Source: an uncultured bacterium
Lineage (GTDB): Bacteria; Zixibacteria; MSB-5A5; GN15; PGXB01
Assembly: GCA_965602655.1 (NCBI GenBank)
Contig: CBFCZE010000001.1
Location: 1 to 60,126, forward strand
DNA: 60,126 bases
Direction: 5' to 3'
This document shows, in pieces, positions 1 to 60,126 of this stretch. A program made the translations under genes and the position numbers. Within the stretch, counting starts at the first letter, position 1, and each line of letters begins with the position of its first letter. The notes beneath the pieces were generated by a model. The model saw only the letters and a list, made by a program, of their open reading frames with translations. It had not been told where the DNA came from and made no database searches.

Positions 1-518
1 AAGACGTCTGTATGATTATAGTTTCTTTCAATTCGCAACAAACTTTGTGTGCCCGGCTGTGTGGGATCACCAATTCTAACGCCATTGGCCGTGATAGTCA
101 TTGTACTATCATAATAACGACTGGGAGGAGTGGCGCTAATGGCATAAGGCGCCGAGGCTAAAAGCTGAAATGGTGTCATTTGGGCATCGTCGCCCACTTT
201 AATACCGAGAAATCTTGGTTCGCCATTAAAAAGGCTGGTTGTCAAAGGAACCGTTGTTCCCAGTTCAACAGTAAAGACACCCTGGTCATCCGGTGTTATC
301 GGTAATGTTTCCGACCAAATACTATCGACCGGATCGGCATCGGGTGCCCCATAAATTGCAAAATTGACGGCCACTTCATCAACTATCGGATTTCCGTCAG
401 TATCGGCCAGACGACCCTGATATACCATCGTTGCCGGTGCCTGGGCCAAAGCATTGATTACAAATAAAAGCAGGATGGCTAACATGGCCAGTGTGACATT
501 AACAAAACTTTTTCTCAT
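1..518 (-). CDS. secreted hypothetical protein, N-terminal 172 codons only (gene continues beyond the left edge)
   Basis: Absent from the ORF track because it is open at the window edge. Hand translation of the reverse strand from ATG 518-516 (AGGAG 7 nt upstream) gives MRKSFVNVTLAMLAILLLFVINALAQAPATMVYQGRLADTDGNPIVDEVAVNFAIYGAPDADPVDSIWSETLPITPDDQGVFTVELG... with no stop down to position 1. The N-terminus is a typical Sec signal peptide. Confidence 0.6.
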   Translation of the reverse strand, partial: MRKSFVNVTLAMLAILLLFVINALAQAPATMVYQGRLADTDGNPIVDEVAVNFAIYGAPDADPVDSIWSETLPITPDDQGVFTVELGTTVPLTTSLFNGEPRFLGIKVGDDAQMTPFQLLASAPYAISATPPSRYYDSTMTITANGVRIGDPTQPGTQSLLRIERNYNHTDV

Positions 519-555
519 AAAACAGCTCCTTTCAATAATCGATTTAAAAAATATT

Positions 556-1194
556 TTATCTTCCATCCTTGGTCGGCGGGCGTGGAAAAGTCGCCAGAGT
601 TGTATCCGGCGGAGGTTCATCGCCACCTCCCCCCAATAAGACTACGGCACCGGCAACGATACCAACACCGAGTCCGATAGCCCACCATTGAGTATACCAG
701 GCTTTCTTTTCTCCGGTATCGATTGTCGGAATTGCAACGAGAGTATCAAGATCCGGGGCTTTAATTTCGGTTCCTACCAGACTTTTGGCGTGTTCCATCA
801 TTGATAAAAATTCGGTCGATTTAATATCAAGATCTCCCGACCAGTCGGCATAAGATCTAAAAGCCTTTGCAAACTGTTCAATAACTTTGTTCCGTTTTTC
901 TTTGACATCTTTGAGTTTGGCGTAATAGACCGCCGCCATAAGAACATGCGCGTTAGCCTTATCTTCAAGGCTCAATGACTCATCTTTTAGAAGGTCATTA
1001 ATTTCCATTTCGGCGCAGTTGTAATTTAGACCCTTAAATGTCTGGCGAGCATGCTCGAGCGAAGGAGCGTCCTTATCGTAAGGACAACTAATTGATTCCT
1101 GAGCCAGAACTCCTATTGGCAGGATAGTGACAATCAGATATGAGATCAACACTACTGTCATGGAGAAACGGAACAAAAGGACTTTTTTGTGCAT
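556..1194 (-). CDS. membrane-anchored hypothetical protein
   Basis: 212-aa ORF. It has an N-terminal hydrophobic signal/anchor (VVLISYLIVTILPIGVLAQE), a helical middle part, a C-terminal TM (WWAIGLGVGIVAGAVVLLGG) and a Pro-rich tail. It lies 41 nt downstream of the kinase gene on the same strand, so is probably co-transcribed. No family recognised. Confidence 0.6.
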   Translation of the reverse strand: MHKKVLLFRFSMTVVLISYLIVTILPIGVLAQESISCPYDKDAPSLEHARQTFKGLNYNCAEMEINDLLKDESLSLEDKANAHVLMAAVYYAKLKDVKEKRNKVIEQFAKAFRSYADWSGDLDIKSTEFLSMMEHAKSLVGTEIKAPDLDTLVAIPTIDTGEKKAWYTQWWAIGLGVGIVAGAVVLLGGGGDEPPPDTTLATFPRPPTKDGR

Positions 1195-1235
1195 TTGACC
1201 TCCTTTGATTATATTATGTTTATATTATTAATCTT

Positions 1236-3008
1236 TTAGTTTTGAGACCAATGTACCAATATATCGATAGATTCTGCATTTTGCCACTTTGTGGCTCCAA
1301 AATCTACCGTTGATTGTCCCTTTCTAATAAATTCTCTCGGACCACCACCATACGGAAAGGTCACTGCCGAATCTATTTTGGCGCCGGGGTAGCGTTGCCC
1401 CTGCGCATTTAAAATATTGAATCCAAATTGCCATTTGCCGGACAGTTTCTGAAGGTCAAGTATCGGGAGATCATTGGCTGAATATTTTTTCCCATGTCCG
1501 TTAAATTGAACCTCCAAAATGGCATCGCCCAGCTCGGACGGGGAAGCTCCAATTCGGAAAGTGATGGTATCTCGTAAATAAAATTCGTCCTGCAAATTAT
1601 ATCGAACGCTTCTGTCAATATTGGTCTGAACCTGATCAATCAAAATAGGGAAATCGGGATGAATAATGGTGATGTCATGATTTCCTTTGTTGATGTCAAA
1701 TTTTTTATTGGGGCTTTTTTCCACGCCGTCAACTAAAATCGCAACGTTGTAATCAGGGACGACACTAATCATCAAAGTCGGAAGCGGCGGCGGTTTTGGC
1801 GCTTCCGGCTCCGGTTGAGTTGCAGGTTTTTCTGAGGCAACAATAGATTCTTCCGATGAACCAGTGCCCGGGGTCTGCCCCTGCTTTGTAACCGGCTTTT
1901 CCTCAATAGGCTCCTGCGTCGTTTCGGGGGTTGTTGATTCATCGCCTGTGGCGGCTATCTCGCCGGAGATAGTGGTATCTTTTGAGGTTTCCTTGGTTGG
2001 GATAGCTTCATTAGTATCAGAAATTATCTCATTGACTTGGATTGATTCGATGGCTGATTGCGCCGCCGGCAGCCAGCGATCGCGAGTCAGGAACGCGCCG
2101 CCGGCCAGAAGAACTATAATTGCCGCTGTTATCCAGAGGGTTTTTTTCGATTTTCCGCCATAAACCTGCTGAACCTCTTTGAGGTCTTTACCCATTTCGG
2201 AAATTGAGTTATACCGTTTACTGGGATCCGGGTGAGTTGCTTTTTTTAATAAGTGTATCATCTGTGGAGAAAGATTTTTAGCTTTTGGACCGCCCCATTC
2301 GGTGATATCGGGGTTGGCCGGATTCCGATACGGCATTTCGTTGGTGGCGAAGTTAAAAAGTGTCACGCCGGTTTCATAAATATCGCTTAAAAACGGGTTG
2401 TAATTGGCGTCACCCGCCTGACGCTCCGGGGCGGCAAACATCGGCGTTAATGCCTGATAGGCCGTTTTGGTGGCGTCCTCACGCATTACCTTGGCGATGC
2501 CAAAATCAATCAGATATACATGATCGTTTTTATCGATTATTATATTATCGGGTTTTATATCACGATGAGCGATTTTTTTACTATGGGCATAAGCTAAGGC
2601 ACTGGTCATGGTCCGAGCAACCCTTAAAAGCATGTCACTTGATAGCGCCCCCGACTCTTTTAAAATCTCCTTGCCATCCCGACCGTCAATAAAGGCAACC
2701 ACCAGGGCGCCTTCTTCGGGAAGATAGTCGATCACGCGGCAGATATTGGGATGATCAAGAAGACATAAAACTTTGGCCTCTTTGTCAAATTTATCTCGGG
2801 CCTGGACTTTTTTAAAAAATTTTACAACCAGCTTTTGTTCGACAAGATTGACATTATAACCGCTATAAACCTCACCGAATCCGCCGCCGCCAATATATGA
2901 ACGGATCTTATATTTGCCACCGATAACCCACCCGATTACGCCAAGCGGATCAAGAGGCTTGTCATCAGAATCATCTTCCCATCCTGTGGTTTTACTTTCA
3001 TCCGACAT
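1236..3008 (-). CDS. Hanks-type Ser/Thr protein kinase, single-pass membrane protein with extracytoplasmic beta-rich (PEGA-like) domain
   Basis: Gly loop GGGGFGEVY, VVKF lysine, catalytic loop HRDIKPDNIIID, DFGIAK, FAAPE. One TM (WITAAIIVLLAGGAFL) is followed by a Pro/Thr/Glu-rich linker and a ~190-aa C-terminal domain (ISVVPDYNVAILVDGVEK...GNHDITIIHPDF). Confidence 0.9.
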   Translation of the reverse strand: MSDESKTTGWEDDSDDKPLDPLGVIGWVIGGKYKIRSYIGGGGFGEVYSGYNVNLVEQKLVVKFFKKVQARDKFDKEAKVLCLLDHPNICRVIDYLPEEGALVVAFIDGRDGKEILKESGALSSDMLLRVARTMTSALAYAHSKKIAHRDIKPDNIIIDKNDHVYLIDFGIAKVMREDATKTAYQALTPMFAAPERQAGDANYNPFLSDIYETGVTLFNFATNEMPYRNPANPDITEWGGPKAKNLSPQMIHLLKKATHPDPSKRYNSISEMGKDLKEVQQVYGGKSKKTLWITAAIIVLLAGGAFLTRDRWLPAAQSAIESIQVNEIISDTNEAIPTKETSKDTTISGEIAATGDESTTPETTQEPIEEKPVTKQGQTPGTGSSEESIVASEKPATQPEPEAPKPPPLPTLMISVVPDYNVAILVDGVEKSPNKKFDINKGNHDITIIHPDFPILIDQVQTNIDRSVRYNLQDEFYLRDTITFRIGASPSELGDAILEVQFNGHGKKYSANDLPILDLQKLSGKWQFGFNILNAQGQRYPGAKIDSAVTFPYGGGPREFIRKGQSTVDFGATKWQNAESIDILVHWSQN

Positions 3009-3337
3009 TGTCGGCTCCCTGTAAATTTAGCACCAAAATTTGTTAACCACCAAATTGAATACCATTACGACAAATTTGGATCTATCAGAAATAATTTATA
3101 ATTCAATAAAGTTATAAATTATTATAATCCAACGAATTTATATTCACTTTACCATCTATAGCAAGAACTTTTTAAAAAAATATTTTATAATGTTTTGAAA
3201 TAATCCCCAAAATTTTTTTTATTAAAAGTCTTTCAAAGGAATTTTATGTTTTCTATTTTTCAAAAACTATTTGTTGCTCTTGGAGAAAAATTTTGCTATT
3301 TATTAAAGTTACAGTTTATTAAAAGACGAAGGTGTTT

Positions 3338-4498
3338 ATGGGCAAAGGCGCAGCCACTCTCGGTTCAATGGCAGAAACCTGTAATGACCCTGCCAATATG
3401 CCGGTGGGACAGGTCATTGCCGCCGGGACGGTTTTAATTAATAAAAAACCGGCCGCAAAAAAGAACGACCAGATTGTTGGGGTTGACACTCATATTGTTT
3501 TGGTTCCTGCTCCACCCAGTCCCTCGCCAGTGCCAACCCCCCTGCCACATCCGTATACTGGCATGATTGACGGAGGACTTAGTTCCTCGGTAAACATAAT
3601 GGGTCAACCGGCGGCAACGGTTGACAGCACTGCCACAAATACGCCATCGCATATTGCCACTCCTCCCGGTGTTTCCTTTCAAAAACCGCCTGACAACAAG
3701 GCAACAATTAAAATGGGTAGTTTTGACGTCATGATCGGCAATGGTGGCAGTGGCAGTGGTAGTGGCAGCGGCGGCGGCAGTTCCGTACAAACCGAAACGG
3801 CGGCGGTTGAGGTTGACAAGGGGCATTTTCTTGATTTGAAATTTGTCGATAAGGGCGGCAAAGAAATCTCCGGTATCAATTATTCAATCAAATCACCCAG
3901 CAATGAAGAGATCAGCGGGATTATCAGCGGCCAAATTAAACAGGCCGGTTTAAAAGAAGGCGATTATGAGGTAGAGCTGAAAGCTATCACAAAAGCGGAA
4001 TGGTCCACTAACAGCGCTCATGTCGGCGATAAGGTCAAACTGCTGGTAGATTCGGTTGGAATTGAGGATGACGAAAAGGCAGTTTTGCAGGTGTTTATTA
4101 AAGATTCCAACTGCGCCGACCGGCTCCACAAATCTTTCGACTGCAAAATCAGCGGCGGGAAAATAGAATATGAGTGGGAATTGGAAGTTGATGATAACCT
4201 TGCTGAAAATCAGGATGCCAAAGTAAGAAGCAGCGGGTATTCATCGCCTGCGTTTTATTTTGCTGTTATGGTAGCTAATCTAAAAACTAAATCGGGTCTT
4301 TTGATTTTTAAGGACTATGTTGAGTTAGAGTTGAAAGACGACGATGATAAACCGATTGGAAACGTAAAATATACGGTCTATCTTCCTAACGGCGGGGTTA
4401 AGGAAGGTTATTTAGATAAAGACGGATATGCCAAAGTTGAAGATCTTCCGCCCGGTAAAATAGAATATAAATATGACATAAGAGATCGTAAGCAGTAG
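3338..4498 (+). CDS. PAAR-like spike-tip protein with Gly/Ser linker and ~235-aa beta-rich C-terminal extension
   Basis: ATG 3338 with GAAGGTG just upstream (the ORF track starts at GTG 3332). The N-terminal ~135 aa carry PAAR-type segments: LINKKPAAKKNDQIVGVDTH, PLPHPYTGMIDGGLSSSVNIMGQPAATVDS, ATIKMGSFDVMIGNG. A (G/S)14 linker occupies 3743-3784. It lies upstream of a T6SS core. Confidence 0.7.
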   Translation: MGKGAATLGSMAETCNDPANMPVGQVIAAGTVLINKKPAAKKNDQIVGVDTHIVLVPAPPSPSPVPTPLPHPYTGMIDGGLSSSVNIMGQPAATVDSTATNTPSHIATPPGVSFQKPPDNKATIKMGSFDVMIGNGGSGSGSGSGGGSSVQTETAAVEVDKGHFLDLKFVDKGGKEISGINYSIKSPSNEEISGIISGQIKQAGLKEGDYEVELKAITKAEWSTNSAHVGDKVKLLVDSVGIEDDEKAVLQVFIKDSNCADRLHKSFDCKISGGKIEYEWELEVDDNLAENQDAKVRSSGYSSPAFYFAVMVANLKTKSGLLIFKDYVELELKDDDDKPIGNVKYTVYLPNGGVKEGYLDKDGYAKVEDLPPGKIEYKYDIRDRKQ

Positions 4499-4520
4499 AT
4501 ATTTATTGCTTTTTATTAAT

Positions 4521-7500
4521 ATGCCCCCACCAAAAACACATACAAAAATAGTCACTCCCTTAAAGGGAAAATCAGTTGATATTATTGAGTTCGGAAAAGA
4601 ACTCTATAATAAAAATAGTGTTGTCCTGATGCCCGGAAAGGTTGAAAATGATATTGCCACAACCGATCACCAGGCCATGATGAAGCTTGCGGAAAGTGTG
4701 GGCTTTGTTGGAATTGCGGCTATTTTTAAACAGTTCAGTTATGATTCGCGAAAACGGTTAATATTAACCGGTCATACCGATTCTATAAATGATAAATATG
4801 CCGCTCATTTCCGTTTGAGCAAGGAGAGGGCCGAGGCGGTCTATTGTTTGCTTACGGGGAAAAAGAATCGTTGGGCGAAACTGGCACACGATAAGCATTG
4901 TATTCGGGATTATAAATGCATAATGACCTTTTTTCGATATCTTGGCGGAGATGCTTTTAAAGGTAAAGATAATTGCGATCCGGCAAAAATCGATAATGAA
5001 TGGGATGATAAAAACAAAACGCGCAACGCAGTTAGAGCCTTTTTTAAGTGTGTCAAAAAACATTACAATTTAACCATTGATGATAAAAAACTGGCCAAAG
5101 GCGTTGAAAAGGATGCCAAGAAATTGTGGCCGGAGATAATCTGGAAATCTGTTTTCGATCTGTATGTCGAACAGATACGGAAATTTCTCAAAGTCGATGC
5201 CGCCGGTCTAAAAGATTACCGCGAAAAAAAGTTAAAATTTGCACAGGCCGGTAAAGAATTTTTAGGGTGCGGATCATCGTTTCCTATGAAAACGCCCGAT
5301 GGCAGCAAATACCAGAAAGAGAAATATAGGCGGGTTGAATCTCTCTTTTTCTATCTTGACGATGTTCCGGCCCGCACAAAAGGAACGCCCAGAATTGTCT
5401 GTATCCCGGTGACCGATAAATTGCATGAAGAAAAACAGTGTCCTTTTTATCACGATAAACATTTTGTGGCCAATTATCTCAATCCGCTCAATGAATTGAA
5501 TTGGGTACCCTATCATATGAAGTTTGACTTCTATAATCAGGTTCAGCTCAAAAATGATGTTCCCAAGGTCAGGCAGGTTCCGGAAGGGTTGACTATAAAG
5601 GCCTTTCATTATAAAAAAGTTGGAGGCAATGATAAAAAAGAGGCAATTAGCACCATTATTAAATACCATAAGGGTGTTTATTCTGTTAAGGTTCCCGACG
5701 ATGACAAGCGAAAAAATATATATTTTGAATTCTCGTCAGTTACTAAAAAGGCGCCCAAGATTGAACGATGGTGGGTATACACAAAAGATGAAAATACCGA
5801 GCCGAAGCTGGAAAAGAAACTGGATGAGGACATAAATAAATTATTGACACCGAATGATTATTATAAACGGCTCAGTTTTTATGATCTGCCAGAGGAATGG
5901 TCATCCGAAAATTATATGACCAGATATAAGGAGGGCAATTCCTGGAAGGGCGGCCGGTATCAGGATGTAATGAAGACAGATTTGAAACTCAAGCCATTTG
6001 GTACAAAAGAAGCCGAAGCTGAAAAGCCTATAATATTTTCGTTGGACGATATTGTCTTGGTTGATAAGGATGGCAAACAGGATATTAAAGATAAAGATAA
6101 GACTGATGCCGATAAGGTTCTTTCCGACAAATCAAGATTGTCTCTGTTACATGTTCTCAAGGACGAACTGGTATTATATAAGCCAAGAGAAAGTGATTGT
6201 GTCCAGAATCCCAAAATCAAATCGGCATGCTTTAGCGAGATTGATTTTAGGAAAGAAGGAGTAAATTCCTGGTTTAATGTTATTTCCGATGTTCCGGCCA
6301 ACACCCGCGGAATTATGTTTTGCAATAATTTTTATGGTGTTTTCCATAAGCGTGCCGGTCAGACTGCAGCTACATTTGATCCGAAAAAGAAACATATAAA
6401 AGGTTGTCGGGCTGCCTCTCTTGTAGATGCCGAAGGTCATTGTTCGGTTAAATATAAATATGATCCTTATCTAGACACCAGTACAAAAATTACGCTGACC
6501 AATAATAGTAAAAATGTCAACGGAAATAGCACCACGTTTACGACCAAATTTAAAAAGGGCTACAAAATAAAAACATATGATGGATCTAAATGGAATAAGG
6601 ACTTGCATTATGTTGATTCAATCCAGAATGATACAGGGCTAACTCTGGTGGAAAAGGCGACTGCCACCGAGAACGGTGTTTTTTATCAGGGAATTCCCTA
6701 CTGCCATTATTCTGCAGATGACGTTGGCAATTATGAACTGCATTATATCCATTTTGGATTTGCAAAAAAAAGCCCGGACACGTATAAAGGAGGATATAAA
6801 GTACGATCTTTTTTACTGATTTACTGGAACGGACGGTTCGAGGATAAGACTGATAACACAGAAGATCCATATACGGTTACCGCGGCTGATGTTGAGACAT
6901 TTGAAAGAACCGGACTGAATAATGTAAAGACTCATTGGGAAAAAAAGAAATATAAGCTTGAGCCAGCAGAATTAGATGCTGACCAAAAGGGCAAAATTCA
7001 GATTACACCGGTTTTCTTTTATGAAGCAAAAACTACCGATCGCGGAGGCAAACATAAATGTATGGTCTCAATTGCAAATTATTTTGTTGGTAATATGGGC
7101 TTGGATACCTCAATGATGTACTATAAATTATATCAACAATACCATTCCGCGACAGTATTTGCCTGGGGGCCACCGGTTGTTGATATAGATACACTTCAAT
7201 TTGGTGATTTAACCGCGGCTCATGAACTTGGCCACGCCATTGGTCTTGATGATGATTATATTTATCGCAAAGGCGAAAAATATATAAATGCCAAAGATGC
7301 TCATTTCAGCCAATATTATCTGGGCATGCCATATCATCATGATGATTTTTCTATAATGACAAAAAATAAGGCACCCAGAATGAGGCATTTGTGGCATATT
7401 ATGAACCGCCTCAATTCGGCGGCTGACAATAATACGGAATTAAAAAAGTTGCTTAATGGAACCGAATATCAGATAGTCCACCGCTTCACAAAAAATACTG

Positions 7501-8270
7501 TCAATAAGGTATTGCGTTATCGATTAAAAAATTCTCCCGATGATTATCGTGATATTCTAAGGCCATTTAAAGAAAAGAGAAAACATAGCACCGGAACGGG
7601 CAAAGTAGATTTGGCATTATACAAACTTGGTGAAGATGAAATGACCTGGAATATCAACATTACTCCTACCCCGGCAGGACCCGCATTTAATTTTAATGGA
7701 ATTCTTGTGGTTTTTATCAAAATAGGGTTTATTTTCAAGAACTTTACTGATAATAGCGATCCCGCCCATGTTGTCACCCATAACTGGGGTAATAACAAGA
7801 AAAGTAGATTTATGGATGATATCAAGGCAAAGATTAATGAACTGAATAGGCGTTTTTATTTAAAGGGTACAAACCTTGATTTCAAAAATACATATATATT
7901 CTTTTTCCCCCTTTGCCTCGAATATGATTTCATTAAAACGAAATATGGCAATGCCGATGAAACGGCGACAAAAACTGCCGCGCATATTACTATTGAAGCT
8001 GAGTTTAATGGTACCAAAAAGGCAAAAGCAAGATCATCCCCGCTAACCAAGTTGGAGGTGGGCGATATGGTCGATTTTGATTGGGTGGCAAAATGTATAT
8101 TGGGCAAAGATCCTGGAGATACTTTGGGACATGATAAGAATTGGACCGATTGGGGTACTCCAAGTGCGGACCAGGCAAAATTTACGACGGCAGATTTTGA
8201 ACATCTTAAGACATGGATTAATTCCGCTGATGGTTTAAACGGTGGTGCATTTGAATTGAAAGGAACTTAG
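4521..8270 (+). CDS. 1249-aa putative T6SS cargo: OmpA-like peptidoglycan-binding segment + Zn-metallopeptidase (HExxHxxGxxD) domain
   Basis: First ATG at 4521 (the ORF track starts at TTG 4506). OmpA-family signature LILTGHTDSINDKYAAHFRLSKERAEAVYCLL at 4758-4850. Zinc motif AAHELGHAIGLDDDY with HELGH at 7221-7235. No signal peptide. It follows the PAAR gene with a 22-nt gap. Confidence 0.7.
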   Translation: MPPPKTHTKIVTPLKGKSVDIIEFGKELYNKNSVVLMPGKVENDIATTDHQAMMKLAESVGFVGIAAIFKQFSYDSRKRLILTGHTDSINDKYAAHFRLSKERAEAVYCLLTGKKNRWAKLAHDKHCIRDYKCIMTFFRYLGGDAFKGKDNCDPAKIDNEWDDKNKTRNAVRAFFKCVKKHYNLTIDDKKLAKGVEKDAKKLWPEIIWKSVFDLYVEQIRKFLKVDAAGLKDYREKKLKFAQAGKEFLGCGSSFPMKTPDGSKYQKEKYRRVESLFFYLDDVPARTKGTPRIVCIPVTDKLHEEKQCPFYHDKHFVANYLNPLNELNWVPYHMKFDFYNQVQLKNDVPKVRQVPEGLTIKAFHYKKVGGNDKKEAISTIIKYHKGVYSVKVPDDDKRKNIYFEFSSVTKKAPKIERWWVYTKDENTEPKLEKKLDEDINKLLTPNDYYKRLSFYDLPEEWSSENYMTRYKEGNSWKGGRYQDVMKTDLKLKPFGTKEAEAEKPIIFSLDDIVLVDKDGKQDIKDKDKTDADKVLSDKSRLSLLHVLKDELVLYKPRESDCVQNPKIKSACFSEIDFRKEGVNSWFNVISDVPANTRGIMFCNNFYGVFHKRAGQTAATFDPKKKHIKGCRAASLVDAEGHCSVKYKYDPYLDTSTKITLTNNSKNVNGNSTTFTTKFKKGYKIKTYDGSKWNKDLHYVDSIQNDTGLTLVEKATATENGVFYQGIPYCHYSADDVGNYELHYIHFGFAKKSPDTYKGGYKVRSFLLIYWNGRFEDKTDNTEDPYTVTAADVETFERTGLNNVKTHWEKKKYKLEPAELDADQKGKIQITPVFFYEAKTTDRGGKHKCMVSIANYFVGNMGLDTSMMYYKLYQQYHSATVFAWGPPVVDIDTLQFGDLTAAHELGHAIGLDDDYIYRKGEKYINAKDAHFSQYYLGMPYHHDDFSIMTKNKAPRMRHLWHIMNRLNSAADNNTELKKLLNGTEYQIVHRFTKNTVNKVLRYRLKNSPDDYRDILRPFKEKRKHSTGTGKVDLALYKLGEDEMTWNINITPTPAGPAFNFNGILVVFIKIGFIFKNFTDNSDPAHVVTHNWGNNKKSRFMDDIKAKINELNRRFYLKGTNLDFKNTYIFFFPLCLEYDFIKTKYGNADETATKTAAHITIEAEFNGTKKAKARSSPLTKLEVGDMVDFDWVAKCILGKDPGDTLGHDKNWTDWGTPSADQAKFTTADFEHLKTWINSADGLNGGAFELKGT

Positions 8271-8292
8271 AATCATATGCTTTTATAGGTAT

Positions 8293-9540
8293 ATGAAATG
8301 TGCAATGACAAAAATCATATATCAATTAATTTTAATTTTCCTTCCCGCTCTGATAATATTTTATGGGGCGGGGTCATGTAAAAATATGGAAGCAAAGGAT
8401 AGCAAAATGGCTTTCGAAACTAAGGATGTAGCCTACCCGGTCAGGTTTGCCAATTTCCAGAGAAATTCTAATGTCCCGGTTATGATGAAATCCAGGTGGA
8501 ATCCGGTATGGTTTAAAAAATATTCGGATATCAATATTGATTATTCATTTATACCCTATAATGTATTGGTTAGGGATAACCTTGTAGGTGTCCGCTATGA
8601 CGCAGAGATGCTATTATTTAACTCACAGGGTAATATGGTGTATCAAATGCCATTGAGTGCTTCGGGTAGTGTTGTTCTGGGTAAGACCGCTATGGCGTAT
8701 CTTGTTATGACTCATCAGATTAACTATCGAGATTATGAATTTAACCTGATTGAAAATATTGGTACACTCCCGGAATTGAATGAATGGTCATATGAATTAC
8801 TTATGTGCCCTACATTTGAAGATATTCTGGCAGTAGTTCAATTTACCGGAGGTCCTCAATATGAACCAAGGAAATATTATATTTATAAGCTTCTTCCGAA
8901 TAAAAGAGATGTTGACTGGTTCCACGAATTTGACGGTGTTGCGAATCATGCTCTTCTGACAAATGATGAAAATAACATCATTCTGGTAAATCGAAATAAT
9001 GTCAGCATTTTTAATACCGATTCGGGAGAGAATACTGGATCATTTAAAATTAATTTTGATGACACGATTGAGCCTGATGTACCATCGATTGCCTCGTTGG
9101 ATAAAAATGACAATCTTGTAATCCTTGCGGACAGAATAGTTGATGAAAAGACCGATAAATATCTGGCGGTTTATTCTCCTGACGGCAAGGAACTCTGGTC
9201 GTTCAAATTAAATGAACCCAATCTCAATCAACCGCCTGCGTGCGATAACGACGGCCGAATATTTATTATTGATGGATTACAACTTCATTGTTTAAAAGAT
9301 GGTGAAATTGATTGGACGGCGATTCTTAAACCGGCTGAAAGAAATTGGATCACTATCACTTCTGACAATCATGCCGTAGTTATAAATGGAAGCCTGCTGG
9401 CTCTGTTTGCGCCAAATGGTGAAAAACTGTTTGAACGGCTTATAACTAAGACCGATGATCAGTTTTATGCCCCGCCGGCACTTGATAAAGATGGACATAT
9501 ATTTGTGGCTGGCCAGAAGGCGTTGTACTGTTTTGAATAA
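8293..9540 (+). CDS. lipoprotein with PQQ-like/beta-propeller repeats (candidate immunity or periplasmic accessory protein)
   Basis: Lipobox-like IIFYGAGSC near the N-terminus. Repeated 'DG..W.f' blades at the C-terminus (SPDGKELWSFKL, DNDGRIFIIDGLQLHCL, DGEIDWTAIL, APNGEKLFERL, DKDGHIFVAGQKALYCF). Confidence 0.6.
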   Translation: MKCAMTKIIYQLILIFLPALIIFYGAGSCKNMEAKDSKMAFETKDVAYPVRFANFQRNSNVPVMMKSRWNPVWFKKYSDINIDYSFIPYNVLVRDNLVGVRYDAEMLLFNSQGNMVYQMPLSASGSVVLGKTAMAYLVMTHQINYRDYEFNLIENIGTLPELNEWSYELLMCPTFEDILAVVQFTGGPQYEPRKYYIYKLLPNKRDVDWFHEFDGVANHALLTNDENNIILVNRNNVSIFNTDSGENTGSFKINFDDTIEPDVPSIASLDKNDNLVILADRIVDEKTDKYLAVYSPDGKELWSFKLNEPNLNQPPACDNDGRIFIIDGLQLHCLKDGEIDWTAILKPAERNWITITSDNHAVVINGSLLALFAPNGEKLFERLITKTDDQFYAPPALDKDGHIFVAGQKALYCFE

Positions 9541-9588
9541 TTTTGAACAAAATAGGTTTACAAATAATAAAAAATAGATGGTTTTAAA

Positions 9589-10032
9589 ATGAGCAAAAAT
9601 AATCCGTTTAAATTTGATCTTCCAAAAGGCTGGATGGATCAAACCGTATACGTTTTTCAGGGTCCGAAAGAGGCCGATTTGGATCACAGTATTATGCTGA
9701 CCCTTGATAGAAAATTGCGGCACGATGAAATTTCCAATTTTGCTGCTGAAAGAACCTCGCCGATTATTGAAACGATGGATGGTATCGATGTGCTAAAGGA
9801 TGAAGAAATTACGCTACCAAACGGTAATCCGGCCTGGGAATTTGTCTACAAATGGGTTCCCGCCGATGATATGATATTTTTCCAGAAATACGTCTTTGTC
9901 TATAAGGATAAAATAGGTTTTACCTTTTCGGGAAAATTTACCAAACAGACGATTAAAACTGTCGGCGCCCAGATGAAACAAATAATTGAAACTCTTCTGC
10001 CGGGAACGTATGAGCCTTTGGATGAAGATTGA
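9589..10032 (+). CDS. DUF1795 (DcrB/Eag-like) effector-associated chaperone candidate
   Basis: 147 aa. The opening NPFKFDLPKGWMDQTVYVFQGP matches my recollection of the DUF1795 'F.LP.GW.D.T...F' start. Size is typical for the family. Its TGA stop overlaps the ATG of the next gene (TGATG). Confidence 0.55.
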   Translation: MSKNNPFKFDLPKGWMDQTVYVFQGPKEADLDHSIMLTLDRKLRHDEISNFAAERTSPIIETMDGIDVLKDEEITLPNGNPAWEFVYKWVPADDMIFFQKYVFVYKDKIGFTFSGKFTKQTIKTVGAQMKQIIETLLPGTYEPLDED

Positions 10033-11255
10033 TGTCTGATTTGAAATTCACAAAAGCGACCGATGAGGAGCATGAGATTAAACTCGATTCCCATCTTATC
10101 AGCGCCTCCTGGGTTTCCGGGATGGCCTTTGTCGGTTTAAAGCCCAAATTTGAGGTGCGCACTGTTTTTGTCGGCAATGGTTCCAAAATAAAAGTAAAGG
10201 GCAAAACCGAAAAGGGTAAAAAACTCGGTAAAGTTAAGGGTAAAATGCAAGCTAATGTTTTTACCGGCGAGTTTGAGATTCCTGATAAAATAGAGTTGGA
10301 TGATCAGATATATTTTGAAGTCGACCTTTCCGCCAACGGTCTCAGCGGCGAATCGGCCAAAATTCCGGTATACCCGCAACCCAAACTAAAAAGTATCAAA
10401 TGGAGCGCCGATGAGGCCCGGCGTGGTGATGTCTTAACCATGTCGGCCGAGCTGGAAGATGTAAAAGACGGCGTTGAAACTAAACTGATAATATATGAGT
10501 TTGACAACGATGGCGCCCACGATAAAATCTCTGAATTGCCGGCAACCGTCAAGGAGAGTAAAATTGAAGAGATGTGGGAGTATGAATATCACGAGGATAC
10601 CGATGAACTCCCCACCAGCGAGGAGGTCGAAAAATACGGTGGATCATATAATCCGCCTGAATATTTTTTCACTATCAAAGTCGGTGAATTTGAACTGGGA
10701 AAAGAAAATCAGGATTCGGGGATTTTGAATTTTAAAGACTGGTTTGAATATAAGCTTGAAGATGAAAATGGTACTTCGATAGCCGATGAAAAGTACAAAG
10801 CGATATTGCCCGATGGTCAGGAAAAAGAAGGTAAAACCGATTCTGACGGATTAATAATTATTAAAGAAGTCCCTCCCGGTAAAGTTAAAATTGAATTTCC
10901 TTCGGATGAAGACGAAGATGAAGAAGAAGAAAAAGAGGAGGAAGAAAAGGATGCTGAGGAACAGAAAATTCCGGAGGGCCAGGCGGATCAGACTCAAACG
11001 CAGTCAGGTGAAGATGTAGATTCAGTGGAAGAAGAAGATAGTGACGAAGATCAGGAAGAAAATAAGGAAGATGATGACGATGAAGAATTGAATCAGGCAA
11101 GAGAAGAAACAGGGACCGGTTCATCAACGCAGTCGGGCAGAAGTGGTGGGGCGACCCAGACAGGTGAATCGGGCGGTTCGACTCAATCAGATGATACATC
11201 CAGCTCAACACAACAGGATGATTCCTCGCAAACATCAACGCAATCAGGAGCTTAA
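10032..11255 (+). CDS. hypothetical protein: beta-rich N-terminal domains shared with the PAAR protein extension + long acidic / Ser-Thr-Gln-rich tail
   Basis: ATG 10032 is coupled to the upstream stop. Segment ~10392-10600 (SIKWSADEARRGDVL...IEEMWEYEYHED) resembles PAAR-protein segment ~3991-4194 (KAEWSTNSAHVGDKV...IEYEWELEVDD). Motif YKAILPDGQEKEGKTDSDGLIIIKEVPPGKVKIEFP at 10794-10901. Low-complexity tail ~10905-11252. Confidence 0.6.
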   Translation: MSDLKFTKATDEEHEIKLDSHLISASWVSGMAFVGLKPKFEVRTVFVGNGSKIKVKGKTEKGKKLGKVKGKMQANVFTGEFEIPDKIELDDQIYFEVDLSANGLSGESAKIPVYPQPKLKSIKWSADEARRGDVLTMSAELEDVKDGVETKLIIYEFDNDGAHDKISELPATVKESKIEEMWEYEYHEDTDELPTSEEVEKYGGSYNPPEYFFTIKVGEFELGKENQDSGILNFKDWFEYKLEDENGTSIADEKYKAILPDGQEKEGKTDSDGLIIIKEVPPGKVKIEFPSDEDEDEEEEKEEEEKDAEEQKIPEGQADQTQTQSGEDVDSVEEEDSDEDQEENKEDDDDEELNQAREETGTGSSTQSGRSGGATQTGESGGSTQSDDTSSSTQQDDSSQTSTQSGA

Positions 11256-11323
11256 GTTAGAATATTTTTATATGATTGTTCTTTTCCATATTTGAAGGGG
11301 CAATAGCCGAATTTGAGGTTATT

Positions 11324-13966
11324 ATGGCAGGCGATTCGGGCGTTGGTACAGGTAAACGCCATACAAGAAAAAGAAAATGCAGACTTCATGAAAATTGTTA
11401 TATCTATGAAGCTTTAAAACTGCATGACTCCTATATTGAGGCTCTAAAAAGTCTGGATTCTTTGCAGAAAAGTTATGCTGTTGGATTAAATGCATCCAGA
11501 TTTACACGCGATATTTGCAGGAACCTGGCCGATCATGAAGGCAAGGTGAAATCTAAATTAACCGAGTTTGGCGGTCCCGGTACCAAAGGTTCAATAAAAA
11601 TTTCATTGAAGGATAGAAGGGGGCGGCCGGTTGGCGGTGAAAAGTATGATCTCTATATTCCGGGAGAAAAAAAGCGATCCGGTAGCCTTGGCGGAGACGG
11701 CACTAAGGTTGAAAAGAATATCAACACCGGACCATGCTTTGTAAATTTTCCCAATCGGGGTGAAGATACATGGGAATATTTGCTGGCGCCAAAAAGATAT
11801 AAGGTCAAGGAAGAATATTGGGCTAATATCAAAGGGGGCGTCGCCGGTATTAAAAAAGGTAAAGAAGCAGTTACGGCGACCTCTTATGAAACCACGCATT
11901 TAAAAAAATATATCGAATATCGAGAAAATAAAATTGTTGCCGTTGAAAGCGATGCAGAAAAAGCGGCCGAAAAGCTTATTAAGCTTATTAAAAGCCCAAA
12001 GGTTCAAAAACATATCAAGAAGCAACATGGCAATCGTCTTTTGCCGGATTCTTTGATAAAAGAATTTTATGGTGTCGATCCAAATAGTTCAGACAAGAAA
12101 TATCGTGAGAGCGACCATTACCTGGCAATCTTAACCGAAGATCTGAATAAAACCCGAGCCGGCTTGAAATTTCTCGATACCCTATTCGATGAAAATAAAT
12201 TATCCAAGCAATATGCTTTTAAGGATTTATGGGGATTTATCGGGAAAACAAAAACGGCATCGGAAGCCTCAGGTAAGTTTCTTTTTAATGTTATGCCAGC
12301 CCTGTCCCTTAAGATAAATCAGGTAGTAGATTGGGATCAGATTGATTCAATTACCGATATTACAAATAAGAATGCTACTATAAAACCATACTTTCAAACA
12401 CTGGAAAAATATCTCGGCAAAAATAAGTTCTCCAAATGGCTGGGTGCCCGGGTTGATGATCTGGCCAAAAGAAATAGGACTGCGGTAAAGGCAGCTCGAA
12501 ATAGAAAAACGTTTGATCGTTTAATTAAAATCTGGTCTGATCCGAACAATTCAAGGTATGATGCCGTTTATGCGGCAACGGCGAAAAAACATGATGCCGA
12601 GAAGGCCCTCGACGGTGTCTGGTTTGGTATGGCTCTCGATACCGTTGCGGTTGTTCTATCTACTTATGACATATTCAAAACAGTTCAGAAGGCTCCTCTT
12701 AAAGATAAGATAGGATTGGTCGGTGATATATTAGGGGCTATCAAAACCGTGGCCGAAGCGGTTGAAAGTACACAAAATCTAAGGGTGGCTGTTGCCGCTG
12801 AAACCGGGGCCAGCGGTGAAACCATAAAAACATTAACCACTCGGGCGAATGCGGCCAAAATTTGTGTTCGTGTTCTAACTGTTCTTGGGGTTGTTGTCTC
12901 GGCGGTGGTGATGGTTTGCGAAATTTATGATGCCTGGCGTAAACGGAACTGGCGTGTGGTTGCCCTTAGTATTGCATCGTTTGGAGCCATGCTTGTCGGT
13001 CTAGCCTATACCGGTATTGGTGCCGTCATATCAATCATTATTGCAATTATTGCTTATCTTGTTTATGAACCGCCGGTAGTAGACTTTATTCAATTGTCTT
13101 ACTGGGGTGAAGATTATATCGAGGCTCAGGATAAAATTGCTATCAAAGACACCATACTTAAATACTTTGAAGTAATATATACATTAAAGATTAGATTTAT
13201 TCACAAATGGGGTGGTGATGCAAATAAATCATTTATGTATATACAATGCGGGATGCTTTCTGAGAAAGCCCCTATCTATGTACAGGTATTTGAATATAAA
13301 AATAAAAAATTCTATCCTTTATCAAAGCAATGGAAAAAGGTTTATCCCGGATTGGAAAATGTTGACGGTAAAGGACGCGTTTTTAAAGAGATCACAACCT
13401 GGTCAAAATGCCCGAATCGACCCCGGACAATTCAAATACATAAGTATTGGGAAATATGGCCGAATATAAAGCGTGACAGTGATACCAAATACTGGGTGGC
13501 TGCGGCTCTGGATCCCAGTCGCGATTCACGATATGCCTTAAAAGACCAAACATGGGTCACGTTTCCATCTCCGGAGAAACCAAAACTCAAAATCAATAAT
13601 CCATTCAGTACGTCGGCGTATATTGATCGCAATATCTATATAACATACTATAAGGGCAAAATTTCAATGATTTTCCGGACCAATTACGCTAAGGGTTGTT
13701 ATATGAAGTTATGGCTTACCCGAGAAGGCAGTGGTTTATTTAATTGGGATAAAGAAATACATGAGGGGCTTAAAATTCCGGTAACCGCCGACACAACTAA
13801 GAAAAGGGTCAGAGTCCCGGATCCCAAAAATGGCACATATGAGGTAACAGCAAAAGTAGTGTTATATAACGCAAAAGATGAAGAAGTTGATACTGAAACC
13901 TTTTCTGGCGTTCTAAGCACGTATATTGTAGCGTCCCAGAAATATATTGATAAGCTTAAAGGCTAA
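11324..13966 (+). CDS. 880-aa putative membrane-targeting T6SS cargo with central cluster of TM helices
   Basis: ATG 11324 with GAGG 7 nt upstream (the ORF track starts at TTG 11276). Hydrophobic helices VWFGMALDTVAVVLSTYDIF, ICVRVLTVLGVVVSAVVMVCEIY and WRVVALSIASFGAMLVGLAYTGIGAVISIIIAIIAYLVY lie at ~12615-13068. No signal peptide. An N-terminal copy of the small beta-sandwich motif sits at 11645-11752. Confidence 0.6.
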   Translation: MAGDSGVGTGKRHTRKRKCRLHENCYIYEALKLHDSYIEALKSLDSLQKSYAVGLNASRFTRDICRNLADHEGKVKSKLTEFGGPGTKGSIKISLKDRRGRPVGGEKYDLYIPGEKKRSGSLGGDGTKVEKNINTGPCFVNFPNRGEDTWEYLLAPKRYKVKEEYWANIKGGVAGIKKGKEAVTATSYETTHLKKYIEYRENKIVAVESDAEKAAEKLIKLIKSPKVQKHIKKQHGNRLLPDSLIKEFYGVDPNSSDKKYRESDHYLAILTEDLNKTRAGLKFLDTLFDENKLSKQYAFKDLWGFIGKTKTASEASGKFLFNVMPALSLKINQVVDWDQIDSITDITNKNATIKPYFQTLEKYLGKNKFSKWLGARVDDLAKRNRTAVKAARNRKTFDRLIKIWSDPNNSRYDAVYAATAKKHDAEKALDGVWFGMALDTVAVVLSTYDIFKTVQKAPLKDKIGLVGDILGAIKTVAEAVESTQNLRVAVAAETGASGETIKTLTTRANAAKICVRVLTVLGVVVSAVVMVCEIYDAWRKRNWRVVALSIASFGAMLVGLAYTGIGAVISIIIAIIAYLVYEPPVVDFIQLSYWGEDYIEAQDKIAIKDTILKYFEVIYTLKIRFIHKWGGDANKSFMYIQCGMLSEKAPIYVQVFEYKNKKFYPLSKQWKKVYPGLENVDGKGRVFKEITTWSKCPNRPRTIQIHKYWEIWPNIKRDSDTKYWVAAALDPSRDSRYALKDQTWVTFPSPEKPKLKINNPFSTSAYIDRNIYITYYKGKISMIFRTNYAKGCYMKLWLTREGSGLFNWDKEIHEGLKIPVTADTTKKRVRVPDPKNGTYEVTAKVVLYNAKDEEVDTETFSGVLSTYIVASQKYIDKLKG

Positions 13967-14144
13967 TAATAGCTACATTGAATAAATATAACAAAGGTAG
14001 GTTAATTAAAAAAAATTGAAGAGAGCTTCCTATTAAGCCAACTTCAAATGTAATAGTCGAAAGTGATATTGCTGAAATAGGCAAAAAGTTATATCTATTT
14101 TATTTAAAAAGGTTTAGCTTTGCATCTAAAAGAAAATTAATTAC

Positions 14145-14173
14145 TTGACTTTAAATGGTATGGGAATTATGTT
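14145..14173 (+). promoter_or_regulatory. sigma70-like promoter upstream of clpV (TTGACT-N17-TATGTT)
   Basis: TTGACT at 14145-14150, a 17-nt spacer, TATGTT at 14168-14173. It sits in a 298-nt AT-rich gap, ~90 nt upstream of ATG 14265. Confidence 0.35.
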
Positions 14174-14264
14174 TTTAAGTTATAGGATAATGCCTATCAA
14201 CCCATTGTCGTTGAGAGGATTATTGTTTCCGTCTTTTAAAAACATTGGAGTGGATTAAAAGTAT

Positions 14265-15716
14265 ATGGACATAGCCAATTATTCATCAGATTCTCGGGCC
14301 GTTATTAAGAACGCCAAGGAAGTTGCCGCTCAATTGAGGCATATCGAAATTGAAGTTGAGCATCTTCTGATCGCAACCATCAGGCACGAGGGTTCCGAAG
14401 TTGAGTCAATCTTAAATCAGCTCGGAAAAAGCGTCGGCTTTATCGAATCGGCCGCCGACGAGTATCTTAAGGATCAAACCAAAAAATCAACTGTCACCAA
14501 CCCGACCATTTCACCCGGAGTTCAGGAAGCTCTGATGCAGGCGGTTGATGAAAAAAGCAAGCTTATGGATGCTCTGGTGGAACCGGAGCATATTTTTATT
14601 GCTATTTTTGATCCCAAATCAAAGCTGTCGGGGTTTGTCCGCGAAAAAACCGAGCTGACCAAGGAAGATCTTTATCGTGCTCTGGCCGACAGTAAATCGG
14701 TCGCCGAAATTACCACCGGTGTGACACCGGCCGACGGAAAACCGGCCGAAGAGGGTGAAAAGAAAGTTTCCGGAACACTTCGCTACTGCGTTGATCTGAC
14801 CAATCAGGCCGCGGCCGGTGAGTTTGATCCCGTTATAGGACGAAGCAAGGAAGTTCAGCAGGCAATACAAATATTGCTTCGCCGACGTAAAAACAGCCCG
14901 GTTCTGGTCGGCGGTGCCGGAGTGGGCAAAACCGCCATTGTTGAAGGTTTCTGTCAGGCTATCATTGACGGTGCCGTTCCTAAAGCGCTCGAAAATGTAA
15001 AAGTGATGGAAGTAGATATGGGGGCACTTGTTGCCGGGGCCAAATATAAGGGGGAATTTGAGGAACGATTTAAAGCACTGATTGGCGATGTGGTTAAATC
15101 GGGCGGCAAGATTGTTCTTTTTATCGATGAAATTCATAACATTACAACCTCTGGTGGGGGCGGCGGGACCGATGCAGCCAATTTGATAAAACCGGCTCTC
15201 GCTCGTGGTCAAATTCGGCTTATTGGTGCCACAACCGAGGAAGAATATATTAAACATCTTGAAAAAGATAAGGCACTCGATCGACGATTTGAAAAGATTA
15301 AGATCGAGCAGCCGGACTATGACGATTCCGTCCGGATTCTGGAAGGGGTCGCCGGCAAATATGAAGAACATCATAAGATAGTTTATGACCATGAGGCCCT
15401 TTCAAGTTCGGTAAAATTCGCCCAGCGTTATCTCAGCGAACGAAATCTTCCCGATATAGCGCTTGATATTATTGATGAAGCCGCCTCTGAATTTGATGTC
15501 AAAAAAGAAATGGCGGGCCAGAAAATCCCGGTCATGGGCGAGCAGATTACAGAAATTACCGAACTTCTTAAAAAATGTGAAGGTAAAACACCTGAAAAGT
15601 GCGGCGAAGATTATGACAAACTGACCAAAGTCTATGATAAATTCTCGCGAAGTCTCGAAACGCTCCAAGATCACTGGGGTTATCGTCTGGAAGTCAAAGC
15701 GGAGGGGACCAAATAA
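14265..15716 (+). CDS. clpV: ClpV/TssH AAA+ ATPase, N-terminal half (N-domain + D1 ring + coiled-coil stub)
   Basis: Clp N-domain-like start. D1 Walker [17 protein letters not shown], Walker [34 protein letters not shown]. It ends within the region where ClpB/ClpV carry the middle domain. Confidence 0.85.
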
Positions 15717-16819
15717 TGCCGGATAAACCAAGAAAAATCAGCGAGATAAAAGAAGAATTCGACGTTAAAGTTGATCAACTGAAATCTTTACAGGGGGTTG
15801 TTGAATCTCTTGAGAATAAAATCGACGATGCCGATATCGCCACCGTTGTGGCTCGTCGAACCGGCATACCGGTAACCAAAATGATGACAGCCGAAAAAGA
15901 CAAGCTGGTCAATATGGAGGCTTTTCTTTCGAAAAAAATTATTGGTCAGAAGGATGCCATTAAAGTCATCGCAAATGCCATTAGAAAATCACGAGCCGGG
16001 TTGAAGATGAAAAATCGCCCGGTCGGCTCATTTCTCTTTCTGGGTCCGACCGGAACCGGTAAGACATATCTGCCAAAACTGTTGGCCGAATTCCTTTTCG
16101 ATGACAAGAATGCTATGGTGCGTCTTGATATGTCGGAATTTATGGAATCGCATTCAGTGGCCAAAATGATTGGCGCCCCTCCCGGATATGTCGGATATGA
16201 GGCGGGTGGTTTGTTGACCGAAGCGGTTCGCCGCAAACCATTTTCTATTGTCCTGCTGGATGAAGTGGAAAAGGCACATCCCGATGTGTTTAACGTTTTG
16301 CTTCAATTACTTGATGACGGTCGTTTGACCGACGGGCAGGGACGAACAGTCGATTTTTCGAATACGCTGGTTGTCCTGACAAGCAACTATGCCGCCGAAA
16401 AGATTCTTGAGGCCGATCGTGAGGGTCGGGAAGTTGATATGGAAGAAGTTCGTGGTTTTCTGTTCAGCAAATTCCGTCCTGAGTTTTTGAATCGTCTCAA
16501 TGATATTATTATTTATCACACCTTTACTCAGGAGCAGGTGGAAAAAATAACGGCACTGGAATTTAATGCATTGTGTGATCTTCTTAAAGACCAGAATATC
16601 ACCGCCAATCTCAGCGATGGGGCGTGCAAAAAACTTGCCGCGGACGGTTATACAATCGAGCTTGGAGCTCGTCCGATTCAAAGGACAATAGAGAAAGAGA
16701 TTATTAATAAATTATCGGTTGATATTATAACCGGCAATATTTCTCCCGGCGACAATATCTCGGTTGATATCAAAGACGATAAATATATTTTTAATGTGAT
16801 TAAAGAAGAGAATTCATAA
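15716..16819 (+). CDS. clpV: ClpV/TssH AAA+ ATPase, C-terminal half (D2 ring + C-terminal domain)
   Basis: RRTGIPV, Walker A FLFLGPTGTGKTYLPKLLAEFLF, Walker B IVLLDEVEKAHPDVFNVLLQLLDDGRLTD, VVLTSN, RPEFLNRLNDIIIYHTF. ATG 15716 shares its A with the TAA stop of the upstream half (TAATG). Confidence 0.85.
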   Translation: MPDKPRKISEIKEEFDVKVDQLKSLQGVVESLENKIDDADIATVVARRTGIPVTKMMTAEKDKLVNMEAFLSKKIIGQKDAIKVIANAIRKSRAGLKMKNRPVGSFLFLGPTGTGKTYLPKLLAEFLFDDKNAMVRLDMSEFMESHSVAKMIGAPPGYVGYEAGGLLTEAVRRKPFSIVLLDEVEKAHPDVFNVLLQLLDDGRLTDGQGRTVDFSNTLVVLTSNYAAEKILEADREGREVDMEEVRGFLFSKFRPEFLNRLNDIIIYHTFTQEQVEKITALEFNALCDLLKDQNITANLSDGACKKLAADGYTIELGARPIQRTIEKEIINKLSVDIITGNISPGDNISVDIKDDKYIFNVIKEENS

Positions 16820-16838
16820 TATTAATTTGGAGGAGTAA

Positions 16839-17279
16839 ATGGCAAAATTTATTCTTGGTGCAACCGAAAGGATCAAAAAAGACGATTCTATTCCGGTTGA
16901 GTTGCTTCCTTCCAATAAATTGCTTTATGCGGCGAAACTTAATAATGAAGAAGATGCTGATGTTTCGCCGGTTAAATGCAACAATCTGAAGGAAGTATTT
17001 GAAAAATTCCGGCCGTCGTTCGAAGCCGAGTTGGAATCGACCGAAGGCGAACAGGTAAATGCCAACTTTGAAGTCAGATCAATGAAGGATTATACATCCA
17101 AAGAACTGATTGAGAAGAACGATTATCTTCAGGAAACTTACTACGGTAAGGAAATGCTCAATGATCTGGAAAAACAATTAAAGAAAAACAAGTCATTGCA
17201 GAAGACGCTTTCCGATAAGGAAAAGAAAGAAGCTCTCCTGAAAATGGCCAAGTACTATATCGACCTTCTCAGCGAATAG
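16839..17279 (+). CDS. tssB: T6SS small sheath subunit TssB/VipA-like
   Basis: 146 aa, immediately upstream of the large sheath gene. FEVRSMKDYTSKELIEKNDYLQETYYGKEMLNDLEKQL resembles the conserved 'F.sm.DF.P..i....p.L..Ll..R' C-terminal part of TssB. Good RBS (GGAGGAG). Confidence 0.7.
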   Translation: MAKFILGATERIKKDDSIPVELLPSNKLLYAAKLNNEEDADVSPVKCNNLKEVFEKFRPSFEAELESTEGEQVNANFEVRSMKDYTSKELIEKNDYLQETYYGKEMLNDLEKQLKKNKSLQKTLSDKEKKEALLKMAKYYIDLLSE

Positions 17280-17296
17280 AAAAGAGGTGATTATTA

Positions 17297-18724
17297 ATGG
17301 GTGAAGAAGAAAAACAAGAAGCACAGGCACAGGAAGCAAAGGCCAAGGAGGCTGCTCCCGTAGCAGCCGGTGAGGCAATATCAGATGAAGAGTTTTCATC
17401 GATGTTAGGCGAATCTTTTGGAAGTTTTAAAAACCTGGCGGCCTTGATGCCGTCGTTTAAAACGCCTGATGGTGACCTCGTTCGCGGCGTCGAATGGCTC
17501 GATCCGAAAAAGGATTTCCAGCGCAAAGAGTTTTTGACAAAAAAGAATTTTGAAGGACAGCGCAAACTGTTGGCCCTGAGATTGAAAAAGTGGATGGAGT
17601 ATCTGGCCGGCGATGAAACCCCGGATGCCACACGCAAAAAGCTGAGTGAAGATTCGGCCAAGCTGGAAGCCAACCTGCGCAAAAACATGACCAAGGTTCA
17701 TAATAAATCACGTGAGCTTGAAACAACTTATCGTGCCATCGATAAGTTTTTTGCCAATGCGCAACAGGAACCGGATGAGAAGGTCAACGCTTACTTTGCC
17801 AATGCCGGCATTGAAGAGTTAACCGACCCGGACGACAAGGAAAAATTCGAGCAATTAACCACAGCTATTGCCGATCTTTACCGCGAGTGGAGCATCAAAG
17901 AATGTTTTTCGATGGCGTGTGTCCCCGGTTATATGGGCAGTGTTGAGAATATTGACACCTTTGCGCGACAGTTGGGCTTCCCGAATAAACTGCATATCAT
18001 GACCGATCTGCCGAATTTTGAATCGGTTGACGAAGTTATGGAGATGCTCGACGATCCCAACTATGCCAATTTGATCGGCGTCGATAATTTCAAGCAGTAT
18101 GTTTCAGTTTTCGCCAACTATCTGTTGGCGCGCAATGCCAACGAGTATGAAGATGATGATATGTGGATACCACCTTCTGCTTCTGTCGCCGGAATGATGT
18201 ACAAGAGTGACACAACGGTTGGTATGCAGCAGCCGTCGGCCGGCTTTAAGTATGGAAAGATTGCCGATGCCAAGTATATCCGCTTCCGGGCCAATCAGCC
18301 AGATGCCAGTAAGATAAATGAAAAAGGTGTTAATCCTCTGGTTAACTTTGAAGGATCGGCGGTAGCGATGGGTTCATCGACACTAAGCGTTAAAGAAACA
18401 TTTAATGTTTATTCCATTCGTCGCACGTATGATTATGTTTATAAAACGCTTCGCAATTATCTTAATAAACAAACCTTTACCGTTATTGATCAGAAGATGA
18501 TTGATGCCCTCCGGTCCGATATCGATAAATTCATGCGGGCCATCTCCGGCGGCGATAATATCCTGCAGGATTATAAGGTAGAGATTTTTGCCGATGAGCA
18601 GATGCGTAAAAACCAGGAAGTTGACATTAAGGTTGCTTTGAATCCTAAGTATCCGGCCAGAACATTTAATATTGAATTCGCGGCATGGGATGCGGACAAT
18701 CAAACCAATGTGAAAGATAAGTAA
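17297..18724 (+). CDS. tssC: T6SS large sheath subunit TssC/VipB-like
   Basis: 475 aa (typical TssC size), with acidic N-terminus. Position is tssB-tssC-hcp. The call is mainly by size and synteny. Confidence 0.7.
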   Translation: MGEEEKQEAQAQEAKAKEAAPVAAGEAISDEEFSSMLGESFGSFKNLAALMPSFKTPDGDLVRGVEWLDPKKDFQRKEFLTKKNFEGQRKLLALRLKKWMEYLAGDETPDATRKKLSEDSAKLEANLRKNMTKVHNKSRELETTYRAIDKFFANAQQEPDEKVNAYFANAGIEELTDPDDKEKFEQLTTAIADLYREWSIKECFSMACVPGYMGSVENIDTFARQLGFPNKLHIMTDLPNFESVDEVMEMLDDPNYANLIGVDNFKQYVSVFANYLLARNANEYEDDDMWIPPSASVAGMMYKSDTTVGMQQPSAGFKYGKIADAKYIRFRANQPDASKINEKGVNPLVNFEGSAVAMGSSTLSVKETFNVYSIRRTYDYVYKTLRNYLNKQTFTVIDQKMIDALRSDIDKFMRAISGGDNILQDYKVEIFADEQMRKNQEVDIKVALNPKYPARTFNIEFAAWDADNQTNVKDK

Positions 18725-18802
18725 ACGTAAGATTATTGATTAAATTGGAAGTAAAAACGTAAACAATATTAACCAGTTGAACCAAGAAAAAGGAGAGAAG
18801 TT

Positions 18803-19210
18803 ATGGCAAGAAGGCCAGTTCTCGAGATTGATGGCGTGACATATTCAAATGTGCACGAGGTATCATTTGAGATGTACACTCCGTATGACGATACTTGTCG
18901 TCCGACTGATCGTCCGCATGCCAAGTGTCTTAGAATTGAACGTGAAATGGATGCCGAGTCACCAGTGATTGCGCAGTGGGCGGCCGATAAGACAGGAACC
19001 AGTCGTAAAACCGGATCGATCAGTATTAGAGATTCTGACGATGCCGATATGCTAGTCATATCCTGGACCAATGGTTTTATTTCAAATTACCGTTGTGAGG
19101 TACCGGATATTGTGGAAAAGGCCAAATTGCAGCCGTTTGAAACATTCGAAATTCTGTTTGAGACGGTTACTATTGGCGAAGCAACAATTGATAATTTCTG
19201 GAAAGCATAG
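18803..19210 (+). CDS. hcp: Hcp/TssD tube protein
   Basis: 135 aa. The start ...PVLEIDGVTYSNVHEVSFEMYTPYDDTCRPTDRPHAKCLRIERE resembles tube proteins ('l.idG..y.v....f.....D..G.P......g.i'). Strong RBS (AAAGGAGAG). It lies between tssC and vgrG. Confidence 0.7.
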   Translation: MARRPVLEIDGVTYSNVHEVSFEMYTPYDDTCRPTDRPHAKCLRIEREMDAESPVIAQWAADKTGTSRKTGSISIRDSDDADMLVISWTNGFISNYRCEVPDIVEKAKLQPFETFEILFETVTIGEATIDNFWKA

Positions 19211-19224
19211 ATAAATTTATATTT

Positions 19225-19250
19225 TCGGGCGGAGTGAAAACTCCGCCCGA
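19225..19250 (+). terminator. GC-rich hairpin between hcp and vgrG (possible attenuator / partial terminator)
   Basis: TCGGGCGGAG (19225-19234), loop TGAAAA, CTCCGCCCGA (19241-19250): a perfect 10-bp stem 15 nt after the hcp stop. The downstream U-tract is poor (GTAAAATTATTT). Confidence 0.45.
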
Positions 19251-19278
19251 GTAAAATTATTTAAAGGCGGTTTCACTC

Positions 19279-21012
19279 ATGCCTATCATACCTGAAGAAC
19301 CTAATATACCTGATGAGCCTAATGCACCTAATAGGATTAAAATTGAAACACCGGCCGAATGTACAGTTAAGGTCCAAAACGAAGAACTAAAATACAGCAT
19401 ATATTCGGTTAAACTTAAACAATATATAGATAATCATCACGTTCTAAAAGTTATGCTTCGTCAGGATATAATTGGCGATGATCAAATTAGTGACCCAACA
19501 AAATATTCCGGTTTTTTGGGGGAATCGATTTCTGTTGGAATCATTCCTGCCACTGACAAAGTCGATAGCTCATCTAATTTGGAATTTATTGGTGTGGTCA
19601 CCGAAGTTCGTTTTGAAAACAGCGTTGATGAGGTTAATATTCTTGTTATCACAGCCAAAAGTCCGACAATCGCTATGGATGGTTTCAAGCGTAACAATAT
19701 TAGTTTTGATCAGACGGCAAGTGATATTGCCGGTGGGATATTAAGTAATTATCAGATTACTCTTGGTGAAGTTGAATCAACTTCGGCAAGTATAAATTTT
19801 TCTGTGCAATATCGAGAATCTGACTATGATTATGTTATGCGATTGGCGGCAGGAGCCGGGAAATTTGCTTTTTATGATGGAAAAGAATTTCGTTTTGTCT
19901 CGGCCAGTAGCGCCGACGAGCATGAATTGAAATGGAGAGAAAATCTTGGTTCGTTCTCGTTGGGGCTGGGCACAAATTCTGTAAATTATGAGGGAAAGTC
20001 CTATAATTACGAGGATGACAGTGAACAAAGTTCCTCCTCAGATTCATTAAGTACTTCCTTGTCATCGTTATCAAAAACATCGTTAAACGCCTCTGAAAAT
20101 ATCTATACAGAATATGGTGAATGGAATGATATTCAGGTAGTTAAGGATGCCAAATCACTTGAAGAGGTATTAAACAATGAAAAAGCCCAGGCAATAGGGA
20201 AGATGATTCAGTGTCATGGACACTCGATTGTTCCCAGTGTATCGGTAGGTCATTGTGTAAAAATTTTAGGATTGGATAGTTTTAATCAACAATATTGGGT
20301 GAGCGAAGTTGTCCATATACTTGATAACACCGGCAAATATCATAACGAATTTAAATGTACTCCACTTGATGTAGCATATCCGACCAATCCGGCAACTACG
20401 AATAAAACATTAGCCAGAATTCAAACTGGTGTAGTGGTGGATAATGTCGACCCCGATGAATTGGGGCGAATCAAGATAAGAGTTTTATGGTGCGATGAAA
20501 CAATCTGGGTCAGATATACCTCACTTCATGCCGGGGGTGAAAGGGGATTTTACTGTCTTCCCGAAATAGATGACGAAGTTCTGGTTGCTTTTGAAGAAGG
20601 TGATCCAAATCGCCCGATAGTAATCGGTTCGCTGTATAATAAGAGTCAAATACCGCCAACATCGCCCGATGATGAGAATCTGAAAAAGATGTTTAAAACA
20701 AAAAGCGGCAATCAGATTGTTTTTATTGATGAGAGTGGCGGCGAAAAAATTGAGATTTCTCATGGCGACGGACAAAATGCTATCGTATTAGACTTAAGCG
20801 GCCCCTCCATTACTTTTACCAGTGATGGGGGTGATATTACTTTAGAGGGCAACAACATTACCCTTAAGGCTGAAAGCGGAATAACTATGGATGCTGGCAC
20901 TGAGGTAAAGGCGGAAGCGGGCAGTACAATGACTCTTAAGGCATCGGCCAGTCAGACTATTGAAGCATCAGGGACTGTTGACATTAAGGGAGCTACCATC
21001 AATTTAAATTAA
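19279..21012 (+). CDS. vgrG: VgrG/TssI spike protein (gp27-like + gp5 OB-fold + short beta-helix)
   Basis: gp5/phage baseplate V signature ARIQTGVVVDNVDPDELGRIKIRVLW...YCLPEIDDEVLVAFEEGDPNRPIVIGSLYN. C-terminal repetitive beta-helix (ITFTSDGGDITLEGNNITLKAESGITMDAGTEVKAEAGSTMTLKAS...). Confidence 0.85.
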   Translation: MPIIPEEPNIPDEPNAPNRIKIETPAECTVKVQNEELKYSIYSVKLKQYIDNHHVLKVMLRQDIIGDDQISDPTKYSGFLGESISVGIIPATDKVDSSSNLEFIGVVTEVRFENSVDEVNILVITAKSPTIAMDGFKRNNISFDQTASDIAGGILSNYQITLGEVESTSASINFSVQYRESDYDYVMRLAAGAGKFAFYDGKEFRFVSASSADEHELKWRENLGSFSLGLGTNSVNYEGKSYNYEDDSEQSSSSDSLSTSLSSLSKTSLNASENIYTEYGEWNDIQVVKDAKSLEEVLNNEKAQAIGKMIQCHGHSIVPSVSVGHCVKILGLDSFNQQYWVSEVVHILDNTGKYHNEFKCTPLDVAYPTNPATTNKTLARIQTGVVVDNVDPDELGRIKIRVLWCDETIWVRYTSLHAGGERGFYCLPEIDDEVLVAFEEGDPNRPIVIGSLYNKSQIPPTSPDDENLKKMFKTKSGNQIVFIDESGGEKIEISHGDGQNAIVLDLSGPSITFTSDGGDITLEGNNITLKAESGITMDAGTEVKAEAGSTMTLKASASQTIEASGTVDIKGATINLN

Positions 21013-21028
21013 ATAGATGTTGATATAA

Positions 21029-21403
21029 ATGGAATATCTGGCACTACCGTTTGTACTTCGCAAAGGCTATCTTGGCCGGGCCGAAATATATGATTCAATC
21101 GCTCAATCTATTGGACTGATTCTAAGTACGCGTCTTAAAATGCTGCCGTTTGACAAAAACTACGGATGCGATATTTGGGATAATGAGTTTTCCGATATCC
21201 AGACAATTAATAAAAGTGATATGCGAGCCAGTTTTAGAAACTCGATTTCTAAATATGAAAAACGATTGGAAAATGTGGCTGTTTCATTTACGGCTTTGTC
21301 CGACAGTAAACCCCATTTGATTGGGATGGTTGCCAAAGTAACCGGTACATATTTTGACGGAAAATCAAAAAAAAGATTTGAGGCTGGCTACAATGTGGGA
21401 TAG
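21029..21403 (+). CDS. tssE: TssE / gp25-like baseplate wedge protein
   Basis: 124 aa. GPW/gp25 family pattern SIAQSIGLILSTRLKMLPFDKNYGCDIWDNEFS. Confidence 0.8.
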   Translation: MEYLALPFVLRKGYLGRAEIYDSIAQSIGLILSTRLKMLPFDKNYGCDIWDNEFSDIQTINKSDMRASFRNSISKYEKRLENVAVSFTALSDSKPHLIGMVAKVTGTYFDGKSKKRFEAGYNVG

Positions 21404-21418
21404 AATGGGGTAAATATT

Positions 21419-23083
21419 ATGTCTGAAAATAAATCGTTATCATATGATAAAATATTTGCCCAGATGCATCGGGAACTGCGAACCTGGAACCGCGATATAC
21501 CGGAATCACCGGATCGGCTGGATCCAATTTTAAAAATTATGATGCAGATGCATGCGCATCAGTTATCCCGCTTGGATAAACGGATTGATCTGGTTTGGGA
21601 AAATGCCAAGGAATCATTGATTCGAACAGTTTGTCCCGAAAGTATGCGGTGGCCGATTCCTGCAATCACCGTCATGAGTTGTGAGCCGGAGGATGCGATA
21701 ATTGAAGTCGATCCACATACCCGCTTTTTCTACAAAGAACAGCGCGAGCGCGGTCAAACTTTCTTTTTCTCAGGACTTCGGAAAGAGAAAATTCTTTCGG
21801 CGGAGGTTAAATATATATTTTTGAAGACAGGAGAAAATTTTTTTGATCTGGATAATTTAGGCGGGGGAGAAGATACTTTTTCTGTTTCATCGATAAAAAA
21901 GATTTCCGGCGGCGACAATCAATTGTATGTCGCCGTTGATTATGAAGGGGCCTTATCTAATTTTTCCGATACGGCACTTTTTGTTAAGGGTCATCCTGAC
22001 CTTTTGAGACAGATGCAGTGGAGCAAGTGGTACCCCGGTTCGAATTTTGGAGGATTTCATGAAGATTGCGGCTTTTGTCCCGGGCGGAATAACACTCTCG
22101 AGAGTATGTTTTCCCAATCTGACAAGCAGGTAGAATGGGGCAGTCTCCGCTCAACCGATGATCTTTATACGATACTCGCCAATAGTTTTGTTCGCCTGCC
22201 GGAAAATTTTGTTTCTACCTGGGAGGTTGGGCCGCCTAATGAAAAACTTCAGGAATTCATTAAAAAACAGGAACACCCTCTGGCCAGCGAAAGTGGAAAT
22301 CAGTTCTGGATCAAGATCGACCTGCCAGAGAAAGGGCGGAGAGATGTTTTTTCCGAAGGATTAAAGATTTTATTTAATTGCTTTATTGTCGCCAATAAAA
22401 ATGAGTTGACTCTTTTTAAGCATACCGGCGGTTATAAGTTGATCGAAATCGAATTGCCCGATGATCTTGATAATATTCTTGAGATAAATCGAGTCGTCGA
22501 TTCCAACGGCCGCGAGTATAAAATCCGACATTTGGCTTCCGAACGGGATCAGGGGATATACTCTCTTGAAGAACGGAAAAATAAACTTGTCTTATGGTTT
22601 GATTATACGCAGGATATTGATCGGCCTCCCGATTCTATTACCATATATTATTCGACTACATCAGGCATTAGTGCCAATGGTATAGATGCCGGAGAAATCA
22701 CCGAGCTATATGAAAGCCATCCGGGGATTGTCTCGGCTCAAAATGTCTTACCGACCGGTGGAGCCATACCGGCCAAAACTGCCGAGCAGATTGCATCCGA
22801 GGTGGCATCTCGGCTGAGAAATCGAGACCGTGCGTTAAGTTTCACCGAAATCGCCAATTGGGCAACCGCCTTTGATCCAAGAATAAAAAGGGCGGAATGT
22901 TCCAATTCAATAGAGCGGGCCCGAAGAGGTATTCGTCGTTGTATCCTGGTGACCGTTTTGGTTAATCCCGAAAAGTTTTATTCCGACAGCGAAACCGAGC
23001 TCTTAAAAGAAAGGTTGGGGATTTATTTGAAATCACGGGTTCCGGTCAATACCCATTTCAAAATAAAGATTGTTACAAAATGA
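21419..23083 (+). CDS. tssF: TssF-like baseplate protein
   Basis: 554 aa, between tssE and tssG, with a 4-nt overlap with the next gene. Called by size and synteny; no diagnostic motif recognised by eye. Confidence 0.6.
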   Translation: MSENKSLSYDKIFAQMHRELRTWNRDIPESPDRLDPILKIMMQMHAHQLSRLDKRIDLVWENAKESLIRTVCPESMRWPIPAITVMSCEPEDAIIEVDPHTRFFYKEQRERGQTFFFSGLRKEKILSAEVKYIFLKTGENFFDLDNLGGGEDTFSVSSIKKISGGDNQLYVAVDYEGALSNFSDTALFVKGHPDLLRQMQWSKWYPGSNFGGFHEDCGFCPGRNNTLESMFSQSDKQVEWGSLRSTDDLYTILANSFVRLPENFVSTWEVGPPNEKLQEFIKKQEHPLASESGNQFWIKIDLPEKGRRDVFSEGLKILFNCFIVANKNELTLFKHTGGYKLIEIELPDDLDNILEINRVVDSNGREYKIRHLASERDQGIYSLEERKNKLVLWFDYTQDIDRPPDSITIYYSTTSGISANGIDAGEITELYESHPGIVSAQNVLPTGGAIPAKTAEQIASEVASRLRNRDRALSFTEIANWATAFDPRIKRAECSNSIERARRGIRRCILVTVLVNPEKFYSDSETELLKERLGIYLKSRVPVNTHFKIKIVTK

Positions 23084-24006
23084 GTGCCCCCGATAAAATA
23101 ATGCCCGATTTTTGCAATCGGCGTTTTCCATTTCATTTCACCACGGCGATGCATATTTTGAGAAAAATGGGCATCGACCCAAAAACTATTGAAATTCTGG
23201 CTATCGGCAAATATGAAAATTATAAGGGCGAAATAAGTAGCCAGGAACCGGCGCCAAAAACTCAGATTACACGTGGTACAAAAATAGTCTTACAGGTAGG
23301 ATGTACCAGCGCTATCGATCTTATGCCATATCAATTTTTCTATGGGCTGGCCGGTATAACTGATAGAGCATCTGATTGGGAAAATAGCGCCAGGCGATTA
23401 ATGGCGCCGTTTGACGCCGCCTTTATCAGATATATGGCCGCCGCTTCCTATGAAAACATGAAATTCAATTTCAATTTTATCGATGATAAACATCTGTCAA
23501 AGTATCTTGAATTATATGATTTTGCCGGAATTGATATCAGCGATCCGGCAACCGCGGCACGATGGCAGGCTATTATGCCGACTTTTCATATCTGGGCCGG
23601 CAATTCCGAAATGACGTCAAAAATCTTAAGATTTCTTTTTGGTTTGGATTTTCAAATTAATGAAAGTGTTCCAATCCGATTCGAAATTCCCAAAGATTTG
23701 AAATACACTCTTGGTTCAAAAAGCAAAAGACTGGGATATGAATCTATTGCCGGTACGGCTTTTGTTGAGTGTGACACCGGCTACCAGGTGGTTATAAGCG
23801 GCCTTAAAGAGGAAGATGTCCCTGAGCTTTTGCCGGGAAAACCGTTGCGGAAAAAAATTGAAGCGGTTCTGGATTACTGTATGCCGGGAAACCTCAATTA
23901 TATAATCAGAATTAAAGTTGATAAGGAAAAAGCCTTACTTGGCGACAAAACAAATAAGGGATATTTGGGATTTACTACATTTATAAAGGATAAAGAATTA
24001 TACTAA
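23080..24006 (+). CDS. tssG: TssG-like baseplate protein
   Basis: 308 aa, translationally coupled to tssF (ATGA overlap). Called by size and synteny only. Confidence 0.55.
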   Translation: MSAPDKIMPDFCNRRFPFHFTTAMHILRKMGIDPKTIEILAIGKYENYKGEISSQEPAPKTQITRGTKIVLQVGCTSAIDLMPYQFFYGLAGITDRASDWENSARRLMAPFDAAFIRYMAAASYENMKFNFNFIDDKHLSKYLELYDFAGIDISDPATAARWQAIMPTFHIWAGNSEMTSKILRFLFGLDFQINESVPIRFEIPKDLKYTLGSKSKRLGYESIAGTAFVECDTGYQVVISGLKEEDVPELLPGKPLRKKIEAVLDYCMPGNLNYIIRIKVDKEKALLGDKTNKGYLGFTTFIKDKELY

Positions 24007-24029
24007 TTTTTTGTAATAAACTTATAAAC

Positions 24030-24058
24030 TTGACATTGTTTGAATCAAAATGTAGATT
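24030..24058 (+). promoter_or_regulatory. sigma70-like internal promoter upstream of tssK (TTGACA-N17-TAGATT)
   Basis: TTGACA at 24030-24035, a 17-nt spacer, TAGATT at 24053-24058, in the 76-nt gap between tssG and tssK. Confidence 0.4.
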
Positions 24059-24082
24059 CTTTGGAAGGTTTGAGGCAAGATA

Positions 24083-25531
24083 ATGAGTGACTTAAACTTA
24101 TATTCGGTTAACTGGCAGGACGGCATGCTGATAACGCAGCGTCATTTAATGGATCAGGAAAAATACTTTGAAACGTTGACCAGATGGCAGGCTCTCAACA
24201 CAGGTTTTGGTTATGGTCTCGTATCCAAATCGACTGCCGGAAAATCAACGCTTAATCTTAATTTAACCGTTAATGGTGATCAACTGCGAGTTGAGGTTAG
24301 CCGCTGCCAGGCTCTGACGCCGGGCGGGCATTATATTGAGATTAACGATACTTTAAATAATCCCCTCAAAGCGGAATGCCAGGTGGGTGATTCTCCCATG
24401 ATTGTATATATCGGTATCGATCCGAAAAACAAAAATGCTGTCGGCGATGCCGAACCCGAGGAGGAGTTGCCTCGCCTGCCGTATCGTGTTAACCAGTACT
24501 TGCTTTCTCTTGGGGAACCGCCTAATCTTCCGGAGGAAAATTATATTCCCGCGGCCGAGTTAAATGTTTCAGGCGGCGAGGTTAGCCTGTCGAATGATTA
24601 TTATCCGCCGTGTGTGACCGTTTCGGCCGGTGAACATCTAATGCAGAAAGCCGGCGATTTTAAAAATCGACTGGAGAATCTGTTATCCTTGGCCTCTCGC
24701 GCTTTTATGGCGATGGCATCCGATACATCATTGTCAGGTGAAAAAACAAATTTGCAGACTGCTTATCGTGATATGATGTCCCTCTTCGTTTATAATCTGG
24801 CTTCGATGCTGGATGATTTTGCGGTCGGGCGCCGGATGATGCATCCATTAAAACTGATTATCAACATAAAGAAACTTTTCCGGGTATTATCATCGCTTTT
24901 AAATATGCAGCCCGGTTTGAAGGACTATCTCAATGAGCGGTACTTCAGTAAAGAGCGAAAATCCGAGATTGGCCGGTTTCTGGCCCTGATTGACGGATTT
25001 CTTTTGAGTGAGTATAATCATCTTGATATTAGATCTCAGGTAAAAGTAATTGATGAAATATTTGAAGAGCTACGCGGTTTGATGGGCTTTTTAGCGCAGA
25101 CCAAACGGGAGCAGCTCGGCGATCAGGCGGTGGCGACCGACACGCTAACATACCGAAGCCGAACCTACCGGTTAGCCGAGTATGGTTCAAACAAAGTTGA
25201 GAATATCGGCGGACTTAATTATTTGATGATTGAAATTTCCAAGCCGCTGCCGATATCTGATACTGTGATTCTGATGTCAAAAGATTTATTTGGCGATGCC
25301 GGATGGGCCAGTATGCAGGTACGGTTGGGTCTTAATGACGCCCGCGGATTGGGCGAAACCGACCCGGTCGATATCGATGGGACTACTTTTGGAAACAAAG
25401 TGACTCTGCATCCGCAGGATATGCTCCAATCACAAGCGGTGAAGCAGATAACATTAATTTTCCGTGGAGCTGGAGATACAGATAAATTTTCCGGTTTAGG
25501 TAAAACTGACCTTATAATATATACTTTGTAA
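24083..25531 (+). CDS. tssK: TssK baseplate protein
   Basis: 482 aa. The N-terminus SVNWQDGMLITQRHLMDQEKYFE matches the canonical TssK opening 'V.W.EGM.L.PQHFQQ.D.Y'. Confidence 0.75.
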   Translation: MSDLNLYSVNWQDGMLITQRHLMDQEKYFETLTRWQALNTGFGYGLVSKSTAGKSTLNLNLTVNGDQLRVEVSRCQALTPGGHYIEINDTLNNPLKAECQVGDSPMIVYIGIDPKNKNAVGDAEPEEELPRLPYRVNQYLLSLGEPPNLPEENYIPAAELNVSGGEVSLSNDYYPPCVTVSAGEHLMQKAGDFKNRLENLLSLASRAFMAMASDTSLSGEKTNLQTAYRDMMSLFVYNLASMLDDFAVGRRMMHPLKLIINIKKLFRVLSSLLNMQPGLKDYLNERYFSKERKSEIGRFLALIDGFLLSEYNHLDIRSQVKVIDEIFEELRGLMGFLAQTKREQLGDQAVATDTLTYRSRTYRLAEYGSNKVENIGGLNYLMIEISKPLPISDTVILMSKDLFGDAGWASMQVRLGLNDARGLGETDPVDIDGTTFGNKVTLHPQDMLQSQAVKQITLIFRGAGDTDKFSGLGKTDLIIYTL

Positions 25532-25547
25532 AGGCAGGAAGTAACAG

Positions 25548-26477
25548 ATGGCGGCTGAGATTGAATCATATATAGACGACCTTTTTAATTATCTTGATAT
25601 CTATAAGAACCGGCAGTCGGAATTCAAGACCGAGGCTTTTTTGCAGACCTACAACGGTGTTTCGGCGGTCTTTAATACGTTGCGTCAACAAAGAGATGAG
25701 GCGGTCCATGTTGACCTGTATTTCCTCAATAAAATAAAGGCGACTCCATTGGCCGATTCCGATCTGCGCGAATTAACCATTCAGATTCTGATTACCTATT
25801 TTGAATCTGAGGCTGACACCGACGGCCAGTCCAACAAAGCCTTTTCGTATTGCCGCGGGCTTCGTACTGTCAAGCAGGATGTCCCGTATTTTGAAAACTA
25901 TCTGATGCCTCTCTTACTTAAAGAGAGAAGCCTTAAGGATAATTTCAAACTCAATACATTTTTCCTTAATGAAATTGCACGGTACATTAATAAGTTTGGA
26001 CGACCGCTCAATCCTAATATGACCCCGGAAAAATTTGCCTCGAAAAACAACCCGCTTAAATTGTTGGAGCTGACCAGACGTCGCCAGCAGTTAGGTAAGG
26101 ATTTAGTTTCGGATCGAAATTCACTTGAATTTGACCTGAAACGTCTTGGCGTTTTTGATAAGGTTTCTGAGAAGAATAAACTGATTGCTCAATATTTTGA
26201 CGAATGGAAATATTGTGAAAAGGGTGATTTTCTCTCAAAAGTCAAAGGCTGGTTATCTGAATTTGGCGGAAAATTCGGTGGCGCCTTTTCCAGTTTCCGG
26301 TATTTCCGGTTGGTCATTACTCAGCGTAAGGCGGCCTATTTGTTTTACAGCTTAATTATTATTCTGTTTTTATTATTGGCCGTTTATGTTCCGTCCAAAT
26401 GGAGAGAGAATTCACAGACTAAATTTGAACAGTTGCAAAAAAGAGCCTCCGAGGTCCCGAGTGGATCCGGTCGCTAA
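25548..26477 (+). CDS. tail-anchored inner-membrane protein (TssL/DotU-like topology, no recognisable sequence similarity)
   Basis: 309 aa: ~260 aa soluble and helical, a single TM AAYLFYSLIIILFLLLAVYV (~26330-26392), and a short C-terminal tail. It begins 16 nt after tssK. Confidence 0.6.
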   Translation: MAAEIESYIDDLFNYLDIYKNRQSEFKTEAFLQTYNGVSAVFNTLRQQRDEAVHVDLYFLNKIKATPLADSDLRELTIQILITYFESEADTDGQSNKAFSYCRGLRTVKQDVPYFENYLMPLLLKERSLKDNFKLNTFFLNEIARYINKFGRPLNPNMTPEKFASKNNPLKLLELTRRRQQLGKDLVSDRNSLEFDLKRLGVFDKVSEKNKLIAQYFDEWKYCEKGDFLSKVKGWLSEFGGKFGGAFSSFRYFRLVITQRKAAYLFYSLIIILFLLLAVYVPSKWRENSQTKFEQLQKRASEVPSGSGR

Positions 26478-26513
26478 TATAAATTGAATATATTTTGAGG
26501 TTAAAATAAAATT

Positions 26514-28718
26514 GTGAAACCGGGAAAAATTTTAAAGAAGCTGGTAAAAGTTTTTAAAAGCAGCTCCGGGGACGGTAAAAAAGGCGGCTCGGCTTTTGAC
26601 TGGCCATCGGGAACCAAAATAGCCATTTACGGTCATGCCAATGCCGGTAAGACGGTCTATTTTACCGTTCTCAACGAAGAGTGCAAAATCGGCAAGGATT
26701 TACAGCTATCGATTACCGATACGGCCACCGCCAGCGATATTTTATCAAATTATCGTGCTATCTGGGGTGTCGGTAGCGAGACCGGTTCCGGGACAGTCGT
26801 CGATTTGCGCGGTGAAAAAAAGTTCCCCGATTCCACCCCCGACGGAAAACTTTTTCTGTTTAATGCCATTGTTGATCGGAGCAGTAAATATTCGGTTTGT
26901 ACTTATGATTATGGCGGCAAAGCAATCTCTCTCAACAGCAGCGGCGAGCTAGCCGAAAAGGTAGCTGATTTTACCCTTGGAAGTGACGGTGTCCTGTTTT
27001 TCTTTGATCCCAAGGTGCTGGGGGCGGAAATGCAAACCCACGCCCATGTCGCTTCGTTTGTAAGCCTTTTGGAAAAACTGGCGCCGTTGGATAAGAAACT
27101 TCCGATACCGGTCGCACTGGTAATTACCAAAGCTGATATTTTACCCGGCTTTTCCGGCGAGGATAAATCGGTTTTGGTCAGCCCGGAGGATGAAAATATC
27201 CTGTCCGAAGATTTTGACTTTTTCCTTGAAAAAATACTCAACTCAAATAAAATTGCCTCTAATTCTGCCTGGTCTGGATCGGTCAGGAATGTACTTGTCA
27301 AGTTGCGCGAATTTTTGAAAGTCATTGTCGGTCGGACCTTGAATTTCCAGATATTTTTCGTTTCATCGACCGGACAGCAGCCGGAAAAAATCGGCACCGA
27401 TGTTGGACGTTCATTATACGCTCCACCCACAAAAATTAAACCGATCGGTGTTAAAGAACCGTTTTACTGGCTTCTAAATTCAATCGTTCAAAATAAACGT
27501 ATCGCCGGTTTTAAAAAACTGGCCAGATTTGTAGCTTATGTAAGTCTTTTATGGGTAGTTCTCTTTTCCGTACCTTATCTTTATCATGATAAATTCCTTC
27601 TGGAGCGTGCCATAAAAGCGGAAATGGATGTTCTTAAGGCATATTCGGGTAATATTTATAACACATCATTGAAGGAACGGAACAATGTTATAAATGCGTA
27701 CCGTAAGTACGACAACACCTGGATTACGCGCAATCTTTTTCCCCGATTTAGAAATCCGATTGCACGTATCAGGAGCCGTTATGAGAATTTCAATCTGGGC
27801 GAAGCCTTGGAGCGGTTGGATGAAACATTCCTGACTTTCAACGTTATCGTCAAGGACAAAAAACTCTGGCCGAAATTGAATCCCAGCGATACAACTCTTA
27901 TCGAGACAGAAAATCACAAAAAGCTGGTGGAAAATCTGGACAATTTCCATCAGGGTGATGAATCGACATCGCTGTACAAACGCAGCGGTCGGGCACTGAC
28001 ATATTGGAATCTTTTTACCCAGGCGATTCTGGCGCCAACCGATACGACTATCTGGGAGACAATCCGCCAACAGGTGGAGCAGGATAATAATCTTTACGCC
28101 TCCGATATGAGCAAAGCCGAAAAAGACCTGGGTTCATCATTAACTGCTCAGAGGGCAGAAAAAATTAAAACAGTGGTCGCCAAAGAAGTTGCCCAGAAAG
28201 CTGGTGTTGAATTTGACGATGTCATTGACAATGTTAACAATAACATGGATCCCGATTATCGATTTGGAAAAGCAATCCGGGATCTTCGCAAAGTTCGCGG
28301 CAAACTTGACCCGGCAAACACAAAAGCGATATCCTCAATTGATAAATATATCAGCGAAGTCAAAAAATGGGAAAAACGGCAAAGCTTTACCTGTAAAATA
28401 GGCGCGATTCCCGATCAGGGACATCTGCACATAGAAGTAACCGGCAAAGGACAGGACCCGTCGTGGTCGGAATTCTCTCAAATATTCGAAGGTGACGAAT
28501 TCAGCTTCAAGTGGAAACTTGGCGATGAGATACATATTGCTTATGATACTCCAGATATTGCCGAAACCTGGGGCAAGGATGCCAGCGACAAGAAAACCTT
28601 GCGAGGTAATGTGGCGGTTTTTGAAATGGATGGAGAAATAAATTTCAGTAATGTCGGTAAGACGGTTAGTATCAGCTTTACACCGGGCCTGATTGATCGT
28701 ATGCCGACTTTGGAGTAA
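26514..28718 (+). CDS. membrane-anchored GTPase-like P-loop protein with ~370-aa extracytoplasmic C-terminal domain
   Basis: GTG start. G1 GHANAGKT (26631-26654), G3 DYGG (26907-26918), G4 TKAD (27126-27137). One TM FVAYVSLLWVVLFSVPYLY (~27523-27585). The rest is mixed helical/beta. Confidence 0.7.
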   Translation: MKPGKILKKLVKVFKSSSGDGKKGGSAFDWPSGTKIAIYGHANAGKTVYFTVLNEECKIGKDLQLSITDTATASDILSNYRAIWGVGSETGSGTVVDLRGEKKFPDSTPDGKLFLFNAIVDRSSKYSVCTYDYGGKAISLNSSGELAEKVADFTLGSDGVLFFFDPKVLGAEMQTHAHVASFVSLLEKLAPLDKKLPIPVALVITKADILPGFSGEDKSVLVSPEDENILSEDFDFFLEKILNSNKIASNSAWSGSVRNVLVKLREFLKVIVGRTLNFQIFFVSSTGQQPEKIGTDVGRSLYAPPTKIKPIGVKEPFYWLLNSIVQNKRIAGFKKLARFVAYVSLLWVVLFSVPYLYHDKFLLERAIKAEMDVLKAYSGNIYNTSLKERNNVINAYRKYDNTWITRNLFPRFRNPIARIRSRYENFNLGEALERLDETFLTFNVIVKDKKLWPKLNPSDTTLIETENHKKLVENLDNFHQGDESTSLYKRSGRALTYWNLFTQAILAPTDTTIWETIRQQVEQDNNLYASDMSKAEKDLGSSLTAQRAEKIKTVVAKEVAQKAGVEFDDVIDNVNNNMDPDYRFGKAIRDLRKVRGKLDPANTKAISSIDKYISEVKKWEKRQSFTCKIGAIPDQGHLHIEVTGKGQDPSWSEFSQIFEGDEFSFKWKLGDEIHIAYDTPDIAETWGKDASDKKTLRGNVAVFEMDGEINFSNVGKTVSISFTPGLIDRMPTLE

Positions 28719-28748
28719 CTAAAAGATACTTAAAAAAGGAGTTGGGGG

Positions 28749-29276
28749 ATGAATAAAAGGATTTCAAAAGTTTCGATTGTTTTAATTCTTGTCGTTTTTA
28801 TAGTATCTGTTTTTTCGGTCAATTTTGCTCTGGCCGGGAAAATTATGATTCCCAAAGATACCGAAGTCAAAATCAGATTCGACCCCAATATGGTGATTAA
28901 CTCCAGGACCACATCGGAGGGAATCCCGCTTTTGATAAATCTGGCCGAATCGATTGAAATCGGCGGTGTGACTATTGTCGAAAAGGGTGCCGCCGGAACC
29001 GCCACTGTCGTAACAGCCGAAAAAGCCAAAAAAGCCGGCAAACCGGGGCTTATCAAAATTGAGTTTATCGATCTGGAAACTAAAGGCGATTTCAGCCTGG
29101 CCGAAGGCGAGAAAATTAAATTGACCGGAAGCGCCGAAGGAAAAGGTAAGGGTAAAAAACTCTTATCATTAATACTTGGTTTTGGACTCTTTATCAAGGG
29201 CGGTGAGGGTACAATCCCGACCGACCAGTTTTACACCGCCACCGTCGCCGAGAACATCATCCTCGAGAGCGAATAG
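28749..29276 (+). CDS. small secreted hypothetical protein, last gene of the T6SS-linked string
   Basis: 175 aa. Signal peptide VSIVLILVVFIVSVFSVNFALAGK (no lipobox Cys). RBS AAGGAG. Beta-rich, with Lys/Gly-rich patches. Confidence 0.6.
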   Translation: MNKRISKVSIVLILVVFIVSVFSVNFALAGKIMIPKDTEVKIRFDPNMVINSRTTSEGIPLLINLAESIEIGGVTIVEKGAAGTATVVTAEKAKKAGKPGLIKIEFIDLETKGDFSLAEGEKIKLTGSAEGKGKGKKLLSLILGFGLFIKGGEGTIPTDQFYTATVAENIILESE

Positions 29277-29437
29277 AAGAACAGTATAGCCGTCAATTAT
29301 AACTTTGCACTATATAATTGAGTTTCAAAAGTATATTTTCTATTAATGTAATTATCTTTCCCCTGTCACATCTATTATATCGGTCTGTCCAAATAACCGG
29401 GAAAAGAAAGTAATAAATAATTTGGAAAGGATAAAAA

Positions 29438-29917
29438 ATGAAAAAGTTTCTTATTTTAGTCGCGGTGTTAATTTTTGCAGGAGGATGCACCAACATGTGT
29501 AATAAAGCTGATAAGACTGATAGTACGGTTCTATTAGAGGCTGATAGGGCTTTCTCGAAAATGTCCGCCGAGAAAGGGCTATATGAAGCGTTTGACTTCT
29601 ATATGGATGATAATGCCACTATGTATCGTGAGGGACAGAATCCGTTTATCGGTCGCGAAGCAATCCGGCCCATACTCTCAACAAATCCCAATGCCTCATT
29701 GACCTGGGAGCCGACCTCGGCCGAAATTGCCGAATCAGGGGAGTTGGGATATACTCTTGGTAGCTGGGAATATGCCGTTGAAGATTCGTCGGGTAATGTG
29801 AGTAAAAGTTTTGGCTATTATGTTTCCATCTGGAAAAAGAATATAAGCGGTGACTGGAAATGGGTATTCGATAGCGGAATCTCGGGTCCAACCGAGGAGA
29901 AAAAGATCGACGGATAA
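29438..29917 (+). CDS. DUF4440/SnoaL-like (NTF2-fold) lipoprotein
   Basis: Lipobox LIFAGGC. ...DRAFSKMSAEKGLYEAFDFYMDDNATMYREGQNPFIGREAIRP... and YVSIWKKNISGDWKWVFD are typical of the DUF4440 family as I recall it. Confidence 0.6.
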   Translation: MKKFLILVAVLIFAGGCTNMCNKADKTDSTVLLEADRAFSKMSAEKGLYEAFDFYMDDNATMYREGQNPFIGREAIRPILSTNPNASLTWEPTSAEIAESGELGYTLGSWEYAVEDSSGNVSKSFGYYVSIWKKNISGDWKWVFDSGISGPTEEKKIDG

Positions 29918-30178
29918 TATATTAAAAATTCCCTCAGCTTGATCTATGGGTAGCGGTTGCCAAAACTGCGGCCCAATCTTATTTCTGTCAATTTTCTGCT
30001 AATTTTCTGAACAGTGAACAAAACAGGTACAGCCTTTTTGCTTAATAATTGCCTTTTGAAATACTGGAACTTGCCGTAATCAATTGCTATTAAAGAAGAT
30101 CCAATTTTCGCCTCAATTTGGTCCCGGATTTGTTATTAATCCCTCCGCTGTATAGAAAAATTAGAAAGGGAGTTTACT

Positions 30179-31336
30179 ATGATACGTTTTATTATGTATC
30201 AGACGAAAACCAAACGTTTTTCATCGGTAATACTTTTGCTGTCCGTAACATTTCTTGCTTTACCGTTTATTATTGGCGGAAATGCTTACGCCCAGAATGT
30301 TACCTCAACAACGGTAACATTAAACTGGACGGCGCCGGGTGATAACGACAACAGCGGAACCGCCACCGAATATGATATTCGTTATTCGCTGTTTCTTATT
30401 ACCGAAAGTAACTGGACCTCGGCGACACAGGCAACCGGTGAACCGACTCCACAGTCGGCTGGATCATCCGAAACCTTCACCGTCGAAAATCTTGAACCGA
30501 ATACCACCTATTATTTTGCCGTCAAATCGGCCGATGAGGTTCCCAACTGGTCGGATATTTCAAATGTTATCTCACGGGCAACACTTGAGGAAACCACGCC
30601 GCCGTCAGCCATTGCCAATCTGACCCTGAATAACGCCACCTTGAGCAGTATCACTTTGCACTGGACGGCGCCCGGTGATGATGGTACATCAGGGAAGGCA
30701 TCGGAATATGATATAAGATATTCAACGTCGCCAATAGATGCCGGCAACTGGGATGGAGCAACTCAGGTGGCCGATGAGACCGCTCCGAAACAGGCCGGAT
30801 TTGCCGAATCGTTTATCGTTGACGGTTTATCATCCGGGACAACCTATTACTTTGCCATTAAAACCGCCGATGATGTTCCCAACTGGTCGGATATTTCAAA
30901 TGTTCCCAGCCTGGCCACCGAGACCGAGCAAACCCCGCCATCAGCAATTGCCGGCCTGACAGTTGATAATATCACCGGTAATAGTGTCAGGCTTAACTGG
31001 GTCGCTCCCGGTGACGACGGCAACAGCGGTACCGCGGCGCAGTACGATATCCGCTACTCGACCTCACCAATAAGCAACGAAACCGATTGGAGCAACGCCA
31101 CTCAGGTATCCGATGAACCGGTTCCGCTTGTGGCCGGTACGCCTCAGAATTTTACGGTTACAGGTCTTGATGTAGAAACAACTTACTACTTCGCCATTAA
31201 GACCGCCGATGATATCCCCAACTGGTCGGGCATCTCCAATGTGGTCAATACGGCCACTATTGATGATGTTCCGCCGGCGGCCGTAAATGATCTGGCGGCA
31301 GTGATTGAATTACTCTTTATGAGCGATCTGGTCTAA
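30179..31336 (+). CDS. secreted protein with three FN3-like 'W(T/V)APGDDG..G.A..YDIRYS' domains, ending at the start of a fourth
   Basis: Signal peptide (...GGNAYAQN). Three ~102-112-aa units, each with L.WTAPGD.., YDIRYS, TYYFA(I/V)K(T/S)AD(D/E)(V/I)PNWS. RBS AAGGGAG. Confidence 0.8.
   Translation: MIRFIMYQTKTKRFSSVILLLSVTFLALPFIIGGNAYAQNVTSTTVTLNWTAPGDNDNSGTATEYDIRYSLFLITESNWTSATQATGEPTPQSAGSSETFTVENLEPNTTYYFAVKSADEVPNWSDISNVISRATLEETTPPSAIANLTLNNATLSSITLHWTAPGDDGTSGKASEYDIRYSTSPIDAGNWDGATQVADETAPKQAGFAESFIVDGLSSGTTYYFAIKTADDVPNWSDISNVPSLATETEQTPPSAIAGLTVDNITGNSVRLNWVAPGDDGNSGTAAQYDIRYSTSPISNETDWSNATQVSDEPVPLVAGTPQNFTVTGLDVETTYYFAIKTADDIPNWSGISNVVNTATIDDVPPAAVNDLAAVIELLFMSDLV
30293..31270 (+). 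repeat. three tandem in-frame coding repeats (units 30293-30598, 30599-30934, 30935-31270) plus a 22-codon stub of a fourth
   Basis: Unit boundaries were read from the protein (PPSAIANLTL.. / PPSAIAGLTV.. / PPAAVNDLAAV..). Nucleotide similarity is visible between units, e.g. gatgttcccaactggtcggatatttcaaatgtt in units 1 and 2. Confidence 0.7.
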
Positions 31337-31381
31337 CAAAAAGTTATGAAATAACCCTTTTCTTTCTGATCTCTCTCCGTA

Positions 31382-31415
31382 ACAGCCCGTCAAATCCCCC
31401 GGCGGGCTGTTTTTA
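31382..31415 (+). terminator. rho-independent terminator after the FN3 gene
   Basis: ACAGCCCG (31382-31389) ... CGGGCTGT (31403-31410) followed by TTTTT, between convergent genes. Confidence 0.7.
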
Positions 31416-31432
31416 TAGATTTTCAAAAATAA

Positions 31433-32689
31433 CTAAAATAGCGTTGTCGTTCGCGGTTTTTCCTCTGCCCTGAAAAGCCGATTGATTGTATCGATATATT
31501 TTGTGTCCGAGATATCGGCCAAATTATAGTCATAAAGTCTCTTAAATTCTATAGAACCGATAATCATCGATGAAAACTCGGCCACGTTTAAGGTAATATT
31601 AACCTCTGAATCATCCTTTTTTTTCAAAAGTGCTCTGCCCTTATTGAAATGCACGATAAAGCTTTTATTGTTCGATTTCAGGAAATTGTCATTAATATTA
31701 ATTTTTAACCGGCAGGTTTGATTTCCGAAATTATGATTTTTTAATGCGTTAAAAAGTTTCGGAGTATTTATTACCCGATACATAATACCGACTCCCTGGG
31801 TGTTAGTCTCCTGTGATAGAATACCGATTACATGTTCAGTATGATTTCGGGGATCAAACGGAATAAAATGAAAATCATTGTCCTGAGTCGAGTAATTAAT
31901 AAGTTTTACCTGATCGGCCTGTGTCTTCAGAAAAGTTAGTAAAGCCAGAAAAGCCTTACGAGTTTCGTAGAATATCTGATAAATGGTCATTGTATAATTG
32001 AGAAAATTATTTGTATCACCGGTATTGAATGTAAAGATAACATACCCCAAAAGTTTGCCGTTTTTTATGTATCCGGCAATTTTTGTTTCTCCTGAGAACG
32101 CCAGTCTCTTCTCATACTTACCCTTTTGGAACATGCCGTGCGTTTTTCCGGCAATCCGGTTATAGCATTTGAAATATTTGGGCCAGTCCTTTTTTGTTAA
32201 AAAGCGGACATTTTTCTTATCGCCGCCCGAAGGTAAATCGCCCGGCTTGATTGAGTATAAATTATTTTTGGTGTCATAACCGAACCCCATTTTACGATAA
32301 AAATCAGGGCGAAACGGGTACAGCGCGATTATTGGGGCATCTTTTTTGTGATAAAAATCAAGGAAAAATTCCATTATCTCTTTGGCAATTTTTTCTTTTT
32401 TATACATCAGGTCAACGGCCAGCATGCCGCCGCCGCCGCACATAACTTTGGTAGAAAAAAGTGTCATGGTAAAATCAAAAAATCTTATTCCTCCCAGAAT
32501 TTTACGATCTCTATAATATCCATAGTAGCTGACAATGGAATCATCCTTGCCGATATTAATTGTTCTTTTCAGGTAATTTTCTTTGTCTTTTTTGGTTTTG
32601 ATTCCCATTCCGGGATAGGCATTGACCACAATTTCAACAAAATCACGAAAATCCTTTAATGGTAATTTCTTAATCTGACCCACAACCAC
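31433..32689 (-). CDS. Eis-like GNAT N-acetyltransferase (GNAT + SCP2-like C-terminal domain architecture)
   Basis: 418 aa. The opening ...LKDFRDFVEIVVNAYPGMG..., the block MCGGGGMLAVDLMYKKEKIAKEIMEFF (acetyl-CoA binding region) and the ~400-aa size are typical of Eis/COG4552 proteins, from memory. Confidence 0.6.
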   Translation of the reverse strand: MVVGQIKKLPLKDFRDFVEIVVNAYPGMGIKTKKDKENYLKRTINIGKDDSIVSYYGYYRDRKILGGIRFFDFTMTLFSTKVMCGGGGMLAVDLMYKKEKIAKEIMEFFLDFYHKKDAPIIALYPFRPDFYRKMGFGYDTKNNLYSIKPGDLPSGGDKKNVRFLTKKDWPKYFKCYNRIAGKTHGMFQKGKYEKRLAFSGETKIAGYIKNGKLLGYVIFTFNTGDTNNFLNYTMTIYQIFYETRKAFLALLTFLKTQADQVKLINYSTQDNDFHFIPFDPRNHTEHVIGILSQETNTQGVGIMYRVINTPKLFNALKNHNFGNQTCRLKININDNFLKSNNKSFIVHFNKGRALLKKKDDSEVNITLNVAEFSSMIIGSIEFKRLYDYNLADISDTKYIDTINRLFRAEEKPRTTTLF

Positions 32690-32776
32690 TCCTCTATTTT
32701 AGCAGACATAATTCTATTTTGTTGAATACGGATAATAATGGAATAAGTTGCTTTGGTCAATCAAGAAACGCATCCA

Positions 32777-33099
32777 GTGTTGTCGGGCCGCCGAACCCGA
32801 CAACACAAAAATCAATGTCGAAACCGCAGGGGATTTCGACCTACCAAAAATTCCTTGTAAGCTGTTTTGTTTCATGCTATTCCAACGAATTGGGTTTGTT
32901 CCGTCATTTTTTGACTTTTACTATCAACCCAGTGGTAAAATTGTAATTTCCTTACTCCCAATCATTAACATATTAATTAAGATGTGTGGAAGGAAATAAG
33001 TGTAATTTGGTGGGGAATTTGTCTGGATATGTTTAATTTAGATTTAGTAGGGCCAGAGTCCCCGACTCCCGCTCTTTATTTGTCATTTTAATTGGCTAA
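32777..33099 (+). repeat. dispersed intergenic repeat, copy R1 (hairpin 1, hairpin 2 and four conserved boxes)
   Basis: Hairpin 1 GTGTTGTCGGG-ccgccgaa-CCCGACAACAC (32777-32806). Hairpin 2 GTCGAAA-ccgcagggga-TTTCGAC (32817-32840). Boxes aaattccttgtaa (32848-32860), tccaacgaattgggtttgtt (32881-32900), aatttggtggggaatttgt (33005-33023), attggctaa (33091-33099). Confidence 0.6.
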
Positions 33100-33191
33100 C
33101 AAATAAACATAAAAACCAAAACTAAAGTTGATCACATCAATTCCTGCAAATTGGAAAAAAACTCAATTGTCCCGGAAATTGAGAATATTAC

Positions 33192-33219
33192 TTGACAAAA
33201 AAAAGAAATTAATTAAATT
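33192..33219 (+). promoter_or_regulatory. sigma70-like promoter upstream of the TetR gene (TTGACA-N16-TAAATT)
   Basis: TTGACA at 33192-33197 and TAAATT at 33214-33219, ~50 nt upstream of ATG 33269. Confidence 0.35.
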
Positions 33220-33268
33220 GGACTATAAGTTCGATATCCATACTAATGGTTTGATTTTGCCATAGGAG

Positions 33269-33931
33269 ATGATAATGTTACGAATTAAGAGAAAGCAACG
33301 AGAGCGCGACAATCGAATTAATGACATAATTGATGCTGCCGAGCAGTTGTTTTTTTCTAAGGGGTATGAAAAAACAACAATGGATGATATTGTTAAAAAG
33401 GCCGAATTCAGCAAATCCACTCTATACTCATATTTCGAAAGTAAAGAAGAGATATTCCTTTTGGTCCATATGAAAGGCCTGGAAAAGAGAAGATTAATTA
33501 TCTCAGCAATGAAGAAGGAAAAAACCGGTATTGATAAACTTCGCGTGTTTGGGCAGGAATACTATAAATTTTATAAGAAATATCCAGAATATCTACGACT
33601 CCAACTCAATTGGAGTACTAATGGGATTAATCTCGATAAAATTAATCATTCTACTTTTAAAAGATTTAAGCAACTGAATGAAAGTTGTGTAAGTGAGATA
33701 AGGAAATCATTTCAAATGGAACTGCAGAATTCGAAACATCCTTCCGCAGGAGATATTGATAGGTTGGTAAGTTATTTTCTGCAGACTTTGAGAACTGTGT
33801 TGAATCAATCGCTTTTTCCGGTTGATCCTTTAGGTCGCTTCAATGACCATGAATACTATTTGCGATATTTGGATTTGTTTCTGTTATCGGTGAAGGCAAT
33901 AAGTAGCAACGATCATTTGGAGCATGATTAA
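33269..33931 (+). CDS. TetR/AcrR family transcriptional regulator
   Basis: N-terminal HTH RINDIIDAAEQLFFSKGYEKTTMDDIVKKAEFSKSTLYSYFESKEEIF, the canonical TetR_N pattern. Confidence 0.85.
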   Translation: MIMLRIKRKQRERDNRINDIIDAAEQLFFSKGYEKTTMDDIVKKAEFSKSTLYSYFESKEEIFLLVHMKGLEKRRLIISAMKKEKTGIDKLRVFGQEYYKFYKKYPEYLRLQLNWSTNGINLDKINHSTFKRFKQLNESCVSEIRKSFQMELQNSKHPSAGDIDRLVSYFLQTLRTVLNQSLFPVDPLGRFNDHEYYLRYLDLFLLSVKAISSNDHLEHD

Positions 33932-34028
33932 CGAATTAATGATGATATAAACGGAGATGACTTTTTAGGGTTGAGTTTATTTCAGAGGGAAACTGGTAAG
34001 GTTTTTAAATATTAACATACTGTCTATT

Positions 34029-34709
34029 ATGGCAAGGAGATTTCAAATGTACAACTTCGGCATTAATGCCATCCCACCTATCATCGTCGTAGCGAATGGC
34101 TTTAATCGCCTATTTAAGGCATTGGTTGGTATAATTATTATTCCACTGTTATTGCTGGCAGGATTTACGGAGCTTAAGTCAGATTTTGAAAATATTGGGC
34201 CGGCAGACGCGTCCCATTTTGGCTTTACCTCGCAAACGAAAAAGGTCCTGACTGACCTTAACCGTCAATATAATCAGATTCGTTCGCCGGTTCTTAGTGT
34301 CGGGAGGAGGGCGATGTTACTTTATCCGATGATGCCCGATGAACTATTTTTGACGCATTCGGCAGATTCAGTCCGCGGCAAAACCGGCCGTATTGTTTAC
34401 GATTCGACCATTTATATGTCATCCGGTAAGGTCGATAAACCACCGCAGTTAATCTGGATGATTTATCCCGATCTTTCAAAAGGCGATTTGGGAAATGTAT
34501 CGTCGATACGGATAACCTTAAATATTTTGGTCGATCACACCGGTCAGCCGCTTGATGTAACAATTGCCGATGAAACATTATTGAATCGTAGTGCAAAACA
34601 AATCGTCCTTGAGTCGGCAAGGACCTCGGTTTTTAGACCGGCCAGAAAAGACAATCAATCGGTTAAGTGCTGGGTGCAGGTTCCACTGGAGTTGGAGGTG
34701 GGCGAATAG
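34029..34709 (+). CDS. membrane protein with TonB C-terminal-like domain
   Basis: N-terminal TM (ALVGIIIIPLLLLAGF). The C-terminus ...LNILVDHTGQPLDVTIADETLLNRSAKQIVLESARTSVFRPARKDNQSVKCWVQVPLE resembles the TonB_C fold pattern. The start codon is uncertain. Confidence 0.45.
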   Translation: MARRFQMYNFGINAIPPIIVVANGFNRLFKALVGIIIIPLLLLAGFTELKSDFENIGPADASHFGFTSQTKKVLTDLNRQYNQIRSPVLSVGRRAMLLYPMMPDELFLTHSADSVRGKTGRIVYDSTIYMSSGKVDKPPQLIWMIYPDLSKGDLGNVSSIRITLNILVDHTGQPLDVTIADETLLNRSAKQIVLESARTSVFRPARKDNQSVKCWVQVPLELEVGE

Positions 34710-34924
34710 CAATAAGTTAGCCGATTTAATATGTAGTATGCGGCCGAGCCTCACAGCCGCTCTTTCGGGTAATCAGCCTCTAATTACTTTGGAAGTGTAA
34801 ATTATCTTGTGTAAATTTATTTAGTTAAGGAATAGGGTTTACCTCACAATTCATTTTGTTGGAAACACCGACCTGCGAGAATATTTTTACTTGTTCAACA
34901 AATCATTTTTCGTATTTATATCAA

Positions 34925-35386
34925 ATGAGACGTAAAGAATATGAAATCAGTGACCCGAAAATTATCGATGAGATAATATCCCGTTCGACATACTGTCATC
35001 TGGCCCTGTCTGACAAAAATAAACCGTACGTTATCCCGCTTAATTTTGGGCGCAAAGGGAACGCGATTTATTTCCATTCGGCGCATGAGGGGCGCAAAAT
35101 AAATATTATCAAAAAGAACAATAATGTCTGCCTGTTATTCGAGGTTGATCAGGAGATAGTTAATAAGGGCAAAGAGGCATGTAAATGGAGTACCAAGTAT
35201 CGTTCCGTGCTTGGTTTCGGCAAGGCTTTTATTATCGAGGATGATATCGAAAAACGCGAAAGCCTTAAAATCCTGATGAGCCAGTACTATAACGGTGAAA
35301 TTGAGCTGAAAGACAAATCTGTTAATGACTGCCTGATTATCCGAGTCGATATCGACTACTTCACCGGCAAATCATCCGGGTATTAG
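34925..35386 (+). CDS. pyridoxamine 5'-phosphate oxidase-like FMN-binding protein (NimA/Pyridox_ox_2 type)
   Basis: From ATG 34925: MRRKEYEISDPKIIDEIISRSTYCHLALSDKNKPYVIPLNFG...IYFHSAHEGRKI..., the typical family opening. The ORF-track start at 34856 is a TTG with no support. Confidence 0.7.
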   Translation: MRRKEYEISDPKIIDEIISRSTYCHLALSDKNKPYVIPLNFGRKGNAIYFHSAHEGRKINIIKKNNNVCLLFEVDQEIVNKGKEACKWSTKYRSVLGFGKAFIIEDDIEKRESLKILMSQYYNGEIELKDKSVNDCLIIRVDIDYFTGKSSGY

Positions 35387-35408
35387 AGTAAATACCATTA
35401 CCAAAAAC

Positions 35409-35437
35409 TTGACTTCAATTTATACTCTATATATATT
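35409..35437 (+). promoter_or_regulatory. sigma70-like promoter (TTGACT-N17-TATATT) upstream of lipoprotein gene
   Basis: TTGACT at 35409-35414, a 17-nt spacer, TATATT at 35432-35437. Confidence 0.4.
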
Positions 35438-35525
35438 GTTAGTATAAAGGTAAATAGAGCTATTTACACAAAATTCTTTGCACATTTATTTAGTAAATGG
35501 CGTCTAAAATACAAGGAGGATCAAT

Positions 35526-35969
35526 ATGAGATATTTAATGTCTTCAATTATTATAATGATGGTAGTTTTACTTGGTTGTGGAAATAATAAGGTTACAAAT
35601 CCCGATCAAGACCGCTTGATAGGCCAATGGCTATATGAAAGCACTTTATGTTCCTATTATAGTAACAAGCTATTTGATAATGACGTTACCAGCAGAAATA
35701 TAAATTTTATGGATGATGGTAAGGGTACGCTTTACTATTTTTATAATGGTGATGGACACATGAGCGCCGAATTTAATTGGAGCATTGAAAGTGATCAACT
35801 TATTTGTGGATTCCATACTCTTAATAGAGATACAACAGCAATAGAGATATTGACCATGTTTTCTGATGAATATTCTTGTAGATTTTCTGTAACTGATTCA
35901 ACTCTTGAGTTATTTGATAGTGATTTGGCCAGTTCGTGTTTTTCTGTTTGGATACGTGTAGATCAATAG
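35526..35969 (+). CDS. hypothetical lipoprotein
   Basis: Lipobox VVLLGCG. RBS AAGGAGGA. 147 aa, beta-rich. No family recognised. Confidence 0.6.
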   Translation: MRYLMSSIIIMMVVLLGCGNNKVTNPDQDRLIGQWLYESTLCSYYSNKLFDNDVTSRNINFMDDGKGTLYYFYNGDGHMSAEFNWSIESDQLICGFHTLNRDTTAIEILTMFSDEYSCRFSVTDSTLELFDSDLASSCFSVWIRVDQ

Positions 35970-35999
35970 TTTAGGCTCAGCCCAACAGTATCTATATTT

Positions 36000-36135
36000 G
36001 TTGTCGGGTGCGGCGACCCGACAGCACAATCATATAATCACATTGCCAAATTTACTAATCCACAGCAAGCTGTGGGGCCACCGGGATAATTACTATCCGC
36101 CTCAGGGGATGGGGAACGTTTTAGTCATTGGCTAA
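36000..36135 (+). repeat. dispersed intergenic repeat, copy R2 (hairpin 1 variant + attggctaa box)
   Basis: GTTGTCGGG-tgcggcga-CCCGACAGC (36000-36025) has the same stem as R1 hairpin 1 but a different loop. attggctaa lies at 36127-36135. An additional hairpin CCACAGC-aa-GCTGTGG lies at ~36061-36076. Confidence 0.5.
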
Positions 36136-36210
36136 TTCCCTCAAAAATTTTCCGTTTGCATAAATTCGGTTATATCGATATATTGAAAAACTTTATGGAG
36201 GGTTTGGAAT

Positions 36211-37863
36211 ATGAAATATAAGCCGGTGAAAGCGGCCCGCGGAACAAAATTAACCTGTAAAGGCTGGCATCAGGAAGCCGCCTACAGGATGCTAAACAAT
36301 AATCTCGACGAGGAAGTTGCCGAGAATGCCAAAGAATTGATTATCTATGGCGGCTCCGGTAAAGCGGCCCGCAACTGGGATTGTTATGCGGCCATTTGCA
36401 AATCATTAAAATCACTCGAAAACGACGAAACCTTACTTGTCCAGTCCGGCAAACCGGTTGGAATTTTCCAAACTCATGAATATGCCCCGCGTGTGTTAAT
36501 CGCCAACAGTAATCTGGTCCCGAAATGGGCAACATGGGAGAAATTCCGTCAGTTAGACAAGATGGGTCTTATTATGTTTGGCCAGATGACCGCTGGAAGC
36601 TGGATTTATATCGGCACTCAGGGAATCCTGCAGGGCACCTATGAGACCTTTGCGGCCATGGGCGAACAGCATTTCAATGGCGATTTATCCGGCCGCTGGA
36701 TATTAACCGGTGGTATGGGCGGTATGGGTGGTGCCCAGCCGTTGTCAGCGACAATGAACGGTGCTTCGATGATTTGCGTCGAAGTCGATGAGGCACGTAT
36801 CAATCGACGCGTCAAAACCGGCTACTGTGATATAAAAATTAAAACTCTCGACAAGGCGATAAAATTAATCAAGGAACATACCGCCAACAAAGAACCGATA
36901 TCAATCGGACTGGTAGGCAACTGTGCCGAGCTATTTCCGGAGATTTTCCGACGCGGTATTATACCGGATATTGTCACTGACCAGACCTCGGCTCACGATG
37001 AGCTAAACGGATACATCCCGATAGGTTTGAACGTTGCCGAAGCAATCAGATTACGCAAGAAAAATCCACGTGAATATATAACCCGGTCGTATGAATCGAT
37101 GGTCAAGCATTGCGAAGCGATGGTTCGTTTCCAGCGAGCCGGTTCTAAAGTTGTCGATTACGGCAACAATCTGCGCGGACAGGCTGAAAAAGGCGGCTTC
37201 AAAGATGCTTTCGCTTATCCCGGCTTTGTTCCGGCTTATGTTCGCCCGCTATTTTGCGAAGGGAAAGGTCCGTTCCGCTGGGTAGCGCTGTCGGGTGATC
37301 CTAATGATATTCATATTACCGATGATTTAATCTTGAAGGAATTCAAAAAAAATAAATCGCTCTGCCGCTGGATAAAGCTGGCTCATGAACGGGTTCAGTT
37401 CCAGGGTCTGCCGGCCAGAATCTGCTGGCTCGGCTACGGCGAACGGGCGCGATTTGCCGATCTGGTCAACGATCTGGTCAAAAAAGGCAAAATCAAGGCT
37501 CCGATTGTTTTCGGCCGCGATCATCTCGACTGCGGCTCGGTTGCCTCGCCATACCGCGAAACCGAAGCGATGAAGGACGGCTCTGATGCTATCGCCGACT
37601 GGCCGCTGCTCAATGGTCTGCTTAATGCTATCTCCGGTGCCAGTTGGGTATCGATTCATCATGGCGGCGGCGTTGGGATGGGAAATGCCATTCATGCCGG
37701 ACAGGTCATCGTTGCCGATGGTACCAAAGAGATGAAGGAACGTCTCGATCGGGTGATGACCAACGATCCCGGAATCGGTATTGTGCGGCATGTCGATGCC
37801 GGATATAAAGAAGCGGAAGCGTTTGCCAAAAAGAACAAGATTAAAATTCCGATGATAAAATAA
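36211..37863 (+). CDS. hutU: urocanate hydratase
   Basis: 550 aa. ...[47 protein letters not shown]..., [36 protein letters not shown]: highly conserved urocanase blocks. Confidence 0.95.
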
Positions 37864-37878
37864 TTCCTGAGTTGAACT

Positions 37879-39144
37879 ATGCCTCTACAGAAAAAAGCGA
37901 CTCTGCTGATTGCTAATATCGGACAGCTGATTACTATGGACGGCCCGGTCCCGCGGATCGGCGATGCGATGAACGATCTCGGCCTGATAAAAAACGGCGG
38001 TGTGGCTGTGGCCGGCGAAGAGATACTCGCTGTCGGAGAATCGAATGTTGTTGAGGGTAAAGTTGACCTGGCCGAAGGATGTATCGCTATTGATGCCGCC
38101 GGTGCTGTTGTCACCCCCGGTTTTATCGACCCGCATACGCATCCGGTATTCTCTCGAACCCGCGAAGACGAATTCGAGATGCGGATTATGGGCAAAAGCT
38201 ATATGGATATCGCCAATGCCGGCGGCGGTATCCGGTCCTCGGTGCGCGACCTGCGGGAAACGTCAAAGGCCGAGCTAACCAAAAAAACGATTACTCGCCT
38301 TGATACAATGTTATCTTATGGAACCACAACCATCGAAGCCAAATCCGGATATGGTCTTTCGACCGAAGCAGAAATAAAATCGCTTGAGATAATAAATAAC
38401 CTTAATGAAACGCACCCGATTGATTTAATCCCGACATTTTTGGGCGCTCATGAAGTCCCGGATGAATATCGCGATAAACGCGAAAAGTATATCGACCTGC
38501 TTATCAAGGAAATGATTCCGAAAGTAGTCGAAAACAAACTGGCCGAATTCTGCGATATTTTCTGCGAAGAGGGCGTCTTTAACATAGATGAATCCCGCAA
38601 AATAATGGAAGCGGCAAAAAAGCAGGGATTGAAACTTAAATTTCACGCCGATGAACTGGGTCCCTCCGGCGGATCGGAGCTGGCCGCCGAACTGGGCGCT
38701 GTCTCGGCCGATCATCTGGTGCATATTTCGGATAAAGGTATTAAAGCTATGGCCGAAGCAGGAACGGTGGCCGTTTTGCTTCCTGGTACCTGTTTTTCAC
38801 TCGGTCACAGTGATTATGCCCCGGCTCGAAAAATGATTGAAGCCGGAATTGTGGTCGCTCTTTCGACAGATTGCAATCCCGGTTCCAGTTATACCGAATC
38901 ATTGCCGATGATAATTTCCCTGGCCGGACTAAATTATAAATTAACCGCCGCCGAATCGATTTCAGCTGTTACGGTTAACGCCGCCTGTGCTGTTGATCGG
39001 GGCGGCAAAATTGGTATGCTTCAAACCGGTATGGTTGCCGATATTGTGCTATGGAAAATCAACGATTATCGGGAGCTGCCTTATCATTACGGCGTTAATT
39101 CGGTCCAAAAGGTTATAAAACGCGGGAAAATAGTAGTTGGCTAA
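37879..39144 (+). CDS. hutI: imidazolonepropionase
   Basis: 421 aa. TPGFIDPHTHPVF, TTIEAKSGYGL, KFHADEL..., amidohydrolase fold. Immediately downstream of hutU. Confidence 0.92.
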   Translation: MPLQKKATLLIANIGQLITMDGPVPRIGDAMNDLGLIKNGGVAVAGEEILAVGESNVVEGKVDLAEGCIAIDAAGAVVTPGFIDPHTHPVFSRTREDEFEMRIMGKSYMDIANAGGGIRSSVRDLRETSKAELTKKTITRLDTMLSYGTTTIEAKSGYGLSTEAEIKSLEIINNLNETHPIDLIPTFLGAHEVPDEYRDKREKYIDLLIKEMIPKVVENKLAEFCDIFCEEGVFNIDESRKIMEAAKKQGLKLKFHADELGPSGGSELAAELGAVSADHLVHISDKGIKAMAEAGTVAVLLPGTCFSLGHSDYAPARKMIEAGIVVALSTDCNPGSSYTESLPMIISLAGLNYKLTAAESISAVTVNAACAVDRGGKIGMLQTGMVADIVLWKINDYRELPYHYGVNSVQKVIKRGKIVVG

Positions 39145-39184
39145 GAGCTTTGTAAACTATTTTGACATTTGTGTGTTTAAAGAT

Positions 39185-39676
39185 ATGATGATTATTTGCT
39201 CAAAGGGGCTGGTGGCGGTTCTGTTTTTGGTTTTCTGGACCGGTTGCGGTATTTATAGTTTTTCACCCGGCGGGAAATCATCGATAAAAACAATTGCCGT
39301 TATGCAGTTTGAGAATAAAACTATCGAGTACGGTCTTTCCAGCCGGATGACCGACCTGGTTATTGATGCTTTCATCAACGACGGCAATTTAAAGGTTGTT
39401 TCGCAGTCTGAGGCTGATGCTATTCTTATCGGCGTCATGACAAATTACGAAAGGAAACCATATACATACGACGAATCAGATGTTGTTTCGCAGTATGTCG
39501 TTAAAATAGTTTTTGATATCACTCTCCATGGTAAGGATGAAAAGGAGTTGTGGCGCGAAAGATTTTACAGCGAGGGAATCTATTCCGCCGATGAGCAGAC
39601 CGAAGATGACGGTCAGGTATTAGCCGCCGATAAGCTGGTCATTGATATTATTAACAGAACAACCAAAAGCTGGTAA
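39185..39676 (+). CDS. LptE-like outer-membrane lipoprotein
   Basis: In-frame ATG 39185 gives MMIICSKGLVAVLFLVFWTGCG (lipobox). IAVMQFENKTIEYGLSSRMTDLVIDAFINDGNLKVV..ADAILIGVMTNYE resembles the LptE family pattern. The ORF-track TTG start at 39137 overlaps hutI. Confidence 0.5.
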   Translation: MMIICSKGLVAVLFLVFWTGCGIYSFSPGGKSSIKTIAVMQFENKTIEYGLSSRMTDLVIDAFINDGNLKVVSQSEADAILIGVMTNYERKPYTYDESDVVSQYVVKIVFDITLHGKDEKELWRERFYSEGIYSADEQTEDDGQVLAADKLVIDIINRTTKSW

Positions 39677-39722
39677 TTAATATTTGCAAATATCCGATTA
39701 TCAGATATATTGAAAATTAACT

Positions 39723-40685
39723 ATGAGGATTAGCATGAAATCAAACAAAATGGTTTTTCCGGTGATAATTGTATTATGTCTTGTTGGTACTGTCTGGGCC
39801 GATGAAAACAATCCGCGAGCCGGCACCCGCGCTTTTAATTTTTTGAAAATCGAAGTTACGGCTCGCCCGGTTTCGATGGGCGGTGCCTTTACCGGATTGG
39901 CCGATGATGAATCGGCACTTTATTATAACCCGGCCGGAGTCGCCGTACTGGAAGGTAAACATTATATATTGGCCTACCAGAACAATGTTTTTGATATGCA
40001 ATCCGGATTTATCGGATATATTCATCCGTTGGGATACAATAAAAAAGCATCGATATATTTAAACTATTTGAACTATGGCGATTTTATCAGAACCGATGAA
40101 CTGGGAAATGAAGAAGGCACATTCTCCGGAAGCGATTTGGTTTTTGGCTTTGGTTATGCCATGAATCTTGAAAATGACCTTCAGGTCGGCGCAACATTGA
40201 AACTTATTTATGAAAAAATTGATATTTATTCGGCGCATGGGTTTGCTCTGGATCTGGGATTGAGAAAATCGTTGAATTATGGTCGAGCCTCGGTTGGTGT
40301 GATGATTCAAAACCTTGGTGTCCAGATGTCGAATTTTACCAAGTCAGGTGACAAGGACCCTTTACCGCTTCGTTTCAGAGCGGGGGGCGCTGTCTTACCG
40401 CGAGGACTTCCGGTGAATCTGGCCGGGGATATAGTCTTACCGACGGATAATGACGCTTATGTTGCAATTGGCATGGAGTTAGTTGAAGTCAAGCCGCTAT
40501 ATTTAAGATTAGGCTGGTCAAGTTTTGGCTCAAACTATAAAACCGGGGCGTCCGGTGATGATCTCAGCGGTTTTACCGCCGGATTTGGGGTGGAATACAA
40601 TAATATGCACTTTTCTTATGCTATAACGCCGCAGGCCGAACTCGGAACAAGCCACCGTATTACATTAACCGGTAGTTTTAACTGA
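39723..40685 (+). CDS. PorV/PorQ-family outer-membrane beta-barrel protein
   Basis: Signal peptide. GTRAFNFLKIEVTARPVSMGGAFTGLADDESALYYNPAG is the characteristic N-terminal block of the PorV/PorQ (FadL-like) family. Alternating beta-strand pattern, with a C-terminal aromatic (..LTGSFN). Confidence 0.6.
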   Translation: MRISMKSNKMVFPVIIVLCLVGTVWADENNPRAGTRAFNFLKIEVTARPVSMGGAFTGLADDESALYYNPAGVAVLEGKHYILAYQNNVFDMQSGFIGYIHPLGYNKKASIYLNYLNYGDFIRTDELGNEEGTFSGSDLVFGFGYAMNLENDLQVGATLKLIYEKIDIYSAHGFALDLGLRKSLNYGRASVGVMIQNLGVQMSNFTKSGDKDPLPLRFRAGGAVLPRGLPVNLAGDIVLPTDNDAYVAIGMELVEVKPLYLRLGWSSFGSNYKTGASGDDLSGFTAGFGVEYNNMHFSYAITPQAELGTSHRITLTGSFN

Positions 40686-40689
40686 TTTT

Positions 40690-41148
40690 ATGAGACGGCT
40701 GTTACCGATTATACTGTTATTTATTTCCAATCTGTTGCTATTAATACTATTATCATGCTCTAATTCAGGGACAAGGAGCCCCAAAGAAACGGTTATTCGT
40801 CTTTTCGGCGCAATGGAACGGGATGAGAAAGCGGCCATATTAAATTTGGTCGATATTTCGGCTCTTATGGAAATATCGGGTGAAGATTACGCTCTCAAAT
40901 CTGATAATCCGCGAACTTTTCATAACCCCGAAGATATATTAAACGATCTAACTGGCGATGGATTGACAAAAACGCGCTGGTTTTCACTGCAAAGGATAAT
41001 CGGCAAAGTGGAAATCGTCGGCGACACCGCTTTTGTCGAGGTTTCCTTTATTGACAAAGAAAAAAGTAAACAATACTACAATAAATTTGGTCTTCATAAA
41101 AAAGATAACAACTGGAAGATTTATAATTTTAGAACGATTTCCCAATAA
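40690..41148 (+). CDS. hypothetical lipoprotein
   Basis: Lipobox LILLSCS. 152 aa. SPKETVIRLFGAMERDEKAAILNLVD suggests an NTF2/DUF4878-like small domain. Confidence 0.5.
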   Translation: MRRLLPIILLFISNLLLLILLSCSNSGTRSPKETVIRLFGAMERDEKAAILNLVDISALMEISGEDYALKSDNPRTFHNPEDILNDLTGDGLTKTRWFSLQRIIGKVEIVGDTAFVEVSFIDKEKSKQYYNKFGLHKKDNNWKIYNFRTISQ

Positions 41149-41215
41149 TGCTGCAACTTATTGGAAATCATAACATTACCATTTTATAACAGCCGCAGCC
41201 ACAAGGCCGAGCACT

Positions 41216-41470
41216 ATGTATAAAGGCATAATTATTCAAATCGAACGTTCAAAAGGGTACGGATTTATCAAATCTGAGATTTTTGATAAGCTGTTTTTTC
41301 ATCAGCGATGGCTGAGAAAAATCAAATTTCGCGATCTTGAAGTTGGTTCCGAAATTACATTTTGCATAAATCAGGGTCCCCGGGGGCCGCGTGCCCATGA
41401 TATCTGTTTGGCGGGCCAAAATGAGCATAAAGTTAAGGCTCGTCCAATAGAACAACTGTTTAAAGATTAG
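41216..41470 (+). CDS. cold-shock-domain-like small protein
   Basis: 84 aa. YKGIIIQIERSKGYGFIKSE...FFH loosely follows the CspA 'G.V.....KGFGFI......D.FVH' pattern. Confidence 0.45.
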   Translation: MYKGIIIQIERSKGYGFIKSEIFDKLFFHQRWLRKIKFRDLEVGSEITFCINQGPRGPRAHDICLAGQNEHKVKARPIEQLFKD

Positions 41471-41499
41471 AATTAAATCCAAAAATACCCAAAAATAAC

Positions 41500-41575
41500 G
41501 GAAGTTTACAAGCGTTCTTCTCTTACGAGGAAAGAGGGGGGAGGCCTCGAATCGAAAACTTTTTTGTAAACTTCC
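41500..41575. repeat. long inverted repeat / structured element in the leader region before the 12-gene operon
   Basis: Perfect 12-bp arms GGAAGTTTACAA (41500-41511) and TTGTAAACTTCC (41564-41575) enclose 52 nt. The enclosed sequence has its own CGAGG...CCTCG pairing and a G-rich run (gaggaaagaggggggagg). Confidence 0.5.
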
Positions 41576-41666
41576 ATAGTTAGATTAAATATCAATACTC
41601 AATCTGTCAAGGCATATTGAAAAAATACGCGAATTTTGCGTTTGGCCTGTTAAAAGATTTTTTGAC

Positions 41667-41695
41667 TTGACATAAGATATTCTATTTTATAAATT
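41667..41695 (+). promoter_or_regulatory. sigma70-like promoter for the 12-gene operon (TTGACA-N17-TAAATT)
   Basis: TTGACA at 41667-41672, a 17-nt spacer, TAAATT at 41690-41695. It leaves a ~105-nt 5' UTR containing the hairpin CCGGAG-cttgaaaaa-CTCCGG (41716-41736). Confidence 0.4.
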
Positions 41696-41808
41696 TATAG
41701 ACTGAATTTTCAAAACCGGAGCTTGAAAAACTCCGGTAAAAAATTACTTTGGTGAGACTTGAGGTGTAAATTTGGTAATGAAATTCATCACAGAAATGAG
41801 TTAAACCG

Positions 41809-43086
41809 TTGAATAAGATTTACGCCAATATTCCCGGATTCAAAAGTATAAAATACGTTTCTTTAATTTCTTTAATTTCAATTTTTCTATTAGGATCAAC
41901 AGCCCCTGTTTTTGGTCAGGATGATGCCCCGGTCGATTCTGTCTTAGCCGATACAACAAATATAATCCCTCCCGATATTACTCCCGTTAATGTGAAAAAT
42001 GTCACTGTCATAGATAATCCTAATGACGATGGTGAGGCTATCAGGATTAGTTGGGATGTATCGATTGATGATATTTCAGGCGGTAAGGTTACCGCTTACA
42101 AGATATTCCGTTCCACCAGCCGAACCGGAGATTTTGAAGAAGTTGGCAATCAAACATCGGGCGATTCGGAATATACCGACAGCAATACCGAGGATGGTAC
42201 CGAATACTATTATTATGTTAGCGCTGTTAATGAGTTAAGAGATAATGGCAAGATTTTATGGTCGGTTAAATCAGACTCGGATATAGCCGGGCCGGTAAAA
42301 TCATCGGCGCAGTGGTTCGATATGGGGCGGATAAATGTTTTTATCGGCACGATTTTAATCATCACTTTTATACTATATTTTATATCGGCGGCAAAATCGG
42401 GCAAGGATTTATATATCAGGAAAATTGCCGGATTGGATGCGGTCGATGATGCTGTCGGTCGTGCCACCGAGATGGGCAAAAAAGTGTTCTTTATCCCCGG
42501 TATCAATGATATGGACAATGTCCAGACGATTGCCGGATTAACAATATTAGGCAGGGTGGCACAATTGACTGCCGAATATGAGACCTGGATCGAGGTTCCT
42601 GTTTGTAAATCACTGGTGATGATCACTGCCCGCGAAACGGTCAAGGAATCTTATGCCAAGGCAGGAAGACCCGATGCCTTCAATGAAGATCAGGTACATT
42701 ATGTAACTGATGATCAATTTGGCTATGCGGCGGCGGTGGATGGTATGTTTGTCCGCGAAAAACCGGCCGCTATTTTCTATATGGGTGCCTTTTTCGCCGA
42801 ATCGCTGATTATGGCCGAAACCGGAAATTCTGTTGGTGCTATTCAGATAGCCGGAACCGGTCAACCCTCGCAGTTACCGTTTTTTGTGGCGGCCTGCGAC
42901 TATACATTAATCGGTGAAGAACTTTTTGCCGCTTCGGCTTATCTTTCCAAAGAGCCAAAACTGCTTGGTTCTCTTAAGGGTCAGGATATGGGTAAAGCGG
43001 TTATTTTGGTGGCGATATTACTGGGAGTATTGCTGGAAACATTTAATTTTTTCCAGCTTTCGAACTTTTTTACGGTTATTGGGTGA
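41809..43086 (+). CDS. module 1 subunit A: signal peptide + FN3-like ectodomain + TM + conserved ~230-aa C-terminal domain
   Basis: TTG start (uncertain). Signal peptide ...STAPVFGQDD. Ectodomain DDGEAIRISWDVSIDD...AYKIFRS...EYYYYVSAVN. TM INVFIGTILIITFILYFISAA. The conserved block IRKIAGLDAVDDAVGRATEMG...FFAESLIMAETG..IQIAGT..LPFFVAACDYTLIGEELFAASAYL is shared with the ORFs at 45437 and 49131. Confidence 0.85.
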   Translation: MNKIYANIPGFKSIKYVSLISLISIFLLGSTAPVFGQDDAPVDSVLADTTNIIPPDITPVNVKNVTVIDNPNDDGEAIRISWDVSIDDISGGKVTAYKIFRSTSRTGDFEEVGNQTSGDSEYTDSNTEDGTEYYYYVSAVNELRDNGKILWSVKSDSDIAGPVKSSAQWFDMGRINVFIGTILIITFILYFISAAKSGKDLYIRKIAGLDAVDDAVGRATEMGKKVFFIPGINDMDNVQTIAGLTILGRVAQLTAEYETWIEVPVCKSLVMITARETVKESYAKAGRPDAFNEDQVHYVTDDQFGYAAAVDGMFVREKPAAIFYMGAFFAESLIMAETGNSVGAIQIAGTGQPSQLPFFVAACDYTLIGEELFAASAYLSKEPKLLGSLKGQDMGKAVILVAILLGVLLETFNFFQLSNFFTVIG

Positions 43087-43104
43087 TTGAGGTAAAATAG
43101 AAAG

Positions 43105-43758
43105 ATGAGACGCGAAATACCAATGTTTATCACCGCTGTCGTCGGTGTTGTCTTTGTTGTTCAGTATTTTATTCCTCATTGGCCATTTAATCAAATGAAT
43201 GCCTGGTTCTCCGATTGGTTTTCAATTATTGCCGCCTGTGCCATTTGGCTTGGTGCCCTGAACCTGATGAAAATATCAGCCAATAAGGTATATCGGAAAA
43301 AATCCGACTGGGGCTATTCAGCGGTTATTATTGTTTGTTTTCTGATTACGGTTATAATTGGCCTTACCGGTGGAGAAAGTTTCCGTGCTCTTGGAACCGG
43401 TTTTGACTGGATTTACAGGTTTGTTTATATTCCGTTATCGTCAACCATGTTTGCCCTTCTGGCGTTTTTTGTCGCTTCGGCTTCATATCGAGCTTTCCGG
43501 GCAAGGAATTTTGAGGCAACTCTTTTACTTATTGCCGCCTTCTTAGTGATGATTGGCCGCGTTCCGATTGGTGATGCCATCGCCGGGATTTTTTATATGC
43601 CGGATGCCATTATGCCGTCAAAAATTGCCACCTGGGTTATGAATGTGATTAATGCCGCCGGCCAAAGGGCTATTATGATTGGAATCGCGCTTGGCATTGT
43701 ATCCACATCTTTACGGGTAATTCTCGGTATTGAACGAGCCCATTTGGGGGGAGATTGA
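43105..43758 (+). CDS. module 1 subunit B: ~215-aa polytopic membrane protein
   Basis: 5-6 hydrophobic helices. Signature FFVASASYRAFRARNFEATLLLIAAF and AGQRAIMIGIALGIVSTSLRVILGIERAHLG, shared with the ORFs at 46691 and 50411. Confidence 0.85.
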   Translation: MRREIPMFITAVVGVVFVVQYFIPHWPFNQMNAWFSDWFSIIAACAIWLGALNLMKISANKVYRKKSDWGYSAVIIVCFLITVIIGLTGGESFRALGTGFDWIYRFVYIPLSSTMFALLAFFVASASYRAFRARNFEATLLLIAAFLVMIGRVPIGDAIAGIFYMPDAIMPSKIATWVMNVINAAGQRAIMIGIALGIVSTSLRVILGIERAHLGGD

Positions 43759-43760
43759 TA

Positions 43761-44768
43761 ATGAAAAAAGAACGGCTCGTTTATCTTGGTATTTTAATTC
43801 TGGTGTTAATATTATACTTTGTTATCACGGAACCGATTACATTTTCGCCAACCGTATCATTTATTATTATTGGTCTGATACTACTGGCTATTGTTGTTAT
43901 ATTCGTTCGGACCATTCAGGGTAATTTTGTTGGGAGACAAACGGTTTTTATATTTGTGGGAATCGCCGTGGTCTTGCCGTTTTTTATGACCGTAACCCAG
44001 AAGATAGAATTATCTCCGGAAGTAGAATCTCTTTATACCTCCCTTGAGGACTTACAACCGGGTTCCAAAGTGCTGATCTCTTTTGATTATGATCCGCCAT
44101 CAGCACCGGAACTTCAGCCGATGGCCGAGACATTTTTCTATTATTGCTTTAAAAATGATTTAAAAGTTTTAATTATGGGGCTTTGGCCGCAGGGACCGCA
44201 GCAGGCTGATCTGGCAATTCAAAAGGCACTGATGAATGCAGATATTTTCTCCAAAAATATTCAATATGGGGTTGATTATATTAATCTCGGTTTTCAGGCC
44301 GGCAATGAATTTGTTATTCAAAGAATGGGCGGCAACTTTAAGAGTATGTTCCCGACCGATTTTTATGGAACACCGTATGATTCGCTGCCTTTGGCCAACG
44401 GGATTACGAATTTTTCAAATATCGATTTTTCGATGAATCTATCAGCCGGTTATCCGGGAACAATCGAATGGGTCCAGGTAGCAGTTGACAGGTATGGAGT
44501 TAATCTGGGCGCGGGGAACACTGCTGTTCAGGCTCCGCAGGTTTATCCATATCTGAATTCAGGACAACTAAAAGGTTTGCTTGGTGGATTAAACGGTGCC
44601 GCTGAATTTGAAAAGGTTGTCGGAGTTATAGGCAAAGGTACAAAATTTATGGTGTCGCAGTCGGCGGCGCATGTAATTGTAATTGCGTTTATTATTATTG
44701 GTAATGCCGCTTTTTTCCTGGGCGAACGGCGCCGTAAGGAAAAAGAAGCGAAGGAAGCCGATGCTTAA
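43761..44768 (+). CDS. module 1 subunit C: N-terminal TMs + ~230-aa periplasmic domain + C-terminal TM and basic tail
   Basis: ATG 43761 (GGAG upstream; the ORF track starts at TTG 43755). ISFDYDPPSAPELQPMAE..., VDYINLGFQAGN, YPYLNSGQLKGLLGGLNGAAEFEK, and the final TM IVIAFIIIGNAAFFL followed by RRRKEKE. Paralogous to the ORFs at 47361 and 51066. Confidence 0.85.
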   Translation: MKKERLVYLGILILVLILYFVITEPITFSPTVSFIIIGLILLAIVVIFVRTIQGNFVGRQTVFIFVGIAVVLPFFMTVTQKIELSPEVESLYTSLEDLQPGSKVLISFDYDPPSAPELQPMAETFFYYCFKNDLKVLIMGLWPQGPQQADLAIQKALMNADIFSKNIQYGVDYINLGFQAGNEFVIQRMGGNFKSMFPTDFYGTPYDSLPLANGITNFSNIDFSMNLSAGYPGTIEWVQVAVDRYGVNLGAGNTAVQAPQVYPYLNSGQLKGLLGGLNGAAEFEKVVGVIGKGTKFMVSQSAAHVIVIAFIIIGNAAFFLGERRRKEKEAKEADA

Positions 44769-44789
44769 GAAACGTGGAGAGATTTCCTG

Positions 44790-45434
44790 ATGGAAGTAGT
44801 TGGAATCTGGTTAGGTGCCTTTTTGACACTGGGCATAATCTCGTTTTTATACGGTGATAACCCATGGTACAAATTATGCGAGGCAATTTTTGTCGGTTCC
44901 TCGGCCGGATACTGGTTTATAACGCTTTTTTGGGATAATATATACGGCAAGTTTTATATCGGCGTTACCCAGGATGGGAATTACATGCTACTTGTCGGCG
45001 GCGTGCTTGGATTCCTGATGCTGATGCGTCTTTTTTCCAAGATCGGCTGGATATCCCGCTGGCCGCTATCATTTGTGGTTGGGGCTATCGCCGGATTTTA
45101 CCTGATAAACTATTTTTCATCGAATGTGATGTTTCAGATTAATGCTACTATCATGCCATTATTTGGCGCCAGTTATGGTGATCCTATTTTCACGGCATCT
45201 TTTGGGAATGTTATTAACAATATTCTTATTGCCGGCGGAACATTTACCGGTCTGGTCTATTTCTTCTTCTCCAAGGAGCATAAAGGTGCTTTTGGAGGGG
45301 CCGCCAAAATCGGTATCTGGGTTATTATGGTAACCTTTGGCGCCTCGTTCGGATACACCGTGATGAGCCGTATGTCTTTGTTAATCGGCCGTATGGATTT
45401 CATCTTTGGCGATTGGCTGGGGCTGATTAAGTAA
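44790..45434 (+). CDS. module 1 subunit D: polytopic membrane protein
   Basis: FLTLGIISFLYGDNPWYKLCE..., YFFFSKEHKGAFGGAAKIGIWVIMVTFGASFGYTVMSRMSLLIGR. Paralogous to the ORFs at 48271 and 51948. Confidence 0.85.
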   Translation: MEVVGIWLGAFLTLGIISFLYGDNPWYKLCEAIFVGSSAGYWFITLFWDNIYGKFYIGVTQDGNYMLLVGGVLGFLMLMRLFSKIGWISRWPLSFVVGAIAGFYLINYFSSNVMFQINATIMPLFGASYGDPIFTASFGNVINNILIAGGTFTGLVYFFFSKEHKGAFGGAAKIGIWVIMVTFGASFGYTVMSRMSLLIGRMDFIFGDWLGLIK

Positions 45435-45436
45435 CA

Positions 45437-46672
45437 ATGCCTGGTAATTTGAAACCACTTCGTTTTACAGATATTTTTGGAATTTCCTTTTTTATATTAT
45501 TTTTTTTCGTTTCGATTGCAGCCGGCCAGGAAACCGAAAAATTTCCTGTCGATTCGATTGATATTTATATCACTGACGCGGCAACAAATGTTGTTGCAGT
45601 CGATCATGTTTATGACCGTGGTGATGCTGTTGATCTCTTTTGGACATTATCAATCGACAACGATAAAATCAGCGAATATCAGATTTTGAGGATGGATGAA
45701 GGTGGATCAGAATATAATCAGGTCGGTATGGCTTTGCCCGGAGATAATTCATTTGTTGATAAGAGCGTGGAAAGCGGTCAGAGTTATGTTTATAAGATTG
45801 CCGGCGTTTATGACGGCGGCATGGTTGAATCCGAGCCGTCCGAAATAGTAATACCCGACACCGAGCTTGTTAACTGGAATCTTTTGAATCTGTTTATAAT
45901 TGGATTTCTGATAGCCGGTGCGGTTATTTACTTTATTGCGCACGTCAAGGCGGGTAAAAAGCTGTTTATCCGAAAAATCGCCGGTCTGGAAGCGGTTGAT
46001 GAGGCCATCGGCCGGGCCACCGAGATGGGCCGACCGATTCTGTTTATACCCGGAATCAATGATATGGACGATGTTCAGACAATAGCGGGTATTACGCTGT
46101 TGGGACGGGTCGCCAAAGTGGTTGCCGATTATGATATAAAAATTAATATGCCGGTTGCCCGTTCGCTGGTAATGACAACCGCGCGCGAGACAATTAGGGA
46201 AGCCTATATTGGTGCCGGCCATCCCGATGCCTATAATGACGATATGGTCCGTTATATCACCGATGAGCAGTTTGGTTATGTCGCTGCCGTTGATGGTATT
46301 ATGGTTCGTGAAAAACCGGCCACCTGTTTTTATCTGGGTGCCTTTTTTGCCGAATCGCTGATCCTGGCTGAAACCGGTAATTCTATTGGAGCGATTCAGA
46401 TTGCCGGAACAGCAATGCCAACGCAATTGCCATTTTTTGTGGCCGCCTGCGACTATACCTTAATCGGCGAAGAACTTTTTGCGGCCTCGGCCTATCTGTC
46501 CGGTGAGCCAAAACAGCTCGGCTCGCTTAAGGGGCAGGATGTTGGGAAATTAATCGCTATGGTCGCTTTATTAATTGGAGTCTTAAGTATCACTATATCT
46601 GAGGCCTGGGGCGTTGACTTTTTTGTCTGGCTGACAGAAAAGATGCAGGCGATGTTTACAATTCAGAATTGA
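45437..46672 (+). CDS. module 2 subunit A
   Basis: Starts 2 nt after D1. Signal peptide ...VSIAAGQE. Ectodomain DRGDAVDLFWTLSIDNDKISEYQILRM...SYVYKIAGV. TM LFIIGFLIAGAVIYFIAHV. The C-terminal block IRKIAGLEAVDEAIGRATEMG...LPFFVAACDYTLIGEELFAASAYL is roughly two-thirds identical to A1 by eye. Confidence 0.85.
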   Translation: MPGNLKPLRFTDIFGISFFILFFFVSIAAGQETEKFPVDSIDIYITDAATNVVAVDHVYDRGDAVDLFWTLSIDNDKISEYQILRMDEGGSEYNQVGMALPGDNSFVDKSVESGQSYVYKIAGVYDGGMVESEPSEIVIPDTELVNWNLLNLFIIGFLIAGAVIYFIAHVKAGKKLFIRKIAGLEAVDEAIGRATEMGRPILFIPGINDMDDVQTIAGITLLGRVAKVVADYDIKINMPVARSLVMTTARETIREAYIGAGHPDAYNDDMVRYITDEQFGYVAAVDGIMVREKPATCFYLGAFFAESLILAETGNSIGAIQIAGTAMPTQLPFFVAACDYTLIGEELFAASAYLSGEPKQLGSLKGQDVGKLIAMVALLIGVLSITISEAWGVDFFVWLTEKMQAMFTIQN

Positions 46673-46690
46673 TGGAGGTAAGATAAGGGT

Positions 46691-47368
46691 TTGAAAAGAC
46701 AGGTTCCGGTTGTCATTACTTTTATCGTCGGTACTGTACTGATACTGTCGGTCTTTTTCCCGCCGGTGGAACGGATGGGCGAGGACTTTTCAATATTCTT
46801 TGATATTATCGCCGTCTTTGCCTTTTTCCTGGGCGGCGGAAACCTCCTTAGAATCCATACCTCCAAGATTTATAAAAAACGCAAGGACTGGGGATTTTCG
46901 GTTGTCACTATCTGCGGTTTTGGAATAATGATGATGGCCGGGCTTTTCAAACTCTGGAATCCGGGCGGAATCGCCGCCGATGTGGCCGCTACCGGTTCAC
47001 TGTTCCAGTTAATGTACGACTGGATATTTAATCCGCTCGGTGCCTCGATGTATTCACTTCTGGCGTTTTATGTCGCCTCGGCTTCATACCGGGCTTTCCG
47101 AGCAAAAAATATAGATGCCACTATTCTTCTTGTGGCGGCTTTTATAATTTTACTGGGACGGACGCCGCTCGGTATGTATGCCACCGGTTGGATTCCGGAA
47201 TCATTTTCGATAATGCAGATTCCGAATCTTGCTATCTGGATTATGGTCTCACCCAATCTGGCCGGGCAAAGGGCGATTATGATTGGTATCGCGCTCGGCG
47301 TGGTTTCGATGTCACTAAGATTAATTCTCGGCGTCGAAAGGACATATCTGGGGGTGGACAATGAGTAG
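46691..47368 (+). CDS. module 2 subunit B
   Basis: The TTG start (GGAGG 11 nt upstream) gives MKRQVPVVITFIVG, colinear with B3 MKRQLPLTLVFIFG. FYVASASYRAFRAKNIDATILLVAAF. AGQRAIMIGIALGVVSMSLRLILGVERTYLG. Confidence 0.8.
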   Translation: MKRQVPVVITFIVGTVLILSVFFPPVERMGEDFSIFFDIIAVFAFFLGGGNLLRIHTSKIYKKRKDWGFSVVTICGFGIMMMAGLFKLWNPGGIAADVAATGSLFQLMYDWIFNPLGASMYSLLAFYVASASYRAFRAKNIDATILLVAAFIILLGRTPLGMYATGWIPESFSIMQIPNLAIWIMVSPNLAGQRAIMIGIALGVVSMSLRLILGVERTYLGVDNE

Positions 47369-48278
47369 TATCGGCATTATTGTCTCGGCAGTGGTAATTG
47401 TTGTCGGTCTTCTCTGGCTCGCTGTCCGATCGCTTACCGGTCACGAGGTGGAACGGCGCGTTATCTTTCTGTTTATCGGATTATCTGTCTCATTACCGCT
47501 TTTGTTTAATCTTACGTTTTCCGAAAAAGCGACCCCGATCGTTAAGGGTATCTATGACAAAATAGACAACCTTCCCTCCGGATCAAGAATTCTTATTTCG
47601 TTTGACTATGGTCCCTCGATGGCGCCCGAAGTTGAGCCGATGTCCAATGCTTTTATAAGACATTCTTTAGCCAAAGATCATAAAGTTATTATTATGGGTT
47701 TATGGGCGACCGGTCAGTCACTTGGAGCATCGGCGGTGGAGAATATAGTAAAAGCAGAATTCCCCGATAAAGTCGATGGAGTCGATTACATTAATATCGG
47801 CTACAAAGCCGGTAATCAGGGCGTTCTCAATGTAATTATTACCGATTTTAGAAAAATGTATGCCACCGATGTTAACGGTGTCGATCTCGATTCTGTCCAG
47901 ATTTTTGAAGGTATCAGATCTTTAAAAGATATGGCTCTGATGATTTCGGTTGGCGGCGGATTTCCGGGAATAAAAGAATGGGTTCTTTTTGCGGCCGACC
48001 CGGGGAATATTCCACTGGCCGGGGGAAGCGCCGCGGTGGCGACGCCAACCATGTATCCATACTATCCCAAACAGCTGATTGGACTTTTGGGCGGTATCAA
48101 AGGTGCGGCCGAGTATGAATCCGAAATGAAAAAGAATTATCCTCGATTTGCCGACATGCCGACTCCGGGTGTTAATATGATGGGCCCGCAAACCCTGGCG
48201 CATATGGTTGTTATGGCTTTTATAATTATTGGCAACCTGTCATTTTTCTTCGCGAAAAAGAGGAAATCCGATGGATAG
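47361..48278 (+). CDS. module 2 subunit C
   Basis: 8-nt overlap with B2. ISFDYGPSMAPEVEPMSN..., VDYINIGYKAGN, YPYYPKQLIGLLGGIKGAAEYE. C-terminal TM followed by KKRKSDG. Confidence 0.85.
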   Translation: MSSIGIIVSAVVIVVGLLWLAVRSLTGHEVERRVIFLFIGLSVSLPLLFNLTFSEKATPIVKGIYDKIDNLPSGSRILISFDYGPSMAPEVEPMSNAFIRHSLAKDHKVIIMGLWATGQSLGASAVENIVKAEFPDKVDGVDYINIGYKAGNQGVLNVIITDFRKMYATDVNGVDLDSVQIFEGIRSLKDMALMISVGGGFPGIKEWVLFAADPGNIPLAGGSAAVATPTMYPYYPKQLIGLLGGIKGAAEYESEMKKNYPRFADMPTPGVNMMGPQTLAHMVVMAFIIIGNLSFFFAKKRKSDG

Positions 48279-49095
48279 CTCGCGAAGAATATCAATGATC
48301 GTATTGGCGGCTGTAATTATTTTGTTTGCTGTCAGCTGGATTGTCAAAACGATGGCTCTTCAGGCTACTGGAGCCGAGGGATTAATGTCGGTCCGCGATG
48401 CCTTTTTTGTTACTTTTGCAGCCTTTTTAACACTGGCTATATTTTCATTCCTATACAAAGATAATCCATATTATAAATTTGCAGAACATCTGTTTGTTGG
48501 CGTCTCGGCCGCCTACTGGATGAGCGTCGGTTTTTGGTCAACCTTTGTCGGTAATTTTATACCGAAAGTCTCGACTACACTCTCAAACTTTTTTGAGGTT
48601 CCGCCCAAAGATTTTGAAATTCATTATTTTGTACCGCTTATACTTGGATTGATGCTTTTAATGCGGTTGTCGCCGAAAGGCGGATGGTTATCGCGTTGGT
48701 CATTGGCTTTTATTGTCGGAACAACAGCAGGCTTAAATCTGATTAGATATTTGCGTACTGATTTTATCACGCAGGTGAGTAATACATTTGTGCCGTTATT
48801 GGTAGATTGGAAAGGAATCGGACCATTTTTCTCAGATTTTTCGCTGAGCGCCTCGGGTCAGTTTGTTATGACCATGGCTAATTGGGTGATTTTTATCGGG
48901 GTCTTCAGCGGTTTGATATATTTCTTTTTCTCCAAGGAACATAAAGGATTTTTCGGTCATGCCTCACGGGTCGGCATCTGGGTGCTGATGATTACCTTTG
49001 GCGCCTCTTTTGGATATACCGTGATGGGCCGCGTCTCATTGCTGGTGGGACGGCTGACATTTCTATTCAGAGATTGGCTGGGATTGATAAGTTAA
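48271..49095 (+). CDS. module 2 subunit D
   Basis: ATG 48271 (GAGGA upstream, 8-nt overlap with the C2 stop) gives MDSSRRISMIVLAAV.... FLTLAIFSFLYKDNPYYKFAE.... YFFFSKEHKGFFGHASRVGIWVLMITFGASFGYTVMGRVSLLVGR. The ORF-track start at 48229 lies inside C2. Confidence 0.8.
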   Translation: MDSSRRISMIVLAAVIILFAVSWIVKTMALQATGAEGLMSVRDAFFVTFAAFLTLAIFSFLYKDNPYYKFAEHLFVGVSAAYWMSVGFWSTFVGNFIPKVSTTLSNFFEVPPKDFEIHYFVPLILGLMLLMRLSPKGGWLSRWSLAFIVGTTAGLNLIRYLRTDFITQVSNTFVPLLVDWKGIGPFFSDFSLSASGQFVMTMANWVIFIGVFSGLIYFFFSKEHKGFFGHASRVGIWVLMITFGASFGYTVMGRVSLLVGRLTFLFRDWLGLIS

Positions 49096-49130
49096 TTCAA
49101 ATTAAATTTAAATATATATACGAGGTGCCT

Positions 49131-50396
49131 ATGAAGCTAAAACTTCTATTTCTAAGTTGCCTGCTGTTTATATTTGTGTATCCCACCGCCTTCACTCAGG
49201 GTGAAGCGGTAGTTGAGGATTCACTGGAAACAACGGCAGAAATGATCGCGCCGGCACCGATATCGAACCTGAATGCCCTTGATATGGATAACGATCACGG
49301 GCATGCCATTAAGTTGCACTGGGAGATATCGGTTGATGACGGCGGCGGGAAGAATAATGTATTTGGATATACCATCTTTCGTTCCGAATCACCCGATGGA
49401 CCATTTGAAGAGTATGGTATACTTCCTCTTGGCGAATCAAGTTATAACGACGTTGGTTCGAAGGAAAAAGATTCACCCTCCTATATGGCCGATCATACCG
49501 ATTATTATTACAAAGTAAGAACAAAAACTTTGGATAGTCTGGTCTTTACCGATTCCGAAATCTTTGGACCGGTGCAGTGTTATGGCCAATGGTTCAATAC
49601 CGCGCGTATTCCGGTTCTGGTTTTTGTGATTGGATTTTTGCTGGTTACCATGCTGTTCATAAAAAAGGCTCGCGGCGGCGCCGAGCTGTTTGTTAGACGT
49701 TTGGCCGGTATTGAGGCGGTTGATGAGGCAATCGGCCGTGCCACCGAGATGGGTAAACCGATTCTGTATGTTATGGGTCTCGGGGTGGCGTCGGAGATTG
49801 CCACTATTGCCTCATTTACGATTTTGGGGCGTGTTGCCAAAAAAGTGGCCGAGTATCAAACCGGTTTGATTGTACCATGCTACGACCCGATTGTGATGAC
49901 CATCGCACAGGAAACGGTTAAGGCCAGTTATATGGATGCCGGTCGTCCCGATACCTACTCCGACGACATGGTTTATTTTGTAACACAATCGCAGTTTGCC
50001 TATGTCGCCGCGGTGAATGGTACGATGCTTCGAGAACTTCCCGCCACTAATATTTATATGGGTAAGTTTTTCGCCGAATCATTGATTCTGGCCGAAACCG
50101 GGGCCCTGGCCGGATCGATTCAGATTGCCGGCACCGATGAAATCGCACAGATTCCGTTTTTTGTGGTTGCCTGCGACTATACCCTTATCGGCGAGGAACT
50201 GTATGCCGCTTCGGCCTATCTTGGCCGCGAGCCGATTTTATTAGGTTCGCTGAAGGCTCAGGATTATGCCAAAGCCGGTGTTATTATATGTGCCCTATTA
50301 GGTTTTATTACCATCAACTTTGGTTGGGATAGTCTGGCTCAATGGTTCCAGGTTCCCAATTCATTCTTTGCTAACCTTTTTGGCGGACCTAATTAA
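49131..50396 (+). CDS. module 3 subunit A
   Basis: ATG 49131 (GAGGTG upstream) gives the signal peptide MKLKLLFLSCLLFIFVYPTAFTQGE. Ectodomain DHGHAIKLHWEISVDD...GYTIFRS...DYYYKVRTK. TM IPVLVFVIGFLLVTMLFI. VRRLAGIEAVDEAIGRATEMG...IPFFVVACDYTLIGEELYAASAYL. Confidence 0.85.
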   Translation: MKLKLLFLSCLLFIFVYPTAFTQGEAVVEDSLETTAEMIAPAPISNLNALDMDNDHGHAIKLHWEISVDDGGGKNNVFGYTIFRSESPDGPFEEYGILPLGESSYNDVGSKEKDSPSYMADHTDYYYKVRTKTLDSLVFTDSEIFGPVQCYGQWFNTARIPVLVFVIGFLLVTMLFIKKARGGAELFVRRLAGIEAVDEAIGRATEMGKPILYVMGLGVASEIATIASFTILGRVAKKVAEYQTGLIVPCYDPIVMTIAQETVKASYMDAGRPDTYSDDMVYFVTQSQFAYVAAVNGTMLRELPATNIYMGKFFAESLILAETGALAGSIQIAGTDEIAQIPFFVVACDYTLIGEELYAASAYLGREPILLGSLKAQDYAKAGVIICALLGFITINFGWDSLAQWFQVPNSFFANLFGGPN

Positions 50397-50410
50397 GGAG
50401 GGAGGGAATA

Positions 50411-51055
50411 ATGAAAAGACAATTACCGCTTACTCTGGTGTTTATATTCGGTATCTTCATGATATTCCAGTACTTTGTCCCTCATGAAATATCCGAAACA
50501 ATTTTTGAGTTTCTACTTGATTGGATCTATATTATCGGCATCTTTGCGCTGGCTCTTGGAATTTGGTCATTGATAAGGGTCTCCTGGGATAAAATCCAGA
50601 AAAGAAAAGAAAACTGGCCGTATGCCGTCGTAACCCTTTTTGGTCTGGTGGCAATGATATTTTTCGGCTTTGATTATGGCCGACATTTCTTTTCAGCCGA
50701 AGGGTTGGATAATTACATGTGGCTCAATTTCTTTAATTATATAATGATACCGATTCAGGCAACGATGTTCTCACTTTTGGCTTTCTTTATTGCCTCGGCC
50801 GCTTACCGTGCCTTCCGGGCCAGATCACTTCTGGCCACTTTGTTGTTGGTTGCGGCCTTGATTGTGATGCTGCGTTTCAATCCATATTTAGGTCCCTTTA
50901 TTGCCGAGTATATGGAAAAAACCGCTTCATGGCTTCTCAATGTTCCTAATCTGGCGGCCAAAAGAGGTATTATCATCGGTGTCGGTCTGGGAATTGTGGC
51001 CACCGCCCTGAAAGTAATTCTGGGCATTGAACGTAATTACCTGGGCAAGGATTGA
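50411..51055 (+). CDS. module 3 subunit B
   Basis: RBS GGAGGGAGG. FFIASAAYRAFRARSLLATLLLVAAL. AAKRGIIIGVGLGIVATALKVILGIERNYLG. Confidence 0.85.
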   Translation: MKRQLPLTLVFIFGIFMIFQYFVPHEISETIFEFLLDWIYIIGIFALALGIWSLIRVSWDKIQKRKENWPYAVVTLFGLVAMIFFGFDYGRHFFSAEGLDNYMWLNFFNYIMIPIQATMFSLLAFFIASAAYRAFRARSLLATLLLVAALIVMLRFNPYLGPFIAEYMEKTASWLLNVPNLAAKRGIIIGVGLGIVATALKVILGIERNYLGKD

Positions 51056-51065
51056 GGAGGAAACT

Positions 51066-51932
51066 ATGAATATATTTGATCGAATTATGTCATTGGATCG
51101 CCGCTGGGTCTTCCTCCTTCTGGCAATAGTATGCGTTATTACTTACGCTATCCCTTTCCAAATTAAGATTATTGTTACCGGCGAAGTAAGAAGCGTATAT
51201 AATTTTGTTGATACGCTCAAGGAAGGCGACATTATCTTTGTCGCTATTGATTATGATCCAAATTCATTAGCCGAAATGCATCCAATGACATACTCAATTG
51301 TTGAGCATGCATTTCGAAAGAAACTTAAGGTTATATTTACATCGCTTTCTCAGAACGGGCCGGGTATGGCTGATCAGGCTATAAGAGATATTGGCGATTC
51401 GGTGAGGATTGACAAAACGTATAACGGCGTGGCCTATGAGGGACGAGAAATAGTCAACGGTGTTGATTATGTTTTTCTTGGGTATAAACCATATCCGGCT
51501 CTGGTTATTGTCGGTATGGGGCAGAATTTCAGATTGCCTTTCCCGACCGACTACTATGGGACACCGCTTGATGAACACCCTTTGATGCAGGGTGTTCAAA
51601 ACTATGACCAGGTTAAATGCGTGATAGATATCTCCGGAACCAGTGGTGTCGATATGTGGATTACCTATGGTCAGGGAAGGTACAACTTCCCGCTGGCTCT
51701 CGGTTTAACTGGAGTTATGGCGGCCGATTATTATCCATATCTTAATTCCGGACAAGTTTTTGGAATTCTTGGTGGTCTATTGGGGGCGGCGCAATATGAA
51801 AAAATGGCAGATAATCCCGGCCGGGCGATGGACGGGATGCGAGTCCAGTTGTACGCACATATTGTTATCATCCTGTTTATTGTTCTTGGCAATGTCGGAT
51901 TCTTAGTATCCCGACGGAAAAAACGTCTTTAA
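51066..51932 (+). CDS. module 3 subunit C
   Basis: ATG 51066 (GAGGAGG upstream). One N-terminal TM (WVFLLLAIVCVITYAI). VAIDYDPNSLAEMHPMTY..., VDYVFLGYKP, YPYLNSGQVFGILGGLLGAAQYEK. C-terminal TM followed by RRKKRL. The ORF-track start at 51027 overlaps B3. Confidence 0.85.
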   Translation: MNIFDRIMSLDRRWVFLLLAIVCVITYAIPFQIKIIVTGEVRSVYNFVDTLKEGDIIFVAIDYDPNSLAEMHPMTYSIVEHAFRKKLKVIFTSLSQNGPGMADQAIRDIGDSVRIDKTYNGVAYEGREIVNGVDYVFLGYKPYPALVIVGMGQNFRLPFPTDYYGTPLDEHPLMQGVQNYDQVKCVIDISGTSGVDMWITYGQGRYNFPLALGLTGVMAADYYPYLNSGQVFGILGGLLGAAQYEKMADNPGRAMDGMRVQLYAHIVIILFIVLGNVGFLVSRRKKRL

Positions 51933-51947
51933 GGAGGTGAGTTTATT

Positions 51948-52712
51948 ATGGAAATAATGTCGATGGGAACATTTTTATGGACCAGTCTGGGAGCCTTTTT
52001 AACCCTGGCGACGTTCTCGTTTCTCTACAAGGATAATCCGTTTTATAAACTCGCCGAGCATCTTGTTGTTGGCGTTTCGGCGGGTTATTTTGTAATTATT
52101 CTCTGGCATAACGGTCTTCAGCCAAATCTATTTAATCGCCTGGGAGAAGGCAACTTCTGGTATTTTATTCCAATGATATTAGGCATTATGATGTGGACCC
52201 GGTTTTCAAGAAAATGGTCATGGGTCAGTCGCTGGCCAATTGCCATATATCTCGGTATTGCCACCGGCCTGTCAATTCCGCTGGAAATGAGAAACCGCGT
52301 CAATATGCAGCTGTACTCGACCATGCGAGAGGTCAACTGGGAGAATTTCTTTGGAAATGGATTCCTGGATCCGACTTCCGGATACTCAGGTTTGATAATT
52401 TTTCTTGGTGTTCTGGCCACGCTGTTTTATTTCTTCTTCTCCAAGGAGCATACCGGAGTTTTCAAAGGTGTGGCGCAATTGGGAATCTGGATATTGATGG
52501 TCGGTTTTGGAACCTCTTTTGGTTATACTGTTATGGCTCGTATTTCACTGTTTATTCAGAGGATTCAGGTGCTTGGCGATTATACCAAACTTAGCTGGAG
52601 TGGTGTAAGTGGCACATTTTTAACCCTCTGGTTTATAACCTTTGGCATTTTCGTAGCGCTTGCGTTGTACGAACTTGTTAAATACATCGGAAACAGAAAA
52701 ACAGCCACATAA
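51948..52712 (+). CDS. module 3 subunit D
   Basis: RBS AGGAGGTG. FLTLATFSFLYKDNPFYKLAE.... YFFFSKEHTGVFKGVAQLGIWILMVGFGTSFGYTVMARISLFIQR. It has an extra C-terminal TM relative to D1. Confidence 0.85.
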   Translation: MEIMSMGTFLWTSLGAFLTLATFSFLYKDNPFYKLAEHLVVGVSAGYFVIILWHNGLQPNLFNRLGEGNFWYFIPMILGIMMWTRFSRKWSWVSRWPIAIYLGIATGLSIPLEMRNRVNMQLYSTMREVNWENFFGNGFLDPTSGYSGLIIFLGVLATLFYFFFSKEHTGVFKGVAQLGIWILMVGFGTSFGYTVMARISLFIQRIQVLGDYTKLSWSGVSGTFLTLWFITFGIFVALALYELVKYIGNRKTAT

Positions 52713-52740
52713 CCGGTTTTAAATATAACAAACACCTGCA

Positions 52741-52767
52741 AAGCCCCGTTTCAACGGGGCTTTTTTA
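52741..52767 (+). terminator. rho-independent terminator ending the 12-gene operon
   Basis: AAGCCCCGTT-tc-AACGGGGCTT (52741-52762) followed by TTTTT, 28 nt after the D3 stop. Confidence 0.8.
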
Positions 52768-52895
52768 ATGTCTGCATTATTTGATTATAACGTATTTAAA
52801 TACAGCAGATTACGAATTATCATATTTTATTATTTTGTAACTTCTTCAATCAGTTCACAGTACATAAGTTTTTTTTAAAAAATAGCGAATTTTTC

Positions 52896-52924
52896 TTGAC
52901 ATACAATTAATCTATTGCTATAAT
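52896..52924 (+). promoter_or_regulatory. perfect-consensus sigma70 promoter (TTGACA-N17-TATAAT)
   Basis: TTGACA at 52896-52901, exactly 17 nt (tacaattaatctattgc), TATAAT at 52919-52924, preceded by an A/T-rich UP-like tract. ~85 nt upstream of ATG 53009. Confidence 0.6.
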
Positions 52925-53008
52925 CGTATGTATAATATATAATGTTAATAAGACGGATTGTTCAACCCGTTTGGCAATTAGCTTCAAAAATTCGAAAGCG
53001 AGGTGGGG

Positions 53009-53413
53009 ATGGCGAGAACATCAAGTTCCGCTGGCGCCAAAATAAAAACAAGAGCCAAGAAGAAAACAATGGCAAAGAATGGGCTAAAAATTAAGGTATC
53101 TGTCAAAGCGGAAGCCAAAACCGGAATAAAAGCAAAAAAAAGTAAGGGAAAACTATCGACACCTGAGGCACGCCGGGAATATCAGCGAAGATATTACCAG
53201 CTTCATAAGGATAAAGCCAAGGAATATCAAAGGCAATATAATCTTTCTCACAAGAAAAAGGTTCGTGGCGGCAGGGGCAAGGCCAATTTCATATGTCCGC
53301 GGGAAGTTGTTCGCGGCACTTTTAATACGGCCGATATTATGCACGCGCCGGTCGAAAAAACCCTCAAAATTCTGGAAAAGATTATAAGCGGTGAACGACT
53401 TTTCACAATGTAA
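53009..53413 (+). CDS. small basic protein with Lys/Ala-rich N-terminus
   Basis: ATG 53009 (GAGGTGGGG upstream; the ORF track starts at GTG 53003). AKIKTRAKKKTMAKNGLKIKVSVKAEAKTGIKAKKSKGK, then YQRRYYQLHKDKAKEYQRQY. An imperfect hairpin plus T-run follows at ~53437-53475. No family recognised. Confidence 0.5.
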   Translation: MARTSSSAGAKIKTRAKKKTMAKNGLKIKVSVKAEAKTGIKAKKSKGKLSTPEARREYQRRYYQLHKDKAKEYQRQYNLSHKKKVRGGRGKANFICPREVVRGTFNTADIMHAPVEKTLKILEKIISGERLFTM

Positions 53414-53539
53414 AATCAAAAACTAAAAATTTTAAAGGGTGGTTTTTGGAAATTTATTTTCCAAACCGCCTTTTAGTATTGATTAAATCACTAAAACAGC
53501 TTAGTTTACAGGTTGAAATTGAATAGTTTGGAGGCCAAT

Positions 53540-56446
53540 ATGGTTGCGCCGAAAAAGAAAAAAATCAGCAAAGCAGCAAAGGCACCAAAGAAAAAATCAA
53601 AAAAAATGCTGGAAGAAAAAAAGAAAACTGTTAAAAAGCTTATTACACCAAAGAAAAAAACTGCAAAGGTCAAAAAAGTGAAAAAGAATGAAAAGAAGAT
53701 AATAAGTAAATCCACAAATAAAACAACGAAGAAATCCGCCAAAACCAAAGCAGTAAAACTTGCAGCGACTAATCCACCATATTATTTCTTTGGAGGTGGT
53801 AAAGCAGATGGTGATTTAACAATGCGCGATCTACTTGGCGGAAAAGGCGCCGGATTGGCCGAGATGAGTCGAATTGGGATAAATGTTCCTCCTGGTTTTA
53901 CCATTACCACCGAGGTTTGCGATCTGTACTACAAAAACAACATGGAAATTCCCAAGGATATTGATAAAGATCTTGAAAAACAGATTGCCAAAATTGAAAA
54001 ACTGGTTGGCCTGAAATTCGGCGACCCGGACAAGCCGCTTTTGGTTTCAGTTAGATCGGGTGCCAAATTTTCGATGCCGGGCATGATGGATACTGTTCTG
54101 AACCTCGGTCTGAACGAAGAAACATTAAAAGGTTTCACGGATATAACCGGCAATGAACGTTTTGTCTTTGACAACTATCGTAGATTTATTCAGATGTTTG
54201 GCAATGTTGTTCTCGATATTGATAAAGAAAAGTTCGAAGGTATCATCGAGGCAAAAAAGAAAGGCAGAAAAATCAGGCAGGATTCGTCGCTTCAAGTGGC
54301 CGATCTCAATGATATTATCAAAAAATTCAAACAGGTCATCAAACACAAAACAGGGGAGCCGTTCCCGAATGATCCGTTTATACAATTACGCATGGCCCGC
54401 GACGCTGTTTTTCGCTCATGGAACAATCCCCGAGCGATAAGCTATCGGAAATTGAATAATATTCCTGGCAATCTTGGGACGGCAGTTAATGTCCAAACGA
54501 TGGTTTTTGGCAATATGGGTAATACGTCCGGAACCGGTGTTGGCTTTACACGTAATCCCGCCAACGGTAAAAAGGAATTTTATGGTGAATATCTTCTTAA
54601 TGCCCAGGGCGAGGATGTTGTGGCCGGAATCAGAACACCGCGACCGATTGCTGAACTGAATCAAGAGATGCCGGGTGTTTTCAAGCAGTTAAAGTCTATT
54701 ACTACCAAACTTGAAAAGCATTATCGTGATGTTCAAGATTTTGAATTTACTATCCAGGACGGCAAATTGTATATGCTTCAAACCCGGACTGGTAAAAGAA
54801 CCGTCCAGGCCGCACTAAAGATAGCCGTTGATATGGTCAAAGAAAAACTGATTACAAAAGAAGAAGCATTGATGCGGATTGAACCGGCACAGCTGGATCA
54901 ATTATTACATCCGCGACTTGATCCAAGTGCCAAATACGAATCGATTGCCCAGGGATTGCCGGCTTCTCCGGGAGCGGCATCCGGTAAAGTGTTCTTTACT
55001 TCCGAAGATGCCGTGGCTCATGCCAAAGAAAGCAAGGGTATTATACTTGTAAGGCAGGAAACCAATCCTGATGATATCGAGGGTATGAATGCGGCTCGCG
55101 GCATTTTAACGTCGCGCGGCGGAATGACTTCTCATGCGGCGGTGGTGGCACGCGGAATGGGTAAGAGTTGTGTCGCCGGCTGTGAGGCAGTACGCGTTCG
55201 TCATGCCAAAAAACAGATGCAGATTGGCAAACTTATGATCAAAGAAGGCGATGTTATTACCATCAATGGTTCCACCGGTGAGGTGATGCTGGGTGCTGTC
55301 TCTACAATTGAGCCCGAACTGTCGGGCGAGTTTGGCGAATTTATGAGTTGGGCCGACGATATCAGAAAGCTGGGTGTAAGGGCCAACGCCGATACTCCCA
55401 AGGATGCCAATCAGGCCAAGAAATATGGTGCTGAGGGAATCGGTTTATGTCGTACCGAACATATGTTCTTTGCCGAGGAAAGATTACCAATTGTCCAGGA
55501 TATGATTCTGGCCGAGACAACCGAAGATCGTATGGTTGCTCTTGATAAACTTCTTCCATTTCAGAAAAAAGATTTCAAGGGCCTTTTTGAGGCAATGAAC
55601 GGAATGCCGGTTACGATCAGAACGCTTGATCCGCCTCTGCATGAATTTTTGCCGGATCGTAAGCAGATTGAAAAAGAGCTTGAAGAACTGGATAAAAAAG
55701 ATGACGATTATGATGAGAAAAATGACCGGCTGAGCAAGATACTGCGTCGGATTGATGAACTAAAAGAGATTAACCCGATGCTGGGTCATCGTGGATGCCG
55801 ATTGGGAATTGTCTATCCCGAGATTACCGAAATGCAGGTGAGAGCAATTATCGAAGCCGCCTGCGAGGTAAACAAAAAGGGCAAAAAGGCCTTTCCGGAG
55901 ATTATGATTCCGCTGGTTGGTCATATCAATGAGTTCAAAAATCAAAAGGAAGTTGTTGAGCGGATTATCGGCGAGACGGTGAAGAAATATCGCACCCGGA
56001 AACTTGATTATTTGATAGGGACTATGATTGAAATCCCAAGGGCTGCTTTAACGGCCGACGAAATCGCCGGCGAGGCCCAATTCTTCAGCTATGGCACCAA
56101 CGATCTGACTCAGATGGCGATGGGCTTCTCTCGCGACGACGCCGGTAAATTCCTCCGTTACTATGTTGATAAAGGAATTTTGCCGAGCGATCCATTTATT
56201 TCAATCGACCAGAACGGCGTCGGACAGTTGATTGAGATGGCAACCGAAAAAGGCAGATCTGCCAATGCTAATCTGAAAATCGGTATCTGCGGTGAGCATG
56301 GCGGCGATCCCGATTCGATTGAGTTTTGTCATCGAATCGGACTCAACTACGTTTCCTGCTCTCCATTCAGGGTTCCGATTGCGCGGTTGTCTGCCGCTCA
56401 GGCGACAATAAAAGAGAAAACAAAAACCGCCGAACGCGATAAATAG
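53540..56446 (+). CDS. ppdK: pyruvate, phosphate dikinase with ~78-aa Lys-rich N-terminal extension
   Basis: ATG 53540 (GGAGG upstream). Canonical PPDK blocks MRDLLGGKGAGLAEM, catalytic His loop TSRGGMTSHAAVVARGMGK, GLCRTEHMFF, IGICGEHGGDP. Preceded by MVAPKKKKISKAAKAPKKKSKK...KTKAVKLAATN (53540-53773). Confidence 0.93.
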   Translation: MVAPKKKKISKAAKAPKKKSKKMLEEKKKTVKKLITPKKKTAKVKKVKKNEKKIISKSTNKTTKKSAKTKAVKLAATNPPYYFFGGGKADGDLTMRDLLGGKGAGLAEMSRIGINVPPGFTITTEVCDLYYKNNMEIPKDIDKDLEKQIAKIEKLVGLKFGDPDKPLLVSVRSGAKFSMPGMMDTVLNLGLNEETLKGFTDITGNERFVFDNYRRFIQMFGNVVLDIDKEKFEGIIEAKKKGRKIRQDSSLQVADLNDIIKKFKQVIKHKTGEPFPNDPFIQLRMARDAVFRSWNNPRAISYRKLNNIPGNLGTAVNVQTMVFGNMGNTSGTGVGFTRNPANGKKEFYGEYLLNAQGEDVVAGIRTPRPIAELNQEMPGVFKQLKSITTKLEKHYRDVQDFEFTIQDGKLYMLQTRTGKRTVQAALKIAVDMVKEKLITKEEALMRIEPAQLDQLLHPRLDPSAKYESIAQGLPASPGAASGKVFFTSEDAVAHAKESKGIILVRQETNPDDIEGMNAARGILTSRGGMTSHAAVVARGMGKSCVAGCEAVRVRHAKKQMQIGKLMIKEGDVITINGSTGEVMLGAVSTIEPELSGEFGEFMSWADDIRKLGVRANADTPKDANQAKKYGAEGIGLCRTEHMFFAEERLPIVQDMILAETTEDRMVALDKLLPFQKKDFKGLFEAMNGMPVTIRTLDPPLHEFLPDRKQIEKELEELDKKDDDYDEKNDRLSKILRRIDELKEINPMLGHRGCRLGIVYPEITEMQVRAIIEAACEVNKKGKKAFPEIMIPLVGHINEFKNQKEVVERIIGETVKKYRTRKLDYLIGTMIEIPRAALTADEIAGEAQFFSYGTNDLTQMAMGFSRDDAGKFLRYYVDKGILPSDPFISIDQNGVGQLIEMATEKGRSANANLKIGICGEHGGDPDSIEFCHRIGLNYVSCSPFRVPIARLSAAQATIKEKTKTAERDK

Positions 56447-56483
56447 GTGACATTTCGATTTTCTTCGGTGAATTAAATGCAAA

Positions 56484-56511
56484 AAGCCTCCGTTTAAACG
56501 GAGGCTTTTTT
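56484..56511. terminator. bidirectional rho-independent terminator between ppdK and the S8 protease gene
   Basis: AAGCCTCCGTTT/AAACGGAGGCTT, a perfect 12-bp palindrome (56484-56507) flanked by AAAAA upstream and TTTTT downstream. The genes are convergent. Confidence 0.8.
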
Positions 56512-56573
56512 ATAATATTATTTGTCGTCAGGACCTCTGTAATAAATCCTGCACTTGAAAATGGCAGTTCTGC

Positions 56574-59369
56574 CTATTTTGCCGGTAAACTACATGGGCA
56601 GGGATCCGGTCCGCCTTTATATTTATAGTTTTGTAAATATACAATGTCCAGGATATTTACGTATCCATCACAATTAACATCTGCCCGATTAACCGGATCC
56701 GGTGCAGGCCCTTCTTTATATTTATAATTTATGATATATACTATATCCAGTACATTTATGCCTTCAATACCATCAATTTCCCCGCAAATATATGACGGCT
56801 GTTCAGGGATTTTAACAATGTGGCTGTGTCCATAACTTTCACCTGGCGCGGTCCGACTGCCGCAGATGGCAAAACCGCTATCCGAGGTTTGGATTATCTC
56901 CTGAGGATATTCATCGACGGATTCTTCTAATATCTGCTCCCAATGCAAATTGCCACAAGCATTTGTCTTAATTAATACAATATCTCTTGCTGATTGACCA
57001 GCTGCATCGGTTTCTCCGGTAATGACAAAACTGCCATCCGTTATCTCTTTAATTCCCCATCCGCGTTCATTATAGCTTTGCTCGCCAAAAGTCTTTGACC
57101 AGCATTCATTCCCATCCGAATCCATCTTCAACATAAATATATTTTCATCTGATAAAAGAGGATCTTCTATAATGCCAGTGCAAATGTACCCGTTATCCGA
57201 CGTCAATTCCATATCAAAAACCATAATGTTTTTATTTGACTCATCGTATATAGCGGTTTTGGTGGTGTCTAAATTGTTATCTAACCAGAGAAAATAGGCT
57301 GATTCATTATTGGCTGTTGCCATAACAATATAGCCCCCAAAGTGATCCTCCAAAATCCGTCGTCCATCCTCGTCGGCTGTAATACCATATTGACCATACT
57401 GCACAGTCTGGAGGCTGTCGCCATTTGCGCCGTCTATTTTCATTATAAGTACATCGTTATTACCGGATGGATTTCCGCACGTTCCCGTGATAAGAAAATC
57501 GCCGCCTGAGTTTTCCAGGACGCCAGATCCGCTTTGTTCATAAAGCCCACCATAGGTCCTATTCCAAATTTCGTTTCCCTCCGAATCGGCTTTAATCACA
57601 AAGACATCCCTATCAATAGCCTGCGATCCATAAACGCCCACAATAAGATATCCGCCGTCTGATGTCTGTATGAATTGCCGTGCGAATAAATCTTCGGTGG
57701 CAGAATATTCTATTGAATTGGACCACTCCATACAGCCGAAGGCATTTATCCTTTGCAGATAAATATTAAAATCGCTTGCAATCGATTCATTATAATCAAA
57801 ACCATTTATAAGACAGATGTAACCTCCGTCAGATGTCTGACATATATCAACGGCATAATCGGATGTATTGACAGCATATGTTTGATTCCACTCATCGGAA
57901 ATGTCATTGGGACATTTGACTTTTGATACATTTATCCGTCCTGAGCCCATTTTTAAGGAATGTTCCAGGTCCAGGTACGGCCGAATATTATCCACGCTAG
58001 ACTCCGTTAACCATGAAATAACCTGATTTGTATTCCATTGCGGCCAATGGGACCAAATTAGCGCCGCGACAGCGGCAGTCATGGGAGACGCCATTGAGGT
58101 ACCGCTTTTTATCGACCAAAAATCGGTTTCCGGCTCTTGTTCTGTATGATAAGTACTTACTATATTAGTTCCCGGAGCTGATATATCAATCCAAAAGCCA
58201 TAGTTTGAGAAATCAGCCTTTTTGTCAAGCGAATCTGTCGCGGCCACAGATATAACAGCGGCATTTTCAAGACCATTGATATAATCCGGCACTTGAGAGT
58301 TAATATTGCCGGCCGATTTAAAAATAATTCCGTCATTAGCCAAAAAATATGCAATGGCATCATCCAGATTCCCGCTATTGTCAGATGGCCAGCTGCAATT
58401 CGCTATTTTGGCGCCATTATTTGCCGCGTAGTAAAATGCCTGAGCCGCCATAGCCATATTTGTCTGGGAATCCCCCACTCTCAAAGCCATTATTTTTACA
58501 CCGTTCCCTTCAGTTGGAAGGCTTCCGCTTTGCCAGCCGCCCGCCACTCCACATGATCCGTAGCCATCATTGGTTCCGGCCGCAATAATACCGGCCACAT
58601 GCGTTCCGTGACCATTCCCGTCACGCGGATCATTATCGTCTGAGTGAAAATCCCAACCGATCCAATCATCGACAAATCCATTCGAGTCATCATCTATGCC
58701 TGTTTGACCGCTTTTTTCCGCCCAGTTAATCCACATATTGCCCCTCGTTCCGCCGGGATTACTGTATGATGCATTGGCACCGCCCAAATCTTTATGAAAA
58801 TACCGTATCCCGGAATCGAGGATGGCGACAACAACATCGGAACTTCCCGTTTCGGAGTCCCATCCTTCGGGGGCGTCAATATCATGGTCGTCAGCCTTGC
58901 TAAGATGCCATTGATCGATAAACTCCGGATCGTTCGGAACGACATCAAAACTATGGATACCGATAGGCTGACTCTTTGTTATATTTTCATTTTCACTGAA
59001 GGCGGCAAGGATTTTATAAACATCAATTTCAGAATCGAATTGAATTATATAATCCCGTGATAAATCAACAATACGGCCCTCAAACATTATTGGTTTGGCA
59101 CCGGGAAATTGCGGTTTTATATCAGTAATCCTGTATTTTTCGGCTATAATATCCAGAGATCTTATACCCGTCAGGACCACTCCCTCACGGTTTTTTTGAG
59201 GATTAATTTGTCCTGCCGATTCACCGAATTGAACGACAATGAAGCCTTTTGAATAACCGATTAGAGTGGGAATATCGGGATTGTCTACCGGTTCAATATT
59301 CTCAGATTCGGCTGAGGATAAACTCAGGAAAGACAATACTCCTATGACAACGCAGATAACAAGTTTCAT
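56574..59369 (-). CDS. secreted subtilisin-like (S8) serine protease with repeat-rich middle region and C-terminal dockerin-like module
   Basis: Signal peptide. Catalytic Asp VVAILDSGI, His GNGHGTHVAGIIAAG, Ser SGTSMASPMTAAVAALI. Seven to eight ~45-aa repeats with (T/S)SDGG(Y/F) cores. C-terminus GEIDGIEGINVLDIVYIINYKYKEGPAP...DVNCDGYVNILDIVYLQNYKYKGGPDP (two dockerin-type Ca-binding repeats). Confidence 0.9.
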   Translation of the reverse strand: MKLVICVVIGVLSFLSLSSAESENIEPVDNPDIPTLIGYSKGFIVVQFGESAGQINPQKNREGVVLTGIRSLDIIAEKYRITDIKPQFPGAKPIMFEGRIVDLSRDYIIQFDSEIDVYKILAAFSENENITKSQPIGIHSFDVVPNDPEFIDQWHLSKADDHDIDAPEGWDSETGSSDVVVAILDSGIRYFHKDLGGANASYSNPGGTRGNMWINWAEKSGQTGIDDDSNGFVDDWIGWDFHSDDNDPRDGNGHGTHVAGIIAAGTNDGYGSCGVAGGWQSGSLPTEGNGVKIMALRVGDSQTNMAMAAQAFYYAANNGAKIANCSWPSDNSGNLDDAIAYFLANDGIIFKSAGNINSQVPDYINGLENAAVISVAATDSLDKKADFSNYGFWIDISAPGTNIVSTYHTEQEPETDFWSIKSGTSMASPMTAAVAALIWSHWPQWNTNQVISWLTESSVDNIRPYLDLEHSLKMGSGRINVSKVKCPNDISDEWNQTYAVNTSDYAVDICQTSDGGYICLINGFDYNESIASDFNIYLQRINAFGCMEWSNSIEYSATEDLFARQFIQTSDGGYLIVGVYGSQAIDRDVFVIKADSEGNEIWNRTYGGLYEQSGSGVLENSGGDFLITGTCGNPSGNNDVLIMKIDGANGDSLQTVQYGQYGITADEDGRRILEDHFGGYIVMATANNESAYFLWLDNNLDTTKTAIYDESNKNIMVFDMELTSDNGYICTGIIEDPLLSDENIFMLKMDSDGNECWSKTFGEQSYNERGWGIKEITDGSFVITGETDAAGQSARDIVLIKTNACGNLHWEQILEESVDEYPQEIIQTSDSGFAICGSRTAPGESYGHSHIVKIPEQPSYICGEIDGIEGINVLDIVYIINYKYKEGPAPDPVNRADVNCDGYVNILDIVYLQNYKYKGGPDPCPCSLPAK

Positions 59370-59876
59370 TTTTTGACCTCTAACATGAAATAATTGGTAA
59401 GAAAATTGTGGTATGTACTATTCGAAAAAAATATTTAGATCTTTTCACCTCCTCTGCAGAACATGCATATTATGTTTGATTGAAATTGGATAAGCTCATT
59501 TTTGTCATCAATAGGTACTATTAAATACCTGTTGCCAATAATAATTTTGTAACTCGATAGAAACGCTCGCAGTAAATCCTTACACCGTAAAGTAAAACCA
59601 TTTTAATGGCTGAATTGTTTTTTGAATTATACTACATTCCCCGATATAGTCAAGCGTTATTACGATATTTTATCGAATAAAGAGGTTAAACCTGATGGCT
59701 TTTACGAATTTACTATCAATTCAATAGTAATTCAGCCTTTTCCTGATTAACAGATGGAATCAATAATTACAAATGGTAACTCACCCAACGGGTGAGGTGA
59801 ATAAGTAGAGGGCAGTTAGACTGCAGACGAGGACGTCTTCTACGCATGTTAGACATCTGCACGATGGTATCTGTGA

Positions 59877-60093
59877 TTAACCAATAAACAAAATCCCCAC
59901 CAAATCACCGTTAATTCCGGTGTCTCACCATAAATGATATGAATGATTCCGTCAGGAAAGGGTTCCTGATGGCAGGAGAAAGGAAAATTGTCGAAACCGC
60001 AGGGGGGTTCGACCTGCGTCCAAAAACTTTTTATATGCAAAACGAACCCATTTCGTTGGACAAGTATGGAAGAGAATAGATTACAAGGAATTT
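59877..60093 (-). repeat. dispersed intergenic repeat, copy R3 (inverted relative to R1)
   Basis: Read on the minus strand: aaattccttgtaa (60093-60081), tccaacgaaatgggttc (60060-60044), atttggtggggattttgt (59905-59888), attggttaa (59885-59877). These follow the same order as in R1. The hairpin 2 copy GTCGAAaccgcaggggggTTCGAC (59990-60013) is in the plus-strand orientation. Confidence 0.55.
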
Positions 60094-60126
60094 CTACAAT
60101 AGCTGGAAAATATAAATCAATTCTTG

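Follow-up and report, generated by a model that had tools for sequence, protein, structure and literature searches.

The window, a 60,126-nt stretch of DNA from an uncultured bacterium of the Zixibacteria, carries twelve tightly packed plus-strand genes (positions 41809-52712) that repeat the order A-B-C-D three times and, as several lines of evidence indicate, encode three co-transcribed paralogous complexes whose subunits would pair within their own module. The four proteins are best regarded as parts of a single complex in the cytoplasmic membrane, each A-B-C-D set contributing about 16 transmembrane (TM) helices; A extends its conserved FN3 domain, and C its alpha/beta domain, into the periplasm, and the DUF6754 domain of A lies on the cytoplasmic side. 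Such an assembly, a conserved hetero-oligomeric envelope complex kept in three specialized versions, had been proposed from the DNA letters alone (hereafter the sequence-only reading), and the proposal gains support from co-occurrence of the four families in A-B-C-D order, overlapping or abutting genes, a single promoter-like site and terminator, module-wise orthology and C-D fusions.

All twelve genes were found in the ORF list in the order and on the strand given by the sequence-only reading, and the protein lengths it reported match the ORFs with ATG starts. Module 1 comprises A1 (41809-43086, 425 aa), B1 (43105-43758, 217 aa), C1 (43761-44768, 335 aa from the ATG at 43761, or 337 aa from 43755) and D1 (44790-45434, 214 aa). 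It is followed by A2 (45437-46672, 411 aa), B2 (46691-47368, 225 aa), C2 (47361-48278, 305 aa) and D2, which ends at 49095 and more likely starts at the ATG at 48271 (274 aa) than at the TTG at 48229 (288 aa). Alternative starts were also seen in module 3, where A3 (to 50396) is likelier to begin at the ATG at 49131 (421 aa) than at the TTG at 49074 (440 aa) and C3 (to 51932) at the ATG at 51066 (288 aa) than at the TTG at 51027 (301 aa); the other two genes are B3 (50411-51055, 214 aa), which aligns with B1 and B2, and D3 (51948-52712, 254 aa). Intergenic distances within the unit range from -50 to +21 nt. All twelve genes are bracketed by a single promoter-like site (TTGACA-17-TAAATT, plus strand, 41667..41695), a pattern match from a consensus scan about 115 nt 5' of A1, and a single strong intrinsic-terminator-like hairpin on the same strand (52740..52763; 10-bp stem with six G-C pairs, then a T run), which closes the unit 28 nt past the D3 stop codon.

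TM segments, charge bias and AlphaFold2 (AF2) modeling together assign to subunit A an FN3 ectodomain behind a signal peptide, then a TM helix that leads to the cytoplasmic DUF6754 domain (of alpha/beta type), and a second TM helix at the C-terminus. The A-family profile (first sequence A1) matches titin FN3 (E 2e-19), the AF2 model has a beta-sandwich at residues 63-164 (pLDDT ~90), and the matches of a fold search with A were dominated by the FN3 domain. The C-terminal 255 aa correspond to Pfam PF20539 (DUF6754; E 1e-127), with E-values of 7e-127 for A1 and 2e-123 for A2 (1e-123 to 1e-127 over the two); all 78 A homologues scanned match this entry, and A1, A2 and A3 are full-length members, with A3 aligning throughout. 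Proteins of this family, usually annotated as "fibronectin type III domain-containing protein" or "hypothetical protein", form at least 8000 A clusters at 90% identity. Thus the earlier statement that none of the four families could be placed no longer applies to A, although PF20539 covers this subunit alone and provides a name without a function; it still applies to B, C and D, for which no match was detected in Pfam, NCBIfam, PADLOC or PDB sequences. None of the libraries or literature searched contains these three partners, their constant arrangement with A in a four-gene module, or the triplication of that module. The DUF6754 domain contains an invariant acidic/Cys/Thr cluster (GRATEMG, AESL..AETG, IQIAGT and ACDYT.IGEE), and the ectodomain has invariant D, G and W residues within the motif PND.G..I...W. 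Residues 328-389, where A is most conserved and presumably has its active site, were modeled at a pLDDT of only 30-45. A3 is the most divergent A, and its PGINDMD loop is replaced.

The topology of the subunits was examined by positive-inside analysis of 55-78 sequences per family. The polytopic B described previously has six TM helices with both termini inside (56 sequences), and in B1 the cytoplasmic loop that joins TM4 to TM5 bears the SYRAFRA motif. In two loci (L043 and L053), B3 orthologues have an insertion of about 370 aa with repeated Asp/Gly motifs, which, read by eye, may be an FG-GAP/VCBS-type beta-propeller; it falls in the predicted periplasmic TM3-TM4 loop, in support of the assigned topology. 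Subunit C has one to three N-terminal TM helices and a periplasmic alpha/beta (Rossmann-like) domain of about 220 aa, and ends in another TM helix followed by a basic tail, much as had been read from the sequence. The AF2 model of C1 (pLDDT 90, pTM 0.81) shows three N-terminal TM helices and a six-stranded periplasmic domain; a Foldseek search of the PDB with it returned generic alpha/beta folds and no close neighbor (best E 9.5e-4, TM-score <=0.52). Subunit D is likewise polytopic, as claimed, with about six TM helices, and its family comprises 2513 clusters at 50% identity. D2 has an additional N-terminal hydrophobic segment, and D3 has one more TM helix at its C-terminus; for the membrane orientation of D, this segment of D2 and the C-D fusions give opposite indications. 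The motifs quoted in the sequence-only reading are all present in the alignments, except that D1 has FLYGDNP where the others have FLYKDNP; the D1 motifs are YGDNPWYK..E, YFFFSKEH.G and FGASFGYTVM.R.SL. Among the invariant residues of B and of D are Arg, Glu and His.

The four families are mutually unrelated: alignment scores between them are at noise level, and profile-profile comparison revealed no relationship between B and D or between A and C. Within each family, protein identity between modules is 44-51% for A, 38-47% for B, 30-37% for C and 40-48% for D (A1/A2, B1/B2 and C1/C2 share 51%, 47% and 37%, respectively), and DNA identity between modules is patchy and at most 74%. At least four ENA samples yielded, in independent assemblies, these genes with identical gene calls, which excludes an assembly artefact as the source of the three modules; the triplication is old, as previously proposed. 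The modules differ chiefly in peripheral parts, namely extra TM helices and loop insertions.

The module is widespread in uncultured bacteria. As for co-occurrence outside this contig, 80 related genome loci from several phyla were compared, and the order A-B-C-D was observed in all except one, a locus with the order ABDC in one scan (L049). A single module is present in WOR-3, Cloacimonadota, Fermentibacteria, Gemmatimonadota, Eisenbacteria and one Acidobacteriota genome, and two or three modules in Zixibacteria. Proteins that unite C and D were found in at least three clusters at 50% identity and in L061, where the C3 orthologue is joined to D3. Across Zixibacteria, modules 1, 2 and 3 are positional orthologues, each best matching the corresponding module of the window in all four families, and at least 22 other loci share the 1-2-3 order. 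Such module-wise orthology and conserved order imply that cognate partners lie within a module and that the triplication predates these Zixibacteria lineages. The conserved order, the packing of twelve partly overlapping genes in one transcription unit and the retention of invariant core residues by all three copies would also suit one obligate hetero-trimeric super-complex, (ABCD)1-(ABCD)2-(ABCD)3, derived from a homo-oligomer of the single-copy phyla. We consider this account of the triplication somewhat unlikely. Copy number is flexible, with arrays 1-3, 1-2 and 1-3-1' observed, and in the complete genome CP070824.1 a lone ABCD module and an A gene without partners exist apart from a multi-module operon; parallel, separately assembling complexes fit these arrangements better.

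In about half of the informative loci, ABCD adjoins genes for a GlmL-family actin-fold (ASKHA) ATPase and an unnamed 375-aa protein, an association that is new here. Of the 53 A-anchored loci that extended far enough upstream, 23 had one or both, in the same or divergent orientation. With the 375-aa protein as the anchor, ABCD was reciprocally present in 18 of 37 informative loci, where the usual order is small protein, ATPase, 375-aa protein, ABCD; both counts are inflated by phylogenetic non-independence. The 375-aa protein gave weak but recurrent barrel-sandwich matches (Biotin_lipoyl in 22, RnfC_N in 10 and NQRA_N in 7 of 25 members). Thirteen A-anchored loci have ExbB no more than 10 kb away, in arrangements of three kinds. 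A Fermentibacteria locus (L078) reads ABCD, TonB-dependent receptor, ExbB, ExbD, ExbD, TonB; a WOR-3 locus (L037) reads ABCD, a protein with DUF4388 (which we take to be the PATAN domain), four small genes, ExbB, ExbD, ExbD, TonB; and, over the loci as a whole, ExbBD-TonB is close to the module in WOR-3 and Zixibacteria as well. A TonB-dependent receptor or PorV-like outer-membrane protein is often nearby, and PorV-like homologues with 24-29% identity follow the 375-aa partner in p380-only loci and ABCD in L140. The window itself has no GlmL-like ATPase, 375-aa protein, ExbB or TonB, all of which are also absent nearby in about half of the other loci; the reported lack of an ATPase is thus true of the window and not of the module elsewhere. 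Its sole such neighbor is a PorV/UPF0164-like outer-membrane beta-barrel (39723..40685, plus strand, 1.1 kb 5' of module 1; Pfam UPF0164 E 7e-5, PorV E 2e-3), for which the evidence of a functional link to ABCD is weak. No riboswitch or other ligand clue was found.

Profile and fold searches, including Pfam, NCBIfam, PADLOC and PDB sequences, yielded no confident match to a known transporter, pump, secretion system, respiratory complex or defense system, in line with the lack of a transporter signature noted earlier. Our best joint explanation, offered tentatively, is that ABCD forms the core, in the inner membrane, of a pathway for trans-envelope uptake or transduction. A ligand, or a partner coming from an outer-membrane protein, would be received by the periplasmic domains of C and A, the candidate outer-membrane proteins being a TonB-dependent receptor or a PorV/FadL-like barrel powered by ExbB-ExbD-TonB; the membrane path would run through B, D and the TM helices contributed by A and C; and the cytoplasmic DUF6754 domain would be a docking or catalytic site, served in many genomes by the GlmL-family ATPase and the 375-aa barrel-sandwich-hybrid protein encoded beside the module. 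Since no subunit resembles a known transporter, channel, motor or enzyme, transport is suggested entirely by architecture and neighbors, and confidence in this role is low.

The same neighbors (the ASKHA ATPase, ExbB/ExbD/TonB, the PorV-like protein and, in WOR-3, the DUF4388 protein) could instead belong to a surface-structure, adhesion or motility machine, in which ABCD would be an inner-membrane platform coupling an ExbBD-type proton motor and the actin-fold ATPase to periplasmic or outer-membrane parts, by a logic like that of Myxococcus Agl-Glt or T9SS/gliding, or equally in exopolysaccharide or fiber assembly. FN3 ectodomains are typical of adhesion and scaffolding, and the C model aligned very weakly with chains of the E. 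coli Bcs cellulose-secretion complex (probability 0.16-0.41). However, no Glt, Gld, Por or Bcs homology and no glycosyltransferase signature was detected, the ectodomains are anchored in the inner membrane rather than at the cell surface, and DUF4388 adjacency is Pfam-confirmed in L037 only, so that we regard such a machine as unlikely. A sensor or signaling complex, with the periplasmic FN3 and alpha/beta domains relaying an envelope or environmental cue to DUF6754, would agree with the receptor-like plan of A (ectodomain, TM helix, cytoplasmic domain), its invariant ectodomain D, G and W, and the DUF4388 protein downstream of ABCD in L037. This seems improbable: the twelve polytopic helices of B and D would be superfluous for signaling, a tight stoichiometric four-gene operon with very high conservation better suits a machine, and no kinase, cyclase, HAMP, PAS or receiver domain or consistently linked transcription factor was found.

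It is similarly doubtful that ABCD is an ion-translocating energy-converting complex, Rnf/Nqr-like or decarboxylase-pump-like, in which the 375-aa protein and the cytoplasmic domain of A would couple a cytoplasmic reaction to H+ or Na+ movement through B and D. The barrel-sandwich matches and the invariant Arg, Glu and His of B and D are in its favor, as is the subunit plan, which loosely parallels Rnf/Nqr (RnfA/E, RnfG, RnfC; NqrD/E, NqrC, NqrA) in having two polytopic subunits of about 215 aa and roughly six TM helices each, together with an alpha/beta subunit that a TM anchor holds in the periplasm; in other genomes there is also a peripheral partner whose N-terminus is an RnfC_N/NqrA_N-like barrel-sandwich hybrid. 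Nevertheless, E. coli RsxC, RsxA, RsxE and RsxG reached a probability of at most 2% in profile comparison, and Pfam gave no Rnf-Nqr or OadB-type match even at an E of 1. The alignments contain no invariant or near-invariant Cys in B or D, and hence no cofactor-binding Cys signature; C, as read by eye, has no SGAT-type motif for FMN attachment, nor does the 375-aa protein have an MKM-type motif for biotinylation. ABCD also lacks equivalents of RnfB, RnfD and NqrF, and A (FN3 plus DUF6754) has no counterpart in Rnf/Nqr.

Compared with other known systems, the neighboring ATPase resembles GlmL/MutL, the accessory protein of glutamate mutase (Pfam MutL PF13941, E 8e-123), but it is about 620 aa long with a C-terminal extension, has no B12 mutase beside it and scores far below the GlmL equivalog cut-offs (NCBIfam GlmL, 224 bits versus 475); it is a distinct subfamily. 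The Agl-Glt and GldLM/PorLM systems, presumably comparable with the ABCD neighborhood, share no Glt, Agl, Gld or Por homology with it, and the ATPase here is of the GlmL/MutL family rather than MreB; the likeness would be one of composition, each combining a motor of the ExbBD type, a cytoplasmic protein with the actin fold, a PorV-like protein and inner-membrane proteins that have periplasmic domains. TonB-dependent uptake loci use ABC, MFS or similar importers, whereas ABCD has no ABC ATPase, permease signature or free binding protein, and the link is absent in the window; in Fermentibacteria, ABCD has the position beside the receptor and ExbB-ExbD-TonB that would be expected of an inner-membrane importer.

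The region 41809-52712 of the + strand is filled by 12 ORFs belonging to four membrane-protein families (A, B, C and D), arranged as three tandem A-B-C-D modules (A1 to D3), exactly as proposed by the sequence-only reading. Intergenic spacing in this unit ranges from -50 to +21 nt. A sigma-70-like site, detected by pattern matching, is located upstream of A1 (41667-41695, + strand), and a strong hairpin with a trailing T run (52740-52763, + strand) lies 28 nt past the final stop codon. With such a promoter-like site and terminator-like hairpin at its ends, the 12-gene array looks like a single transcription unit. The perfect consensus promoter found further downstream (TTGACA-17-TATAAT; 52896-52924, + strand) belongs to the next gene (53003-53413). 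We conclude with confidence that this genome encodes three paralogous versions of ABCD, which are predicted to be co-expressed.

Within each family, the paralogues share 30-51% identity, long invariant motifs persist between paralogues with no more than 40-50% overall identity, and the motifs quoted in the sequence-only reading were found in the alignments of the four families. DNA identity between modules does not exceed 74% and occurs in patches only, and independent assemblies of at least four ENA samples contain these genes with identical gene calls (425/217/335/214/411/225 aa). Both an assembly artefact and a recent duplication are thereby ruled out, and the triplication is indeed old, as had been suggested. 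Alignment scores across the four families are at noise level, and internal symmetry (B with D, or A with C) was ruled out by hhalign probabilities below 1%.

At least 420 relatives of A were identified when one genome from each species was scanned. The best 80 loci come mostly from Zixibacteria, making this the probable phylum of the window (86% identity to a Zixibacteriota MAG), and the others from WOR-3, Stahlbacteria, Eisenbacteria, Gemmatimonadota, Cloacimonadota, Fermentibacteria, a complete Acidobacteriota chromosome and MAGs labelled as Planctomycetaceae. According to four family HMMs, 79 of these 80 loci follow the A-B-C-D order (the exception, L049, was read as ABDC), so that co-occurrence of the four families extends beyond this contig. 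A single module is found in non-Zixibacteria phyla and two or three in Zixibacteria-type contigs, with the full ABCDABCDABCD array in at least 22 loci. In such arrays, every subunit of a given module best matches the module of the same rank in the window and the 1-2-3 order is maintained; 1-3, 1-2 and 1-3-1' variants were also observed. Therefore, the triplication is older than these lineages and, since all four subunits follow the same orthology, the modules evolve as units, as would be expected of four proteins that interact within each module.

The families are large, with 2513 clusters of D at 50% identity (E 1e-3 or better) and at least 8000 clusters of A at 90% identity. Among the 360 matches listed, every named homologue source is a MAG and no cultured host appears. 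On the complete Zixibacteriota chromosome CP070824.1, A occurs at three separate loci (L006, L009 and L061): in a multi-module operon, in a lone ABCD module elsewhere and as an orphan gene whose surroundings (10 kb) lack B, C and D. In another array (L077), the order is ABCD-ABCD-A-A-B-C-C-D, with A3 and C3 each in two ORFs, probably reflecting frameshifts or pseudogenisation in that MAG.

The sequence-only reading had considered all four families unplaceable. This stands for B, C and D, which have no family name in the libraries searched, and is revised for A, whose C-terminal 255 residues correspond to Pfam DUF6754 (PF20539; E 1e-127). A1 scores 422 bits over positions 2-256 of the full 257-position model and A2 scores 411 bits (gathering score 27 bits), and the match is present in all 78 A homologues scanned. 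A consists of a signal peptide, an FN3 beta-sandwich, a TM helix followed by Lys/Arg and a domain of ~200 aa, and it ends in another TM helix and a short tail without charges. The ectodomain is recognised as FN3 by an A-family profile (E 2e-19 against titin FN3), and the AF2 beta-sandwich at residues 63-164 (pLDDT ~90) matches FN3 structures in Foldseek with probability 1.0; the Pfam fn3 model itself remains sub-threshold (20 bits vs. a cut-off of 25). Across the 78 homologues, D, G and W are invariant in the FN3-region motif PND.G..I...W. Residues 205-325 were modelled with good confidence as beta-strands alternating with helices (Rossmann-like). The most conserved stretch, residues 328-389, holds AESL..AETG, IQIAGT and ACDYT.IGEEL.AAS.YL and has an AF2 pLDDT of only 30-45. 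This stretch is not hydrophobic enough for TM helices (hydropathy 0.5-1.1) and may be a buried core or interface on the cytoplasmic side whose folding probably requires partner subunits. The whole A model was uninformative about the fold of the DUF6754 part, as Foldseek returned FN3 only.

Charge analysis of 56 B sequences predicted six TM helices with both termini in the cytoplasm (mean Lys+Arg of 1.9, 3.5, 2.0 and 1.3 in the inside loops vs. 0.6, 0.8 and 0.4 in the outside loops). The SYRAFRA motif is assigned to the cytoplasmic TM4-TM5 loop and ILGIER.YLG to the cytoplasmic tail. Two B3 orthologues (L043:15163-16935 and L053:14986-16761) carry an insertion of ~370 aa with repeated Asp/Gly motifs in the predicted periplasmic TM3-TM4 loop. 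By eye, it looks like an FG-GAP/VCBS-type beta-propeller, which, if right, would fit the predicted topology of B.

The AF2 model of C (pLDDT 90, pTM 0.81) starts with one to three TM helices, which lead into an alpha/beta domain of six strands and then a long TM helix and a basic tail at the C-terminus; the charge bias of all three paralogues places the domain in the periplasm. A Foldseek search of this model against PDB returned generic Rossmann-like folds only (best E 9.5e-4, TM-score not above 0.52), and a likeness to the Bcs complex was dismissed as a weak, non-significant alignment. D is polytopic with about six TM helices, and its invariant polar residues include N24, Y27, E31, R80, S161, H164, T190 and R194 (D1 numbering). 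C and D are joined in single proteins of ~570-600 aa at L061:15721-17436 and in three distinct clusters at 50% identity (P0256, P0289 and P0319), counting only C regions N-terminal to D. Five long D homologues (P0286, P0297, P0349, P0351 and P0357) have insertions of 100-370 aa between TM4 and TM5 without a Pfam match. No Rosetta-stone domain was recognised by Pfam in insertions or extensions of the long D homologues, the recognisable fusions being C-D only.

We compared the module with known families. B, C and D have no significant match in Pfam-A or NCBIfam, and against the transporter, channel and pump families of both libraries they and the DUF6754 region all score below the gathering score, in agreement with the earlier statement that no known transporter signature is present. 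When 56 B and 59 D sequences were scanned individually (E up to 1), only scattered hydrophobic noise such as TMD0_ABC and 7TMR-DISM appeared, and the PADLOC defence HMMs gave nothing at E up to 0.1 except a noise-level '2TM effector' (E 0.096). A search for stator-type subunits found no MotA_ExbB domain (PF01618) in A, B, C or D. Searches of PDB sequences by phmmer and hmmsearch yielded no match for B or D and nothing better than E ~0.07-0.9 for C, and single-sequence and profile searches with A returned FN3 only. Together, the Pfam, NCBIfam, PADLOC, PDB sequence/profile and per-member Pfam scans reveal no known family for B, C and D. Hundreds of homologues are named 'hypothetical', 'FN3 domain-containing' or 'DUF6754' in databases, and literature searches found no paper mentioning DUF6754 or PF13941 and nothing on a Zixibacteria gene cluster. 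Rfam, at gathering scores, reported no element in the window or in seven loci with an ATPase gene upstream of the module, so that no riboswitch or other RNA clue emerged.

In the window, the operon is preceded on the + strand by genes for an LptE-like lipoprotein (39137-39676), a PorV/UPF0164-like outer-membrane beta-barrel (39723-40685; 1.1 kb upstream of A1), a 152-aa lipoprotein (40690-41148) and a cold-shock-domain protein (41216-41470). The whole arrangement (39137-41470) is common only to a closely related locus (L002); relatives of the PorV-like protein recur near ABCD or near a conserved 375-aa protein in other loci. Directly downstream of D3 is a gene for a 136-aa Lys-rich basic protein without a Pfam match (53003-53413, + strand). 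Its C-terminal half is conserved (AEARREYQRRYYQ.HK.KAKEYQRQYNL.HKKK), and the same protein directly follows the last D gene in nine other Zixibacteria-type loci. The subsequent pyruvate phosphate dikinase ORF (53513-56446, + strand), which also follows the ABCD array in ~10 loci, extends ~95 aa beyond the canonical enzyme N-terminus with Lys-rich sequence that contains no internal Met; this could reflect either a genuine histone-H1-like tail or a wrongly assigned start.

Further examination of other genomes revealed a recurrent trio of genes next to the module, encoding a small hydrophobic protein (~140 aa), an ATPase (~620 aa) and the 375-aa protein. The ATPase and/or the 375-aa protein were found upstream of ABCD in 23 of the 53 loci with enough upstream sequence, either divergent or co-directional (e.g., L072, L073, L076, L078, L036, L041, L043 and L053). 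The ATPase is a GlmL/MutL-family ASKHA (actin-fold) protein (PF13941, E 8e-123) that scores 224 bits against NCBIfam GlmL, well below the 475-bit equivalog cut-off. A glutamate-mutase/B12 context for this gene was rejected, given the scores below equivalog cut-offs and the absence of an adjoining mutase gene in the loci examined. The 375-aa protein is highly conserved, has no family assignment and shows weak recurrent matches to barrel-sandwich-hybrid families (Biotin_lipoyl in 22, RnfC_N in 10 and NQRA_N in seven of 25 members). In the trio loci (including L081-L160), its invariant motifs are QGIFGIGGE, ITG.E..GITLV.TEGFG and NGATQIRAGV.RPE. When a metagenome scan was anchored on this protein, ABCD was present in 18 of 37 informative loci, usually in the order small protein, ATPase, 375-aa protein and ABCD. 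The trio is itself an uncharacterised system, and roughly half of the loci that carry it have no ABCD.

In other genomes, true ExbB genes accompany the module as distinct neighbours and lie within 10 kb of A in 13 A-anchored loci with three different layouts. In Fermentibacteria (L078), the order is GcvP, small protein, ATPase, 375-aa protein, ABCD, TonB-dependent receptor, ExbB, ExbD, ExbD and TonB; in WOR-3 (L037), ABCD is followed by a DUF4388 protein, four small genes, ExbB, ExbD, ExbD and TonB; and in Zixibacteria, a divergent operon contains the ATPase, an unnamed gene and the 375-aa protein, and then ExbB. A PorV/UPF0164-like outer-membrane protein follows the 375-aa protein in seven loci without ABCD, and these proteins are distantly homologous (24-29% identity) to the product of the window gene 39723-40685. 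None of the ATPase, 375-aa protein and ExbB genes is present within the 60-kb window.

It is firmly established from these data that A, B, C and D constitute a conserved cytoplasmic-membrane module with conserved domains on both faces. Near-invariant gene order, module-wise co-evolution and C-D fusions bear indirectly on physical association, and the four proteins probably form a hetero-oligomer; the cautious interpretation of the sequence-only reading, an envelope complex, is thus supported. Given its conservation and a copy number that reaches three or more in a genome, the module should have a central part in envelope physiology. Judged from architecture and neighbours, ABCD might be the inner-membrane core of a trans-envelope uptake or transduction pathway, a proposal we put forward tentatively. 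Its outer-membrane partners would be TonB/ExbBD-energised or PorV/FadL-like proteins, and in many genomes the cytoplasmic actin-fold ATPase and its partner would dock at the DUF6754 domain. The fuller version is more doubtful: ABCD as the four-subunit membrane core of an unrecognised class of trans-envelope machine, not homologous to known transporters, motors or secretion systems, in uncultured phyla (the FCB superphylum and at least one Acidobacteriota genome), in which conserved periplasmic FN3 and alpha/beta domains would link a GlmL-type ATPase and barrel-sandwich partner to TonB/ExbBD-energised outer-membrane parts, and of which Zixibacteria would keep three diverged, specialised versions in one operon.

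A platform for surface structures, adhesion or motility is an unlikely alternative to such an uptake or transduction core. That the complex acts as a sensor seems quite improbable. As for the array itself, its three modules could build one obligate 1:1:1 super-complex, although this is rather unlikely, as the flexible copy number and the extra single loci in CP070824.1 favour parallel, specialised complexes, the arrangement we prefer. If ABCD is a new transporter or trans-envelope machine, it would extend the small set of bacterial membrane machines, and an orphan subfamily of GlmL-like actin-fold ATPases would gain a role. The hosts are sediment and subsurface bacteria, and the module is of interest for both microbial dark matter and membrane-machine biology; being well defined, with fusions and paralogues, it is tractable for AlphaFold-Multimer, cryo-EM and heterologous expression.

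Comparison with the Rnf/Nqr complexes bears on a reading of ABCD as an ion-translocating energy converter. The only likeness in the module and its neighbours is the N-terminus of the 375-aa protein, which is weakly similar as a barrel-sandwich hybrid. In contrast, hhalign comparisons with E. coli RsxA, RsxE, RsxG and RsxC gave probabilities of 0.2-2%, B and D contain no invariant or near-invariant Cys, and no SGAT-type FMN attachment motif was seen in C when the alignments were inspected by eye. An Rnf/Nqr-like complex is therefore rejected, and an energy converter of this kind is very unlikely. By every sequence and profile test available, and with a fold comparison that covered only the FN3 domain of A and the C subunit, the module lies outside the known kinds of membrane systems.
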